Assembly: GCA_015067525.1 (NCBI GenBank)
Contig: SVMH01000001.1
Location: 16,959 to 80,958 of the forward strand
Source of the DNA: Oscillospiraceae bacterium
GTDB lineage: Bacteria > Bacillota > Clostridia > Oscillospirales > Oscillospiraceae
DNA: 64,000 bases
Direction of reading: 5' to 3'
A program made the translations under genes and the position numbers. Below are positions 1 through 64,000 of this stretch, piece by piece. How positions within the stretch are numbered: the stretch's first letter is position 1; the number at the start of each line of letters is the position of its first letter. Below the pieces are notes generated by a model. That model did not search any database and was not told where the DNA came from. It was given only the letters and a program-made list of their open reading frames with translations.

Positions 1-1
1 C

Positions 2-664
2 AAGCAGCCCAAGAGCAATCTGGCCTCCATGGGTATCTACATCTTCTCCTGGCAGAAGATGCGCGCCTACCTCATCGCCGACGAGAACGATGAGAACTCC
101 TCCAACGACTTCGGTAAGAACATCATTCCCAACATGCTCGCCGCCGGCGAGAAGATGGTGGCCTACCGCTTTGAAGGCTACTGGAAGGACGTGGGTACGC
201 TGGACTCCCTGTGGGACGCCAACATGGACATGCTGTCTCCCGCCAGCGGCCTGAACCTGCTGGATAAGGAATGGCCCATCTACGGCCGCACCCCCTCCTG
301 CCCGCCCGCCTTTGTGGGTGAGAAGTCCGACGTGGGCAACAGCGCCATCGCCAAGGGCTGCGTCATCGAGGGTGAAGTGAAGAACTCCGTCCTGTCCGTG
401 AATGTCACGGTGAAAGAGGGCGCACAGGTCAGCTACAGTGTGCTGATGCCCGGCGCCGTGGTGGAAGAGGGCGCCGTGGTGCAGTACGCCATTCTGGGCG
501 AGAACACCGTGGTGGCCATGGGCGCCCGTGTGGGCGCCGCTCCGGAAACGGCAGAGGATCCCGCTCAGTGGGGCATCGCCGTTCTGGGCCCCAACACCAA
601 GCTGGCTGAAAACGAAGTAGTTCCGGCAAAGACCATGCTGGATAAGACGCATCAGGGGGTGTAA
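2..664 (+). CDS. glgC: Glucose-1-phosphate adenylyltransferase large subunit (5' end lies outside the window)
   Basis: Open frame from base 2 ([15 protein letters not shown]), DFGKNIIP and YWKDVGT motifs, C-terminal hexapeptide repeats; followed by glgD. Confidence 0.95.
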
Positions 665-666
665 GC

Positions 667-1782
667 ATGAAAGGAATGCACGGAATTATCTTCTCTTACG
701 AGAAAAAGACGGGCCTGCGGGAGCTGATCGAGCACCGCATCCACGGCTCGATCCCCATCGGCGGTGAGTACCGCGTGGTGGACTTCATGCTCAGCAATAT
801 GGTCAACGCCGGCATTCAGGACGTGGGCATCATCATGCAGGGCCGCTGCCAGAGCATGCTGGACCATCTGGGCAACGGCAAGAGTTGGGACCTGAGCCGC
901 AAGCACGGCGGTCTGACGCTGCTGCCCGCCTTCGCCTACGCCGAAAACCGCGGCGGCATCGGCAAGTTCCGCGGCAAGGTGGAAGCCCTCGGCTGCGTGC
1001 TGGACTATCTGGTGGAGGACATCCGTCAGGACTATGTGGTGCTGGCCGACAGCGATCTGATGATCAACATTCCCCTCGACGACGTGCTGCGTGACCACAT
1101 GGAATCCGGCGCCGACATGACCTGCGTGTGCACCTCCGTCCCCGGCGAGAGCAGCGACACCTACTTCAAGCTGGACGATACCGGCCGCATCATCGACACC
1201 GCCTACGATGTGTACGCACCCGAGGGATATCGCAGCCTGAATCTGTATATCCTGAGTAAGGATCTGCTGATCCGTCTGGTGCGCGACTGCATGGCTCACA
1301 ACCAGTACAGCTTCCGCCACAACATCCTGCAGGAGATGGGCGGCAAGCTGCAGCTGCGCGGCTATGTGTGGGATGGCTACGCCGCCCGCATCAGCACGGT
1401 GCAGAATTACTACGAGCGCAGCATGGAGCTGCTGCAAAGCGATATCCGCGCAGAACTGTTCTGCCCCGAGCGTCCCATCTACGCCAAGGAGAACGACGCC
1501 TGCTCTTCCTACATCGATCCCAGCGGCGAGTGTGTCAACTCCCTCATCGCCGACGGCTGCGACATTCAGGGCAGCGTGAAGAACAGCATCCTGTTCCGCG
1601 GCGTCAAGGTGGAGAAGGGCGCTGTGGTAGAGGGCTGCATCCTCTTCAAGAACACGGTGGTCAAGAAGGATGCCGTGCTGCGCTGCGTCATCGCCGATAA
1701 ATACGTCACCATCCACGAAGGCCGCCAGCTGATGGGCCATGAGCACTATCCTCTGGTGCTGGGCCGCGGCAGCGAGGTATAA
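667..1782 (+). CDS. glgD: ADP-glucose pyrophosphorylase regulatory subunit GlgD
   Basis: SIPIGGEYRVVDFMLSNMVNAGI and DHLGNGKSWDLSRKHGGL; directly after glgC. Confidence 0.93.
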   Translation: MKGMHGIIFSYEKKTGLRELIEHRIHGSIPIGGEYRVVDFMLSNMVNAGIQDVGIIMQGRCQSMLDHLGNGKSWDLSRKHGGLTLLPAFAYAENRGGIGKFRGKVEALGCVLDYLVEDIRQDYVVLADSDLMINIPLDDVLRDHMESGADMTCVCTSVPGESSDTYFKLDDTGRIIDTAYDVYAPEGYRSLNLYILSKDLLIRLVRDCMAHNQYSFRHNILQEMGGKLQLRGYVWDGYAARISTVQNYYERSMELLQSDIRAELFCPERPIYAKENDACSSYIDPSGECVNSLIADGCDIQGSVKNSILFRGVKVEKGAVVEGCILFKNTVVKKDAVLRCVIADKYVTIHEGRQLMGHEHYPLVLGRGSEV

Positions 1783-1851
1783 AGGGAACTCCCGGCAAAG
1801 AAACTCCGTTTTTTTCGCCGCCTCGCGGCAAAGTGTGTGATACTTTGACGA

Positions 1852-1890
1852 GAAAAGCAACGGAGAGGCCGCCCCTCTCCGTTGTTTTTC
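1852..1890 (+). terminator. Intrinsic-terminator-like hairpin between glgD and glgA
   Basis: GAAAAGCAACGGAGAGG-ccgc-CCCTCTCCGTTGTTTTTC. Confidence 0.6.
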
Positions 1891-1906
1891 ATAATCTTTG
1901 CATTTC

Positions 1907-1918
1907 GGAAACGTTTCC
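1907..1918. promoter_or_regulatory. Perfect palindrome GGAAACGTTTCC, a LacI/CcpA(cre)-type operator candidate upstream of glgA
   Basis: 12-bp palindrome with central CG; an 11/12 match occurs at 26521-26532. Confidence 0.5.
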
Positions 1919-1983
1919 TGTTGCAAAATTAAGCCAAATATGAGAAAATATAAACGTTCGAGCCTGTGAAAGGAGTTAAGCAT

Positions 1984-3417
1984 ATGAAGATCCTGTATGT
2001 GACCAGCGAAGCATCCCCCTTCTGCAAGACCGGCGGCCTCGCCGACGTGGCCGGCAGTCTGCCTCCCGCCCTCGCCGCCAATGGGGACGATGTGGCGGTG
2101 ATCCTGCCTCTGTACGACCAGATCAGTCTGGACTGGAAGGAGCAGATGACCTTCCGCGGCAATATCTATGTGGATCTGGCGTGGCGCCATGAGTACTGCG
2201 GCCTGTTCTCTCTGGAGTACAAGGGCGTGATGTGGTACTTTGTGGACAACGAGCGGTATTTCCGCCGCGGCCAGCTGTACGGCGAGTATGATGACGGCGA
2301 GCGTTTTGCCTTCTTCAGCCGCGCCGTGGTGAGCTTGCTGCCCCAACTGGACTGGATGCCCGATGTGGTGCACTGCAACGACTGGCAGAGCGCGCTGGTG
2401 CCCATCTATATCAAGGATGAGTCCGTGCGCCGCGAGGATGTGCGCGGTATCCGCACCATGCTGACCATTCACAATATTGAATATCAGGGCCAATTCAGCG
2501 AAAGCTCTGTATGTGACCTGTTTGGTCTGGACTTCGGCTGGTATGCCGACGGTACGCTGGAGATGAACGGCTGCGTGAACCTGCTGAAGGGCGCCATGCT
2601 GTGCGCCGATAGCGTCACCACCGTCAGCCCCACCTATGCCAAGCAGCTGCACTACAGCTTCTATGCTCACGGTCTGGAGAACATCGTGGACATGATCGGC
2701 GATAAGATGGAAGGCGTGCTCAACGGCCTGGATGTGGAGGGCTTCGACCCCGCTACCGATAAGGCCATCGCCTGCAACTACACCGCCGACAATACTGCCG
2801 GCAAGGTGGCCTGCAAGGCGGAGCTGCAGCGTCAGCTGGGCCTCAATCAGGATTCCAGCGTGCCGGTCATGGCCATTGTCAGCCGTCTGGTGAGCCACAA
2901 GGGCGTGGACCTTATCTGTCAGGTGCTGGACGGCATGATGGACACCGGCATGCAGCTGGTGGTGCTGGGCAAGGGCGACGTGGGCTACGAGAACTTCTTC
3001 CGCGCCGCACAGGAGCGCTATCCCGGCCGTGTCAGCGCCCAGATCGCCTATTCCGACAAGCTGTCGCGCCAGATCTATTCCGGCGCCGACCTCTTCCTGA
3101 TGCCCTCCAAGAGCGAGCCCTGCGGCCTGTCGCAGATGATCGCCATGCGCTACGGCACGGTGCCCATCGTGCGCGAGACCGGCGGTCTGGCCGACACGGT
3201 GCGCTCGTGCCAGGCAGGGCAGAAGAACGGCAACGGCTTTACCTTTGCCAACTACAACGAGTATGACATGCTCTATGCCATCGGCCAGGCTGTGGCCATG
3301 TACCGCGACAACCGCAAGACGTTTGCCGCCGTACAGAAGAACGGCATGACCGATGATTTCAGCTGGGGCGCCAGCGCACGTTCCTATCGGAACATCTACG
3401 CCAGTATCGTGGGGTAA
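1984..3417 (+). CDS. glgA: Glycogen synthase
   Basis: MKILYVTSEASPFCKTGGLADV (KTGG), HCNDWQ, EPCGLSQM; AGGAG RBS upstream of the ATG at 1984. Confidence 0.96.
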   Translation: MKILYVTSEASPFCKTGGLADVAGSLPPALAANGDDVAVILPLYDQISLDWKEQMTFRGNIYVDLAWRHEYCGLFSLEYKGVMWYFVDNERYFRRGQLYGEYDDGERFAFFSRAVVSLLPQLDWMPDVVHCNDWQSALVPIYIKDESVRREDVRGIRTMLTIHNIEYQGQFSESSVCDLFGLDFGWYADGTLEMNGCVNLLKGAMLCADSVTTVSPTYAKQLHYSFYAHGLENIVDMIGDKMEGVLNGLDVEGFDPATDKAIACNYTADNTAGKVACKAELQRQLGLNQDSSVPVMAIVSRLVSHKGVDLICQVLDGMMDTGMQLVVLGKGDVGYENFFRAAQERYPGRVSAQIAYSDKLSRQIYSGADLFLMPSKSEPCGLSQMIAMRYGTVPIVRETGGLADTVRSCQAGQKNGNGFTFANYNEYDMLYAIGQAVAMYRDNRKTFAAVQKNGMTDDFSWGASARSYRNIYASIVG

Positions 3418-3448
3418 AAGCGAACCCCCATTATTCACGGAGGAACCT

Positions 3449-5872
3449 ATGACCTATCACAAAGAAGCACTGAAAGAAGCCATCGTCCGCAAGCTGCGGC
3501 TCAACTACGGCTGTACCGAGCTGCAGGCCAACGACGGTGAGATGATGAAGGCCTGCGCCATGGTGCTGCGCGATATCATGGCCGAACGCGGCGTCCAGAG
3601 CAGAATGGATACCATCCGGCAGGAAAAGCGGAAGGTCCACTACATGTCTCTGGAATTCCTGATGGGCCGGAGCCTGATGAAGAACGCCTACAATCTGGGC
3701 GTGCTGGAGCCTCTGCGCGAGGCCATCGACGAGCTGGGCTTCAAGGCCGCCGATATCTTCGACATGGAGCCCGATGCGGGCCTCGGCAATGGCGGTCTGG
3801 GCCGTCTGGCCGCCTGCTATCTGGACAGCATGACCACGCTGGACATTCCCGCCACCGGCTATTCCATCTGCTATGAGCTGGGTATCTTCAAGCAGAAGAT
3901 CGTGGAAGGCCAGCAGGTGGAGCTGCCTGACGACTGGCAGACCCTGGGCGACGCATGGCTGATGCCCAAGCCGCAGGAGGCCGAGGAAGTCCACTTCGGC
4001 GGTAAGATCCGCTCTTACTGGGACAACGGCCACCACATGGTGGTGCACGAGGACTATACCCGCGTGCTGGCCATCCCCTGCGACATGGAAGTGGCCGGCT
4101 ACGGCACCGAGCACGTCAACACCCTGCGCCTGTGGGACGCCAAGAGCCCCAAGCCCATCGACATGCAGCTGTTCCGTCAGGGTCAGTATCTGCGCTCCGG
4201 TGAGGAGCAGGCCATGGCCGACGTGATCTCCAAGATCCTCTATCCCGAGGACAATCACTATGAGGGTAAGTCCCTGCGCCTCAAGCAGCAGTACTTCTTT
4301 GTTTCCGCCACCGTGCAGTCCATCACCCGTCAGCACATTCAGGTGTACGGCACGCTGAAGAATTTCCACGAGAAGAACGTCATTCAGATCAACGACACCC
4401 ACCCCGCGCTGGTGGTGCCCGAGCTGATGCGCATCCTCATTGACGACGCCGGTCTCAACTGGGAAGAGGCGTGGCACATCACCACCAACTCCGTGGCCTA
4501 CACCAACCACACCGTGCTGGCTGAGGCGCTGGAGTGCTGGCCCCAGAAGCTGATGGAGGAGCTGCTGCCCCGCGTGTGGCAGATCATTCAGGAGATCTCC
4601 AAGCGCTGGCAGAACCGGGTGGAGAGCTACTACAACGGCGACATGTCCAAGGTGGAGAAGATGGCCATCATCTGGGACGGCAGCGTCCACATGGCCAACC
4701 TCTGCATCGCCGGCGGCACCGCCGTCAACGGCGTCAGCGCCCTGCACAGCGACATCCTGCGCCACGATGTGTTCCGCGACGCCTGCACCATGGAGCCGGA
4801 TAAGTTCAAGAACGTGACCAACGGCATCGACCACCGCCGCTGGCTCAGCCAGATCAACCCCGGCCTTGACAGCCTGATCCGGGAACTGACCGGCGGTGAC
4901 GATTACCTCACCGTGCCCCAGACCCTGCGCAAGCTGGAGGCCTATGCCGATGACGCCGCCGTGCTGGCCCGTCTGGAGACCATCAAGGCCGAGAACAAGA
5001 AGGCCTTTGCCAAGTTCGCCAAGCGCCAGCAGGGTGCGGTGCTCAACACCGACGCTATCTTCGACGTGCAGGTCAAGCGCCTGCACGAGTACAAGCGCCA
5101 GCTCCTCAACGTGCTGCACATCATCTCCCTGTACCTGCAGCTGAAGGATAACCCCGACATGGAGATGGTGCCTCAGACCTTCCTTTTCGGTGCCAAGGCC
5201 GCTCCCGGCTACGCCGTGGCCAAGCGCATCATCCAGCTCATCAACTCTCTGGCCGATGAGGTGAACAGCAACCCCATCTGCAAGGATAAGCTGCAGGTGG
5301 TGTTTCTGGAGAACTACCGCGTGTCCATGGCCGAAGTGCTGATGCCCGCCAGCGAGGTGAGCCAGCAGATCTCCACCGCCGGCAAGGAAGCCAGCGGTAC
5401 CGGCAACATGAAGTTCATGATGAACGGCGCCCTGACCGTTGGCACGCTGGACGGCGCCAACGTGGAGATGCACGAGATGCTGGGTGACGAGAACATCTTC
5501 CTCTTCGGCTTGACGGCGGACGAGGTGGCCCGTCTGGTGCCCTCCTACGATCCCATGATGTTCTATAACCGCGACAGCATGCTGCGCCGCGTGCTGGAGC
5601 AGATCAAGCGCGGCTTCCGCGACGGCAAGACCTACGAGGATCTGTACCAGCGCCTGCTGTACGGCGTCGGCTGCCCCGCCGACCAGTACCTGCTGCTGGC
5701 CGACTTCGGCTCCTACTGCGCCGCCGAGCAGCGCATGGCCGCCACCTACCGCGACCGTACCAAGTGGAACCGTATGAGCCTCATCAACGTGGCCCGCAGC
5801 GGCATCTTTGCCGCCGACCGTTCCATTGCCGAGTACGCCGAGAACATCTGGCACGTGCCTTATAAGAAGTAA
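3449..5872 (+). CDS. glgP: Glycogen/maltodextrin phosphorylase
   Basis: GLGNGGLGRLAAC, QINDTHP, KRLHEYKRQ and the PLP motif EASGTGNMKFM; GGAGG RBS before the ATG at 3449. Confidence 0.96.
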   Translation: MTYHKEALKEAIVRKLRLNYGCTELQANDGEMMKACAMVLRDIMAERGVQSRMDTIRQEKRKVHYMSLEFLMGRSLMKNAYNLGVLEPLREAIDELGFKAADIFDMEPDAGLGNGGLGRLAACYLDSMTTLDIPATGYSICYELGIFKQKIVEGQQVELPDDWQTLGDAWLMPKPQEAEEVHFGGKIRSYWDNGHHMVVHEDYTRVLAIPCDMEVAGYGTEHVNTLRLWDAKSPKPIDMQLFRQGQYLRSGEEQAMADVISKILYPEDNHYEGKSLRLKQQYFFVSATVQSITRQHIQVYGTLKNFHEKNVIQINDTHPALVVPELMRILIDDAGLNWEEAWHITTNSVAYTNHTVLAEALECWPQKLMEELLPRVWQIIQEISKRWQNRVESYYNGDMSKVEKMAIIWDGSVHMANLCIAGGTAVNGVSALHSDILRHDVFRDACTMEPDKFKNVTNGIDHRRWLSQINPGLDSLIRELTGGDDYLTVPQTLRKLEAYADDAAVLARLETIKAENKKAFAKFAKRQQGAVLNTDAIFDVQVKRLHEYKRQLLNVLHIISLYLQLKDNPDMEMVPQTFLFGAKAAPGYAVAKRIIQLINSLADEVNSNPICKDKLQVVFLENYRVSMAEVLMPASEVSQQISTAGKEASGTGNMKFMMNGALTVGTLDGANVEMHEMLGDENIFLFGLTADEVARLVPSYDPMMFYNRDSMLRRVLEQIKRGFRDGKTYEDLYQRLLYGVGCPADQYLLLADFGSYCAAEQRMAATYRDRTKWNRMSLINVARSGIFAADRSIAEYAENIWHVPYKK

Positions 5873-5880
5873 AAAGCAGA

Positions 5881-5916
5881 AAAGTCCTTCGGAGACCGCC
5901 TCCGGAGGATTTTTTT
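5881..5916 (+). terminator. Terminator after glgP
   Basis: AAAGTCCTTCGGAG-accgc-CTCCGGAGGATTTTTTT. Confidence 0.7.
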
Positions 5917-5977
5917 GTATCTTGACAGGTGTGGTATAATGTTATCTGTCAAACTATGCAAAAGAATGAGGAATACT

Positions 5978-7144
5978 ATGACTGAATTTACACAGGGCGC
6001 GCCCTTCGATACCTTTGGCCTGTCGGAGGCTACGCTGCGCGCCGTTCGCAATAAGGGATATGAGATTTCCACCCCCGTGCAGGCCGGCTGCATCCCGCCC
6101 ATGATGGAGGGCAAGGACGTGATCGCCAAGGCGCCTACCGGCACCGGCAAGACCATGGCCTTCGGCATCCCCATCATTGAGCGCATCGACCCCGAGAGCG
6201 AGGCGGTGCAGGCGGTGATCCTGGCGCCCACCCGCGAGCTGGCCATGCAGATCACCGACGAGATGCGGGAAGTGGCCGTGTGCCACGAGGGCGTGCGTCT
6301 GGTGTGCCTGTATGGCGGCCAGCCCATCGGCAAGCAGATCAATGCCCTCAAGCGCAAGCCCCAGATCGTGGTGGCTACCCCCGGCCGCCTCAGCGACCAT
6401 ATGAAGCGCCGCACCGTCACCATGGGCAGCGTGAAGACGGTGGTGCTGGACGAGGCCGACCGCATGCTGGACATGGGATTCATCCACGATGTGACCCGTA
6501 TCCTGGATAAGATTCCCCACCGGGAGAATCTGGGCATGTTCAGCGCCACCATTTCCCGGGAAGTGATGGACATTTCCTGGGTCTATCAGCGCGACCCCGA
6601 GGAGATCATGGTGCAGGCCACCAAGGAGAATAAGCCCGACATCCTGCAGTACCGCATCGAGGTGGACGCCGAGAAGAAGGTGGAGACCATCGTGCGCATT
6701 CTGGAAGGTGAGCAGCTGGAGCGGGTGATCGTGTTCTGCAACACCAAGGGTTCCACCCAGCGCCTGACCAAGTTTCTGGAGCTGCGGGGCATCGACGTGG
6801 ACTGCATCCACGGCGACATTCCCCAGAAGAAGCGCGAGGCCGTCATGGCCAAGTTCCGCGAGGGTGGTCTCCGCGTTTTCGTGGCTACCGACGTGGCCAG
6901 CCGCGGCATCGACGTGGACGATGTGGACGCTGTGTTCAACTTCGAAGTGCCGGAGGAGAACGAGTACTACGTCCACCGCATCGGCCGCACGGGTCGTGCC
7001 AAGCGCCACGGCGTGGCCTATACGCTGCTGTCCGATTTTCCCTCCCGCATGCGATTGAACGATATCGAGCGCAACACCCGCAATCAGATCATTCCCGCCC
7101 AACTGACGGAGGATGGCCATGTGGTAGCGGTGGAGAAAAAGTGA
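5978..7144 (+). CDS. DEAD-box RNA helicase (core only, short C-terminus)
   Basis: Q motif, APTGTGKT, PTRELA, TPGRL, DEAD, SAT, HRIGRTGRA; extended -10 TGGTATAAT at 5932-5940. Confidence 0.95.
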   Translation: MTEFTQGAPFDTFGLSEATLRAVRNKGYEISTPVQAGCIPPMMEGKDVIAKAPTGTGKTMAFGIPIIERIDPESEAVQAVILAPTRELAMQITDEMREVAVCHEGVRLVCLYGGQPIGKQINALKRKPQIVVATPGRLSDHMKRRTVTMGSVKTVVLDEADRMLDMGFIHDVTRILDKIPHRENLGMFSATISREVMDISWVYQRDPEEIMVQATKENKPDILQYRIEVDAEKKVETIVRILEGEQLERVIVFCNTKGSTQRLTKFLELRGIDVDCIHGDIPQKKREAVMAKFREGGLRVFVATDVASRGIDVDDVDAVFNFEVPEENEYYVHRIGRTGRAKRHGVAYTLLSDFPSRMRLNDIERNTRNQIIPAQLTEDGHVVAVEKK

Positions 7145-7172
7145 GGCAAACCCCGGAAAAAGGAGTTTTTCA

Positions 7173-8744
7173 ATGAAAAAGATGCAACGAATGCTGGCGG
7201 CATTTCTGACGCTGGTGCTGGTGCTGTCCCTGACCGCCTGCGGCAGTGCGCTGGAGTCTCTGGCGCTGACGGTCAGCCTGCCGCAGGAGCTGACCACGCT
7301 GGATCCTGCCATGGCCACCACCGCCACGGAGAAGACCGTGGTGAACCACCTCTATGAAAACCTGATGAAACTGACGGCGGACGCCGAGGGCAATGTGCAG
7401 CTCAGCAACGGCGTGGCCAGCCACTATCAGTATGAGAACAATCCCGACGGCACCCAGACGTGGACGTTTTCCCTGCGCGGCAACGCCGTGTGGGCAGACG
7501 GCAGACAGGTGACGGCCGACGATTTTGTCTACGCATGGCGCCGTCTGGCCGATCCCGCCACCGATTCGCCCAACGCCTACGTGCTGGACATGGTGGCCGG
7601 TTACACCGAGGCCCGCAAGAGCGGCGATATGACCAAGCTCCAGGTGTCTGCCGCAGACCGGTACACGCTGGTGGTGGTTTTGAGCGGCAACTGCCTGCAG
7701 TTCCTGCAGCAGGTGTGCGCGGAGACGGCCACCATGCCGGTGCGTGAGGATGCCGCGGCAGTGGAGAACTGGTCCATGGCGGCCTCTACGCTGCTGACCA
7801 ACGGCGCTTACTGCCATGTAGAGAGCTGGGAGAACGGCGTGCTGACCGTTACCAGCGATGAAGAATACTACGATGCCCGCCGTCTGGGCCCCCGGCGCCT
7901 GAGTTTCACCTTTGGTGCGGCGTCGGCGGATGCCGATTTCGTGCTGACCCACGAGGGCGTGGAGGAGGCCGAGGGCTGGAATCTGGGTTCTCTGCCCTAT
8001 ACCGGCACGCTGGTCATCAACCAGATGAGCACCATCTCGCAGGAGATGCGTCAGGCCTTGAGCATGGTGATCGACCGCCAGCAGATCTCCGACCTGCTGG
8101 GCAGCGTCTATGAGCCGGCGGACGGCCTGATCCCGAGCGGCGTGCGCAGCACGCAGGGCGGTGTCTTCCGCGACGGCGGCGCGCTGATCGACACTGACCC
8201 CGAGCAGTATGAGGCCCGCTGTGAGGCGGCCCGCGCCCTGCTCCGCGGCCAGACCATGCCGGAAGAGGGCAACGTGTCGCTGGCCTATGTGTCCGACGGC
8301 GCCACCGATCAGGTGGCCAAGGCGCTGCAGCAGACATGGCGCAAGGAACTGGGCGTGAACGTGACGCTGCAGTCCATGGAACTGGAGGAGATGAACGACA
8401 GCCTGCGCAAGGGCGACTTCACCATGGCTCTTGTGATGCTGAGCTGCCGGCGCAGCGACGCGGTGTATATGCTGGAGGATTGGACCAGCGGCGCTGCGGG
8501 CAACTACGCCAACATCCACAGTGAGGCCTATGACCTGCTGATCCGCATCTCTCATGCCTCTTCCAGCGTGGAGGCCCGTGACGCCTATCTGGAGGACGCG
8601 GAGCGCCTGCTGTTGGAGAGCGGCTACGTGGTGCCTGTGTGCCACATGACCGACGGCTGGAAGCTGAACGAGACGCTGCAGGGCGTGTTCGGTGACGGAC
8701 TGGGTCAGTACTACTTCCACAGCGTGAAAAAGGTGGAAAAATAA
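7173..8744 (+). CDS. Peptide ABC transporter substrate-binding lipoprotein (OppA-like, family 5), orphan
   Basis: Lipobox LTAC, TLDPA, WTFSLRGNAVWADGRQVTADDFVYAWRRLADP; no permease or ATPase adjacent. Confidence 0.85.
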   Translation: MKKMQRMLAAFLTLVLVLSLTACGSALESLALTVSLPQELTTLDPAMATTATEKTVVNHLYENLMKLTADAEGNVQLSNGVASHYQYENNPDGTQTWTFSLRGNAVWADGRQVTADDFVYAWRRLADPATDSPNAYVLDMVAGYTEARKSGDMTKLQVSAADRYTLVVVLSGNCLQFLQQVCAETATMPVREDAAAVENWSMAASTLLTNGAYCHVESWENGVLTVTSDEEYYDARRLGPRRLSFTFGAASADADFVLTHEGVEEAEGWNLGSLPYTGTLVINQMSTISQEMRQALSMVIDRQQISDLLGSVYEPADGLIPSGVRSTQGGVFRDGGALIDTDPEQYEARCEAARALLRGQTMPEEGNVSLAYVSDGATDQVAKALQQTWRKELGVNVTLQSMELEEMNDSLRKGDFTMALVMLSCRRSDAVYMLEDWTSGAAGNYANIHSEAYDLLIRISHASSSVEARDAYLEDAERLLLESGYVVPVCHMTDGWKLNETLQGVFGDGLGQYYFHSVKKVEK

Positions 8745-8746
8745 GC

Positions 8747-8786
8747 AAAAAAAAGAGCGCCGTGCACTGCACGGCGTTCTTTTTTT
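8747..8786. terminator. Bidirectional terminator
   Basis: A8-GAGCGCCGTGCA-c-TGCACGGCGTTC-T7, between convergent genes. Confidence 0.8.
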
Positions 8787-8790
8787 ATTC

Positions 8791-10056
8791 TCAGATGCGC
8801 TTGGCGCTGTCCACCACCACAGCGCGGGCCCGCAGGAGCTTGATGTCGTGGCTCAGGCGGGAAGGGGGGAGTTGCTGGCGGATCTGCTGCAGGCTCATGC
8901 CATACATGGAGCTCAGTTCCTCGTACTTGGCCTGCACCTCTTCTTCAGTGACGGTGATGCCCTCCAGACGGACGATCTCCATCATGGCCAGCTCATAGCG
9001 GGCGGCCATCTCGGCGTTGGCGCGGGCATGGGCGCGCAGCTGCTCCATGGTCAGCTGGGCGGCCTCCAGATAGTCCTTGAGCTGCATACCCTGACTCATG
9101 ACGGTGCGCTCCAGCTCCTCCATGAGGCCCTGCAGCTGGCTCTCCACCATGGACTCGGGCACGGTGACGGTCATGTTGGCCATGACCTGATCCAGCAGGT
9201 TCTGGGTAAAGGCGTCCATGGCCTGGTTCTGCTTGGCGTGGATGGCGGTCTCCATCACCTGACGGCGCAGGGCGGAGAGATCTTCAAAGCCCTGCTCTCT
9301 GGCGAAAGCGTCGTTGAGCTCGGGCAGGGCGTGGCGGGTGATCTTATGGGCCTTGACCTTGAATACGGCGTCCTTACCGGCCAGCTCCGGCACATAGGCC
9401 TGGGGGAAGGTGACGTGCACATCCCGCTCCTCGCCCACGCGGATGCCGGCCACCTGCTCTTCAAAGCCGGGGATGAACATGCCGCTGCCCAGCACCAGCG
9501 GGAAGCTTTCACCCTTGCCGCCTTCAAATGCCTCGCCGTCCACGAAGCCCTCGAAGTCCAGCGTCACCTCGTCGCCCATGGCGGCGCGGTCCACCTCGGT
9601 CTGCACCACGTGGGCGCGGCAGTACTCCTGCAGGGCGGCTTCCACATCGTCGTTGCTCAGCTCCACCTGCTCAAAAGGCGCGCTCAGACCCTTGTACTGG
9701 CCCAGCGTCACCTCGGGATACAGGTCTACCAGCGCGGCGAAGCTGTAGCCGTCGGGGCCGATCTCGGCCACGGACAGGGTGGGCGTGCCGGCGATCTCCA
9801 GCTGCTGCTGGCTCAGCGCCTCCACAAGGGCCGTGGGGAAGGTGAGGTTCACAGCCTCCTGATACAGGATGTCGGGGGCGTAGGCGGCCTCCAGTGCGTC
9901 ACGGGGGGCGGTTCCGGGGGCGTAGCCCTCTACGGGATAGTAGGCGTGGTTCTCGCGGTAAGCGTCGGCAAGGGCCTGATGCCAGCTGGCGGTGTCAATG
10001 GCGATGGTCAGCTTGACCTGACGGTTGGGCAGGTCTTCGCGGTGGGTAACGGTCAT
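8791..10056 (-). CDS. tig: Trigger factor (divergent paralog)
   Basis: FKBP domain GDEVTLDFEGFVDGEAFEGG...FIPGFEEQVAG and a C-terminal TF domain; AAGGAG RBS; ribosome-binding signature degenerate. Confidence 0.88.
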   Translation of the reverse strand: MTVTHREDLPNRQVKLTIAIDTASWHQALADAYRENHAYYPVEGYAPGTAPRDALEAAYAPDILYQEAVNLTFPTALVEALSQQQLEIAGTPTLSVAEIGPDGYSFAALVDLYPEVTLGQYKGLSAPFEQVELSNDDVEAALQEYCRAHVVQTEVDRAAMGDEVTLDFEGFVDGEAFEGGKGESFPLVLGSGMFIPGFEEQVAGIRVGEERDVHVTFPQAYVPELAGKDAVFKVKAHKITRHALPELNDAFAREQGFEDLSALRRQVMETAIHAKQNQAMDAFTQNLLDQVMANMTVTVPESMVESQLQGLMEELERTVMSQGMQLKDYLEAAQLTMEQLRAHARANAEMAARYELAMMEIVRLEGITVTEEEVQAKYEELSSMYGMSLQQIRQQLPPSRLSHDIKLLRARAVVVDSAKRI

Positions 10057-10228
10057 GGTGGTTCTCCTTTGTCGGTTAATTGAATCCAGTATAATACAAA
10101 ACGCGCCGTTTCGCAACGAGGGGCGAAAAAATTGTAAAATTATTGTGACACACTACCATTTGCCCCACATGTGTGCTAAAATAAGACTGTCGTGGCAGCG
10201 GTTTCCTCCGTCCGCACTTTTTTCCTTG

Positions 10229-10244
10229 TGCGGCAAATGCCACA
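10229..10244. promoter_or_regulatory. Crp/Fnr-type palindromic site TGCGGC-N4-GCCACA (possible autoregulation)
   Basis: 16-bp imperfect palindrome immediately upstream of the Crp/Fnr gene RBS. Confidence 0.45.
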
Positions 10245-10259
10245 GAAAGGGGACACATC

Positions 10260-10916
10260 ATGGAATCTGTCAAATCACCCATTTTTGAAGGCATCAGCTG
10301 GGATGAGCGCCACTGCATGCGTGACTGTTTCGGCATGCGGGAGCAGAATTTCCGCGCCGAGGAAGTGGTTTATGAGTTCGATGCACCCGGCGGCATGATC
10401 GGCATCCTGACCGAGGGTACTGCCATTCTTGAGCGCATCGACGAAAACGGCAACCGCTCCATTCTGGAGCATCTGGGCACCGGCAGCGTATTCGGCGAGA
10501 TGCTGATGTTTGCCAATGTGGCCGGCGACCACATCGCCGTGGTGTGTGAAAAAGCCTGTCAGGTGTGGTTCATGCGGGGCGACCAGCTGACCAAGCGGTG
10601 CGAGAAGGCCTGCGACCACCACAGCCGCATGGTAGAGAATATGTTCCATCTGGTGGCGGAGAAGGCGACCATGCTTTCTGAGCGGGTGGAGATCCTCAGC
10701 CGCCGCAGCATTCGGGAAAAGCTGATGTGCTATTTTACCATGCAGTGCGCTAAGGTCAACGCCAACCGTTTTACGCTGCCCTTTTCTCTCAGCGCCCTGG
10801 CGGATTACATTTCCACCGACCGCAGCGCCATGATGCGCGAGCTGAAGAAGATGCGCGAAGAGGGTCTGGTGGAGGTGAACGGCCGGAAGGTGACGCTGCT
10901 GCGTCCGGCGTGTTAA
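10260..10916 (+). CDS. Crp/Fnr family transcriptional regulator
   Basis: cNMP-binding-like N domain (GSVFGE) and C-terminal HTH LADYISTDRSAMMRELKKM. Confidence 0.92.
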   Translation: MESVKSPIFEGISWDERHCMRDCFGMREQNFRAEEVVYEFDAPGGMIGILTEGTAILERIDENGNRSILEHLGTGSVFGEMLMFANVAGDHIAVVCEKACQVWFMRGDQLTKRCEKACDHHSRMVENMFHLVAEKATMLSERVEILSRRSIREKLMCYFTMQCAKVNANRFTLPFSLSALADYISTDRSAMMRELKKMREEGLVEVNGRKVTLLRPAC

Positions 10917-10961
10917 ATCCGTAACAAAGTGATTGACGGGTGCATACCCGTGTGATAAAAT
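10910..10961 (+). promoter_or_regulatory. Rex-like operator plus sigmaA promoter of nfnAB
   Basis: GTGTTAAATCCGTAACAA (10910-10927) matches TTGTTAANNNNTTAACAA with 2 mismatches; TTGACG(10933)-17-TAAAAT(10956). Confidence 0.65.
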
Positions 10962-11032
10962 GAAAGTAATGTGGCAAAGTTTGTGTGCTTGCCGCAATCA
11001 AGCAAGCCAGTAGAAGAAAGAGGGAATTGCTT

Positions 11033-11875
11033 ATGTATCGTATCGTTAACAAAGAAGCCCTGAAGCCTACCGTGATCCTGTATGAGATCGAGGCCCCCAT
11101 GGTGGCCAAGAAGGCCCAGCCCGGCCAGTTCATCATCCTGCGCGTGGATGAGAACGGCGAGCGTGTGCCCATCACCATCCATGACTATGACCGCGAGAAG
11201 GGCACCGTCACCATCATCGTCCAGACCGTGGGCGCCACCACCGAGAAGCTGAGCCACAAGCAGGCTGGCGACTACCTGCAGGACTTCGTCGGTCCTCTGG
11301 GTGTGCCTACCCACACCGAGGGTAAGAAGAAGGTCTGTGTCGTTGGCGGCGGCGTGGGCTGCGCCATTGCTTACCCCGTGCTGAAGAAGTTCCATGACTG
11401 CGGCGCCGAGGTGCACGCTGTCGTCGGCTTCAAGAATAAGGACGTTGTCATTCTGGAGGACAAGTTCAAGGCCGTCTCTTCCGTGCTGAAGGTCTGCACC
11501 GATGATGGCAGCTACGGCCAGAAGGGTCTGGTCACCGAGGCTCTGAAGGAGCTGCTGGATGCCGGCAATCAGTATGACGAGATCTTCGCCATCGGCCCCA
11601 TGGTCATGATGAAGTTCGTCTCCCTGACCACCAAGCCCTACGGCGTGCCCACCACCGTGTCCATGAGCCCCATCATGATCGACGGTACCGGCATGTGCGG
11701 CGGCTGCCGCCTGACCGTGGGCGGCGAGACCAAGTTCGCCTGCGTGGATGGCCCCGACTTCGACGGTCATCTGGTGGACTGGGATCTGGCTGTCAAGCGC
11801 AACCAGATGTATCGCGAATTTGAGATGCACAAGCACGAAGAGACTTGCAATCTCTATAAGCAGGAGGTTAAGTAA
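11033..11875 (+). CDS. nfnA: NADH-dependent ferredoxin:NADP oxidoreductase small subunit (NfnA/SudB-like)
   Basis: PGQFIILRV, GGGVGCA and the [2Fe-2S] motif DGTGMCGGCR...CVDGPDF. Confidence 0.88.
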   Translation: MYRIVNKEALKPTVILYEIEAPMVAKKAQPGQFIILRVDENGERVPITIHDYDREKGTVTIIVQTVGATTEKLSHKQAGDYLQDFVGPLGVPTHTEGKKKVCVVGGGVGCAIAYPVLKKFHDCGAEVHAVVGFKNKDVVILEDKFKAVSSVLKVCTDDGSYGQKGLVTEALKELLDAGNQYDEIFAIGPMVMMKFVSLTTKPYGVPTTVSMSPIMIDGTGMCGGCRLTVGGETKFACVDGPDFDGHLVDWDLAVKRNQMYREFEMHKHEETCNLYKQEVK

Positions 11876-11876
11876 G

Positions 11877-13271
11877 ATGGCTGTGAATATGCGTTTGGAT
11901 AAGAATCCCATGCCCTCTCAGGAGCCCGATGTCCGTAATCAGAACTTCCTGGAGGTGGCTCTGGGTTACACCGAGGAGCAGGCTCTGGATGAGGCTGCCC
12001 GCTGCCTGAACTGCAAGCTGAAGCCCTGCGTCAACGGCTGCCCCGTCAACGTCAAGATCCCCGAGTTCATCAAGAAGATCACCGAGCGCGACTACGAGGG
12101 CGCCTATCAGGTCATCCATGAGACCAGCTCCCTGCCCGCCGTGTGCGGCCGCGTCTGCCCCCAGGAGAGCCAGTGTGAGATGCACTGCGTCCGCGGCAAG
12201 AAGGGCGATCCCGTGGGTATCGGCCGTCTGGAGCGCTTTGTGGCTGACTGGCACAACGCCCACTGCACCGAGGCTCCCGTGAAGCCCGAGTCCAACGGCA
12301 AGAAGGTGGCCGTGGTGGGTTCTGGTCCTGCCGGCCTGACCTGCGCAGGCGACCTGGCCAAGAAGGGCTATGAGGTCACCGTGTTCGAGGCTCTGCATCT
12401 GGCCGGCGGCGTGCTGGTGTACGGCATCCCCGAGTTCCGTCTGCCCAAGGCCATCGTCCAGAAGGAAGTGGACGGTCTGAAGGCCATGGGCGTCAAGGTG
12501 GAGACCAATATGGTCATCGGCCGCGTCTGCTCCATCGATGAGCTGATGGAAGAGTACGGCTTCGAGGCCGTGTTCATCGGTTCCGGCGCAGGCCTGCCCA
12601 TGTTCATGAACATCCCCGGTGAGAACCTGAAGGGTGTTTACTCCGCTAACGAGTTCCTGACCCGTATCAACCTGATGAAGGCCTATCGTGAGGACAGCGA
12701 TACCCCCATCATGAACCTGAAGGGCAAGAAGGTGGCCGTGGTTGGCGGCGGCAACGTGGCTATGGACGCCGCCCGCTGCTCCAAGCGTCTGGGCGCCGAT
12801 GTGTACGTGGTGTACCGCCGCGGCATGGAAGAGCTGCCCGCCCGTCACGAGGAAGTGGAGCACGCCATTGAAGAGGGCATCATCTTCAAGACCCTCAATA
12901 ACCCCATCAAGATCAACGGCACTGACGACGGCTGCGTCGCCAGCATGACCTGCATCGAGATGGAGCTGGGTGAGCCCGATGCTTCCGGCCGCCGTCGTCC
13001 CATGGAGAAGGCCGGCAGCGAGTTCGATCTGGCTGTGGACTGCGTGATCATGTCCCTGGGCACCAGCCCCAACCCCCTCATCAAGTCCACCACCGCCGGC
13101 CTGGAGGTCAACCGCAAGGGCGGCATCGTGGTCAATGAGGATGGCCTGACCAGCCGCGCTGCTGTGTATGCCGGCGGTGACGCCGTCACCGGCGCTGCTA
13201 CCGTCATTCTGGCCATGGGTGCCGGCAAGCTGGGCGCCAAGTCCATCGACGAGTACCTGCAGAGCAAGTAA
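11877..13271 (+). CDS. nfnB: NfnB/SudA/GltD-like flavoprotein large subunit
   Basis: CLNC...CVNGCP, CGRVCPQESQCE, GSGPAG and GGGNVAMD; paired with nfnA. Confidence 0.88.
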   Translation: MAVNMRLDKNPMPSQEPDVRNQNFLEVALGYTEEQALDEAARCLNCKLKPCVNGCPVNVKIPEFIKKITERDYEGAYQVIHETSSLPAVCGRVCPQESQCEMHCVRGKKGDPVGIGRLERFVADWHNAHCTEAPVKPESNGKKVAVVGSGPAGLTCAGDLAKKGYEVTVFEALHLAGGVLVYGIPEFRLPKAIVQKEVDGLKAMGVKVETNMVIGRVCSIDELMEEYGFEAVFIGSGAGLPMFMNIPGENLKGVYSANEFLTRINLMKAYREDSDTPIMNLKGKKVAVVGGGNVAMDAARCSKRLGADVYVVYRRGMEELPARHEEVEHAIEEGIIFKTLNNPIKINGTDDGCVASMTCIEMELGEPDASGRRRPMEKAGSEFDLAVDCVIMSLGTSPNPLIKSTTAGLEVNRKGGIVVNEDGLTSRAAVYAGGDAVTGAATVILAMGAGKLGAKSIDEYLQSK

Positions 13272-13284
13272 GTGATACATAACG

Positions 13285-13316
13285 AAAGCGCCGACCGCAA
13301 GGTCGGCGCTTTTTTT
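13285..13316 (+). terminator. Terminator after nfnB
   Basis: AAAGCGCCGACC-gcaa-GGTCGGCGCTTTTTTT. Confidence 0.85.
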
Positions 13317-13369
13317 GTGTTGTTTTCGGAGAATGGGAGGTAATATAGCCCGGTCTCGGTGAGCTATGA

Positions 13370-14767
13370 TTAACTTTTGATTTGATTTTTTCTCCCCATC
13401 ACCAATCCAAATCCCATAATCACCATACTGGCGGCGATGCCGAGGAAGAGGGAGTCGATGGGGAAGACCTTCCACACGCCGAAGATCAGCACGATGACGG
13501 GACCCACGATGGCAGAGACGATGCAGTAGCGGCGGTGGATGCGTCCGGGCAGCCACAGCGCGCACAGGAGCGGCGTGAACACCACGGCGCCCCGCAGACC
13601 CATGGACATGAAGGCGAACTGCAAAATGGTGTCGCCCAGCGCGCCGCAGGAGAGGAGTCCTGCCGCCGCCAGCACCACCACGATCCACACCTTACCGAGG
13701 CGGGAGAGCTTTTTCTCGTCGTCAAAGCGGCGGGTGACGCGCTTCACAATATCGTTATTGAGGATGGTGGAGATACCCAGCGCCAGTCCAGCGCCGGTAC
13801 CCACCACCGCGATGAAGAGGGCGCCCAGAATCACGCCCGCCAGCAGCGGCGGCATATGGGCGGTGACGAAGGTGGTGAGGGCGGTCTTGGCCACCATGCC
13901 GGGGTACAGCGCGGCGTTGGCGCGCATATAAAGGCCGACGAGAATGCCGCCGATGCCGATAGGCGGAATGAGGAAGGCGGAGAGCAGCGCGCCGCCTACG
14001 CCGTCACGGTCGGTTTTGCCGGAGAGGACGCCCTGCGCGTAGGTCTGGGTGGTGAGCACGCCGAGGATGAGGGACAGGCACGCGCCGCCGTCGGTGCTGA
14101 CGCCCCGGGCGAAGAGTGAGAAAAAGCGCACGCCGTCGGGGTTATCGATGGCCTGCACCATGGCGGTAAAGGCGCCCGCGCCGCCCACCATGTGCAGCAC
14201 CAGCGCGCCGCAGGCGAGGACGGCAACATAGAGGAGCGCCATCTTCACGATGCCCACCATGCCGGTGCCCTTGGTGCCGCCGAAGATGACATAGAGCACC
14301 ATAAAGACCACAGACGCGGCCACGGCGGCCTCGAGGGTCATAGCGGGGAACACCACGGCGATGACGGCGGTGGCGGAGATGAGCTGGGAGATGATGTTGA
14401 TAAAAGTGCCGGTGGCGGAGAGGAGGGAGACGGTCATACCGGCGCCGTCGCCGTACTCGCGGCGGATGATGCCCACCAGCGTGGCACAGCCCGTGTGGCG
14501 CAGCGGTTTGGCGTACACCAGCGCCAGGATCAGGCAGGCGATACCGGCGCCCAGTGTAAACCACCAGGCGGACATGCCGTAGGTATAGGCCAGCTGCGCC
14601 GTGCCGATGGTAGACGAGCCGCCCACCAGCGTGCCCATGATGACGCCGGCCACCACGCCCAGGCCGTTCTGCCGCTGGCCGCTTTTCACTTGTGTGCCGG
14701 ACCAGACCGACAGGCCCACAATGGCCGCGAGGGTCACAGCAAGGCCGATATAAAGAAGAGGGTGCAT
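13370..14767 (-). CDS. Sodium:solute symporter family protein
   Basis: About 13 hydrophobic segments; GTLVGGSSTIGTAQLAY...WWF; promoter TTGCAT(14828)-17-TATAAT(14805) on the minus strand. Confidence 0.85.
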   Translation of the reverse strand: MHPLLYIGLAVTLAAIVGLSVWSGTQVKSGQRQNGLGVVAGVIMGTLVGGSSTIGTAQLAYTYGMSAWWFTLGAGIACLILALVYAKPLRHTGCATLVGIIRREYGDGAGMTVSLLSATGTFINIISQLISATAVIAVVFPAMTLEAAVAASVVFMVLYVIFGGTKGTGMVGIVKMALLYVAVLACGALVLHMVGGAGAFTAMVQAIDNPDGVRFFSLFARGVSTDGGACLSLILGVLTTQTYAQGVLSGKTDRDGVGGALLSAFLIPPIGIGGILVGLYMRANAALYPGMVAKTALTTFVTAHMPPLLAGVILGALFIAVVGTGAGLALGISTILNNDIVKRVTRRFDDEKKLSRLGKVWIVVVLAAAGLLSCGALGDTILQFAFMSMGLRGAVVFTPLLCALWLPGRIHRRYCIVSAIVGPVIVLIFGVWKVFPIDSLFLGIAASMVIMGFGLVMGRKNQIKS

Positions 14768-14882
14768 GCAATACGCCTCCGAAAAGAGCGTTTTTACCCA
14801 TTATAGACCCGTTGGGGGTGAGATGCAAGGTTTTGCCAAATCAAAACCCGACTGTCAGCCATGACAGTCGGGTTAGTCGTTT

Positions 14883-15770
14883 TTAATAGTCGATGGTGCC
14901 GTCGATGACGCGCAGGTCATAGGGCTCGAAGGTAACGTTGCGGTATTTCTCCACATCCATCATGACGCCGGTCCAGTCGGAGTGGATATCGCCGTTCTGC
15001 TTGATGAGGATATCGTAGAGGATGTCGTAGGTGACGCCGTTTTCGTCGGTCTCCACGATGGTGGAGTAGGGCAGGGTCTTGTGGTAGGTCATGTGCAGGC
15101 CCTTATACTCGAAGTGGAAGCCGTTGCGCATGCGGCAGCCGTCCAGACCCTTATAGGTGAACAGGCGCTTGAGATCCTGCAGGATGGGATCGTTCTCCTC
15201 CTCATACAGGTTCTCCGGCGTGGTCTCGGTGTAGTCGTAGCGGAACTGGATGGGGATGTTGTAGGGCAGGAAGCGCTCCACATACTCCGGCAGCTTGTGG
15301 GCGGGGTACTTCTTATACAGCACGCAGTTGATGCGGGTGCGGCAGGCGATGCGGCCGATGACCTCGTCGGGAGACTCCTCCACATACTTCTGCAGGTGGC
15401 GGGAGATGTTCATGCAGGTGATCTTATCCTTGTTGCGCTCGGTGAAGGCCAGCATCTCCTCGGCAGTATAGCGCTTCTGCACGGGGAAAGTGGTGTTGAT
15501 ATAGATCTTGTGGGTGCTGGGGATAGTGTCCAGCATCTTCTGCAGAGACTCCAGATCGGCCAGAGGCTCACCGCCGGTGAACACAAAGTCGCAGTAGGGG
15601 GTGATGGAGTCCATCACGCGGATGCTTTCGATGATCTTCTCCAGAGAGAAGCCGGAGCAGTCGGCATATTCTTTTTTATTGATACAGAAGGGGCAGTTGT
15701 TGTGGCAGTCGTAGGGTACGAACACGGTTACGGTGGCGCCGCCTTCACGGGTCTTGTAAGGGTTGCTCAT
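14883..15770 (-). CDS. Radical SAM protein of unknown function
   Basis: CHNNCPFC (CxxxCxxC) and FTGGEP; GGAGG RBS before the ATG at 15770. Confidence 0.88.
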   Translation of the reverse strand: MSNPYKTREGGATVTVFVPYDCHNNCPFCINKKEYADCSGFSLEKIIESIRVMDSITPYCDFVFTGGEPLADLESLQKMLDTIPSTHKIYINTTFPVQKRYTAEEMLAFTERNKDKITCMNISRHLQKYVEESPDEVIGRIACRTRINCVLYKKYPAHKLPEYVERFLPYNIPIQFRYDYTETTPENLYEEENDPILQDLKRLFTYKGLDGCRMRNGFHFEYKGLHMTYHKTLPYSTIVETDENGVTYDILYDILIKQNGDIHSDWTGVMMDVEKYRNVTFEPYDLRVIDGTIDY

Positions 15771-15858
15771 ATTTCGATTTTCAACCTCCAAATGAGATGT
15801 CCACCCGATATTGTATACCGAGTGGACAGAAAAAGCAAGGAAAATGTAAGAAAAAAGG

Positions 15859-15876
15859 TTGTTATTTGATTAACAA
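15859..15876. promoter_or_regulatory. Rex operator candidate upstream of the radical SAM gene
   Basis: TTGTTATTTGATTAACAA, 1 mismatch to TTGTTAANNNNTTAACAA; lies upstream of a TTGCTT-17-TACAAT promoter on the minus strand. Confidence 0.65.
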
Positions 15877-15919
15877 GCTTTTATTTTGGGGCCTTGAAGT
15901 TGCTGATTTGCCCCGCCCG

Positions 15920-16462
15920 TCAATAGTTGGGGTCGGCCAGCTCCTGCCGGATGCGGCGCAGGGCGGTTTCTTCGCCCTCTTCCTTCAGCAGCAGAAGCCA
16001 ACGGTCCAGCAGCTCACTGGTGTCGGGATGGATGAAAATGTGGCCCTTGGAGTGCTGAAAATAGTCGTAGGCCGAGGCATCGGTGTATTTGTCACCCTGA
16101 TAGACGCGGCAGGCGGCGATCCGGTCGCAGAACATCTCCGCCACGTACTTTTTGGGCATCTTGCACCCGCCCATGTACACACCGCCGCCGGGCTTGAGGC
16201 AGTAGTCGATCCAGTACTCGAAGTGGTGGCGGTTGCGGCCCTTGTGGTGCAGCCACGAGAGGCTGACGCCGTTGACGATGCGCTCCTGATCGTTGGGGCT
16301 GCGGAAACCCTGATAGTACTTCACGCTGCGCCAGAATTCGGTGGGGGAGTACTTGCTCAGATCGTGGGTCAGACCCTGCCAGTAGCGGCCCAGACGGAAG
16401 CAGTAGTGCCGCACCAGACGCCGGTGGCGGTTCACGGTGCGCAGATGGTCAAAAAAGTGCAT
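15920..16462 (-). CDS. HD-like protein (DUF5662-type)
   Basis: HDLSKYSPTEF, WLHHKGRNRHHFEYW and EMFCDRIAAC. Confidence 0.75.
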   Translation of the reverse strand: MHFFDHLRTVNRHRRLVRHYCFRLGRYWQGLTHDLSKYSPTEFWRSVKYYQGFRSPNDQERIVNGVSLSWLHHKGRNRHHFEYWIDYCLKPGGGVYMGGCKMPKKYVAEMFCDRIAACRVYQGDKYTDASAYDYFQHSKGHIFIHPDTSELLDRWLLLLKEEGEETALRRIRQELADPNY

Positions 16463-16555
16463 GGCAGGGCCCCCTTCGCGGAATAATAATTCATTATAAC
16501 ACAATTCCGCGCGAAAGAAAAGACCCCGCTTGCGCGGGGTCTGGGAGAGAAGAAG

Positions 16556-16753
16556 TTACAGGTTCTTCTCGTAGGACTCGATCATCTTCTTGACCATCTG
16601 GCCGCCCACGGAACCGGCCTCGCGGCTAGTCAGGTGACCGTTGTAGCCTTCCTTCAGGTTGACGCCAACCTCGTTGGCGGCCTCCATCTTGAACTTGTCC
16701 ATAGCGGCACGAGCCTCGGGGACATTCAGCTTGTTGGAATTCTTGCTGGACAT
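16556..16753 (-). CDS. Alpha/beta-type small acid-soluble spore protein
   Basis: FKMEAANEVGV...LTSREAGSVGGQMVKKMI. Confidence 0.95.
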   Translation of the reverse strand: MSSKNSNKLNVPEARAAMDKFKMEAANEVGVNLKEGYNGHLTSREAGSVGGQMVKKMIESYEKNL

Positions 16754-16815
16754 AATCGTTTACTCCTTTCGTTGTTTGTGGGCGCACGTCCGCGCCCGGT
16801 TGGGTATCGCAGACA

Positions 16816-16844
16816 TAGCATGTGCGGAGAAAATGCGAATATGC
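16816..16844 (-). promoter_or_regulatory. SigmaG-type promoter of the SASP gene
   Basis: GCATA-N17-CATGCTA on the minus strand. Confidence 0.7.
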
Positions 16845-16917
16845 CCTTGTCGATGTTGGTAATTTTTGCGGTGGAGCTGCGTGGAAAAGGCGGCCAAGAC
16901 GAGACAATGGGGCAACG

Positions 16918-16958
16918 GAAAACCCGGAGATGCACATACATCTCCGGGCTTCTTTTTT
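16918..16958. terminator. Terminator at the end of the nag/gal operon
   Basis: AAAACCCGGAGATG-cacata-CATCTCCGGGCTTCTTTTTT. Confidence 0.7.
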
Positions 16959-16969
16959 GATCACAAGGC

Positions 16970-17572
16970 TCAGCCGAAGAAAAACAGGCCGAAATCCTCA
17001 CAGCGGTGGAAGTTAGGCGTTTCGGAGTTGACGGCGTTCCAGCTGAGATAGTGGGGGTGATCCGTTAAATCGCCGCACTTGTAGCAGTTGCCGCGCAGCA
17101 GCGTGCCGCATTCATAGCGGAACTCGGGGTAGAACAGGCGCAAAAAGGCCAGGGGGATGCGGTAGGTCAGCGTCCAGCCGTCCTGCGTGCGTGCGGCGCG
17201 CACGTCAAAAAGCTGCTCCATGTTGCGGGGTACCAGCAGCGTGCGCAGACCCTCTGCCGGGCCAAAGCCAAGGCGGATGCAGGCGTTGGGGTTGATCTCC
17301 AGATTGAAATAGCGGCCGTCCTGAGCGGGGGCGAAGAAAAATTCCATGCAGCTGTCCTCGCAGACCTGCTGCAGTTGGCCGGTGTGCTCTGCGCGGATAT
17401 TGCGCTCCCACGCCTGCTGACGGACATAGAGATACTCGGCATCGTAGCACATCTGCTGCTCCATACGGACACCGGTATCCGGCAGCCACAGGACGTGGCC
17501 TACCGACAGGGCAGGAACTTCCGTCCACACCGGCTGACCGGCGTGGACGGGGGTGATGGTATAGCTGCGCAT
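16970..17572 (-). CDS. Carbohydrate-binding family 9-like (DOMON-like) protein
   Basis: VCEDSCMEFF, YFNLEINP, GNCYKCGD...PHYLSW and PNFH; no signal peptide. Confidence 0.8.
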   Translation of the reverse strand: MRSYTITPVHAGQPVWTEVPALSVGHVLWLPDTGVRMEQQMCYDAEYLYVRQQAWERNIRAEHTGQLQQVCEDSCMEFFFAPAQDGRYFNLEINPNACIRLGFGPAEGLRTLLVPRNMEQLFDVRAARTQDGWTLTYRIPLAFLRLFYPEFRYECGTLLRGNCYKCGDLTDHPHYLSWNAVNSETPNFHRCEDFGLFFFG

Positions 17573-18309
17573 TACTTCAGCAGGCTGGCGGCTGCCTCGT
17601 CCACGATGACGGTGCAGTCGGGGTGGAACTGCAGGATGGAGGCGGGGACCATGGGGGTCACAGGGCCGAAGAAGGACTTCTGGACGATCTCGGCCTTGTC
17701 CTTGCCGGTGGCGATCAGCAGCACCTTGCGGGCGGACATGACGGTGCCGCAGCCCATGGTGTAGGCGGCGGTGGGAACCTCGTCAATGGAGTCGAAGAAG
17801 CGCTTGTTGGCCTGACGGGTGATCTCCTCCAGCTCTACCTCGTGGGTGGCGGCGGGGAAGTGGTCGCAGGGCTCGTTGAAGCCGATGTGGCCGTCATGGC
17901 CGATGCCCAGCAGCTGGATATCCACGCCGCCCATGGCCTCGACAGCAGCCTCATAAGCGGCGCACATGGCCTCGGCATCCTCAGCCAGGCCGTCGGGCAC
18001 CATGGTGTTGGCGGGGTCGATGGAGATGTGGTTGAAGAGGTTTTCGTTCATGAAATAGCGGTAGCTCTGGGGGTGGTCACCGCTGAGGCCCTTGTACTCG
18101 TCCAGATTGGCGCTGCGGACCTGAGAGAAGTTGATGAGACCGGCCTTCTCGCGCTCGATCAGCTCACGGTACAGGGGCAGGGGGGTGGAGCCGGTGGCCA
18201 GACCCAGCACGCAGTCGGGCTTGGCGTTGATGAGCTCCTGGAAGATGTCGGCGGCCAGACGGCCTGCTTCGGCGGGATCCTTAGCGACGATCAGATTGAT
18301 ATGCAGCAT
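17572..18309 (-). CDS. nagB: Glucosamine-6-phosphate deaminase
   Basis: LGLATGSTP, NLDEY and GIGHDGHIGFNEP. Confidence 0.95.
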   Translation of the reverse strand: MLHINLIVAKDPAEAGRLAADIFQELINAKPDCVLGLATGSTPLPLYRELIEREKAGLINFSQVRSANLDEYKGLSGDHPQSYRYFMNENLFNHISIDPANTMVPDGLAEDAEAMCAAYEAAVEAMGGVDIQLLGIGHDGHIGFNEPCDHFPAATHEVELEEITRQANKRFFDSIDEVPTAAYTMGCGTVMSARKVLLIATGKDKAEIVQKSFFGPVTPMVPASILQFHPDCTVIVDEAAASLLK

Positions 18310-18339
18310 AAAATTACCTCCTGATTTTTGTCATGGTTG

Positions 18340-19359
18340 TTATTCATCATATCCGTTGGGATTTTTGCTCTGCCAGTTCCAGGTATCACGGCACATATCC
18401 ACCTGGTCGTATTGGGCCTCCCAGCCAAGTACCTCACGGCTCCTGGTGGGGTCTGCGTAGCAGGTGGCCAGGTCGCCGCTGCGGCGGGGGGCGATCGCAT
18501 AGGGGATAGCCACGCCGTTGGCCTGCTCAAAAGCTTTGACCATGTCCAGCACGCTGTAACCGCGGCCGGTGCCCAGATTGAACACGGCTTCGCCCTTATG
18601 CTCCATCATATAATTGGCGGCAGCCACATGGCCGCGGGCCAGATCCACCACGTGGATGTAGTCCCGCACGCCGGTGCCGTCGGGGGTGTCGTAGTCGTTG
18701 CCGAAGATGCTCAGTTTCTCCCGCTTACCGATGGCGGTCTGGGAGATGAAAGGCATCAGGTTATTGGGGATGCCGTTGGGATGCTCACCGATGAGGCCGC
18801 TTTGATGGGCGCCCACGGGGTTGAAGTAACGCAGCAGCACCACGGACCATTCGGAATCAGCCTTGGCTACATCACGCAGGATCTGCTCGCACATGTACTT
18901 GGTCCAGCCGTAGGGGTTGGTGCAGTTGCCGGTTTTGGAATCCTCCCGCAGGGGCATCTCGTTGTCACCGGAATAGACGGTGGCAGAAGAGGAGAAGATG
19001 ATCTTCTTTACGCCGTGGCGGCCCATGACACGGCAGAGGGTCATGGTGGAAAGGAGATTGTTGTAGTAGTACTCCAACGGCTTTGCCACGCTTTCGCCCA
19101 CGGCCTTGAGGCCGGCGAAGTGGATGACACAGGCGATATCGGGATTTTGGGCAAAGACGCGCTCCAGCAGCGCCTCGTCACATACATCGCCCTCGATGAA
19201 GGGCACTTCACGGCCGGTGATCTGCGCCACGCGGCGTAGGCTTTCGGGGTTGGAGTTGCACAGGTTATCCAGTACAACAGGCTGATGGCCGGCTTCGATC
19301 AGCTCCACGCAGGTATGGCTGCCGATATAGCCGGTGCCGCCGGTGACAAGGACCTTCAT
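18340..19359 (-). CDS. galE: UDP-glucose/UDP-GlcNAc 4-epimerase
   Basis: TGGTGYIGSH, SSSATVY and YGWTK; Cys gatekeeper in GDLATCYAD. Confidence 0.95.
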   Translation of the reverse strand: MKVLVTGGTGYIGSHTCVELIEAGHQPVVLDNLCNSNPESLRRVAQITGREVPFIEGDVCDEALLERVFAQNPDIACVIHFAGLKAVGESVAKPLEYYYNNLLSTMTLCRVMGRHGVKKIIFSSSATVYSGDNEMPLREDSKTGNCTNPYGWTKYMCEQILRDVAKADSEWSVVLLRYFNPVGAHQSGLIGEHPNGIPNNLMPFISQTAIGKREKLSIFGNDYDTPDGTGVRDYIHVVDLARGHVAAANYMMEHKGEAVFNLGTGRGYSVLDMVKAFEQANGVAIPYAIAPRRSGDLATCYADPTRSREVLGWEAQYDQVDMCRDTWNWQSKNPNGYDE

Positions 19360-20441
19360 AGCCGCTCCTCCTTTACGATACGCTGCATATCCGACCACCT
19401 ATTCTCCATGTCGGCCACCAGCTTCAGCTGGGTGCGGCAGCGGTCCAGATTCTGGCCCGGACGCTGGGTAGCAAAATAGCAGTCGCCGTCGATATAGTCG
19501 GTGAGAAAGCGCATGCCGCATTCCAACGTGATGGTGCGGGCACCGTCGCTGAGCATATCCAGCTCCGTCTCCGTCAGATCGGGACAGGAGCGGACGAAGC
19601 CGCGGGTAAAGGCGCGGAAACGGTCCAGACTCATGGTGACAAGGCTCAGATCCCGCTCGTCCTCGGCGGCGGTGGCGGCGCCGAAACGGATGGAATCGCC
19701 AAAATCAAAGATGCTCAGGCCCGGCATCACGGTGTCCAGGTCGATGACGCACAGGGCCTTGTGGCTCTCGGCGTCCAGCAGCACATTGTTGAGTTTGGTA
19801 TCGTTATGGGTGACGCGCTCGGGCAGCCGGCCCTCCTCCAGCATGTGCTGAGGGCGGCAGACGGTCTCCTCATGGGAGAGAATGAAGTCGATCTCCGGCT
19901 GCACGTCTTTCACGCGGCCCAGGGGGTCGCGTTCGATGGCCTCGCGGAACAGACGGTAGCGGTCCGGCGTATTGTGGAAGTTGGGAATGGTGGTGTGGAG
20001 CTTTTCCACGGGGAAATTCTTCAGCGCCTGCTGGAAGCGGCCGAAGGCCACGGCGCTTTCGTAGAAGTCGTCGTCCGACTCCGGCGCCTGCAGGCAAATG
20101 GAATCCTCCACAAAATGGTACATGCGCCAGCAGCCGTAGTCGTTTTCTACATAATACTTGCCGCTGCAGGTGGGTACCAGTGTCAGCGTGCCGCGCGTTT
20201 CGCAGCCATGGCCCTGCAGGAAGTCGGTGACCAGCTGAATATTTTCCATCAGCGCGTCCACGTCGCGGAAGACGTGGGTGTTGATCCGCTGCAGGATATA
20301 GCGCTTACCGGCGTCATCCGTCACCAGCTGGGTGGAGTTGATGTGGCCGCCGCCGTAAGGCGTGCAGGAGACCACATCGCCCTCCAGACAGAAGCTGCGC
20401 AGCGTATGCAGCAGGGCGTCTTGCGTAATAGGTGCGCTCAT
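19356..20441 (-). CDS. N-acetylhexosamine 1-kinase-like phosphotransferase (NahK/LnpB-like, APH fold)
   Basis: GGGHINST, YILQRIN and RVTHNDTKLNNVL...IDLDTVMPG...DFGDSIR. Confidence 0.82.
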   Translation of the reverse strand: MSAPITQDALLHTLRSFCLEGDVVSCTPYGGGHINSTQLVTDDAGKRYILQRINTHVFRDVDALMENIQLVTDFLQGHGCETRGTLTLVPTCSGKYYVENDYGCWRMYHFVEDSICLQAPESDDDFYESAVAFGRFQQALKNFPVEKLHTTIPNFHNTPDRYRLFREAIERDPLGRVKDVQPEIDFILSHEETVCRPQHMLEEGRLPERVTHNDTKLNNVLLDAESHKALCVIDLDTVMPGLSIFDFGDSIRFGAATAAEDERDLSLVTMSLDRFRAFTRGFVRSCPDLTETELDMLSDGARTITLECGMRFLTDYIDGDCYFATQRPGQNLDRCRTQLKLVADMENRWSDMQRIVKEERL

Positions 20442-21346
20442 GTCCAAAGCTCCTTGGGGTAGATATTTTGGGCCTTCATCCCGGCGATGGCCTGCTGTAC
20501 GCTTGCCAGATCCTCGCGGTAGGTGACGCCGTACCATGTCTCCTCACAAGGCAGGACGGACACGGCGGCGCTGCCGTCGTTGATCTGTTCATCCACCACG
20601 AAGGGCAGGAAATACTCGCACTTGAGGGGATTGACGGGCAGATTCTGATCCAAAAAGGCGGGAAAACGGGCCCAGAGCTGATCGATGAAGGCGGCGGTGA
20701 AGCCCCACAGGTTCATAGATACGATGCTCTCGCCGCTGATATCCACAAAAGTCTCACCGTCCTCGGTATAGGCAGCGTCATCGCCGCGCTTGAAGATTCG
20801 GGTGCGCTCGGTAATGCCGGTGAGCTTGCCATTTTCCACCTGGCACACGCCGCGGGCCACGCTGCCGTGTTCGGTGACGGTGTTGCGCAGGCGGTAACCC
20901 ACCATGGCGTAGGCGCTCTCATCGGTGTTGGCCGAGAGGAAGTCATACACGGTGGAAAAAGCGGTGGGGCCGTAGAAATCGTCGGCGTTGATGACGGCGA
21001 AGGGGCCATTGACGGCGCCGCGGCAGCAGGCAATGGCGTGGCCGGTGCCCCAGGGCTTGACGCGGCCCTCGGGGACGGTGTAGCCCTCCGGCAGTACGTC
21101 CAGCGTCTGATGGATGTAAAGCACCTCAAAATGCTTTTCGATGCGGCTGCCGATGGTGCGGCGGAAATCCGCCTCCATCTCCGGCTTAATGATGAAAGCC
21201 ACGCGGCGGAAGCCGGCGCGCCATGCGTCGAAAAGGGAAAAATCGATGATGATATGGCCCTCGGGATCCACGGGGGTGATCTGCTTGGGTCCGCCGAAGC
21301 GGCTGCCCATGCCGGCGGCCATGATGACAAGGGTGGGCTGGTTCAT
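20438..21346 (-). CDS. Sugar-phosphate nucleotidyltransferase
   Basis: LVIMAAGMGSRFGGPKQ, KPWGTGHA and VINADDFYG. Confidence 0.88.
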   Translation of the reverse strand: MNQPTLVIMAAGMGSRFGGPKQITPVDPEGHIIIDFSLFDAWRAGFRRVAFIIKPEMEADFRRTIGSRIEKHFEVLYIHQTLDVLPEGYTVPEGRVKPWGTGHAIACCRGAVNGPFAVINADDFYGPTAFSTVYDFLSANTDESAYAMVGYRLRNTVTEHGSVARGVCQVENGKLTGITERTRIFKRGDDAAYTEDGETFVDISGESIVSMNLWGFTAAFIDQLWARFPAFLDQNLPVNPLKCEYFLPFVVDEQINDGSAAVSVLPCEETWYGVTYREDLASVQQAIAGMKAQNIYPKELWT

Positions 21347-21416
21347 AGAGTCCTCCAAGAACGCGCGGGCCTGCCAAAAAACGGTACAGACGCCGACGCA
21401 AAATTTTTACTCATAT

Positions 21417-21493
21417 ATTATAATACGGGAGAGGTCAAAATGCAATGCGCAATCGGTTTTTCCCTTGCATTCGCGCGGAAAACGACATATAAT
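21417..21493. promoter_or_regulatory. Back-to-back sigmaA promoters
   Basis: Minus strand: TTGCAT(21445)-17-TATAAT(21422). Plus strand: TTGCAT(21465)-17-TATAAT(21488). Confidence 0.7.
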
Positions 21494-21531
21494 GACAAGC
21501 GTATGTGAAAGAAAAAGAGGGAGGAAAACCT

Positions 21532-22317
21532 ATGACGGAACTCATTTTTATTCTGGTGGCCTTTCTGGCCTCGGTGATTGGCTGCATCTGCGGTATCGGC
21601 GGCGGCGTGATCATCAAGCCGGTGCTGGACGCTTTCGGCCTTTATTCCGTGAGCACCATCAGCTTTATGTCCGGCTGCATCGTACTGGCTATGACCACCT
21701 ACTCGGTGGTGAAGGCGACCCTTGCTAAGGAGTCGGTGATCGAGAAGGGTGTGAGTACCTACCTCGGCATCGGTGCGGCGGTGGGCGGTCTTCTGGGCAA
21801 GCAGCTTTTTGACAGCGTGAAGGCCATGTTCGAAAATGCCGACACGGTGGGCGCCGTGCAGGCGGCGGCGTTGTTCCTTGTGACGCTGGGCACCATGCTC
21901 TACACCGTCAATAAGAGCCGCATCCGCACCATCAGCGTGACCAATCCCCTGGCCTGTGTGCTGATCGGCCTGTCGCTGGGCGTCATGTCCTCTTTCCTGG
22001 GCATCGGCGGCGGCCCCATCAATCTGGTGGTGCTGTACTTCTTCTTCTCCATGGAGACCAAGGTGGCGGCCCAGAACTCGCTGTACATCATCCTCTTCTC
22101 CCAGCTGGCCAGCTTCCTCTTCACGGTGATCGGCGGCAAGGTGCCGGAATTCCCGGTGCTGCTGTTTGCGGCCATGGTGTGCTGCGGTATCCTGGGCGGC
22201 GTGGTGGGCCGGAAGATCAACAAGAAAATCGCCAGCGCCACCGTCAGCAAGCTCTTTATCGGCCTGATGGCTGTCATTATGGCGATTTGCTGCTACAACT
22301 TCTTCCGCTACTGCTAA
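21532..22317 (+). CDS. TauE/SafE family sulfite/anion exporter
   Basis: Duplicated GIGGG motifs (GCICGIGGGVIIKP and SSFLGIGGGPIN), about 8 TM segments. Confidence 0.9.
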   Translation: MTELIFILVAFLASVIGCICGIGGGVIIKPVLDAFGLYSVSTISFMSGCIVLAMTTYSVVKATLAKESVIEKGVSTYLGIGAAVGGLLGKQLFDSVKAMFENADTVGAVQAAALFLVTLGTMLYTVNKSRIRTISVTNPLACVLIGLSLGVMSSFLGIGGGPINLVVLYFFFSMETKVAAQNSLYIILFSQLASFLFTVIGGKVPEFPVLLFAAMVCCGILGGVVGRKINKKIASATVSKLFIGLMAVIMAICCYNFFRYC

Positions 22318-22332
22318 AACGAAAATATGCAT

Positions 22333-22369
22333 AAAAAAAGTACCCGCAGAGATCTGCGGGTACTTTTTT
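22333..22369. terminator. Bidirectional terminator
   Basis: A7-GTACCCGCAGA-g-a-TCTGCGGGTAC-T6. Confidence 0.85.
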
Positions 22370-22389
22370 GCTTGATGTACGTACGCCAA

Positions 22390-23382
22390 TTACTTGGCAG
22401 CGTCGATCATGTTCTGCAGCATGACATAGTCAGCCACGGGAACCTCGGCGGTGACAGCACCGGAGGCGATGAAGTTGTTCTGCTGGGTCTTGTAGTAAGC
22501 CTCCACAGTACCGTCAGCGGCACCGGCGGCAACTTCCTTACCGGTCAGCCAGTCGGCAACACCGCGCTCGGCGTAAGCGGCATCATAGTCGGTCTTGGTC
22601 TGGTTGACCACGAACTGAGCGACTTCCTCGTAGTTGCCGTCAGCAGCATAGTCCATAGCCTTGTACAGAGCCTTGGTGAAAGCCAGGACCTTGTCGGCGT
22701 TCTCGCCGGCATACTTGTCCAGAACGATCCAGGAAGCCAGGGAGACGCTGGTATCGGCGAACATGACGTTGTCAGCCAGCTTGGTGCAGCCGGTCCACTC
22801 GTCCATGATCATCAGGCTGTTGGGGGACCAGCAGGCAACAGCGTCCAGAGAGCCGGACAGAGCAGCGGTGGTCAGGTTCTCAGCGCCCATTTCCATGGCG
22901 GTGATGTCAGCCATGGTCAGGTTGGCCTTGGCCAGAGCGTTCTTCAGGATGTCCTCACTGGAGGTACCGGCGGTGTAACCGACGGTCTTGCCCTTCAGGT
23001 CAGCCAGAGTCTTGACGTTGGGACCGCCGATGAGAGCGTCACCGTTGGAGATGTGGGACAGAGCGAAGATCTTGGCCTTGCCCTGGATGCACAGCTTGTG
23101 AGCGCCGTGGCCGATGTAACCCATGTCGATCTTGCCGGATTCCATAGCGGCGATGATGGTGGGGCCGTCAGCGAATTCCCACAGGGTGACTTCGATGCCG
23201 GCTTCCTCAAAATAGCCCTTCTCGATGGCGGTGGTCACGGACCACAGGGAGCCGTAGTTGGGCATGTAGCCGATGTTCAGCTTGATGGTTTCGTCCTCGG
23301 GCTGCTCGACGGGCTTGCTGCCGCAGGCGGCCAGGGACAGGATCATGGCAACGGCCATGATCAGTGCGATGATTTTTTTCAT
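22390..23382 (-). CDS. ABC transporter substrate-binding lipoprotein, SsuA/TauA/NMT1 type
   Basis: Lipobox LAAC, FADGPTIIAAMESGKID and DLKGKTVG. Confidence 0.88.
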   Translation of the reverse strand: MKKIIALIMAVAMILSLAACGSKPVEQPEDETIKLNIGYMPNYGSLWSVTTAIEKGYFEEAGIEVTLWEFADGPTIIAAMESGKIDMGYIGHGAHKLCIQGKAKIFALSHISNGDALIGGPNVKTLADLKGKTVGYTAGTSSEDILKNALAKANLTMADITAMEMGAENLTTAALSGSLDAVACWSPNSLMIMDEWTGCTKLADNVMFADTSVSLASWIVLDKYAGENADKVLAFTKALYKAMDYAADGNYEEVAQFVVNQTKTDYDAAYAERGVADWLTGKEVAAGAADGTVEAYYKTQQNNFIASGAVTAEVPVADYVMLQNMIDAAK

Positions 23383-23439
23383 GTTGTTCCTCCTTGATAT
23401 ATCCATTGGGCGTTTGCCCATAATGGTCGTGAAAATAAA

Positions 23440-24222
23440 TTACTTGCGGACTTCCAGATACTCCTGGTAGACCTCGCCCCAGATCTTGGCCTTCAGGTCC
23501 AGGAATTCGGGAGTCATCTTCAGGTCCTGGGTACGGGGATAGGGCAGGTTGATGTCCACGATGGTCTTGATGCGGCCGGGACGGGCGCTCATGACGATGA
23601 CCTTGGTGGCCAGGATGATGGCCTCTTCCACGTCATGGGTGATGAAGAAGCAGGTCTTCTTCTCCTCCTGCCAGGTCTGGATCAGCTCGGCCTGCAGCTG
23701 GGTGCGGGTCTGGGCGTCCAGAGCGCCGAAGGGCTCATCCATCAGCAGCACTTCGGGCTGCACGGCATAGGCGCGGGCGATGGCCACACGCTGCTTCATA
23801 CCGCCGGACAGCTCCTTGGGATAGGCGTCCACGAAATCTTCCAGCTGCACCATCTTGATGTACTTCATGGCGAGAGCCTCGGCCTCAGCCTCGGGCATGC
23901 CCTTGAGCTTCAGACCGAACATGACGTTCTTCTTTACGGTCAGCCAGGGGAAGAGGGCGTACTGCTGGAACACCACGCCGCGCTCGGTGCCGGTGCCTTC
24001 CACCTTCTTGCCGTCCACATACACGGCGCCGCTGGTGGGTTCCAGCAGGCCGGCGATGATGTTCAGCAGCGTGGACTTGCCGCAGCCGGAGGGGCCGACG
24101 ACGCAGATGAACTCGTTTTCATAGATATCCAGATCCACACCGTTCAGGGCGATCATTTTGCCCTGGCGGCCGTCGTAGATCTTTTCCACATGGTCGATTT
24201 TGACCTTCACATTTCTTTCCAT
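23440..24222 (-). CDS. ABC ATPase, SsuB/TauB type
   Basis: GPSGCGKST, LSGGMKQR and LLMDEPFGALD. Confidence 0.95.
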   Translation of the reverse strand: MERNVKVKIDHVEKIYDGRQGKMIALNGVDLDIYENEFICVVGPSGCGKSTLLNIIAGLLEPTSGAVYVDGKKVEGTGTERGVVFQQYALFPWLTVKKNVMFGLKLKGMPEAEAEALAMKYIKMVQLEDFVDAYPKELSGGMKQRVAIARAYAVQPEVLLMDEPFGALDAQTRTQLQAELIQTWQEEKKTCFFITHDVEEAIILATKVIVMSARPGRIKTIVDINLPYPRTQDLKMTPEFLDLKAKIWGEVYQEYLEVRK

Positions 24223-24239
24223 ATGTACTTACCCTCCGC

Positions 24240-25025
24240 TTACACTTCTCTGGTTTCCTGCCAGCCGGTCAGCTTCTTTTCCAGGAACTTGATGATCTTC
24301 TCGATGGTGATGCCGATGATGCCGATGAGGATGATGTACAGGAGCATGGGCTCCACTTCGTAGCTGTTGTTGAAAGAACGGATACGCATGCCCAGACCTG
24401 CGAAAGCGCCGGTGGACTCAGCGGCGATCAGGGTGGTCAGAGCGACGGAAGAGCCCAGACGCACGGCGGTCAGGATGAAGGGGGTGGTGGCGGGGAAGAT
24501 GACCTTGATGAAGAGGTCACTGTCCTTGGCACCCAGCACGCGGGCAGCCTTGATGAGGGTCTCATCCACGTTGCGCACGCCCTGATAGATGGTGATGGTC
24601 ATGGTCAGGAAGGTGGCGATCCAAATGACGATGACCTGGGGCACGCGGCCCACGCCCACGGCGATAACCACCAGAGGCACGTAGGCCAGAGGGGGAATGT
24701 TACGGATGAACTGGATCCAGGGCTCCAGAATGTAGCGCACGGGGCGGTACCAGGCCATCAGGAAGGCCACGGGTACGCTGCTGAGGAAACCGAACAGGAA
24801 GCCCAACAGCACGGAGATCATACTGCTCTTGATGTCGGCCCACAGGATCTCGCGCTCGACCACCGTCTTGAAGGCGATGACCATCTTGTCGATGAAGGGG
24901 AAGACGCGGCCCGTCTTCTCGTTGATGCTCAGGAAGTACCACAGCAGGATGGCTGTGGCAAGGCTGATGCACAGCCAGCCCCAATTGGGGATCTTGTCAA
25001 TAAAGCTCTTCTTTTTGTTCAGCAT
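24240..25025 (-). CDS. ABC permease, SsuC/TauC type
   Basis: IRNIPPLAYVPL and the EAA-like loop LIKAARVLGA. Confidence 0.92.
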   Translation of the reverse strand: MLNKKKSFIDKIPNWGWLCISLATAILLWYFLSINEKTGRVFPFIDKMVIAFKTVVEREILWADIKSSMISVLLGFLFGFLSSVPVAFLMAWYRPVRYILEPWIQFIRNIPPLAYVPLVVIAVGVGRVPQVIVIWIATFLTMTITIYQGVRNVDETLIKAARVLGAKDSDLFIKVIFPATTPFILTAVRLGSSVALTTLIAAESTGAFAGLGMRIRSFNNSYEVEPMLLYIILIGIIGITIEKIIKFLEKKLTGWQETREV

Positions 25026-25042
25026 AGTCTCTCTCCACCTTT

Positions 25043-26494
25043 TTAATAGAATTCCTTGATGCGGTGGAACCAGGTGCTTGCCGGGTCGCCCAGCTCCTTC
25101 AGGTACCGGGACATGATGTCCAGATACTTTTTCTTCACGTCGGCATAAGCCGGATCGTAGCATACATTTTTCAGCTGATAGGGATCCTTCTTCAGGTCGT
25201 ACAGCTCACCGCGCTCGCTCTCGTTGAAGGTGAGCTGATAGTCAAGGTCGCGCACCATGCGCTGCCGGTGGGTGTAGAAGTGGTTGTGATATTCACAGAA
25301 CACTTCCGTGCGGCCGTTGCTCTCCTGCTCGCCCATCATCAGGGGCAGCACGCTCTCGCCGTCCACGCTCTTGGGAGGCTTGACGCCGGCGATGTCCAGA
25401 ATGGTGGGCATCATCTCGTGGAGGTAGACGAAGCTGTCGTTATCCTTGGTGCCGGCACCCTTGACCACCATGGGGATGTGGTAGATCTCGTCAAAGGTGA
25501 AAGCGCCCTTCTCGATCAGCTTGTGGGCACCCAGACAGTCACCGTGGTCGGCAGAATAGATGATGATGGTGTCCTCGTACAGACCCTCGGCCTTCAGCTT
25601 ATCCACGATCATGCCCACCATGTCGTCGATCATGGTGCAGTGGCCGTAGTAGCGGGCGGCGATCTCCTGGAAGCCCTTCCAGCCGTAGTTGCCCAGACCC
25701 CACATCTTCTCGCTGAGGTAGTAGCCGTAAGGCTTATCCAGCAGGTCGTCGCAGTAGCTGGGGTGTTCGGGGATGTCGGCGGGATCGTACATGGAGTAGT
25801 AAGGCTCGGGCACGATGCTGGGGGAATGAGGACCCCAGAAGTTGGCCCAGATGAAGAAGGGCTTATCCTCCTCCTTGGCCTTGTCGATGAGGCGCTTAGT
25901 CTCGTGAGCCACGAAATACTCAATGGTGCTCTCCACGGGGCCTTCGTGCTTGCAGAACATCTCCTGGATCTGCAGGGCGGGGTTGTCGCCCAGGAAGCCG
26001 TGGGACACATCCACGCCCTCGTAGCCATGTTCCTTGAGATAGAGCTCGTAGTAGTTGGGCTCGTTGTCCGGCGGCTGGTTGAAGATCAGGCTGGGGAACA
26101 CTTGGCTGCCGGGGAAGCCATAGCCCATGAAGGGCTTGCCCTCATCAAAGCCGCACTCCTCGGGTGCCTTGTCCGGCGTGACGTGCCACTTGCCGGCGTA
26201 TCCGCAGTAATAGCCGGCCTCATGCATGCACTCACCCAGCAGGGGGATATCGTCGTGGATGCAGGTGAAATTGTCCACCACGCCGTGCTTGTGGGGATAC
26301 AGACCCGTCATCACGCTGGCGCGGGCCGGCGCACAGATGGCGGAGGGAGTATAGGCGTTGGTGAACTTCATGCCTTCGGCGGCCAGCTGGTCGATGTGGG
26401 GCGTCTTGCAGATGGGGTTCATGCCGTAAGCGCTGATGGTGTCCAGGCGCTGCTGATCGGCAAGGATCAGAAGCACATTTTTACGCTTTGCCAT
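25043..26494 (-). CDS. Cys-type formylglycine-dependent (S1) sulfatase, cytoplasmic
   Basis: NVLLILADQ, CAPARASVMTG (CxPxR), GKWH, GPH and SADHG; no signal peptide. Confidence 0.93.
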   Translation of the reverse strand: MAKRKNVLLILADQQRLDTISAYGMNPICKTPHIDQLAAEGMKFTNAYTPSAICAPARASVMTGLYPHKHGVVDNFTCIHDDIPLLGECMHEAGYYCGYAGKWHVTPDKAPEECGFDEGKPFMGYGFPGSQVFPSLIFNQPPDNEPNYYELYLKEHGYEGVDVSHGFLGDNPALQIQEMFCKHEGPVESTIEYFVAHETKRLIDKAKEEDKPFFIWANFWGPHSPSIVPEPYYSMYDPADIPEHPSYCDDLLDKPYGYYLSEKMWGLGNYGWKGFQEIAARYYGHCTMIDDMVGMIVDKLKAEGLYEDTIIIYSADHGDCLGAHKLIEKGAFTFDEIYHIPMVVKGAGTKDNDSFVYLHEMMPTILDIAGVKPPKSVDGESVLPLMMGEQESNGRTEVFCEYHNHFYTHRQRMVRDLDYQLTFNESERGELYDLKKDPYQLKNVCYDPAYADVKKKYLDIMSRYLKELGDPASTWFHRIKEFY

Positions 26495-26515
26495 GTCGTC
26501 CGTTCCTTTCCGGCC

Positions 26516-26644
26516 TTACAGAAAACGTTTCCGTAAAGCGCATAAAATCTCTTTTATTAAGATAGCATAAATTGTAGGATATGTCAATGGAAGATGGGAC
26601 GTAACAGAAATAGCCTTGCATTTTGTGGGAGAATCGGCTAAAAT
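26516..26644. promoter_or_regulatory. Divergent sigmaA promoters plus an operator-like palindrome
   Basis: Minus strand: TTGACA(26587)-17-TATCTT(26564). Plus strand: TTGCAT(26616)-17-TAAAAT(26639). Palindrome TTACAGAAAACGTTTCCGTAA at 26516-26536, in the sulfatase leader. Confidence 0.65.
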
Positions 26645-26693
26645 GATAACTGACGAATTATGCACAGCTGTGCGCCCAGAAGGGAGGGGTCTC

Positions 26694-27815
26694 ATGCCGC
26701 CTTTGAGCCTGCTGATCAAGCCGGCGTCCGGAAGCTGCAACATGCGCTGCCGGTACTGCTTCTATGTGGATGAAACAGAAAACCGCGCCGTGGCGCTGCG
26801 GGGCCGCATGAGTGAAGAGACGATGCACACCCTGGTGGACAAGACCCTGGCGTACGCCGATGGCGAGTGCACCTTCTCCTTTCAGGGAGGTGAACCGACG
26901 CTGGCGGGGCTGGGTTTCTTCCGTGCCATGTCGGACTATGTGGCCGCTCACCCCAACCCTAAGGGCATTCGGGTGCGTTGGTCCATCCAGACCAACGGCT
27001 ATGCCCTGGACGAGGACTGGTGCCGCTGGCTGCGGGACAATCGTGTTCTGGTGGGCATCTCGCTGGATGGTCCCAAGGAGGTCCACGACCGCTGCCGTGT
27101 GGACACCGAGGGGAAGGGTACGTTCCAAAAGGTGATGCAATCCATCCACCTGCTGGAAAAGTACAGCGTGGAGTTCAATATCCTCACGGTGGTCTCGGCG
27201 GCCAACGCCCGGCGGGCCGGTCAGGTATACAACTTCTTCAAAAAGCAGAGTTTCGGATATCAGCAGTATATCGAGTGTCTTGATCCTCTGGGTGAAGAGC
27301 CGGGAGGGCACGACTACTCCCTGACGCCGGAGCGGTATGAGGCCTTTTTGAAGACTATGTTTGACGAGTGGTATCGGGACGTCAGCGCCGGACACTACGT
27401 CTACAACCGCTACTTTGAAAATCTGCTGATGATCATGACGGGCCAGCAGCCGGAGAGCTGCAGTCTGCGGGGCGTATGTCAGGCCCAGTGGGTCATCGAG
27501 GCCGACGGCAGCGTGTACCCCTGCGACTTCTACGCGCTGGATGAGTGGCGTCTTGGCAATATCAACACCGATTCCTTTGCCGGAATGGAGCAAAAGCGGC
27601 GTGAGAGCGGCTTTATCGCCCAATCGGCCAGGGTGCCCGAGGCCTGCCGCAGCTGCCGCTGGGCGATGCTGTGCCGCAACGGCTGCCGCCGCAACCGCGC
27701 AGAGGACACGGGACAGAACCGTTTCTGCGCCGCCTATCAGGGCTTTCTGGAATACGCATACCCCCGCCTGCAGGAACTGGCACAGGCCATCCTGCGCCGT
27801 GCGGGAAGAAGATAA
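26694..27815 (+). CDS. Anaerobic sulfatase maturase (radical SAM/SPASM)
   Basis: KPASGSCNMRCRYCFY, FQGGEPTLAG, VYPCDF and CRSCRW...CRNGCRR; divergent from the sulfatase. Confidence 0.93.
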   Translation: MPPLSLLIKPASGSCNMRCRYCFYVDETENRAVALRGRMSEETMHTLVDKTLAYADGECTFSFQGGEPTLAGLGFFRAMSDYVAAHPNPKGIRVRWSIQTNGYALDEDWCRWLRDNRVLVGISLDGPKEVHDRCRVDTEGKGTFQKVMQSIHLLEKYSVEFNILTVVSAANARRAGQVYNFFKKQSFGYQQYIECLDPLGEEPGGHDYSLTPERYEAFLKTMFDEWYRDVSAGHYVYNRYFENLLMIMTGQQPESCSLRGVCQAQWVIEADGSVYPCDFYALDEWRLGNINTDSFAGMEQKRRESGFIAQSARVPEACRSCRWAMLCRNGCRRNRAEDTGQNRFCAAYQGFLEYAYPRLQELAQAILRRAGRR

Positions 27816-27852
27816 CAACAAAAATAATATATAATATAGGAGGTCAACAACA

Positions 27853-29229
27853 ATGGAACGATTTGGTATTTCTGTGGAGCTGAAGAATGTACCGGTGCTG
27901 GATCCCGGCTTCATGCCCATGCTGCCCTTTAACCGGGCATTCCTTAAGGGCGCTTCCAAGCCCGTCACCGTGGCGGTGGAGCGCGCCGACGGTCAGGTAG
28001 CCACCACTCACACCTTTATTCATGGCACCCCCGAGATGGCCGAGGCTGACCGCTACTACATCGACCGTCTGGTGAAGACGGCGCTGTGGATGAAGGGCGG
28101 CTACAAGATCTATGTGGATGACAAGGGCATCTACGATTACCTGTGCAGCGTGTACTGCAAGGGCGGCGAGCGTGAGTTCGACTGGGATTTCATGGCCAAT
28201 ATCTTTGAAAAGCCCTTTGAAGTGGTGCTGACCGACGCCGTGCCCGAGAGCCGTGACTGCCCCAAGCCCATGGGCGGTCATCTGGAAGGCTGCCGCATCG
28301 GCTTTGACGCCGGCGGCTCCGACCGCAAGGTGTCTGCCGTCATCGACGGCGAGACCGTGTTCTCCGAGGAAGTGGTGTGGCTGCCCAAGATCAATCCCGA
28401 TCCCGACTATCACTATGCCGGCATCGTGGAGGCCCTGAAGAAGGCCGCCTCCTACATGCCCCGCGTGGATGCCGTGGGTGTCAGCTCTGCCGGTATCTAC
28501 ATCAACGACCGCACCATGAGCGCCTCTTTGTTCCTGAAGGTTCCCAAGGAGCTGTATGAGGAGAAGGTGAAGAACATCTTCATCCGCGCCATCACCGACA
28601 CCTTCGGCGATGTGCCCTACGCCGTGGCCAACGACGGCGACGTGTCCGCTCTGGCCGGCACCATGAGCCTGAACGACAATAACGTGCTGGGCATCGCCAT
28701 GGGCACCAGCGAGGCCGTGGGCTACGTCAACGGCGACGGCTGCATCACCGGTTGGCTCAACGAGCTGGCTTTCGTCCCCGTGGACGCCAATCCCGACGCC
28801 ATGCGTGACGAGTGGTCCGGCGACATCGGCTGCGGCGTAAAGTACTTCTGCCAGGACGGCGTGAACAAGCTGGCACCCCGTGCCGGCATCGAACTGGATG
28901 AGAGCGCTTCCCCCGCCGAGAAGCTGAAGGTCACCCAGAAGCTGATGGAGCAGGATGATCCCCGCGCGGCTCAGGTCTATGAGTCCATCGGCTGCTATCT
29001 GGGCCACACCTTGGCTTACTACTTCGAGCATTACGGCTTCAAGTACGTGCTGCTGCTGGGCCGCGTCATGAGCGGTAAGGGCGGCGACCTGCTGCTTTCC
29101 ACCTGCCGCAAGGTGCTGGACGAGGAATATCCCGAGTACGCCGACAAGATCCAGCTGACCCTGCCGGACGAGAAGTTCCGCCGTGTGGGTCAGTCCATGG
29201 CTGCTGCCAGCCTGCCGGAGATGAAGTAA
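27853..29229 (+). CDS. ROK family protein (probable sugar kinase) with a long N-terminal extension
   Basis: IGFDAGGSDRK, VGVSSAG, ANDGD and GIAMGTSEAVG; directly upstream of nagA. Confidence 0.8.
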   Translation: MERFGISVELKNVPVLDPGFMPMLPFNRAFLKGASKPVTVAVERADGQVATTHTFIHGTPEMAEADRYYIDRLVKTALWMKGGYKIYVDDKGIYDYLCSVYCKGGEREFDWDFMANIFEKPFEVVLTDAVPESRDCPKPMGGHLEGCRIGFDAGGSDRKVSAVIDGETVFSEEVVWLPKINPDPDYHYAGIVEALKKAASYMPRVDAVGVSSAGIYINDRTMSASLFLKVPKELYEEKVKNIFIRAITDTFGDVPYAVANDGDVSALAGTMSLNDNNVLGIAMGTSEAVGYVNGDGCITGWLNELAFVPVDANPDAMRDEWSGDIGCGVKYFCQDGVNKLAPRAGIELDESASPAEKLKVTQKLMEQDDPRAAQVYESIGCYLGHTLAYYFEHYGFKYVLLLGRVMSGKGGDLLLSTCRKVLDEEYPEYADKIQLTLPDEKFRRVGQSMAAASLPEMK

Positions 29230-29245
29230 GACGGGAGGTACCCGC

Positions 29246-30373
29246 ATGAAAGTGATCAACGGCCGGGTGTTTGACCCGGAACAGGGCTTTGTGCAGCGCG
29301 ACCTCTGCACCGAGGGTAGTCTCATCGCCGCCGCCGGCGGCGGTGAAGTGATCGATGCCGCCGGCTGCTATGTGATCCCCGGTCTGGTGGATGTCCACTT
29401 CCACGGCGCCGTGGGCGAGGATTTCAGCGACGCTACCGCCGAGGGTCTGCAGCGCATTGCCGACTTTGAGCTGAGCCAGGGCGTGATGTACATCTGCCCG
29501 GCAGGCATGACGCTGCCCGAGGACCAGCTGCGCGCCATCTGCGAAAATACCGCCGCCCACCGCCGCGAAAATAAGGGCGGTGCGGAGGTGGTGGGTCTCC
29601 ATCTGGAGGGCCCCTTCCTGTCCATGGCCAAAAAGGGCGCCCAGAACGCAGACTTCCTCCACGCTCCCGATGCCGCTATGCTGGCACGTCTCCAGGAGGC
29701 CGCCGAGGGCGCTGTCCGTCTCGTGACGGTGGCTCCCGAGGAGCCGGGCGCCATGGCGTTTATCCGCAGTGCCAAGGAAATGGGTATCACCGTGTCTGTG
29801 GGCCACACCACGGCGGACTACGACACCGCCATGGAGGCCTTCCGCTGCGGCGCATCCCACGCCACCCATCTCTATAACGGTATGCCCAGCCTGCACCACC
29901 GTGCCCCCGCCGTTATCGGCGCCGCCTTCGACACCCCCGGTGTCCGGGCCGAGCTGATCTGCGACGGCGTGCATATCCATGGCGCTATGGTGCGTCTGGC
30001 CTTCCGCCTGTTCGGCAAAGAGCGCATGGTGCTCATCTCCGACTCCCTCCGTGCAGCCGGTATGCCCGACGGCACCTACCCCTTCGGCGGTCAGGAGATC
30101 GAGGTTCACGGCAACCGTGCCACCATCGTGGGCCATCCCGAGACGCTGGCCGGTTCTGTGACCAGCCTGATGGGCTGCCTGCGGCAGGCTGTGAAGTTTG
30201 ACATCCCCCTCCACGACGCCGTGCGCGCCTGCACGCTGAATCCGGCACAGGCCATCGGCATTGCCGACCGCTGCGGCACGCTGGATGAGGGCAAGGACGC
30301 CAGCTTCGTGGTGCTGGACGAGAAGGATCTCTCCGTCCGCGCCATGGTGTTCAAGGGCAAGCGTATTGCCTGA
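29246..30373 (+). CDS. nagA: N-acetylglucosamine-6-phosphate deacetylase
   Basis: PGLVDVHFHG, HLEGPF, THLYNGM and LAGS. Confidence 0.95.
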   Translation: MKVINGRVFDPEQGFVQRDLCTEGSLIAAAGGGEVIDAAGCYVIPGLVDVHFHGAVGEDFSDATAEGLQRIADFELSQGVMYICPAGMTLPEDQLRAICENTAAHRRENKGGAEVVGLHLEGPFLSMAKKGAQNADFLHAPDAAMLARLQEAAEGAVRLVTVAPEEPGAMAFIRSAKEMGITVSVGHTTADYDTAMEAFRCGASHATHLYNGMPSLHHRAPAVIGAAFDTPGVRAELICDGVHIHGAMVRLAFRLFGKERMVLISDSLRAAGMPDGTYPFGGQEIEVHGNRATIVGHPETLAGSVTSLMGCLRQAVKFDIPLHDAVRACTLNPAQAIGIADRCGTLDEGKDASFVVLDEKDLSVRAMVFKGKRIA

Positions 30374-30391
30374 GAAAATGGAATCATTACG

Positions 30392-30425
30392 AAAAAAGCC
30401 TGCCGCAGCTGCGGCAGGCTTTTTT
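30392..30425. terminator. Bidirectional terminator
   Basis: A6-GCCTGCCGCAG-CTGCGGCAGGC-T6. Confidence 0.85.
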
Positions 30426-30439
30426 GTTGTGGGGATTGG

Positions 30440-30990
30440 TTAGACAAATTGGGATTTGACGGTATTACAACAGCTTTATCTCATTGGCAATCATAGCCAC
30501 GGTTTTGGCTGTGGTATCAATTTTAATGGTATCGAGTGCTTGATACATCGGTATTCTTGCTATGCTTCGCTCAATTATATCTTCAGAACGGATACCTCTT
30601 TCTACATCCATTGCCAATCTTTCACACAGAGTCTTTTCATCCGCTACAAGCGAGACGCATTTCACCTCACAGTTCTGCGTATCCAGCTTCTCAAGTATGG
30701 AATTGATAATACTCTGCTCATGCATCACCCAACAAAAAATGATATTCTCGTATGCAGAACACTTCAGAAAATTATCGAGTAAATAACAAATATTATTTGT
30801 CACCATTGCTTTTGTTTCATCGGTTACTTGGAACGGACTTGCATCCCAGCACCAATCTCCGTCAAGAAATACACTATTCGGCAAATCCTGTTTGAGCTGT
30901 TGGCACACAGTTGTTTTTCCAACTCCCATAGTGCCACCAACCATATATAAAGTTTTCATCATTCGCACCTACAAATTCAAGTTTGTCTAA
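30440..30990 (-). mobile_element. Low-GC single-gene cassette bounded by 19-bp imperfect inverted repeats
   Basis: Left TTAGACAAATTGGGATTTG (30440-30458); right, reverse-complemented, TTAGACAAACTTGAATTTG (30972-30990); 16/19 identical. Interior about 35-42% GC in hand-counted lines versus about 60% in neighbouring genes. Confidence 0.7.
30465..30962 (-). CDS. P-loop nucleotide-kinase-like (AAA family) protein
   Basis: GGTMGVGKTT Walker A and FLDGDWCW; AT-rich codon usage. Confidence 0.88.
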   Translation of the reverse strand: MMKTLYMVGGTMGVGKTTVCQQLKQDLPNSVFLDGDWCWDASPFQVTDETKAMVTNNICYLLDNFLKCSAYENIIFCWVMHEQSIINSILEKLDTQNCEVKCVSLVADEKTLCERLAMDVERGIRSEDIIERSIARIPMYQALDTIKIDTTAKTVAMIANEIKLL

Positions 30991-31036
30991 GAGACCGTCT
31001 GCTGTCTTCACAGGTACGGTACGTTGCCTTATCGAC

Positions 31037-31065
31037 ATCTTACCACACCGCCGCCGGTTGTGCAA
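31037..31065 (-). promoter_or_regulatory. SigmaA promoter outside the cassette and reading into it
   Basis: TTGCAC-17-TAAGAT with an extended -10 TG. Confidence 0.65.
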
Positions 31066-31069
31066 CGGT

Positions 31070-31122
31070 TATCCCCCCGTCATTTGCGTTGCAAATGACA
31101 TCCCCCTTTAGGCAAGGGGGGT
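31070..31122. repeat. REP-like double-hairpin element
   Basis: GTCATTTGC-gtt-GCAAATGAC followed by CCCCCTT-taggc-AAGGGGG; similar architecture at 53516-53580. Confidence 0.55.
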
Positions 31123-31123
31123 G

Positions 31124-31158
31124 AAAAAAGGAGACAGCACATGCGTGCTGTCTCCTTT
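31124..31158 (-). terminator. Terminator of the GH13 operon
   Basis: A6-GGAGACAGCAC-atgc-GTGCTGTCTCCTTT. Confidence 0.8.
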
Positions 31159-31160
31159 GC

Positions 31161-31334
31161 TTATTGCTTTCTTGCGGTGATGTACTCGTCACCGGGCCGC
31201 CAGTAGGGACAGGAATCGGTGTGGCTGGAGAGGAAGCGGATCATCTCGTCCTCGTCTAAGTCTATATCGCAGACATAGTCGTCGTACAACTCATCGTAGA
31301 CGAAAAAGTTGCAGCTTTCGCACTTACTGCTCAT
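31161..31334 (-). CDS. 57-aa Cys/acidic small protein (DUF6472-like), missing from the ORF track
   Basis: MSSKCESCNFFVYDELYDDYVCDIDLDEDEMIRFLSSHTDSCPYWRPGDEYITARKQ; ATGA overlap with the transporter stop codon; GAGGTG RBS. Confidence 0.8.
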   Translation of the reverse strand: MSSKCESCNFFVYDELYDDYVCDIDLDEDEMIRFLSSHTDSCPYWRPGDEYITARKQ

Positions 31335-32689
31335 TTCAGATCACCTCTGGCCGTCAGTTCGCCGATGATGCGCTGATAGAGCTTGGCGTCGATCTTATAC
31401 TTTTTCAGGTAGATCACATAGCCGATGACGATGGCGATGAGGGGGAAGATCATCATGGCCATCTTCATGATGAGAAGGCCCTGCTCCGTCACCTGCGAGG
31501 CGTCGGCGGCCTGATTGATGCCGGAGATGATGAGGGTCACCGTCACCACGCCGGTGGCGATGGCGCTGCCCAGCTTGTTGATGAGGGGCTGGACAGAGAA
31601 GGTGATGGACTCGTTGCGGCGGCCCAGCTTCCACTGGCCGTACTCGATGGTGTCGGCAAGGAACATGAGCATCAGCGTCTGGATGAAAGCCTGACCGATG
31701 AAGAGGAGCACGCCGGCCACGCCGATGGGCAGCATGTGCATGGGGGCGAAGAAGAACACGATGTAGCCCACCACCACCAGGATGGTTGCGATGGAGTAGA
31801 GTTTTTTGCGGCTGAACTTGGCGGCAAACTTGGGGAAGAGCAGCAGAGCCGTCAGCTGGCTGACGCCCAGCACCACGGCGAAGATGGAGTACATATCCTC
31901 GTCGCCGTAGGCGTAGATGAAGAAGTAGGTGCCGAAGCTGGTGGTAGTGGAGTAGCCCACCATGAAGAGGATCATGCTGATGGTGGTCCACAGTAGCTGG
32001 TCGTTGCCGAAGATGACGCGGACAAAGTCGCGAAGGGTGGTGCGCTCCTCGTCCTTATAGTGGCTGCGGTCCTCCTGCACGCCGACGAGGGTAATGAGCT
32101 GGGTCGCCAGCATCATGACGCACACGGCGATGGCGAGGATAAACCATGCCTTCTGCTCGCTGCCCACGGCCTCGCCGATGGCACCGGTGATGGGAATCAC
32201 GCCTACCACGATGATGTACATACCAATGTTGGCGCAGATGCGGGCGAAGGCGCCCAGCTTCTCACGCTGGGCCTGATCGGTGCTCAGAGCCGGCAGCAGC
32301 GACCAGTAGGCGATATCGTCTACACCGAAACTGATATCCCACAGCACATAGCAGATGCCAAAGAGCACCACATAGGAAAGACCGGCGGCGGGCAGGGGGG
32401 CGAACATCAGCAGCAGGCACGCGCAGGCCACGATGCTGCCGCTGAGCATCCACGGCTTGAACTTGCCCCAGCGGGAGCGGGTATTGTCGATGAGGATGCC
32501 GGTGATGGGGTCGTTGAAGGCGTCCAGGATCCGCAGCACCGTCAAAAGGCCGCCCACGGCCGCCAGCATGGCGTCGTCCAGATGGCGCACCTCGGTGAGG
32601 TACGTCAGCAGGTACATGGATTCCAGCGTGTAGAACATGTCCCGACCCACGGTGCCAAGACCGAAGCAGTATTTGTTTCTCTTGTTCAT
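31331..32689 (-). CDS. Glycoside-pentoside-hexuronide (GPH/MelB-like) MFS cation symporter
   Basis: DAFNDPITGILIDNTRSRWGKFKPW and ADTIEYGQWKLGRRNE. Confidence 0.92.
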   Translation of the reverse strand: MNKRNKYCFGLGTVGRDMFYTLESMYLLTYLTEVRHLDDAMLAAVGGLLTVLRILDAFNDPITGILIDNTRSRWGKFKPWMLSGSIVACACLLLMFAPLPAAGLSYVVLFGICYVLWDISFGVDDIAYWSLLPALSTDQAQREKLGAFARICANIGMYIIVVGVIPITGAIGEAVGSEQKAWFILAIAVCVMMLATQLITLVGVQEDRSHYKDEERTTLRDFVRVIFGNDQLLWTTISMILFMVGYSTTTSFGTYFFIYAYGDEDMYSIFAVVLGVSQLTALLLFPKFAAKFSRKKLYSIATILVVVGYIVFFFAPMHMLPIGVAGVLLFIGQAFIQTLMLMFLADTIEYGQWKLGRRNESITFSVQPLINKLGSAIATGVVTVTLIISGINQAADASQVTEQGLLIMKMAMMIFPLIAIVIGYVIYLKKYKIDAKLYQRIIGELTARGDLK

Positions 32690-32695
32690 CTCTCT

Positions 32696-34306
32696 TTATT
32701 CTCCTCTTAAGATCACGGCCTCCCAGGGCAGCAGTGTGCCGTCGAAAGCGGTGCTGCCGTAGCTGGAGAGCACCAACTGTCCGGCAAAGTCCACGGTCTG
32801 CATCGTATCGCAGCAGTTGAGGATGATGGTCAGCGTCTCGCCATCACCGATGCGGCGGTAGGCGCACAGAGTGTCGGTGGCGGTCAGCAACTCGAACTCG
32901 CCCCACAGCAGCGTGGGAGAGTTTTTGCGCAGGGCAATCAGCGTCTTGTACCAGCTGCGCAGGGAGGAGGGGTCCTTCTTCTGAGCCGCCACGTTGATGC
33001 GCTTGTAGTTGGCGTTGATGCCCAGCCACGGAGTGCCGCTGGTGAAGCCGGCGCCGTACCGGTCCGTCCACTGCATGGGGGTGCGGGCATTGTCGCGGCT
33101 GGTGGCGCGGATGATTTTCCAACGCAGAGCCGCGGGGATGTGCAGCGACTTGAGCAGGTTGTGGACGTTAACGGACTCCACATCCCGCACCTCGGACATG
33201 GAGGTGAAGTCGAAATCCATCATGCCGATCTCCTGTCCCTGGTAGACGTAGGGCGTGCCCTTCAGGGTGAACAGGAGCGTGGCCAGCAGCTTACCAGATT
33301 CCATGGGGTACTGCTTGGAGCCGAAACGGGGGATGGAGCGGGGCTGGTCGTGGTTTTCGAGATAAATGGTGTTCCACGGCACATCCTTCTGCCAGCGGGC
33401 GAGGGTCTCCATAAATTTACCCCATTTGTGGGGTGTTTTGAACCATTTGACGATCTTCTGGTCACATTCCATGTGCTCAAAGCCGAACACGGTGTGCAGC
33501 TCGCGCCGCTCCGGCGCGCACAGATCGCAGGCCATCTGGGTGTTGACGAACACCGTTTCGCCCACGGTGTAGGCATTATATTCATCGAAGATCTCACGCA
33601 GCTGGCGCAGGATCTGGTGGGTGCCCTCCCGGGAGAGGTAGTGCTCCGAGCCGGTGAGGATCAGCTTTTTGGGGCTGGAATCCAGCGAGTCCTTCCACAG
33701 GATGTTGATGACGTCGCAGCGGAAACCGGCGATGCCCTTGTCCAGCCAGAAGCGCAGGATCTTCTTGATCTCCTCCAGCACTTTCGGCTCATAGTAGTTC
33801 AGATCCGGCTGGTGGCGGGCAAAGAGGTGGAGATAATACTCGCCGCTGCGGTCGTCGTATTCCCAGCAGTTTTCACCGAAAAAGCCGGTCCAGTTGTTGG
33901 GAAGCTTGCCGTTTTTGCCGCCCTTGCGCCAGAAGTAGTAGTTGCGGTAGGGGCTTTCCGGATTGCGGCTGGCCTGAAACCAGGGGTGGGCGGTGGAGGT
34001 GTGGTTGATGACCAGGTCCATGATGATGCCCATGCCCCGCGCCTTGGCCTCGGCAATGAGCCGGTCCATGTCCTCCATGGTGCCGAAATCGGGATGGATG
34101 GCGCAGTAGTCGCTGATGTCATAGCCGTTATCCTCGTTGGGGGAGGCGTAGACGGGGGAGAGCCAGATGAGGTCCACGCCCAGGTCGGCAAGCTCGTCCA
34201 GCTTGGAGATGATGCCCGGGATATCGCCGATGCCGTCGCCGTTGCTGTCACAGAAGCTGCGGGGATAGATCTGGTAGACTGTGGATTGTTTCCACCATTC
34301 GTGCAT
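32696..34306 (-). CDS. GH13 alpha-glucosidase/oligo-1,6-glucosidase
   Basis: YQIYPRSF, DLVINH, QPDLN, GFRCDVIN and ENHDQPR. Confidence 0.93.
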   Translation of the reverse strand: MHEWWKQSTVYQIYPRSFCDSNGDGIGDIPGIISKLDELADLGVDLIWLSPVYASPNEDNGYDISDYCAIHPDFGTMEDMDRLIAEAKARGMGIIMDLVINHTSTAHPWFQASRNPESPYRNYYFWRKGGKNGKLPNNWTGFFGENCWEYDDRSGEYYLHLFARHQPDLNYYEPKVLEEIKKILRFWLDKGIAGFRCDVINILWKDSLDSSPKKLILTGSEHYLSREGTHQILRQLREIFDEYNAYTVGETVFVNTQMACDLCAPERRELHTVFGFEHMECDQKIVKWFKTPHKWGKFMETLARWQKDVPWNTIYLENHDQPRSIPRFGSKQYPMESGKLLATLLFTLKGTPYVYQGQEIGMMDFDFTSMSEVRDVESVNVHNLLKSLHIPAALRWKIIRATSRDNARTPMQWTDRYGAGFTSGTPWLGINANYKRINVAAQKKDPSSLRSWYKTLIALRKNSPTLLWGEFELLTATDTLCAYRRIGDGETLTIILNCCDTMQTVDFAGQLVLSSYGSTAFDGTLLPWEAVILRGE

Positions 34307-34426
34307 AGTTGGGTACCGTCCTTTCTCAGCGCCGGCGGAGGGAGCTGGGCGATGATTTTCTTTCATTATACGCTGTGACAGGGGAGAGCGTCAACGAAAA
34401 AAAGCGCGAAGATACCTATATAAAAT

Positions 34427-34463
34427 AAAGAAAGAGGGCGGCAGTTGAACTGCCGCCCTCTTC
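34427..34463 (-). terminator. Terminator after the adhesin gene
   Basis: AAAGAAAGAGGGCGGCAG-ttgaa-CTGCCGCCCTCTTC. Confidence 0.75.
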
Positions 34464-34483
34464 AGGCATTAGGGGATAGACGC

Positions 34484-37400
34484 TTACTCAGCGTAGCCTT
34501 CGCGCTCCTTGCGCTGCTTGAGCAGCAGCACGACCACGCCGGCCAGGGAGACCAGCATGGCACCGGTCAGCAGACCCACGGGGGTCGTGTCGCCGGTCTT
34601 GGGAGCGGGACGGTAGACGGTGGTACCCTCAGAGGTATCCTCGTCAGTGGTGCCGCCCTCAGCGTTGACCACAGCGGTGTTGAACAGCGTCTGGCCGATC
34701 TGCTCGGTGGTGGGTACGTACTCGTACTCGCCGGTCCAGATCTCGCCAACGGCCAGAGCGCCGATGGTCTCGGTCAGGCCCAGCATCTCGTCCACCAGAA
34801 CCACGTCCTTCAGATCCACCTCACCGTTGTTGGTGACAACGATGGTGTAGGTCAGAGGCTTGCCGGCGAAGACCTTGTCAGAGCCTGCGGTCTTCTCCAC
34901 ATCGAGGGAGCGCTGCAGGATGGTCAGCGTGCCGGGAACAAACTCCAGAACGTAGTTGGCGGCCTTGAAGCCCTCACCATCCGTCAGAGCCAGAGTGCCC
35001 TGCGTGATGGGATACTCGCCCTTGGCGGCACCGGCCTCGCGGACCAGCTCACCGGTGAAGGCGGGCGTCTCGGTAGCCACGGGGGTGTTGACCTGATAGG
35101 TCAGCTCGGGATCGGCATCGCCGGTAGCGATGGTGTGGCTGTCGGCGGTGACAACGATGGTGGCGGGAGTGATGACCACGGGAACGGTGGTGGTCAGAGC
35201 GTCGCCCTCATAGTTGTCGTTGGAAGCCTTGACATAGACGGTGTAGTTGCCCACATCCTGATACTGAGGCATCTCGGCGGTGTAGGTCACGCCGTCCACG
35301 CTGTAGGTGTAGGTCCACTCGTCGGTGGCAACTGCGCCGGTAACGGCCTGAGAGGTCACGCCGTTGTGCAGCTGGCCATCGTACACGCCGGTGTAGCCGG
35401 TGGCTTCCAGCTTGGCGTTGGTGTGCTTGTTGACAGTCAGCACGCCTTCCTTGACGGTGATGTCATAGTTGGCGGCCTTGGTGCCGTCCTTCAAGGTGTA
35501 GGTGAAGGTGTTGTCCACGCTGCCCACGTTGGTGATGGAAGCGAAGTTGCTGTAATCAGCGCCCTCGCCGGCCACGAAGCCGTCACCGGTGACGGCCACA
35601 GACTCGACCTTCAGAGCGGTGCCGTTATACATCTTGCTGCCGGAGCCGGAGGTCAGGACCACGGTGCGCTTGGTGATCTCCAGAGCGCCGTCGGTCACGT
35701 TGAAGGTGACACCCTCAAAGTTCTTGCTGGTATTGGCAAACTGGGAAGCAGCCAGACCCATGGGGTAGGTGCCCACATCGGTGCCGGCAGCAACGGCGGT
35801 GCCGGAGAAGGAGATGTTGGACTCAGCGTACAGAGTGCTGGAGATGTTGGTGACCTTGTAGCCTTCCACCTTCTGCTCAGCGCCATTGTACATCTTGGTG
35901 CCGGTGTTGCCCACGATGGTGACCACAACGCCGGTGAGAGGAGTGATGGTCAGAGCGCCGTCGGTCACCACGAAGGTGACATCAAAGTTGGCGTTCTTGT
36001 TGGTGAACTGCTCCTTGGCCAGACCCATGGGATAGGTATCCACATCGGTGCCCTTGGCAACAGCATTGCCGGAGAAGGTGAAGTCGGCTTCGGTGTAGAG
36101 CTTGTCGGAGATGGCCACGGTGTAGCCTTCCACCTTCTGCTCAGCGCCGTTGTAGACCTTGCTGTCCTTGTTGCCGGTGATGGTCACGGTGACAGCCAGA
36201 GGATCGATGACCAGAGCGCCATCTTCCACCACGAATTCCACGTTGGTGAAGTTCTTGTTGGTGTTGGCGAAGTCGGAACTCTTGACGGCCATGGGATAGT
36301 TGCCCACGTTGGTGCCCTTCACGGTGGCGTCGCCGTTGAAGGTGAAGTCAGCGGTGGTGTACAGCGCGTTGGAGATGGACACGACATCATAGCCGGTGAC
36401 GGTCTTCTCAGTGCTGTCGTAGGTGACCTTGTCGCTGTGCTCCTTGACGGTGACGGTGACCTTGTCGGTGATGGGAGTGATCTCCAGCTGGCCATCGTTC
36501 ACCACGAAGGTGACGGTGAAGTTGTCGTTCTTGTTGGTGAACTGAGAGGTGGCCAGATTCATGGGATACTTGCCCACGGTGGTACCGGCGGCAACGGCGG
36601 TGCCGTTGAAGGCGAAGTCAGCTTCGGTGTAGAGCTTGTCGGAGATGGCCACGGTGTAGCCTTCCACCTTCTGCTCAGCGCCGTTGTAGACCTTGCTGTC
36701 CTTGTTGCCGGTGATGGTCACGGTGACGGCCAGAGGAGTGATCTCCAGAGAGCCGTCGCTGACCACGAACTTCACGGACTTGAAGTTGGGGTTGGTGTTG
36801 GTGAACTGCTTCTCATTCAGACCCATGGGATAGGTACCCACGTTGGTGCCGGCGGCAACAGCGGTGCCGGAGAAGGAGAAGTCGGTTTCCTTATACAGGG
36901 GGTTGGAGATGGAGACGGTGTAGTCCTCCACCTTCTGCTCGCTGCCGTTGTAGACCTTGGAGGCCTTGTTACCGGTGATGGTGACGACCACTTCGTCCAC
37001 GGGGGTGATCTCCAGCTGGCCGTCGGTGACGGTGAAGGTAACGGTGAAGTTACCGTTCTTGTTGGAGAACTGATCCTTGGTCAGGCCCATGGGATACTTA
37101 CCCACGGCAGTGCCCTTGGCAACGGCCTCGCCGGAGAAGGCGATGTCGGCCTCGGTGTAGAGCTTGTCGGAGATGGAGACCTTGTAGCCTTCCACCTTCT
37201 GCTCGCTGCCGTTGTAGACCTTGACGTCCTTGTTACCGGTGATGGTCACGGTGACAGCCAGAGGAGTGATCTCCAGCTCGCCGTCAGTCACGTTGAAGGT
37301 GACCTTGGCGAAGTTGGGGTTGTTGTTGGTGAACTGGGAAGCAGCCAGACCCATGGGATACTTGTCCACATCGGTGCCGGCGGCAACAGCCTCACCGGAG

Positions 37401-40400
37401 AAGGAGAAGTCGTTCTTGGTGTACAGGGGGTTGGAGATCTCCACCTCATAACCGGTGACGGACTGCTCAGCGCCGTTATAGACCAGAGAATCCTTGTTAC
37501 CGGTGATGGTGACGATGACTTCGTCCACGGGGGTGATCTTCAGCTCACCGTCGGTGACTTCGAAGGTGACGGTGAAGTTCTCGTTGGTGTTGGAGAACTG
37601 ATCCTTGGTCAGGCCCATGGGATAGGTATCGGCCACGGTGCCCTTGGCAACGGCCTCGCCGGAGAAGGTGAAGTCGGCCTCGGTGTAGAGCTTGTCGGAG
37701 ATGGAGACCTTGTAGCCTTCCACCTTCTGCTCAGCGCCGTTGTAGACCTTGACGTCCTTGTTACCGGTGATGGTCACGGTGACGGGCAGGACCTTGATGC
37801 CCAGAGAACCGTCGTTGACCACGAAGGTGACATCCTGGAAGTTCTTGTTGGTGTTGGAGAACTGCTTCTCATTCAGACCCATGGGATACAGGCCTGCGTC
37901 AGTGCCCTTGGCAACAGCCTCGCCGGAGAAGGCGAAGTCGGCCTCGGTGTACAGGGTGTTGTTGATGGAGACCTCATAGCCCTCCACCTTCTGCTCAGCG
38001 CCGTTGTAGACCAGAGAATCCTTGTTGCCGGTGATGGTGACCACGATGCCCTCGAGAGGAGTGATCTCCAGCTCGCCGTCGTTTACCTCGAAGGTGACGG
38101 TGAAGTTCTTGCTGGTGTTGGAGAACTGCTCAGCCTTCAGGCCCATGGGATAGGTATCCACATCGGTGCCCTTGGCGATGGCCTCGCCGGAGAAGGTGAT
38201 GTTGGACTCGGCATACAGAGGATCGGAGATGGTGACCTCATAGCCTTCCACCTTCTGCTCAGTGCCGGTGTAGACCAGGGAATCCTTGTTGCCGGTGACG
38301 GTCACGTCGATGGCCAGAGGAGTGATCTCCAGAGAGCCGTCGGTCACATTGAAGGTGACGCCTTCGAAGTTGTCGTTGTTGTTGACGAACTGGGAAGCGG
38401 CCAGACCCATGGCGTAGGTGTCCACGTCGGTGCCGGCGGCAACGGCAGCGCCGTTGAAGGTGAAGTCAGCCTTGGTGTAGAGGGTGTTGCTGATGGAGAC
38501 CTCATAACCGGTGACGGACTGCTGGGCGCCGTTGTAGACCAGAGAATCCTTGTTACCGGTGATGGTGACCACCACGTTCTTGACGGGGGTGATCTCCAGC
38601 TGGCCGTCGGTGACGGTGAAGGTAACGGTGAAGTTATCGTTGGTGTTGGAGAACTGCTCCTCAGCCAGACCCATGGGATAGGTACCCACGTTGGTGCCCT
38701 TGGCGACATCGGTGCCGGAGAAGGAGAAGTCAGCTTCCTTGTACAGGCTGTTGCTGATCTCCACCTCATAACCGGAAACGGACTGCTCGGCGCCGTTGTA
38801 GACCTTGGAGTCGGTGTTGCCGGTGATGGTCACGTCGATGGCCAGAGGATCGATCTTCAAAGAGCCGTCGTTGACCACGAACTCCACATTGGTGAAGTTG
38901 GTGTTGGTGTTGGCAAACTGGGAAACGGCCAGACCCATGGGATAGGTACCCACGTTGGTGCCGGCGGCAACCTTGGTGCCGGAGAAGGAGAAGTCAGCCT
39001 CGGTGTACAGGGGGTTGGAGATGGCCACTTCATAACCGGAGACGGACTGCTCAGCGCCGTTGAAGGTCTTGGTGTCCTTGTTGCCGGTGATGGTGACGAC
39101 CACCTTGTCCACAGGGGTGATCTCCAGCTGACCGTCGTTTACCACGAAGGTGACGGTGAAGTTGGTGTTGTTGTTGGTGAACTGCTTCTCATTCAGGCCC
39201 ATGGGGTACTTGCCCACGGCAGTGCCCTTGGCGACAGCCTCGCCGGAGAAGGAGAAGTAGCTCTCCTTGTACAGATCATTGCTGATCTCGACCTCATAGC
39301 CGGAAACGGACTGCTCCTTGCCGTTGTAGACCTGAACGTCCTTGTTGCCGGTGATGGTCACGGTGATGGCCAGAGGATCGATGACCACTTCGCCATCCAC
39401 CACCACGAACTCCACGTTGGTGAAGTTGGTGTTCTTATTGGTGAAATCGGAGGCCTTCACATCCATGGGATAGTTGCCCACGTCGGTGCCGCTGACAGCA
39501 GCGGTGCCGGAGAAGGTGAAGTCGGTTTCCTTATACAGGGGGTTGGAGATGGAGACGGTGTAACCGTTGGCGCTCTTCACAGTGCCGTCATAGGTGTACT
39601 TGCCGCCGTTCTCCGTGATGGTCACGGTGACCTTGTCGGTGACGGGGGTGATCTGCAGAGAGCCGTCGGTCACGTTGAAGGTAACGGTGAAGTTGGCGTT
39701 GTTGTTGGCGAACTGGGAAGCGGCCAGACCCATGGGATAAGTACCCACGTTGGTGCCCTTGGCTACCTTGCTGCCGGAGAAGGAGAAGTCGGATTCCTTG
39801 TACAGGCTGTCGGAGATCTCGACCTCATAGCCTTCCACCTGCTGCTCGCTGCCGTTATAGACCTTGGTGGCGGTGTTGCCGGTGATGGTCACGGTGACGG
39901 GCAGGGGGGTGATGGTCAGCGTGCCGGGCACGGTGCTGACGGTGAACTGATAGGTCACGTCATTGCCGTCGGCATCCAGGATCTTGGCGGTGCCGGTGAA
40001 GCTGCTGGTGGTGGAGCCCACGTCAGTGCGGGAAGCACCGGCGGTCAGACCGTTGAGGGTGTAGCCGCTGGGCAGACCGGCCACGGTGTAGCCGCTGACG
40101 GACTGGGCGCTGCCGTTATATGCCAGCGTGGCGCTGTTGGCCGTCACGGTGACGGTGCCCTTTTCGGCATACTGTGCCACATAGGTCACGTCTTTGGTCA
40201 CGGTCTTGGCAATGGCGGGAGACCAGCCGGTGAAGTAGTAACCGCTATCGGCGGTCACAGCGGGAGCGGTGGGGGTGGCGGAATGGCGCTTGATGTTCTC
40301 GTGCACCACGTTGCCGTCGGCATCCTGACCGGCCAGAGCGCCGTGAGCGCCCTCGTTATAGGTCACGGTGTAGCGGGAGGTGACGCCCTTCAGGCCGGGA

Positions 40401-41863
40401 ACGGGGAAGTCATACTCGGTATCGCCCCAAGCCAGCTTGGTCTCGCCGTTGGCGGGATGCCAGGCGGTCTCGTCAAAGCCCGCAGCGTCGGCATCCAGAT
40501 AGACGGTATAGGACAGGGTGTAGGTGTAGGTGGTCACACCGGCGTTGGTGCTGCCGTCCACATCCTGCAGCTGCCAGGTCAGATTGGAGGCATCGCCGGT
40601 GACGCCCTCAGGCAAGTCGGCGGTGGGGGTGGTGACGCTGACGTTATTGCCCATGGGGTCGGTAACGGTGTTCAGCGCAATGCCCTGGGTGATGTCCTCG
40701 GTGATGGCGGCAAATGCGGCCATCAGACCGGCGGTGTTGTCAGCGTTGTAGGCGAAGGTGTGGCTCGTACCCTCATCGTCGGTATAGGCGGGAGTGGCCA
40801 CGCTGTTGCGCAGGAAGTTACCCACGGTGGGGCCGCCGCTGTAGGTGTTGTCGTTAGCCACACCGAAGCACACGGTGTACAGGCTTGCACCGGTGCCCTT
40901 CAGCGCGGTGGCAGATGCAGTGGCGTTGCTGTTGTTCTGGCTGCTGCCGTTGCTGCCGTTGCCGCCCACGTTTTCATAATAAGGGTCAGAGAAGATGCCG
41001 CCGCTGTGGTAATCACCACCGATGGCGGTAGTAGAGCTCTGAACGCTATTCATGCGGAAGGTGGGCTTACCGTCGGTCAGGACTACAGCATACTTGCTGG
41101 AGACAGAGGCGACGGCATCGGCGCCCAGCAGGTTCTTGCCCAGACGGATACCGGCGTCCAGATTGGTGCCGCCGGAGTCAGTGTCATTCCAACCGGTGGT
41201 GAAGCCGGGGGCGAGAGCGTTGATGGTGTTCACAGCAGAATCATAGCTGTTCTTCCCTGCGCCGCCGGCCACATTGACCCAGCCCAGCATGGTCTTGGCA
41301 GTGGTACCGTAACCCACGATGGCCAGATAGCGGTTGGCGCTGGCATCGGTACCGGCATAGCCGGCCACGGCGGGCGTATCACCGCTGGCGGGCGTGCCTG
41401 CCAGGAACTGCAGAGCGGCCTGCTTGGCGGCGTACAGACGGGTCTGGGTGGTGGTGATGTCGTTGTTATAGCGCGAGTAGTGTTTGCAGTCCTGCGCGTG
41501 CCGGTTATTATTGCCGCACTCGGCGCAGTACAACATGGAGTTGGACAGGTCGATGACCAGCACGGTGGCGGCTGCACTGGTGCGCAGCACGGTGGGGGTC
41601 TGCACCTGCACCTGCAGGTTGATGGTAAAGGTGTTGGGCTGGCCGGCCACGGGAGTGGCGACCTTGCTCAGGGTCAGGTCGGTGCCGGCATCATCTACGT
41701 CCTCGTAGGTGATGGAGCCGGTGCCGCCGGGGGTCCAGACGCCACCTTCATAGGTACCGTTGGTGACGGGGGATTCGTCACCCTCGGCTGCCCATGCCGT
41801 GGGTGTGGTGAGGCTGAAGAGCATCACCAGTGCCATGAAGAGGGACAAGATGCGTTTTCTCAA
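34484..41863 (-). CDS. Giant sortase-anchored surface protein/adhesin: signal peptide, vWA domain, 16 tandem ~88-aa repeats, MBG-like and DUF11-like domains
   Basis: TTG start after AAGGAGGAG; signal peptide ending AWA; MIDAS-type DLSNSM...GGTN...LTDG; C-terminal APKTGD, TM segment and basic tail. Confidence 0.9.
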   Translation of the reverse strand: MRKRILSLFMALVMLFSLTTPTAWAAEGDESPVTNGTYEGGVWTPGGTGSITYEDVDDAGTDLTLSKVATPVAGQPNTFTINLQVQVQTPTVLRTSAAATVLVIDLSNSMLYCAECGNNNRHAQDCKHYSRYNNDITTTQTRLYAAKQAALQFLAGTPASGDTPAVAGYAGTDASANRYLAIVGYGTTAKTMLGWVNVAGGAGKNSYDSAVNTINALAPGFTTGWNDTDSGGTNLDAGIRLGKNLLGADAVASVSSKYAVVLTDGKPTFRMNSVQSSTTAIGGDYHSGGIFSDPYYENVGGNGSNGSSQNNSNATASATALKGTGASLYTVCFGVANDNTYSGGPTVGNFLRNSVATPAYTDDEGTSHTFAYNADNTAGLMAAFAAITEDITQGIALNTVTDPMGNNVSVTTPTADLPEGVTGDASNLTWQLQDVDGSTNAGVTTYTYTLSYTVYLDADAAGFDETAWHPANGETKLAWGDTEYDFPVPGLKGVTSRYTVTYNEGAHGALAGQDADGNVVHENIKRHSATPTAPAVTADSGYYFTGWSPAIAKTVTKDVTYVAQYAEKGTVTVTANSATLAYNGSAQSVSGYTVAGLPSGYTLNGLTAGASRTDVGSTTSSFTGTAKILDADGNDVTYQFTVSTVPGTLTITPLPVTVTITGNTATKVYNGSEQQVEGYEVEISDSLYKESDFSFSGSKVAKGTNVGTYPMGLAASQFANNNANFTVTFNVTDGSLQITPVTDKVTVTITENGGKYTYDGTVKSANGYTVSISNPLYKETDFTFSGTAAVSGTDVGNYPMDVKASDFTNKNTNFTNVEFVVVDGEVVIDPLAITVTITGNKDVQVYNGKEQSVSGYEVEISNDLYKESYFSFSGEAVAKGTAVGKYPMGLNEKQFTNNNTNFTVTFVVNDGQLEITPVDKVVVTITGNKDTKTFNGAEQSVSGYEVAISNPLYTEADFSFSGTKVAAGTNVGTYPMGLAVSQFANTNTNFTNVEFVVNDGSLKIDPLAIDVTITGNTDSKVYNGAEQSVSGYEVEISNSLYKEADFSFSGTDVAKGTNVGTYPMGLAEEQFSNTNDNFTVTFTVTDGQLEITPVKNVVVTITGNKDSLVYNGAQQSVTGYEVSISNTLYTKADFTFNGAAVAAGTDVDTYAMGLAASQFVNNNDNFEGVTFNVTDGSLEITPLAIDVTVTGNKDSLVYTGTEQKVEGYEVTISDPLYAESNITFSGEAIAKGTDVDTYPMGLKAEQFSNTSKNFTVTFEVNDGELEITPLEGIVVTITGNKDSLVYNGAEQKVEGYEVSINNTLYTEADFAFSGEAVAKGTDAGLYPMGLNEKQFSNTNKNFQDVTFVVNDGSLGIKVLPVTVTITGNKDVKVYNGAEQKVEGYKVSISDKLYTEADFTFSGEAVAKGTVADTYPMGLTKDQFSNTNENFTVTFEVTDGELKITPVDEVIVTITGNKDSLVYNGAEQSVTGYEVEISNPLYTKNDFSFSGEAVAAGTDVDKYPMGLAASQFTNNNPNFAKVTFNVTDGELEITPLAVTVTITGNKDVKVYNGSEQKVEGYKVSISDKLYTEADIAFSGEAVAKGTAVGKYPMGLTKDQFSNKNGNFTVTFTVTDGQLEITPVDEVVVTITGNKASKVYNGSEQKVEDYTVSISNPLYKETDFSFSGTAVAAGTNVGTYPMGLNEKQFTNTNPNFKSVKFVVSDGSLEITPLAVTVTITGNKDSKVYNGAEQKVEGYTVAISDKLYTEADFAFNGTAVAAGTTVGKYPMNLATSQFTNKNDNFTVTFVVNDGQLEITPITDKVTVTVKEHSDKVTYDSTEKTVTGYDVVSISNALYTTADFTFNGDATVKGTNVGNYPMAVKSSDFANTNKNFTNVEFVVEDGALVIDPLAVTVTITGNKDSKVYNGAEQKVEGYTVAISDKLYTEADFTFSGNAVAKGTDVDTYPMGLAKEQFTNKNANFDVTFVVTDGALTITPLTGVVVTIVGNTGTKMYNGAEQKVEGYKVTNISSTLYAESNISFSGTAVAAGTDVGTYPMGLAASQFANTSKNFEGVTFNVTDGALEITKRTVVLTSGSGSKMYNGTALKVESVAVTGDGFVAGEGADYSNFASITNVGSVDNTFTYTLKDGTKAANYDITVKEGVLTVNKHTNAKLEATGYTGVYDGQLHNGVTSQAVTGAVATDEWTYTYSVDGVTYTAEMPQYQDVGNYTVYVKASNDNYEGDALTTTVPVVITPATIVVTADSHTIATGDADPELTYQVNTPVATETPAFTGELVREAGAAKGEYPITQGTLALTDGEGFKAANYVLEFVPGTLTILQRSLDVEKTAGSDKVFAGKPLTYTIVVTNNGEVDLKDVVLVDEMLGLTETIGALAVGEIWTGEYEYVPTTEQIGQTLFNTAVVNAEGGTTDEDTSEGTTVYRPAPKTGDTTPVGLLTGAMLVSLAGVVVLLLKQRKEREGYAE
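35669..39904 (-). repeat. 16 intragenic tandem repeats, alternating 87 and 89-91 aa
   Basis: Consensus VTITGNKDxKVYNGxEQxVxGYxVxISxxLYxExDFxFSGxAVAxGTxVxxYPMGLxxxQFxNxNxNFxVTFxVxDGxLxITP, counted by hand. Confidence 0.92.
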
Positions 41864-42073
41864 TGGTATCTCCTCCTTAGTTGAGAATGTCGCCCGGATC
41901 GGGAAAGAGACTGCCGGCGCGTGGCCGCCGGCCGCCCTCTGCCTCACCGGAGCGATGAGCAATTGTCAGGCAGGAACAAATGCTCCAAAACCCATATTTG
42001 CAATGCGCAATTGCCCAAATCCGGCAGGAGGCAATTTTTGCATTATATAAATATGGATATACCTAATGACAGC

Positions 42074-42102
42074 AGTATAAAACAAAATGCGCCCCCTGTA
42101 AA
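42074..42102 (-). promoter_or_regulatory. SigmaA promoter of the adhesin, giving a ~200-nt leader
   Basis: TTTACA-17-TATACT on the minus strand. Confidence 0.6.
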
Positions 42103-42321
42103 GTGCAAATTTGTTAGTAAGGTCACAGAATTTACCGTGTTATTTTGACATATCTCACAATAAAGTTATAAAAATCAACAAATCAACAGCATGTGTCAAT
42201 TATCCTTTTTCACGTGTCATGACACTCGTTTTTTGGATAAAAATACCCGTTTTTTGCCGCTTGCAATTGCCAAAAAAAGAGGACCGCCCTTTCACGTGAA
42301 AGAGCGGTCCGAATTTGTTTT

Positions 42322-43722
42322 TCAGGGGGTGACATTTGACGGTTTGCTGTCCACCACACGGTAACGGTCCAGCGGCGTTTTGTGGTAGTAAATCGTGTTG
42401 GCAAGGCTGCAGATGAGCCAGCCGGCGGGGTAGGCCATGGCGATGGGGATGAGGGTGTTGGAGATGAAGTTGGCCATGACGTACAGGTAGATCTGGCGGA
42501 ACACCACGAACGAGCCCAGCATCATCACCATGGGGGCGCGGGTGTTGCCGGCGCCGCGCAGGGCAGCGGAGTACACCTGATTGAGGCAGCACAGCAGGTA
42601 GAAGGGGCTCAGCAGCCGCAGCAGCAGCGTGCCGTATTCGATGACCTCCGGCTTATCGTTGAAGAAGGCGGTCAGCTGCGGGGCGAAGATCAGCAGCGGG
42701 ATGAGGACGATGGCGGTGATGCCTATGGACATCTTCAGGGCGGTGCGCACACCGGCCTTGGCGCGGTCCACGTTGCCCTTTCCCAGATTCTGCCCCACGA
42801 AGGTGGTGGAGGCCAGCGCCACGGACTGCATGGGCAGGAACATCAGCTGATCCACCTTGGCGTAGGTGGTCCAGCCGGACATACAGTCGGTGCCGAAGAA
42901 GTTGATGTAGGACTGGACGAAGATGTTGGAGAAGGCGGTGATGGCCATCTGGATGGCGGCGGGGAAGCCCAGCGTGACGATTTTTTTCAGGGTGGGCCAG
43001 TCCATGCGCAGCCAGCTCAGCTTCACCTGCACCACCGACTCGGTGCGCATCAGCACCGTCAGCACCAATACCGCCGACAGGGACTGGGCGATGACGGTGG
43101 CCCATGCCACGCCGGCCACGCCCATGTCAAAGTACAGCACGAACACCAGATCCAGCACGATGTTGGTGCAGGCCGAGAGGATGAGGAAGTAGAAGGGACG
43201 GCGGGAGTCGCCCACGGCGCGCAGGATGCTGGCGCCCATGTTGTACATCATCATGCTCAAAAGGCCGGAGAAGTAGATGGTCAGATACGTGCTGGCATCC
43301 GCCACGGCCTCGGCAGGCATTTTGATCAAACGCAGGGCGGTGGGCACCATCAAAATGCCCACGGCGGTCAGCACCAGACCCAGCGTCAGCGTCATCAGCA
43401 GCGCCGTGTGCACGGCCTGGCGCACCCGAAGCTGCATTTTGGCGCCGTAATACTGGGAGATGACCACGCCGGCGCCGCTGGAGAAGCCGGCATAGAAGCC
43501 CAGCAGCATATTGATGATGGGACCCATGGTGCCCACGGCGGAGTAGGCCACGTTGGACACGTAGTTGCCTACCACCCAGGTATCCACCATGTTATACAGC
43601 TGCTGGAACAGATTACCTGCCAGCAGCGGCAGGGAAAAGTGCAGCAAAAGCTTAAAAATGCTGCCCTCGGTCATGTCTACATCACGCCGCGTGCGGCGCG
43701 GTGCGGTGGCTTCCTGTGCCAT
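42322..43722 (-). CDS. MATE family efflux transporter
   Basis: QQLYNMVDTWVVG and LRAVGDSRRPFYFL...NIVLD; twofold internal repeat. Confidence 0.95.
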   Translation of the reverse strand: MAQEATAPRRTRRDVDMTEGSIFKLLLHFSLPLLAGNLFQQLYNMVDTWVVGNYVSNVAYSAVGTMGPIINMLLGFYAGFSSGAGVVISQYYGAKMQLRVRQAVHTALLMTLTLGLVLTAVGILMVPTALRLIKMPAEAVADASTYLTIYFSGLLSMMMYNMGASILRAVGDSRRPFYFLILSACTNIVLDLVFVLYFDMGVAGVAWATVIAQSLSAVLVLTVLMRTESVVQVKLSWLRMDWPTLKKIVTLGFPAAIQMAITAFSNIFVQSYINFFGTDCMSGWTTYAKVDQLMFLPMQSVALASTTFVGQNLGKGNVDRAKAGVRTALKMSIGITAIVLIPLLIFAPQLTAFFNDKPEVIEYGTLLLRLLSPFYLLCCLNQVYSAALRGAGNTRAPMVMMLGSFVVFRQIYLYVMANFISNTLIPIAMAYPAGWLICSLANTIYYHKTPLDRYRVVDSKPSNVTP

Positions 43723-43801
43723 AGCGCATCCTCCCCCTTATACTGATTACCTCAAGGATACCATTTGGGGGCGGAGTTTTCAACAAAAAATGCCAGAAAA
43801 T

Positions 43802-44443
43802 TCAAAAAATGTCACAGGAGAACTCTTCCGGTGACGCCGGACGCATGACGGACACCTCGTAGGCGGTGCGCTGCTCGGTCTGGCTGCCGCTGAGGGACTT
43901 GGTGTAGGTGCGGCTCTGGATGCGTCCCTCCAGCGCCATGGGCGCGCCCACGTCCAGCAGCGCCGTCTGCTCGGCCACGGCGCCCCACGAGATGCACGGC
44001 AGGTAATCCGCCCGCCCGTAGCGGCGGTTGACGGCCAGGATCACGTCACAGATCTCGCGGCCCAGCGGCGTGCGGCGGAAGGTGGGCGTTTTGCACACGG
44101 TGCCGGCAAGGCGCACCACGTTGCACGCCTCGTCCTCCGAGGGGACGAGGGTGCGGGCCAGCACGCTGATGATGAGCCGCGGCCCGACGCCACTTTTGTT
44201 GTTGTACGAGCGCAGCTGGCCGGTGAGGCTGACCCATTCGCCTTCGCACAGGGGATGGGCGTCCAGCAGCGTCTGGGGTGCGATGATGTTCACTACGTCG
44301 CACTGGCCGCTCAGGCGCGGCACTGACAGGGGAAACCGGCAGAAGAGCTGGCTGTGATTGGTGTGGGAGGGGACGGGCGCCGCGGCCACACGGCCGCACA
44401 AAACGGCGCGGTTATGGTGAAATGGCTTGCGATTCAATTCCAT
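43802..44443 (-). CDS. ssb: Clostridial tandem-OB single-stranded DNA-binding protein
   Basis: Two OB halves (GQLRSYN; RRTPLGREICD..LAVNR..DYLPCISWG; EGRIQSR..YEVS); no acidic C-terminal tip. Confidence 0.85.
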   Translation of the reverse strand: MELNRKPFHHNRAVLCGRVAAAPVPSHTNHSQLFCRFPLSVPRLSGQCDVVNIIAPQTLLDAHPLCEGEWVSLTGQLRSYNNKSGVGPRLIISVLARTLVPSEDEACNVVRLAGTVCKTPTFRRTPLGREICDVILAVNRRYGRADYLPCISWGAVAEQTALLDVGAPMALEGRIQSRTYTKSLSGSQTEQRTAYEVSVMRPASPEEFSCDIF

Positions 44444-44472
44444 GGTGCTCCACCTTTGTTGTTTGATGGCCT

Positions 44473-44501
44473 ACTCTATGACGCACCGCGGCGGAATATG
44501 C
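44473..44501 (-). promoter_or_regulatory. SigmaE-type sporulation promoter upstream of ssb
   Basis: GCATA-N16-CATAGAGT on the minus strand. Confidence 0.5.
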
Positions 44502-44566
44502 CCTTTTCAAAAGCGGCAAACTGTGGTATGCTTTTGCCAAAGAAACGAGGAAAAGGAGCATGCTCT

Positions 44567-45433
44567 ATGCGCTACAAAGGAAAGGTATACCGTCCGCCCA
44601 GTGAGGCCTACAGCCTCATCGTACAGGTGACCTACGGCTGCAGTCACAACCGCTGCGCCTTCTGCGACATGTATGACGACAAGCATTTTTCTATGCGTCC
44701 GCTGGAGGAGATCTTTGAGGACTTCCGCATGGCCCGTCAGGCCTACCGTCGGGTGGAGCGGGTGTTTCTGGCCGACGGCGACGCCCTCATGCGCCGTACC
44801 GCCGACCTTGTGCAGATCCTTGATCTGATCTACGGCCTGTTTCCGGAGTGTGAGCGGGTCACCAGCTACGCATCTCCCGGCAGCCTCCACGCCAAGAGCG
44901 AGGAAGACCTTAGGCTGCTGCGCCAAAAGGGCCTCACCATGCTCTATATGGGTCTGGAGTCCGGCTGCGACGCGGTGCTGGAAAAGATGACCAAGGGCCA
45001 CACCGTGGCATCCATCGTGGAGGCCGGCAAAAAGGCGCGGCGCTGCGGCTTTGCGCTGTCGGTGACGGCCATCTCCGGCCTTGGCAGCCGCGAGCTGCTG
45101 GAAGAGCACGCCATCGGCACGGCCAAGGCTTTGAGCGAGATGAATCCCGAGTATATCGGCCTTCTCACGCTGATGGTGGAGCGGGGCACGCCGTTGGAGC
45201 AGTGGGTAAAGGAAGGCAGCTTTACCGTCCTTGGCCCGGCTGATATTCTGCGGGAGACGGAGCTCTTTTTGCAGCATATCGACTCTCCCGGCAGCGTCTT
45301 TCGTATGAATCACGCCTCCAACTACCTCACCCTTAAGGGTACGCTGAACGAAGACCGCGAGGCGCTGCTGGCGCGAGTCCACAAAGGTATGGAGGGCTAT
45401 GGCCTGCGCAGCGAATATATGCGCGCGCTGTGA
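44567..45433 (+). CDS. Radical SAM protein
   Basis: YRPPSEAYSL, GCSHNRCAFCDMY, FLADGDAL and YMGLESG. Confidence 0.9.
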   Translation: MRYKGKVYRPPSEAYSLIVQVTYGCSHNRCAFCDMYDDKHFSMRPLEEIFEDFRMARQAYRRVERVFLADGDALMRRTADLVQILDLIYGLFPECERVTSYASPGSLHAKSEEDLRLLRQKGLTMLYMGLESGCDAVLEKMTKGHTVASIVEAGKKARRCGFALSVTAISGLGSRELLEEHAIGTAKALSEMNPEYIGLLTLMVERGTPLEQWVKEGSFTVLGPADILRETELFLQHIDSPGSVFRMNHASNYLTLKGTLNEDREALLARVHKGMEGYGLRSEYMRAL

Positions 45434-45463
45434 GAAGAGAGAAAAAACGGGAGGGAAAACAGT

Positions 45464-46264
45464 ATGAACAGACAGAACATGTCCAGTGTCAGTCTGCCGG
45501 TGCGCCGCTACAGCAGCGCACGGTCCAATCTGATGCTGATGATGGTCTTCACGCTGGTCAACACGGTGCTGGCGGCGCTGAAGGGTGACATTTACTTTCT
45601 CTTTTCCTGCTACGCCGCCCATATGTCGGCGGTGCTGGGGCGGGAATTCTATGACTTGACCGGCAGCGTGCCGTATCTGCTGATCGGCCTGGGTGTGGCC
45701 TTGCTGGTGCTGCTGCCGTATCTGGTGTGTTGGATCCAATCCAAGAAGCGCCGCGGTTGGCTCATTGCGGCACTGGTGCTTTTTGCCATCGACACGGTGA
45801 TGCTGGCGGTGGATGCCTTGGCCATGGCGCAGGCCAGCTTTATCATGGATCTGGTCTTCCACATCTGGCTGCTGGTGAGCTTGTTTCTGGGTGTGCGCGC
45901 CGGCAAGGCGGCACTGGCGGAGCAGGCGGCCCCTGCGCTGGAGGAGACCACCTTCTACGATGCCTCGCTGGGCGGTGAGCCGGATACCAAGTGCCTCGGT
46001 CAGCCGCAGGAGGAGCGAAAGTACCGTCTGATCGTGCAGGCCATGCACGGCGGACGCACTATTGAGGTGCGCCGCAGCTACGGCCTGACGGAGCTGGTCA
46101 TCGACGGACGGCTCTATGGCAAGTGGGAGGGTGTTTCCGAGAGCTCCTATGAGATCGTCGCCCGCGTGGACGGCCATGAGATCGCCACCCGTTTTCTGCC
46201 TACCGGCAAGCAGACCATCGAGGTGGACGGGGAGATCATCGCCAAGAAACAGCGCCTGTATTGA
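45464..46264 (+). CDS. Hypothetical membrane protein (4 TM segments plus a soluble beta-rich C-terminal domain)
   Basis: GGGAGG RBS, hydrophobic segments, host-like codon usage. Confidence 0.75.
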   Translation: MNRQNMSSVSLPVRRYSSARSNLMLMMVFTLVNTVLAALKGDIYFLFSCYAAHMSAVLGREFYDLTGSVPYLLIGLGVALLVLLPYLVCWIQSKKRRGWLIAALVLFAIDTVMLAVDALAMAQASFIMDLVFHIWLLVSLFLGVRAGKAALAEQAAPALEETTFYDASLGGEPDTKCLGQPQEERKYRLIVQAMHGGRTIEVRRSYGLTELVIDGRLYGKWEGVSESSYEIVARVDGHEIATRFLPTGKQTIEVDGEIIAKKQRLY

Positions 46265-46277
46265 GCGCACAAAACCG

Positions 46278-46306
46278 TTGACAAACGGCACTGATGGTGG
46301 TACATT
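46278..46306 (+). promoter_or_regulatory. SigmaA promoter of the T-box leader
   Basis: TTGACA-17-TACATT with an extended TG. Confidence 0.75.
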
Positions 46307-46324
46307 ACAAACAATAACACCTCA

Positions 46325-46583
46325 AACCGATGCGTAAGAGGAGTAACCCTGACGGAAGCGCCAAGAGAGTTGCGGGCGGTGTGATCGCAGCCGGGGAAGA
46401 CAGGGCGAATGGCCTTACAAGGGCGGCGTGAAAGGAAACGAGTAGCGTTCGACGGCAGCCGCGGCCGTTACCCCGGCGGAGCGCATGACTGTGCGTGCAG
46501 AGTGGGCGCAACGCGCCAATTTGGGTGGTACCGCAGAAGCTTTTCGGCTCCTGTCCCATGGAAACATGGGACAGGAGTTTTTT
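46325..46583 (+). ncRNA. T-box riboswitch, Trp-specific
   Basis: AGAGA and GGTGTGA distal motifs; specifier GAA-TGG-C (TGG at 46410-46412); T-box AATTTGGGTGGTACCGC (46518-46534); terminator CTCCTGTCCCATG-gaaa-CATGGGACAGGAG-T6. Confidence 0.92.
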
Positions 46584-46677
46584 ATTATGACACATCTGGA
46601 TTTTCGATGGCGGTTTTCTGAATAATAGTGAAGAAAATACGCCAGTTTGCTATAAAATCGTAAAAGGAGACACCGTC

Positions 46678-48060
46678 ATGGAAGAAAAGAAGATCCCTTA
46701 TAAAATCTACCTCAGTGAAGATGAGATGCCCCGTGCGTGGTACAATGTCCGCGCCGATATGACCAATAAGCCCGCCCCGCTGCTGGACGGCGAGACCATG
46801 CAGCCCATCACGCTGGAGAAGCTGAGTGAGGTATTCTGCGAGGAGCTGGCACGGCAGGAGATGGACGACACCACCGCGTGGTTTGAGATCCCTGAGGAGA
46901 TCCGCAATTTCTACAAGATGTACCGTCCCTCGCCTCTGGTCCGCGCCTACTGTCTGGAAGAGAAGCTGGGCACGCCTGCCCATATCTACTACAAGTTCGA
47001 GGGCAACAACACCTCCGGCTCCCACAAGCTGAACTCCGCCATCGCGCAGGCCTACTACGCCAAGCGGCAGGGCCTCAAGGGCGTTACTACCGAGACCGGC
47101 GCCGGTCAGTGGGGCACGGCGCTTTCCATGGCCTGCGCCTATCTGGGTCTGGACTGCGAGGTGTTCATGGTCAAGTGCTCCTATGAGCAAAAGCCCTTCC
47201 GCCGCGAGGTGATGCGCACCTACGGCGCCAACGTGACCCCCTCGCCCTCCAACACCACCGCCGTGGGCCGCAAGATCCTGGAGCAGTTCCCCGGCACTTC
47301 CGGCTCCCTGGGCTGCGCCATCAGCGAGGCAGTGGAGGCTGCCACCTCCCGCGAGGGTTACCGCTACGTGCTGGGCAGCGTCCTCTCTCAGGTGCTGCTG
47401 CACCAGACCATCATCGGTCTGGAGACCCAGACGGCGCTGCGCAAGTACGGCATCAAGCCCGACATGATCATCGGCTGCGCCGGCGGCGGCTCTAATCTGG
47501 GCGGCCTCATCGCCCCCTTCGCCGGTGAGATGCTGCGCGGCGAGGCCAACTACCAGCTCATCGCGGTGGAGCCTGCGTCCTGCCCCAGCCTGACTCGCGG
47601 CGTGTACCGCTACGACTACTGCGACACCGGCGCCATCTGCCCGCTGCAGAAGATGTACACTCTGGGCAACGGCTTCATCCCCGCCGCCACCCATTCCGGC
47701 GGCCTGCGCTACCACGGCATGAGCGCCATCGTCTCCCAGCTCTATGAGGACGGACTGATGGAGGCGAGATCCGTGGCCCAGACCGACGTGTTTGCCGCCG
47801 CACAGGAGTTCGCCAAGTGCGAGGGTATCCTGCCTGCTCCCGAGTCCAGCCATGCCATCAAGGTGGCCATCGACGAGGCGCTCAAGTGCAAGGAGACCGG
47901 CGAGAGCAAGACCATCGTCTTCGGCCTCACCGGTACCGGCTACTTTGACATGATGTCCTACGGCAAGTTCAACGATGGGCTGATGACCGACTACGTGCCT
48001 ACGGAAGAAGAGCTGCGGCGCGGCTTCGATTCCATCCCCAAGTTCCCCGGCAACGAATAA
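46678..48060 (+). CDS. trpB2: TrpB2-type tryptophan synthase beta (TrpB-like PLP enzyme)
   Basis: SGSHKLNSA, TTETGAGQWG, GSLGCAISEA, GGGSN and HSGGLRYHG; no trpA nearby. Confidence 0.92.
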   Translation: MEEKKIPYKIYLSEDEMPRAWYNVRADMTNKPAPLLDGETMQPITLEKLSEVFCEELARQEMDDTTAWFEIPEEIRNFYKMYRPSPLVRAYCLEEKLGTPAHIYYKFEGNNTSGSHKLNSAIAQAYYAKRQGLKGVTTETGAGQWGTALSMACAYLGLDCEVFMVKCSYEQKPFRREVMRTYGANVTPSPSNTTAVGRKILEQFPGTSGSLGCAISEAVEAATSREGYRYVLGSVLSQVLLHQTIIGLETQTALRKYGIKPDMIIGCAGGGSNLGGLIAPFAGEMLRGEANYQLIAVEPASCPSLTRGVYRYDYCDTGAICPLQKMYTLGNGFIPAATHSGGLRYHGMSAIVSQLYEDGLMEARSVAQTDVFAAAQEFAKCEGILPAPESSHAIKVAIDEALKCKETGESKTIVFGLTGTGYFDMMSYGKFNDGLMTDYVPTEEELRRGFDSIPKFPGNE

Positions 48061-48136
48061 AAAATCAAGCCGCTTCCACTTGCCGGTGGAGGCGGCTTTT
48101 GCTATACTGAGGAAAACGATGAGGGAGGCTTCCCAT

Positions 48137-49237
48137 ATGAACAAGACGGGTTTTGGCTATCTGCGCCTGCCGCAGTTGGAAACACCGGCGGGCAAGGCGG
48201 TGGACTTGGATGCAGTCAATGCACTGACGGATGAATTTTTATCCCGTGGCGGAGATTACTTCGACACCGCCTATACCTATCTGGAGGGCCGCAGTGAGGA
48301 CGCGCTGCGCCGCTGCCTTGTGCAGCGCCATCCCAGAGAGCGCTTCCGCGTGGCCACCAAGCTGCCCGGGTATAAGATGAAGTCTCTGGCTGACTGCGAG
48401 GCCACCTTCCAAGAGCAGCTGGCGCGCTGCGGCGTGGACTTCTTTGATGTGTACCTCCTCCACTGGCTCAACGAAAAAAACTACGCCATTGCAGAGGAAA
48501 TGGGCCAGTTTGCCTTTTTGCAGCGGCTGAAAGAGGCGGGGAAGGTGAGAGAGACCGGCTTTTCCTACCACGACGGGCCGGAGCTTCTGGACGAGATCCT
48601 CACCAAGCACAGCGAGGTGGACTACGTGCAGCTGCAGCTGAATTATCTGGACTGGGAGAGTCCCGCCCTGCAGGCGCGTCAGCTCTATGAGGTGGCGGTG
48701 CGCCACGGCAAGCGCATCATCGTCATGGAGCCGGTGAAGGGCGGTCAGCTGGCCAAACTCCCCGCGGCGGCGGAGCAGCTGCTGCGGAATATGGATAAAA
48801 ATGCATCCATGGCCTCGTGGGCGGTGCGCTTTGTCATGAGCCTGCCGCAGGTGGAGATCGTGCTGAGCGGCATGAACGAGCTTACGCAGGTGAGGGACAA
48901 CATGCGCGATCTGCAGCCCCTGACGGAAGAGGAAAGCGCACTGTTGCTGCGCGCGGCGGAGCTGATCCGGAAAGACACAGCCATCCCCTGTACCGGCTGC
49001 AGCTACTGTACCGCCGGCTGCCCCATGGCCATTCCCATTCCCCAGTATTTTGCCTTGTATAACGAGTATGCCCGCACGCCGGAGCAGGGCTGGAAGATGG
49101 GCCACGCTTACCGGGCTTTAGCCGCCAAGGGGGGCGCTGCGGCGGACTGCATCACCTGCCGCATGTGCGAGGGGAGCTGCCCGCAAAAGCTGCCCATCAC
49201 GGAGCACCTCCAAGCGGTGGCCAAGGCATTTGCCTAA
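48137..49237 (+). CDS. Aldo/keto reductase with a C-terminal 4Fe-4S dicluster domain
   Basis: YFDTAYTY, YLLH, MEPVKGG, CTGCSYC..CP and CITCRMCEGSCP. Confidence 0.92.
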   Translation: MNKTGFGYLRLPQLETPAGKAVDLDAVNALTDEFLSRGGDYFDTAYTYLEGRSEDALRRCLVQRHPRERFRVATKLPGYKMKSLADCEATFQEQLARCGVDFFDVYLLHWLNEKNYAIAEEMGQFAFLQRLKEAGKVRETGFSYHDGPELLDEILTKHSEVDYVQLQLNYLDWESPALQARQLYEVAVRHGKRIIVMEPVKGGQLAKLPAAAEQLLRNMDKNASMASWAVRFVMSLPQVEIVLSGMNELTQVRDNMRDLQPLTEEESALLLRAAELIRKDTAIPCTGCSYCTAGCPMAIPIPQYFALYNEYARTPEQGWKMGHAYRALAAKGGAAADCITCRMCEGSCPQKLPITEHLQAVAKAFA

Positions 49238-49272
49238 AAAAAGAGTGCAGACAGCTGTCTGCACTCTTTTTT
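49236..49272. terminator. Bidirectional terminator
   Basis: A-tract-GAGTGCAGACAG-CTGTCTGCACTC-T-tract. Confidence 0.8.
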
Positions 49273-49277
49273 CGTTG

Positions 49278-50660
49278 TTACTTGCTCTTGCGTTTGAAGA
49301 TCGCGCTGCGGAACAGCACCACCTGCAGCGCCAGGAAGAAGGCGATGAGGATCACCATGGTCAGCGCCGGCTTCACGGGAGCCAGCGTGGCCAGCAGCAT
49401 CATGGGGAAGCCCAGCGCGATGGCCGGCAGGTTCTGGTAGACCATGTTGTCGGCGGCGGGGGTCTTGAAGTCGCCGTCGATCTCACGCAGCAGGATGACG
49501 CCGGTGCTGGCGGTGCCGGTGAGCATGCCGTACATCATGAGGAACTGCTCCTGCGGATACTCGGGGAACAGCTTCTTGGCCACGATCAGGTTGTAGATAT
49601 AGGTGATGACCAGGCCCACCACGCCCAGGATCAGCATGATGCCCCAGTAGTTTTCCAGAATACCCAGACGGATGGCTGCCACACCGGCCACCACCATCAG
49701 GTCGTAGAAGAAGTTGCTGCAGCGGGTCATGAGGAAGTCGTTGGTGTGCTTGCGGCGTACCAGGCCGCGCTTGTTGAGGAAGTTCAGCACTGCCTTGACG
49801 ATGGCGGCGGCCGCCACGCCCAGCAGGAAGTTGAAGCCGTAGATCACCGACTTCATGCCGGGGATCAGCTGGGCAAGACCGATGATCATCAGCTGGGCGA
49901 TGAAGTAGGACAGGGCGATGAAGGCCAGCTGCACGGTAATCTTGTCCATGCTCTCCTGCATGGGGATCTCGCCCTCGGCCTGGATCTCACCCATATCCAG
50001 AGCGCTGTCGCCGCGGCCGCGGTCGAGAATGTGGCCCTTCTTCTTCAGAATATACAGGTGGGCCACGCCGCCCAGGCTGGCGCTCAAAAAGCCCAGCGCC
50101 GCAATGGTCAGGCCGAAGCTCTTGCCGCCCACGAAGCCATGCTCCAGCTCGTAGATGTTGCCGTAGTTCATGGCCTGGCCGGTGCCCTGACCGTAGCCGA
50201 AGGGCAGCAGGATACCGGCGGCAGGGAAGAAGCCGTCGATGATGAGAGCTGCCACCAGCGTGATGCCGAAGCCCACCACGGCCTGCAGCAGGTAGGTGGA
50301 CACGGTGGTGACGCCGGTGTTGAGGATCTCATTGGTTCTCTTTTTCGTCAGCTTGCCGCCGCCTGCCTTCAGCGTGGAGGCGACGAAGCCCAGGGCCAGG
50401 CAGTGGTAGGTGATGATCTCCAGCGTGGTGGTGCCGCTCTCGCCGAAGAAGGGCTCATCGAACATCACATCGCCGGTAATGAGCTTATAGATACCGGCCA
50501 CGATCAGCAGAATGCCGCCGCCCAGCACCGAGGTGGGGATCAGGGAAGCATTGAGGATGGGCACTACCTTTTTCAGCGCCTTGGCAGCCAGCAGGCTCAT
50601 CAGCAGAACGGCCAGTACGTTGAACCAGCCCCATACACTAAAGTCCCAAAAATTTTCCAT
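49278..50660 (-). CDS. Sodium/glutamate symporter (GltS/ESS)-like transporter
   Basis: IPTSVLGG, PFGYGQGTGQA and YGMLTGTASTG re-entrant loop motifs. Confidence 0.78.
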   Translation of the reverse strand: MENFWDFSVWGWFNVLAVLLMSLLAAKALKKVVPILNASLIPTSVLGGGILLIVAGIYKLITGDVMFDEPFFGESGTTTLEIITYHCLALGFVASTLKAGGGKLTKKRTNEILNTGVTTVSTYLLQAVVGFGITLVAALIIDGFFPAAGILLPFGYGQGTGQAMNYGNIYELEHGFVGGKSFGLTIAALGFLSASLGGVAHLYILKKKGHILDRGRGDSALDMGEIQAEGEIPMQESMDKITVQLAFIALSYFIAQLMIIGLAQLIPGMKSVIYGFNFLLGVAAAAIVKAVLNFLNKRGLVRRKHTNDFLMTRCSNFFYDLMVVAGVAAIRLGILENYWGIMLILGVVGLVITYIYNLIVAKKLFPEYPQEQFLMMYGMLTGTASTGVILLREIDGDFKTPAADNMVYQNLPAIALGFPMMLLATLAPVKPALTMVILIAFFLALQVVLFRSAIFKRKSK

Positions 50661-51852
50661 GTTCCGCTCCTTCCCGGCAGTTCTGCCAGTGATAGAATAT
50701 GTTGACATAACGCAGGGCGTTGAATCGCTCGCTGCCCCAGAATTGATAGAGCTTGTCGCCGATGTAGAGATTGATCTTGTTCTTGCCCAGCACCGTCACC
50801 GTACCGGTCTCATCAAAGCGGAAGGTGTAAAGGGGAAGTGCTTCATCACCCACTTCAATACGGTCTCCGTACAGCCGCAGCTGGGTGGTTTCCTCCACCA
50901 GCACCTTGTTTTGGTAGGGGATGACCTCCCACATTTTGACCGTGTCGCGGTACAGGGGTGTATCGGCCCAGGGGGCCAGATCCAGATGGTTGACATAATT
51001 CTCCTGATACTCGTACCACTGGGCCACATGGGGGAAGGGGAAGTCGCAGTTCACACCCTGCAGCTCCGTGGTGGGGAGGTAGCGGATCTGCATCTCGCAC
51101 TTTTTGCAGGTGATGATATCGCCGCGGCTTTCAAACTCGCTCAGGCCGCAGTGGGGGCAGACGTACATGGCCCGCTCCAGATACTGGGCCAGCTGGGGGT
51201 GGTGGTACTCGTGGTGGTTGTTGGCTTCATCCACATAGATCTCGCGCGTCAGCAGCGCATGGAGCTCGTCGTTGGAGAGGGAGAGGTACTCCTCCGGCTC
51301 GATGACGCGGGAGACATAGCCGCGCATTTTTCCGCGGCGCACCACATCGCTCCAGCGGGGGTGGATGCCGTAGCCGCCCTCAATGCGGAAGATGGCCAGC
51401 GGCAGCTTGAGCATCTTTACCATCTTGATGATGGCGGGGTTGAAGTAGCCGGTGCGGCCGGAGAAGGTGCGGTTGCCCTCCGGCGCCAGGGCGATGGTGC
51501 CGCCCTCCTTGGCCACGGTCATGCACATGCGCATGGCTTTGAGGTCGGTGGTCTGCTTTTTGATGGGGATGGGGGCAGCGATCCACTCGATGAGGCGGGA
51601 GACCCAGCCCATGGAGAACAGATCCTCGCTGGCGATAAAATACACCGGCTGGCGGAAGGCCATGGAGATGAAGAACTGGTCAAAGGCGGTCTGATGGTTC
51701 ATGACCACCAGATACTGCCGGCCGTTTTCCTCACGGAAGGGATCTACCTTGATGCCGTATTTCCACTTGGTATAAGTGCCGATCAGAGGGCGCAGAATTT
51801 CCAGCAGGATCTTGTGCCGCCTGCGTACCCAGGGCTGTTTTTTCTTGTTCAT
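50638..51852 (-). CDS. PlsC-like lysophospholipid acyltransferase with a C-terminal Zn-ribbon extension
   Basis: NHQTAFD (HX4D), PEGNRT and CPHC...CKKC. Confidence 0.85.
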   Translation of the reverse strand: MNKKKQPWVRRRHKILLEILRPLIGTYTKWKYGIKVDPFREENGRQYLVVMNHQTAFDQFFISMAFRQPVYFIASEDLFSMGWVSRLIEWIAAPIPIKKQTTDLKAMRMCMTVAKEGGTIALAPEGNRTFSGRTGYFNPAIIKMVKMLKLPLAIFRIEGGYGIHPRWSDVVRRGKMRGYVSRVIEPEEYLSLSNDELHALLTREIYVDEANNHHEYHHPQLAQYLERAMYVCPHCGLSEFESRGDIITCKKCEMQIRYLPTTELQGVNCDFPFPHVAQWYEYQENYVNHLDLAPWADTPLYRDTVKMWEVIPYQNKVLVEETTQLRLYGDRIEVGDEALPLYTFRFDETGTVTVLGKNKINLYIGDKLYQFWGSERFNALRYVNIFYHWQNCREGAEHGKFLGL

Positions 51853-52054
51853 AGGGCATCCTTTCTTGGGATGAATGAATTACTGAACACAGTATAGCAC
51901 TTCTGTCATATTACGACAAGAGAAATATCAATTTTCGTTGATTCTTAACACAAAAGAGGGCTTTGCGGCGGTACTTGACGAGCGGTTGATTTTCAGCTAA
52001 AATAGGGCAAAATGGTTGATTATGCCCATTTCTCACCAAGGAGGTTTTTCATAG

Positions 52055-53335
52055 ATGGCAAACGGATTTATCGACAAGGCCCGGATCACCGTGCGCGCCG
52101 GCAACGGCGGCAACGGCGCGGTGGCGTTTCACCGGGAAAAATATGTAGCGGCCGGCGGCCCCGACGGCGGCGACGGCGGCAACGGCGGCAGCATCATCCT
52201 GCAGGTGGACGACAACATGTCCACGCTGATGGACTTCCGCTATAAGCGCAAGTATGTGGCCACCAACGGTATGGACGGTCAGGGCGGCCGCCGCACCGGC
52301 AAGGACGGCCAGAGCCTCATTATTAAAGTCCCCCGCGGCACGCTGGTGCGCCACGCGGAGACCGGCGAGATCATCAAGGATATGTCCGGCAGCGAGCCCT
52401 ACGTCCTTTGTAAGGGCGGCAAGGGCGGCTGGGGCAACCAGCATTTTGCCACCCCCACCCGTCAGGTGCCCCGCTTTGCCAAGGCGGGCCTGCCCGGCGA
52501 GAGTCTGGACGTGTTTCTGGAGCTGAAGCTGCTGGCCGACGTGGGTCTGGTGGGCTTCCCCAATGTGGGTAAGTCTACGCTCCTGAGCGTGGTCAGCAAG
52601 GCCCATCCCAAGATCGCCAACTACCACTTCACCACCCTCTATCCCAATCTGGGCGTGGTGTATGTGGATGAGGGCGTCAGCTTTGTCATGGCCGATATTC
52701 CCGGCATCATTGAGGGCGCCAGCGAGGGCGCAGGCCTTGGCCACGACTTCCTGCGCCACATCGACCGCTGCCGATTGCTGGTGCATCTGGTGGATGTATC
52801 CGGCAGCGAGGGCCGCGACCCCATCGAGGACTTTGACACCATCAACGCAGAGCTGCAGCAGTACAGCGCCGACCTGGCCTCCCGCCCCCAGATCGTGGTG
52901 GCCAACAAGACGGACCTTTTGATGGACCGCGAGAAGCTGGACGCCTTCCGCGCCCACGTGGAAGAGCTGGGCTACACCTTTATGGAGATGTCCGCCGCCA
53001 CCCATCAGGGCACCCGTGAGCTGGTGCAGCGCATCGCCGCCGAGCTCTCGGAGCTGCCTCCCGTCATCGTCTACGAGCCGGAGTATGTGCCCCGCCCGCC
53101 CCAGATCGACACCAGCGAGCCGCTGGAGATCACCCGTGAGGGCGATACGTGGCTGGTGGATGGCCCGTGGCTGCAGCGCCTCATGGCCAATGTCAACTTC
53201 TCCGACTACGAAAGCCGTATGTATTTTGACAAGATGCTGCGCCAGAGCGGCCTTTTCGACCGGCTGGAGGAGATGGGCATCCAGGACGGCCACATCGTGT
53301 CCCTCTACAATCTGGAGTTTGAGTATCAGCGGTAA
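52055..53335 (+). CDS. obgE: GTPase ObgE
   Basis: Gly-rich Obg domain, GFPNVGKST, DIPG and NKTD; promoter TTGACG(51975)-17-TAAAAT(51998). Confidence 0.97.
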   Translation: MANGFIDKARITVRAGNGGNGAVAFHREKYVAAGGPDGGDGGNGGSIILQVDDNMSTLMDFRYKRKYVATNGMDGQGGRRTGKDGQSLIIKVPRGTLVRHAETGEIIKDMSGSEPYVLCKGGKGGWGNQHFATPTRQVPRFAKAGLPGESLDVFLELKLLADVGLVGFPNVGKSTLLSVVSKAHPKIANYHFTTLYPNLGVVYVDEGVSFVMADIPGIIEGASEGAGLGHDFLRHIDRCRLLVHLVDVSGSEGRDPIEDFDTINAELQQYSADLASRPQIVVANKTDLLMDREKLDAFRAHVEELGYTFMEMSAATHQGTRELVQRIAAELSELPPVIVYEPEYVPRPPQIDTSEPLEITREGDTWLVDGPWLQRLMANVNFSDYESRMYFDKMLRQSGLFDRLEEMGIQDGHIVSLYNLEFEYQR

Positions 53336-53515
53336 AGTTCTTCAAAAAAGCGGCAGATGCCGCTTTTTTGATTTTTTGAGAAAGGCTGCTGCTGCGGCAG
53401 GCCGAGGTCGGCCCCGCATCTTTAGGTGGGGTCTGCCGAGGGCATTACCGCTGGGCCGAGGCTGACAGGACAAGCCGTTAGTGTCGTAGGGAGTCCGTGA
53501 GCGTAAGCGATACGG

Positions 53516-53580
53516 ACAATCTCTCAGTCAGTTTCGCATCCCAAAGGCTCTCTTTACACAGGGGAGCTTTTGGGATGCGA
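53516..53580. repeat. REP-like element with a 20-bp hairpin
   Basis: ACAATCTCTCAGTCAG followed by TCGCATCCCAAAGGCTCTCT-ttacac-AGGGGAGCTTTTGGGATGCGA. Confidence 0.5.
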
Positions 53581-53830
53581 TGAAATGCAAGAGACAGTTC
53601 GCTTTGCGTGTTGGTCACGTGGTGGGTTCCATAGGGCTTTGCCCGCATAGGAAATACCTCGGCTTTGCCGGAGATATTTATTTGATTGGCGGAATATATA
53701 AAAATGTATTAAATTTGACTTGGGGATTTGGAAAATACGCCAACGCTATTGTGTCCTATAAAAATTTATGATATATTAAACATGGTATTATCCTTGGCAG
53801 AAAATTGGTTGAATAATAGGAAGGTAAATT

Positions 53831-54058
53831 ATGATGAAGTACGATCTGCACAAACTGTTTGTGGGTATTTCTCTGCAGCTGACTGGTATTGCAGGTGCCC
53901 TGCTGCTTCAGGTGCTGGTTTCGGAGGGAGCTGACGGCGGTGGATTGGCAACAATCATTGCTGTCTGGGGGCTCTATGTTTCTCCTGTACTGGTTTTGGC
54001 GGGACTCATCCGGGTCATTACCGCCAAGGAAAAAAGCAACGCATCGAAGGAAGAATGA
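53831..54058 (+). CDS. Small 2-TM hypothetical protein with lower GC
   Basis: GGAAGG RBS, two hydrophobic segments, AT-rich upstream region. Confidence 0.6.
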   Translation: MMKYDLHKLFVGISLQLTGIAGALLLQVLVSEGADGGGLATIIAVWGLYVSPVLVLAGLIRVITAKEKSNASKEE

Positions 54059-54069
54059 ACTTCCGCTTC

Positions 54070-54110
54070 GCATAAACACCGCACCTCCGCGCAGACTATG
54101 CGCGGAGGTG
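54070..54110 (+). promoter_or_regulatory. SigmaG-type promoter embedded in an RBS-sequestering hairpin
   Basis: GCATA-N17-CAGACTA; stem CACCTCCGCGCA/TGCGCGGAGGTG. Confidence 0.65.
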
Positions 54111-54117
54111 TTTTCGT

Positions 54118-54291
54118 ATGTCTGATCCCTTAACCGATCTTCTCAACCGCAACGCGGCGGCCTATACCTTTTTCTATTCTCTCTCCCCTGAGACGCAGAC
54201 CGCCCTGCGGCAAAAGGAGATCCACACCCTGCCCGAGCTGCACCGCGCGGCCTCGGATGTGGCGATGCAGCAGCGCCCGCAGGCATTTTGA
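54118..54291 (+). CDS. 57-aa hypothetical protein (probably a forespore protein), missing from the ORF track
   Basis: MSDPLTDLLNRNAAAYTFFYSLSPETQTALRQKEIHTLPELHRAASDVAMQQRPQAF; GGAGGTG RBS 7 nt upstream. Confidence 0.72.
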   Translation: MSDPLTDLLNRNAAAYTFFYSLSPETQTALRQKEIHTLPELHRAASDVAMQQRPQAF

Positions 54292-54305
54292 AAGGAGCAA
54301 ACGCA

Positions 54306-54740
54306 ATGTCCACCAAGGAGACCATTTCCATTTTGAAAGAGTGTGACGCCGGGGTCAAGATGGCCCTCGCGTCTTTGGACGATGTGTGGGAGCACGTGCA
54401 GCACTCGGAGCTGCGCGCCATCCTCAACACCACCCGCGCCCAGCACCAGTCGGTGGGGCGTGAGGTGCAGCAGCTGCTGGAGGAGTACGGCGGCCGCGAG
54501 AAAGATCCCAACGGCGTGGCGCGGAAGATGTCCGCCGTGGTGACCAAAACCCGTCTGGGGCTGGAGAAGTCCGACACCGCCTGCGCCCGCGTGCTGGCCG
54601 AGGGCTGCGACATGGGCATCCAGAGCCTGCACCGCTATCTCAACCGCTACCGCGGCGCGGAGGTGCCCGCCCGCGCCCTGTGCCGCACGCTGGTGGCCAT
54701 CGAGGAGCAGCTGAGCCGCGATCTGCGGCAGTTCATGTGA
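54306..54740 (+). CDS. Ferritin-like four-helix hypothetical protein (probably spore associated)
   Basis: AAAGGAG RBS; helical pattern LKECDAGVKMA...EGCDMGIQSL. Confidence 0.7.
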   Translation: MSTKETISILKECDAGVKMALASLDDVWEHVQHSELRAILNTTRAQHQSVGREVQQLLEEYGGREKDPNGVARKMSAVVTKTRLGLEKSDTACARVLAEGCDMGIQSLHRYLNRYRGAEVPARALCRTLVAIEEQLSRDLRQFM

Positions 54741-54890
54741 AAAGGAGGCCTGCAAGGCCTCTTTTTCCTTAAAAAAGTGTCGAAAAATCGTCGTTTTAGC
54801 CGAATTTACGACAGGTATTGCATTTTTTCGCGCAGCGTCTCATAATGAAGAAAATAAGCCCTGTGCGGCGGAAAAACAGGAGGCGCCCCT

Positions 54891-56048
54891 ATGAAGATCA
54901 CCGATATCAAGACCTATATCGTGCCCACCATTCAGGCCAGTGAGGTCACCTATCACTGGAGCGGCACCAAGCAGTTCCTCATGGTGAAGGTGGAGACCGA
55001 CGAGGGCATCGAGGGCTGGGGCGAGTGCTACACGCTGGCTGACCGCGAGCGCTCCACCGCCATGCACGTGGAGGAGATGAAGGCCTATCTGGTGGGTTCC
55101 GATCCCACCCGTATCCGCTATTTCCGCCACTGGGTGTATAACCTGTTCGGTGAGCGGCGCCCCGGCATCGACCTGTACTGCGCCGCCAGCGGCATTGAGA
55201 TCGCCATGTGGGATATCCTGGGCAAGAAGTTGGGCGTGCCGGTCTATACGCTGCTGGGCGGACCGGTGCACAAGAAGCTGAAGGCCTACGCCAACATCGG
55301 CCCCGACGGCGTGAAAACGCCCCAGCAGGAGGTGGAGATGGCGCTGGAGCTGGCACGTGCCAACGGCTACCGCGCCTTCAAGCTCTATCCCTTCGCCAAC
55401 GACGAGACGGAGGATCAGATGGTGGAGCGCATCGCCTATTTCCGCGAGGGCATCGGCAACGACTATGAGATCATGATCGACGTGTGGCGCACGCCGGAGG
55501 CGCGCCTTGCGCTGGATGTGGCGCGGCGCATCGAGAAGTATCACATCACGTGGTACGAAGAACCCATCGGTCCGGACGATCTGGACGTGCTGGCCCAGCT
55601 GAAGGCGGGCACCACCCTGCCGCTGGTGGCCGGCGAGGCCATGTACGGCAAGCGCTGGTTCAACGAGGTGTGTAAGCGCAACTGCGTGGACTACATCAAT
55701 CCCGACATCAGCGTAGTGGGCGGCATCAGCGAGATGCTGGACATTGCCGCCATCGCCGAGGCCAACTACATCAAGGTGGGCCCCCACAACTGCAACAGCT
55801 CCACGGTGGCCCTCAACGCCACGGTGCACGCCGCCTGCGTCATGCCCAACCTCACTGCCATCGAGACCTTCCCCTGGCACGTGGAGATCGGCGACAAGAT
55901 GTGCCGCAACCAGCTCAAGGTGGTGGACGGCTTCCTGACGCTGCCGGAGGGCCCGGGCCTTGGCATCGAGATGGACGAGGCGTATCTGGCATCCCTGCCC
56001 TACGAGCCCCGTCCCCCCAAGGGCTGGAAGAATCTGCTGAACATCTGA
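54891..56048 (+). CDS. Mandelate racemase/muconate lactonizing enzyme family (DgoD-like acid-sugar dehydratase)
   Basis: ETDEGIEGWGE, SGIEIAMWDILGK, KLY, D/E/E metal ligands (IDVW, YEEP, AGE) and PHN. Confidence 0.9.
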   Translation: MKITDIKTYIVPTIQASEVTYHWSGTKQFLMVKVETDEGIEGWGECYTLADRERSTAMHVEEMKAYLVGSDPTRIRYFRHWVYNLFGERRPGIDLYCAASGIEIAMWDILGKKLGVPVYTLLGGPVHKKLKAYANIGPDGVKTPQQEVEMALELARANGYRAFKLYPFANDETEDQMVERIAYFREGIGNDYEIMIDVWRTPEARLALDVARRIEKYHITWYEEPIGPDDLDVLAQLKAGTTLPLVAGEAMYGKRWFNEVCKRNCVDYINPDISVVGGISEMLDIAAIAEANYIKVGPHNCNSSTVALNATVHAACVMPNLTAIETFPWHVEIGDKMCRNQLKVVDGFLTLPEGPGLGIEMDEAYLASLPYEPRPPKGWKNLLNI

Positions 56049-56054
56049 ACGTGT

Positions 56055-56092
56055 AAAAAAAGACCCGAAGCACCGCGCTTCGGGTCTTTTTT
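56055..56092. terminator. Bidirectional terminator
   Basis: A7-GACCCGAAGC-accgc-GCTTCGGGTC-T6. Confidence 0.85.
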
Positions 56093-56099
56093 ATGCTCT

Positions 56100-56732
56100 T
56101 TACAGGCTCTGCCAGCTCTCGTCGGAGGGATTCTTCTGGAAGGCTTCCAGTTTGACGATGTCACTTTCGGCGATGTAGCCGGTCTCGGCGGCCATGGCGA
56201 TGAGGGCGTTGTAGTTGGAAAGGGAGGTGTTTTCCACTTCGGCTGCGGCCAGACGGTCGATGCCCTTCTGCAGGCCATAGGTGAAGATGGACACGATGCC
56301 CAGCACCTCGGCGCCGTACTCGCGCAGCACGTTCACCACGTCGATGGCGCTGCCGCCGGTGGAGATGAGGTCCTCGATGACGACGACCTTGGCGCCCTTT
56401 TCGATGCGGCCTTCGATCTTATTGTTGCGGCCGTGATCCTTGGCGCTGGCGCGGACGTAGGCCATGGGCAGGTCCAGGATGTTGGCCACCAGTGCGCCGT
56501 GGGCGATACCGGCGGTGGACGTGCCGGCGATGACCTCGCACTCAGGATACTTGGCCTTCACGATGTCGGCCAGGCCCTGCTCGATCACGTCGCGGACGCG
56601 GGGATAGGACAGGGTCAGGCGGTTATCGCAGTAGATGGGGGACTTGATGCCGCTGGCCCAGGTGAAGGGGTCATTGGGACGCAGGAACACGGCCTGAATG
56701 TCCATCAGGAGCTTTGCAACTTTCTTTTCCAT
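56100..56732 (-). CDS. pyrE: Orotate phosphoribosyltransferase
   Basis: [16 protein letters not shown] and [12 protein letters not shown]. Confidence 0.96.
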
Positions 56733-56753
56733 ATCGGTTCTCCTCTCAAATTC

Positions 56754-57440
56754 TCAGCCCAGGAAGTCTTTGCAGACGCGGCGGTAAGCGGCCACCACAT
56801 CGGCGGCCTGGGTGATAGGACGGCCCACCACGATGAACTCGGTGCCCGTTTCCCGGGCCAGAGCGGGGGTCATGATGCGCTTCTGGTCACCCACATCGCC
56901 GTCGGCGAAGCGGATGCCGGGGGTGACGGTGATGAAGTCGCGGCCGCAGGCCTCCTTCACCAGAGCGGCCTCCAGAGGAGAGCACACCACGCCGTTGAGG
57001 CCGGCTTCCTTGGTGTTGCGGGCATAGTGAGCCACGGTATCGGCAATGGGGGCGCCAATGAGGAGCTCACGCTGCATGCGCTCCTCGGTGGTGGAGGTCA
57101 GCTGCGTCACGGCGATGAGCAGGGCGTCGTCGCCCAGGCCCTCGCGGGCAGCGCGCATCATGTCGATGGTACCAGCGGCATGGACGTTGGTCATGTCAAC
57201 GCCCAGACGGGCCAGATTCTGCATGGCCTTCTTCACGGTGTTGGGGATGTCGTGGAGCTTGAGATCCAGGAAGATCTTGTGGCCGCGGTCCTTGATGGCG
57301 CGGACAACATCGGGGCCTTCGCCGTAGAACAGCTCCATGCCGATCTTCACAAAGGGCTTTTCTTCCTGGAATTTGTCCAGAAAAGCAAGGGTATCTGCCT
57401 TGTCTTTAAAGTCACAGGCGATGATCACATCTCGATTCAT
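56754..57440 (-). CDS. pyrF: Orotidine-5'-phosphate decarboxylase
   Basis: [18 protein letters not shown] and VVGRPI. Confidence 0.96.
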
Positions 57441-58354
57441 AGGGTGAGACTCCTTCCGATGATATCTTTGAGGTTGGCAATGCCGTACTCGTCCAGCTTG
57501 CCGGGCAATTCGGCGATGATCTTGGGGCAGGCAAAGGGATCCACCAGATTCTGTGCGCCCACCTGCACGGCGCTGGCGCCGGCAGACATAAACTCGATCA
57601 CGTCGTCGGCGCAGGAGATGCCGCCCACGCCGATGATGGGGATGTTGACGGCCTGGGCCGCCTGATAGACCATCCGCAGGGCCACCGGCTTGATGGCGGG
57701 GCCGGAGAAGCCGGACATCTTGGTGGACACGATGGGGCGGCCGGTGCGGGGATCGATGACCATGCCCAGCAGCGTATTGATGAGGGTGATGCCGTCGGCG
57801 CCGCCGGCCTCACAGGCACGGGCGATGGCGGCAATATCGGTGACATTGGGGGAGAGCTTCATGTAGACAGGCTTATGGGTCACGGCCTTGACGGCGGCGG
57901 TGACTTCCTGTGCCGCACCGGGATCTGTGCCGAAGGCCATGCCGCCGTGGCGGACGTTGGGGCAGCTGATGTTGATCTCCAGAATGTCGATCTCGTCGGC
58001 GCGGTCGAACTTTTCGGCCACCATCACATACTCTTCTACGCTGAAGCCGGAGATATTGGCCAGCAGCACACCATTGTAGAGCTTGCGCACGGCGGGCAGC
58101 TCATGGGCGATGACGGCGTCCACGCCCGGATTCTGCAGACCCACGGCGTTGAGGAGGCCTTCGCGGCACTCGGCGATGCGGGGGGTGGGGTTACCGAACC
58201 GCTCGGCGCCGGTGGTGCCCTTGAGGCTGATGCCGCCGAGAACGTTGAGATCGTAGAACTGGGCCATCTCCTGACCGAAGCCGAAGGTGCCGCTGGCGGG
58301 GATGACGGGGTTTTGGAGGGTGATGCCGCTCAGGGAAGTTTCCAGACGCTTCAT
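57437..58354 (-). CDS. pyrD: Dihydroorotate dehydrogenase B catalytic subunit
   Basis: [22 protein letters not shown] and KLSPNV. Confidence 0.96.
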
Positions 58355-59085
58355 TCGAACGTCACCTCCTCGGTGGGGAATACGGGGCCGTCCTTACAGA
58401 CCCGCTTGGTACCCACCAGCGTATGGCAGGTGCAGCCCATGCAGGCGCCGAAGCCGCAGCCCATGCGCTCTTCAAAGCTCAGCTGGCCGGGGATGCCGGT
58501 GCGGTGCAGGGCGCGGAGCATGGGCGTGGGACCGCAGGCCAGGAAATAGTCGCAGCCGCTCTCGCGCAGGGCGTCGGTGACGAAGCCTTTGCGGCCCAGC
58601 GTGCCGTCGTCGGTGGTGACCAACACGGGGATACCCAGCGCTTCAAACTTTTCCATGTAGAAAGATACATCTTTCGTGGCAAAACCGAGGATGGCGGTGA
58701 CATCCGCGCCCATTCTCTTCAAACGGCGGGCGGTGTCGTACATGGGGGGCACACCCACGCCGCCGCCGATGACGGCGACCTTGCGGCCGCGAGCCTGCTC
58801 CACGTCAAAGCCGTTGCCGAGGCCCACCAGCACGTCCAGCTTGTCGCCTTCAACCATGGCGGCCATCTTTTTCGTGCCCTTGCCCACCACCTTGTAGATG
58901 ATGGTGATGCTGCCCTCTTCATAGCAGCACACGCTGATGGGGCGGCGCAGGTAGAGGCCCTCGATGGCAATATTGATGAATTGGCCGGGGCGGGTCAGGG
59001 CGGAGCTGTCTCCGCCCAGGACCATTTCCCAGGTGTCTTTGGCCAACTGACGGTTGGAGAGGATCTTGTAAATACCCTGTGTCAT
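58351..59085 (-). CDS. pyrK: Dihydroorotate dehydrogenase electron transfer subunit
   Basis: LRRPIS, GGGVGVPP and MGCGFGACMGC...CKDGPVF. Confidence 0.95.
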   Translation of the reverse strand: MTQGIYKILSNRQLAKDTWEMVLGGDSSALTRPGQFINIAIEGLYLRRPISVCCYEEGSITIIYKVVGKGTKKMAAMVEGDKLDVLVGLGNGFDVEQARGRKVAVIGGGVGVPPMYDTARRLKRMGADVTAILGFATKDVSFYMEKFEALGIPVLVTTDDGTLGRKGFVTDALRESGCDYFLACGPTPMLRALHRTGIPGQLSFEERMGCGFGACMGCTCHTLVGTKRVCKDGPVFPTEEVTFE

Positions 59086-59097
59086 AGGCCCCTCCCG

Positions 59098-62000
59098 TCA
59101 CGAATCGATGGTGGAGACACCCACGGTGATCTCCTCCAGCACGTCCAGCAGCACCGCCACGGTGTCGAGGGAGGTGAAGATGGTGACGTTATTCTCCACA
59201 GCGGCGCGGCGGATCATGATGCCGTCGTTCATGGTGCCGTTGTTGTGGGACTGGGTGTTGATGACATAGGTGATGTGACCCTGCTTCAGGGCCTCCAGAA
59301 TGTCGGTGGCGCCTTCGGAGATCTTACCCATGACGCGGGTGCGGATGCCGTGTTCCTTGAGGAAGGTGGCGGTGCCGGCGGTGGCCTCGATATTGAAGCC
59401 CAGGTTGTAGAACCGGCGGATCAGAGGCAGGGCGGCCTCCTTATCCTCGTTGGCGATGGTGGCGAACACGGTGCCGTAGTTCTCCACGCGGTTGCCGGAG
59501 GCCTTCAGCGCCTTGTAGAGGGCGCGGGTGAGGGTGTTGTCGTAACCGATGGCTTCGCCGGTGGACTTCATCTCGGGGGAGAGGTAGGTGTCCACGCCGG
59601 CGATCTTGGAGAAGGAGAACACGGGCGCCTTGACGTACCAGCGCTTCTTCTCGGGGGCCACGCCGGTGCCCAGGCCCTGATCGGCAAGGCTCTGGCCCAG
59701 CGCCACGCGGGTGGCGATATTGGCCATCTTCACGCCGGTGACCTTGGAGATGAAGGGCACGGTGCGGGAGGAACGGGGGTTGACCTCGATGACGTAGACG
59801 TTTTCTTCCTTATCCACGATGAACTGGATGTTGAAGGGGCCTTCGATGCCGATGCCCACACCCAGACGGATGGAGTAGTCGATGATGGTGTCCTTCACCT
59901 TCTGGCTGACGGAGAAGGTGGGGTAGACGGAGATGGAGTCGCCGCTGTGAACGCCGGTGCGCTCCACGTGCTCCATAATGCCGGGGATATAGACGTCCTT
60001 GCCGTCGCACACGCCGTCGATCTCCAGCTCCTTGCCGGAGATGTACTTATCCACCAGCACGGGCGTCTCTTCGCTGGCCACAATGGCCTCCTTGAAGTAG
60101 AGGCGCAGCTCGCTCTCGCGGTTGACGATCTGCATGGCGCGGCCGCCCAGCACGTAGGAGGGGCGCACCAGCACGGGATAGCCGATCTTCTCAGCCACCT
60201 TCACGCCGTCTTCCACATTGGTGACGGCCTGACCCACAGGCTGGGGGATGCCCAGACCTTCCATCAGCTTTTCAAAGCTGTCGCGGTTCTCGGCCCGCTC
60301 GATGGCGGCCACGGAAGTGCCGATGATGGGCACATTCAGGCTCTCCAGACGCTCGGCCAGGTTGATGGCCGTCTGGCCGCCCAGGGTGACGATGACGCCC
60401 CAGGGCTTCTCCAGCTCGATGACGTTCATCACGTCCTCGATGGTGAGAGGCTCGAAGTACAGCTTGTCGGAGATCGTGTAGTCGGTGGAGACGGTTTCGG
60501 GGTTATTGTTGATGATGATGGCCTCGTAGCCGGCCTCCTTGATGGCCCAGATGGCATGAACGGTGGAGAAGTCGAACTCCACGCCCTGACCGATACGGAT
60601 GGGGCCGGCGCCCAGCACGATGACCTTCTTGCGCTCGGTGACGACGGACTCATTCTCCTCCTCATAGGTGGAGTAGAAGTAGGGCACATAGGCCTCAAAC
60701 TCGGCACCGCAGCTGTCGATCATCTTGTAGACGGGCATGATGCCGTTGTCGCGGCGCAGACAGAACAGCTCCTGCTCGGTCATGTTCCAAAGCTTGGCGA
60801 TATAGCGGTCGGAGATGCCCAGCTTCTTGGCCCCGCGCAGCACGGCGAGGTCGCCCACGTTGTCAGAGAGCACCTTCTCGTAGCTGACGACGTTGCGGAT
60901 CTTGTCCACAAAGAAGTAGTCGATCTTGGTGGCCGAGGAGATGATCATGGGATCCATGCCGCGGCGCAGCAGCTCTGCCATGGCATAGATGCGCTCGTCG
61001 GTGGCGTGGCGGATGGCGTCCATCAGCTCAGCCTCGGTCATGGTATCGAACTTTGCCATATGCAGGTGGATGACGCCCTGCTCCAGGCCCCGGATGGCCT
61101 TGAGGAGGCTCTCTTCCATGGTGCGGCCCACGGCCATGACTTCGCCGGTGGCCTTCATCTGGGTGGACAGGAGCTTACTGGCGCTGGAGAACTTGTCGAA
61201 GGGGAAGCGGGCCACCTTGGAAACCACATAGTCGATGGAGGGCTCAAAGGCGGCGGAGGTGGTGGCGAGCTTAATCTCATCGAGATGGAAGCCCAGAGCC
61301 ACCAGCGCGCTGACGCGGGCGATGGGATAGCCGCTGGCCTTGGAGGCAAGGGCGGAGGAGCGGGACACGCGGGGGTTGACTTCAATGACGTAGTAGTTGA
61401 AAGAGTAGGGATCCAGCGCGAACTGCACGTTGCAGCCGCCCTCGATCTTCAGGGCGGTAATGAGGCGCAGCGCTGCGTCGTGGAGCATGGCGTACTCCTT
61501 ACGGGTCAGCGTCTGGGCGGGCGCCACCACCATGGAGTCGCCGGTGTGGATGCCCACGGGGTCGATGTTCTCCATGGAGCAGATGGCGATGGCGGTGCCG
61601 TTACGGTCGCGCATGACCTCGAACTCGATCTCCTTATAGCCCTTGACGGACTTTTCCACCAGCACCTGGCTCACGGGGGACAGGCGCAGGGCGTTCTCGG
61701 CCAGATCCAGCAGCTCTTCCTCGTTGTCGGCAAAACCGCCGCCGGTACCGCCCAGGGTGAAGGCGGGACGCAGCACCACGGGATAGCCGATGTCCTCGGC
61801 GGCCTTGCGGATCTCCTCCACACTGTGGGCGATGACGGACTGGATGACAGGCTCGCCGATGGCCTCGCACAGGTCGCGGAACAGCTCACGGTCCTCGGCC
61901 TGCTCGATGGAGTCGAAGGAGGTGCCCAGCAGCTCGCAGGAGCACTCGCGCAGCACGCCCTTCTTGGCCAGCTGCATGGCCATGTTCAGACCCGTCTGGC

Positions 62001-62274
62001 CGCCCAGGGTGGGCAGCAGGGCGTCGGGACGCTCCATACGGATGATCTTGGCGATGTATTCCAGAGTCAGAGGCTCCATATACACCTTGTGGGCGATATT
62101 GGTGTCGGTCATAATGGTGGCGGGGTTGGAGTTTACCAGAATGACCTCGTAGCCCTGTTCCTTCAGGGCCAGGCACGCCTGGGTGCCGGAATAGTCGAAC
62201 TCGGCGGCCTGACCGATGACGATGGGGCCGGAGCCGATGACCAGGATCTTCTTCAAATCGGTTCTCTTAGGCAT
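59098..62274 (-). CDS. carB: Carbamoyl-phosphate synthase large subunit
   Basis: [17 protein letters not shown], duplicated ATP-grasp domains (EVNPR twice) and an MGS-like C-terminus. Confidence 0.97.
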
Positions 62275-63367
62275 TTGCCGCACCGTCCTTTCCCATAAAG
62301 TTCTTCATCATGTCCACAAATGCTTCGTAGAGGTAGCTCACGCCCCGTGCGCCGGACACGCTGCCGGGCTGGAACTGCACGGCCATCAGCATGGCGCTCT
62401 CATCGGCGATGCCCTCCACCGTGCCGTCGTTGAGATTGGTGTGGGTCACGGTGAGGCCGGTGCCTTCCAGGCTCTCGCCGCAGACGGCAAAGGCGTGGTT
62501 CTGCAGGGCGAACTCAATCTTGCCGGTTTTCTCGCTGCGCACGCCGTGGTTGCTGCCGCGGTGGGCGGCCTTCATGGCCTGCACCTTAGCGCCGCAGGCG
62601 AGGGCCATCAGCTCGCAGCCCAAGTCGATGCCGAACAGGGGCACCTTGCCCTTCAGCGCGCCGATCAGCTCCACCACGCAGGGAACGTCGTGAGGGTCGC
62701 CGGGGCCGTTGGAGATCACTACGCCGTCGGGACGCATGGCCAGCACCGCCTCGGCGGAGGTGGTGTGGGGCACGATGATCACGTTGCAGCCGCACTGATT
62801 CAGGCAGCGCACGATGCCGGTCTTGATGCCGCAGTCCACGGCCACTACGTTGTACTTGTGGTTGGGGGTACGGCTGTACCACACACGCTTGCAGCTCACA
62901 CGCTCCACCTCGTTTTTCACGGCGGGAGCGGCGGCGATGCGGCGCAGCGCCTCTTCATCGCTGACGTCGGCGTCGGTGATGATGGCGCGCATGGTGCCCT
63001 CATCGCGCAGCATACGGGTGATGGCGCGGGTATCCACGCCGGCGATGCCGGGGATGCCGTTTTCCTCCATCTCCTGTGCCAGCGTCTTGGTGTAGCGGAA
63101 GTTGGAGGGGGAGTCGTTGTACTCCTTGACGATGAAGCCGCCGATGCTCATGGTCTTGGCCTCATAGTCCTCGTCGGCCAGGCCGTAGCTGCCGATGATG
63201 GGGTAAGTCATGCAAACGATCTGATTGCAGTAGGAGGGATCGGACATGATCTCCTGATAGCCTACCACCTGGGTGTCGAACACCACTTCCTGCACCGTTT
63301 CCACGTCGGCACCGAAGCCGTGGCCGAGGAAGGCGCGTCCGTTTTCAAACACAAGTTTCTTGTTCAC
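62267..63367 (-). CDS. carA: Carbamoyl-phosphate synthase small subunit, glutaminase triad substituted
   Basis: [20 protein letters not shown] and SNGPGDP; GIDLGCE replaces GICLGHQ and QFQPG replaces QxHPE; GTG start after GGAGGAG. Confidence 0.92.
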
Positions 63368-63369
63368 CC

Positions 63370-64000
<631 letters not shown>

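Follow-up and report, generated by a model that had tools for sequence, protein, structure and literature searches.

The P-loop kinase gene at 30465-30962 of the window (the whole 64,000-nucleotide stretch of DNA that was analysed) is one member of a widespread mobile cassette system, a conclusion that is well supported. Homology among its copies ends sharply, the copies occur in many hosts, and cassettes stand in arrays. Cargo is exchanged at the boundary between a conserved AAA and a spacer, and either of two spacer types is found at gene-gene junctions. In the best explanation, which carries a probability of about 0.5, the kinase segment is a non-autonomous cassette of a pool shared by gut Bacillota and is moved in trans by a tyrosine recombinase, most likely a TvrR-clade enzyme from an hsdS-shuffling locus. 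Movement by some tyrosine recombinase is very probable, while the assignment of that enzyme to the TvrR clade is tentative and falls a little short of even odds.

The cassette is a single gene between two imperfect inverted repeats, here called the upstream (U) and downstream (D) sites (Table 1). Its arms at 30440-30463 and 30967-30990 span 24 nt with 79% complementarity, and the recomputed alignment bears out the initial annotation in that the paired 19-mers are 16/19 identical and each is built as arm, spacer, and arm. Both repeats have the same architecture: an arm ending in AAA, a 6-bp spacer, and TTTG. The sequence also confirms a ribosome-binding site that abuts the U site and a stop codon 6 bp from the D site, which is the lower repeat. 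The kinase open reading frame on the minus strand covers 30465-30968; its start is likely the ATG at 30962 or 30959, because the GTG at 30968 overlaps the ribosome-binding site AGGTG at 30970-30966. The encoded protein matches Pfam AAA_18 (E=2.7e-16) and PDB 2bdt (BH3686, E=1.6e-7), and it matches a Gar/GrdA-family model at E=1e-8, yet far under the cut-off of that model. GC content is 0.392 across 30440-30990, compared with 0.657 in nagA and 0.598 genome-wide, and the description of a low-GC P-loop kinase gene filling the repeat interval holds. Throughout, L-numbers denote loci and G-numbers denote genomes; G000 is the window's own genome and is 85% complete.

Table 1. Features of the kinase cassette and its immediate surroundings, in positions of the window.
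Feature	Position	Strand	Remarks
Downstream (D) site	30439..30458	+	Outer arm 30439-30448, spacer TTGGGA 30449-30454, inner TTTG 30455-30458; matrix score 24.4
Upstream (U) site	30972..30991	-	Outer arm 30991-30982, spacer CTTGAA 30981-30976, inner TTTG 30975-30972; matrix score 23.5
Cargo gene, P-loop small-molecule kinase (AAA_18), 164-165 aa, GC 0.39	30465..30962	-	
Ribosome-binding site AGGTG	30966..30970	-	Directly after inner TTTG of the U site; kept in close copies
Candidate extended -10 promoter reading into the cassette, weak	31037..31065	-	Sequence only
Perfect A/T-tailed hairpin beyond the cassette end, likely a host terminator acting in both directions	30392..30425	.	
Host flank: amidohydrolase, nagA-like (name from the initial annotation)	29246..30373	+	Pfam Amidohydro_1
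Host flank: DUF6472 gene	31161..31334	-	Pfam

The host sequence around the cassette agrees in part with earlier proposals. The bidirectional terminator placed beyond the D site is a perfect palindrome, although its bidirectional role is only likely; a similar copy of this hairpin lies at G000:C65:18260. The sigmaA promoter placed upstream is a weak match when aligned by hand (-35 3/6, -10 4/6 plus TG), was not reported by a promoter scan, and ends about 46 bp from the site, where 2-7 bp is usual at other loci. The site motif, which translates as DKLEF in the open reading frame at 30874-31065, does recur beside short accessory genes. This reading frame is probably spurious, since it runs across the kinase gene in a different phase. 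Next to it, a segment of about 52 bp at 31071-31123 has similar copies in G000 (C65, C32, and C67) and in G020; one metagenome run diverges left of 31071, and the segment may be a small repeat. Elsewhere in the window, sulfatase-like, radical SAM/SPASM, ROK-family, and amidohydrolase genes at 25043-30373 form a likely sulfated amino-sugar utilisation cluster, and the minus strand at 34484-41962 encodes a 2492-aa surface protein with a long repeat region and, judged by eye, an LPXTG-like C-terminal anchor.

Relatives of the kinase were collected by scanning species genomes, and the best 80 of at least 573 coding stretches were kept as loci. Hosts among these best 80 of at least 573 include Catenibacterium, Mollicutes, Acholeplasmatales, other Bacilli, Lachnospiraceae, Oscillospiraceae, and Spirochaetia; single short contigs from distant phyla may be misbinned. 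The kinase gene shares 90-98% DNA identity with copies in Catenibacterium, Mollicutes, and other gut hosts, reaching 98.0% in Catenibacterium and 97.4% in a Mollicutes locus with a GC content of 0.28. Close copies, defined as the 44 listed loci with at least 86% amino acid identity, carry the U site in 31/33, the D site in 38/39, and both in 25/28 cases with readable flanks, as scored by a matrix that was trained on kinase flanks at no less than 76% amino acid identity and so includes the flanks of close copies. Distant copies (12 listed loci below 76% amino acid identity) carry the U site in 1/12 and the D site in 0/12. The outer flanks of close copies fall into 26 clusters of 33 upstream and 34 of 38 downstream. 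Along the cassette, identity is near complete from gene to spacer, partial over the outer arm of about 12 bp, and at background beyond it. The BLASTN-type comparison proposed in the initial annotation asked if identity ends at the repeats: close copies drop to background outside the sites, which supports a single-gene cassette that lacks its own promoter and, across unrelated hosts, is homologous only as far as the sites.

Metagenomic contigs show the same boundaries. In four faecal metagenomes, summed contig depth, which is not copy number, rises from below about 40 in adjacent bins to thousands within 30414-31005; runs dating from 2018 may be one campaign. In four further faecal metagenome runs, loose contig ends at 30437-30440 and 30977-30990 lead into unrelated DNA. 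A strain that differs by a few percent carries the cassette at the same place (run X8), and the contigs of 8 metagenome runs contain no circle junction or empty allele. In a search for empty alleles at the nagA-to-small-ORF interval, both flanks appeared together in 0/40 relatives, and five genus searches recovered no base-exact empty site. In Faecousia G359, about 1 kb is absent at the slot of L077, where the sequences are only about 80% identical and other repeats are involved. In Scatosoma, the host gene that precedes the cassette has no cassette behind it in 9/9 loci examined, but its neighbours in these loci are different.

Plasmid and virus collections were also searched. PLSDB, which is probably poor in gut-anaerobe plasmids, was searched with the cassette DNA, the linker region, and an aadE-like cassette, none of which gave a match, and a protein-level search of it returned one distant Devosia protein. 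INPHARED has no match to the cassette. IMG/VR yielded 11 kinase loci, and site-pattern searches there gave 0, 2, and 10 loci. Prophage-like IMG/VR contigs (L308, L309, and L316-L318) carry the kinase cassette and both of its sites beside serine recombinase genes and are a possible vehicle between cells. The serine recombinases beside the kinase in L308 and L309 were considered as the mover and are treated as coincidental because they are absent from every other locus family.

The sites belong to a family that extends well past the kinase, to numerous other small genes of drug or stress type in unrelated gut bacteria. The matrix trained on kinase-flanking sites finds 176 sites in the 80 loci (best 80 of at least 573) compared with 9.3 in shuffles, and sites beside other genes were outside the training set. 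Sites have a polarity: a start codon is found no more than 60 bp away from 66/82 forward sites, and a stop codon no more than 60 bp away from 77/94 reverse sites. Co-oriented gene arrays with a site at each junction occur in L050, L052, L036, L056, and others. Among hand-picked neighbouring open reading frames, 40/47 could be assigned a Pfam family, including GNAT acetyltransferases, glyoxalases, GrpB, nucleotidyltransferases, cyclases, hydrolases, HTH proteins, a beta-lactamase-family gene, and a streptomycin adenylyltransferase; these cargo labels are family names, and the functions are predicted only. G000 itself contains another two cassette-like sites, on C45 and C49, close to contig ends.

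Junctions within arrays are of two kinds, with either one site between two genes or a D and a U site 21 bp apart (15 cases). Longer D-to-U intervals often contain a hairpin followed by an extended -10 motif. Such a motif lies within 40 bp of 27/65 U sites, compared with a shuffle mean of 2 (maximum 7) and with 0/76 D sites, and it mostly ends 2-7 bp before the site. In Catenibacterium and at one Scatosoma locus, it is a host stop codon rather than a promoter that precedes the site. Several loci have additional features. In L077, a 121-bp tandem structured repeat (5745-5990) directly precedes the U site, and a 170-bp palindromic element with at least 6 copies in genome G335 follows the cassette (6570-6740). 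L028:4679-4993 and L029:5774-5965 contain the same truncated integrase remnant and promoter upstream of the kinase cassette in two different hosts. A more distant kinase subgroup (L068 and L072-L075) has another conserved tail (GGAAACAGAAACTTTCAG) after the gene; this tail, which is present in L235 too, is possibly a second site type.

The position of exchange can be read from six Catenibacterium genomes, in which the slot after one conserved host gene holds differing DNA. Three unrelated cargos, those of G041, G046, and G047, share their starting position, which is immediately behind the host AAA and at the spacer; the other three genomes have a DUF2992 gene in that slot. Different cargo at one host slot, which the initial annotation proposed to look for, is found at the Catenibacterium slot. 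There the outer arm is the end of the host gene, and the outer arm is thus not a fixed cassette end. At gene-gene junctions, the inner arm of the kinase is followed by either spacer type and then by the ribosome-binding site of the next gene (L050 and L056 versus L052, L090, and L092). The shared cargo start and the interchangeable spacers would fit a staggered exchange at both edges of a mismatch-tolerant spacer.

No recombinase was found in the window or next to arrays by Pfam and motif searches, in agreement with the earlier statement that the window encodes no moving enzyme. The cassette sites closely match recombination-type sites in hsdS, a link that the initial annotation did not foresee. 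A strong match to the site matrix in G000 falls inside a type I hsdS gene, and clostridial hsdS genes of this type have one site mid-gene and one near the tail. In the middle site, AAA is kept in 20/21, TTT in 21/21, and GAG in 19/21 unique sequences, about half of which were chosen by DNA pattern. An arms-only matrix (28 hsdS sites, 12 recombinase-fetched loci) gives scores of 10 or more at 39% of 56 U and 24% of 63 D kinase flanks, against 0.2% of 1229 random windows. Run on the window, an hsdS-only matrix places the cassette's own two sites outside the top 8. The type I restriction-modification locus L109 (G000:C75:76879-84059) has a single hsdS with middle and tail sites and neither a recombinase nor a spare module; it could be an excised or collapsed form of a tvr-like locus.

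A 329-aa tyrosine recombinase is encoded next to partial copies of hsdS in G297 and G111, and these copies begin at the boundary of AAA and spacer, as cassettes do. The recombinase gene of L196 and L218 stops 6 bp short of a site that shares 16 identical bases with the D site of the window, and it occupies the tail-to-middle interval, where cargo genes sit. The recombinase has plasmid relatives with 59-61% identity, which appear in Table S5 of PMC7672463 as members of clade 2, known as the TvrR clade. TvrR excises and reintegrates circles at short repeats of two types with a common core of about 11 bp (PMC6265443). L233 (G044:C12:128218-129207) has a TvrR-clade recombinase without hsdS beside it, located after an orphan gene that ends in a D site; GNAT and NUDIX genes together with additional sites lie 5-8 kb downstream. 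In L235 (G325:C31:155-6100), a TvrR-clade recombinase gene precedes a Fic/Doc pair and then several GNAT and HTH genes, which have no scored sites.

The distribution of TvrR-like enzymes is sparse. They were found in only 5/50 carrier genomes and in 13/251 genomes of the class, and they give no co-occurrence signal with the site: a loose class-wide site pattern matches in 7/13 enzyme genomes and in 123/251 overall, the latter being no prevalence figure because many loose matches have A-rich spacers that resemble ordinary coding sequence. Among 80 metagenome loci of the TvrR-like enzyme, HsdS is present in 72, a site scoring at least 14 in only 17, and a cargo array in 0. A D-type site is present in only 5/98 unique regions downstream of the enzyme, one of them doubtful, and most members of the enzyme family therefore seem to use other sites. 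Shuffling loci probably assemble poorly and come and go, which would soften the poor co-occurrence without removing it. The 85%-complete G000 has three tyrosine recombinases, none of the TvrR clade, and no serine resolvase was found there; it also has one weak Y1 transposase match. A 287-aa tyrosine recombinase at G000:C55:16256-17119 (L107:4257-5120) has no sites beside it, and its family occurs in 3/10 carrier genomes at 45-53% identity.

The host's own XerC/XerD-like recombinases could instead move the cassettes, as with the Acinetobacter pdif modules that are reportedly treated by Blackwell and Hall 2017. Each gene is flanked by inversely oriented two-arm sites with a 6-bp spacer, and host enzymes would account for the lack of an enzyme in cis. 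When an enzyme co-occurring with the motif was sought, as the initial annotation had advised, TvrR-like genes gave no signal, and XerC/XerD-like proteins were the only tyrosine recombinases to recur in all 10 carrier genomes examined (30/37 matches came with loci), so a pdif-like route keeps some probability. It is nevertheless quite unlikely: the site matrices lack an arm of the TTATGT type, which is the XerD consensus, the cassettes were not found on PLSDB plasmids, a search for host dif returned noise, and the match to hsdS sites is left unexplained. A different tyrosine recombinase on transient conjugative elements, with the hsdS resemblance stemming from shared ancestry of XerA-like binding arms, is unlikely as well. 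The poor co-occurrence with TvrR-like genes speaks for it, as do the integrase remnants just upstream of the site in L028 and L029, the Mob genes that neighbour sites in L100 and L325, and the spacers, which recall the mismatch-tolerant coupling sequences of Tn916-type elements. However, a Pfam scan of 65/120 representative large open reading frames near sites detected no intact tyrosine recombinase, and a motif scan near sites in the 80 loci (best 80 of at least 573) detected none.

Two further alternatives do without a site-specific recombinase. The initial annotation considered an IS630/Tc1-mariner-type element, and in that reading the repeats would be the terminal inverted repeats of a MITE, or of a minimal insertion cassette, with a DDE transposase (IS630/Tc1 or copy-out) as the mover and the 21-bp D-U linker as a junction of abutted ends. 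Inverted repeat orientation, the conservation of this linker over 15 occurrences, and outer arms that often resemble the linker in unrelated hosts are all consistent with it, but the reading is very unlikely and largely refuted. The TA noted at both ends of the window cassette is not conserved, being present at both ends in 0/33 other loci, and target duplication is absent (longest shared direct repeat 3.42, versus 3.45 in controls). Moreover, the outer arm is host DNA at the Catenibacterium slot, single-site gene-gene junctions exist, and the 85%-complete G000 contains no DDE_3 match. Three folds of the sites show no significant attC-like hairpin (z -1.44, 0.12, and -1.17), and no Rfam family reaches its gathering score there. 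As the cassettes lack a conserved TA and target duplication, form no attC hairpin, and have no integrase beside them, both the MITE reading and a strict integron reading fail, while site-specific recombinase logic with non-attC sites, the other option of the initial annotation, is supported. Short-homology or RNA-templated insertion at transcription starts, with the sites as by-products, is highly improbable. It draws on the enrichment of extended -10 motifs at U sites, which selection for expression explains equally well; the open reading frames of the 80 loci (best 80 of at least 573) contain no reverse-transcriptase motif, and the palindromic arms and the hsdS match point to a recombinase.

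The cassettes work like an integron cassette pool and are built like a pdif module, and they lack the tested defining features of integrons and MITEs. As in integrons, promoterless single genes with their own ribosome-binding sites form co-oriented arrays with one site per junction, and the cargo includes GNAT, glyoxalase, nucleotidyltransferase, and resistance-type families. In contrast to integrons, the sites are of a double-strand type of about 20 bp without an attC-like hairpin, a lone gene has a site on both sides, and no intI lies beside arrays. Instead of a single platform there are scattered chromosomal positions. The dedicated Pc/attI slot envisaged by the initial annotation is not supported: promoter motifs are enriched before U sites, but at many unrelated loci, and cassettes are scattered over numerous unconnected intergenic positions, downstream of promoters or immediately behind host stop codons. 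MITEs of the IS630/Tc1-mariner type and IS-derived minimal insertion cassettes are short non-autonomous units with inverted ends. The kinase cassette is also such a unit, but a conserved TA and target duplication are absent and its ends are not fixed at the outer arm.

Acinetobacter pdif modules (PMC9771954) likewise consist of genes between inversely oriented two-arm sites with a 6-bp spacer, and they alternate between module types, the counterparts here being gene modules and linker, terminator, or promoter modules. By comparison with pdif modules, the cassettes have other arm sequences, are chromosomal rather than plasmid-borne, occur in other phyla, and include both site orientations in series. 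The pneumococcal tvr/TvrR system and the clade-2 hsdS invertases share with the cassettes two short site classes with a common core and the logic of excision and reintegration (PMC6265443, PMC4263131, PMC7672463). The comparison of arms was made with the sites of clostridial tvr-like hsdS genes, which match those of the cassettes. Unlike in tvr, the cargo consists of whole accessory genes and not of hsdS target-recognition domains, and the system spreads across taxa and lacks an in-locus recombinase, with L233 as one loose exception. No prior description of the cassette system was found in the literature searched, which mostly excluded subscription journals.

For a non-autonomous cassette moved in trans by a tyrosine recombinase, a plausible pathway can be outlined. 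Strand exchange would take place at both edges of the 6-bp (possibly 8-bp) spacer and tolerate central mismatches. A circular intermediate would join the two inner arms and could insert into existing sites, generating arrays, or into site-like host sequence. The gene would be retained where an upstream promoter or operon transcribes the cassette, and cassettes may pass between cells as passengers on conjugative or prophage DNA.

Gram-positive gut bacteria readily exchange small accessory genes by mostly unexplained routes, and integrons are considered rare in these organisms. The cassettes may represent a counterpart of the integron without a platform, in which thousands of promoterless genes, resistance-type enzymes included, carry the sites of a phase-variable restriction locus. 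A TvrR-clade recombinase of an epigenetic switch would then double as a community-wide capture and shuffling enzyme that drops cargo behind host promoters; this reading is tentative and somewhat less probable than not. The system may have been overlooked because genome assemblies often break into contigs at its sites. With a 20-bp site as their label, such genes can be catalogued directly as a mobile pool, which includes, by family name, a streptomycin adenylyltransferase, nucleotidyltransferases, acetyltransferases, and a beta-lactamase-family gene. If the enzyme belongs to the TvrR clade, restriction phase variation would be linked to gene capture, and the sites would provide a short, mismatch-tolerant integration system for anaerobes.
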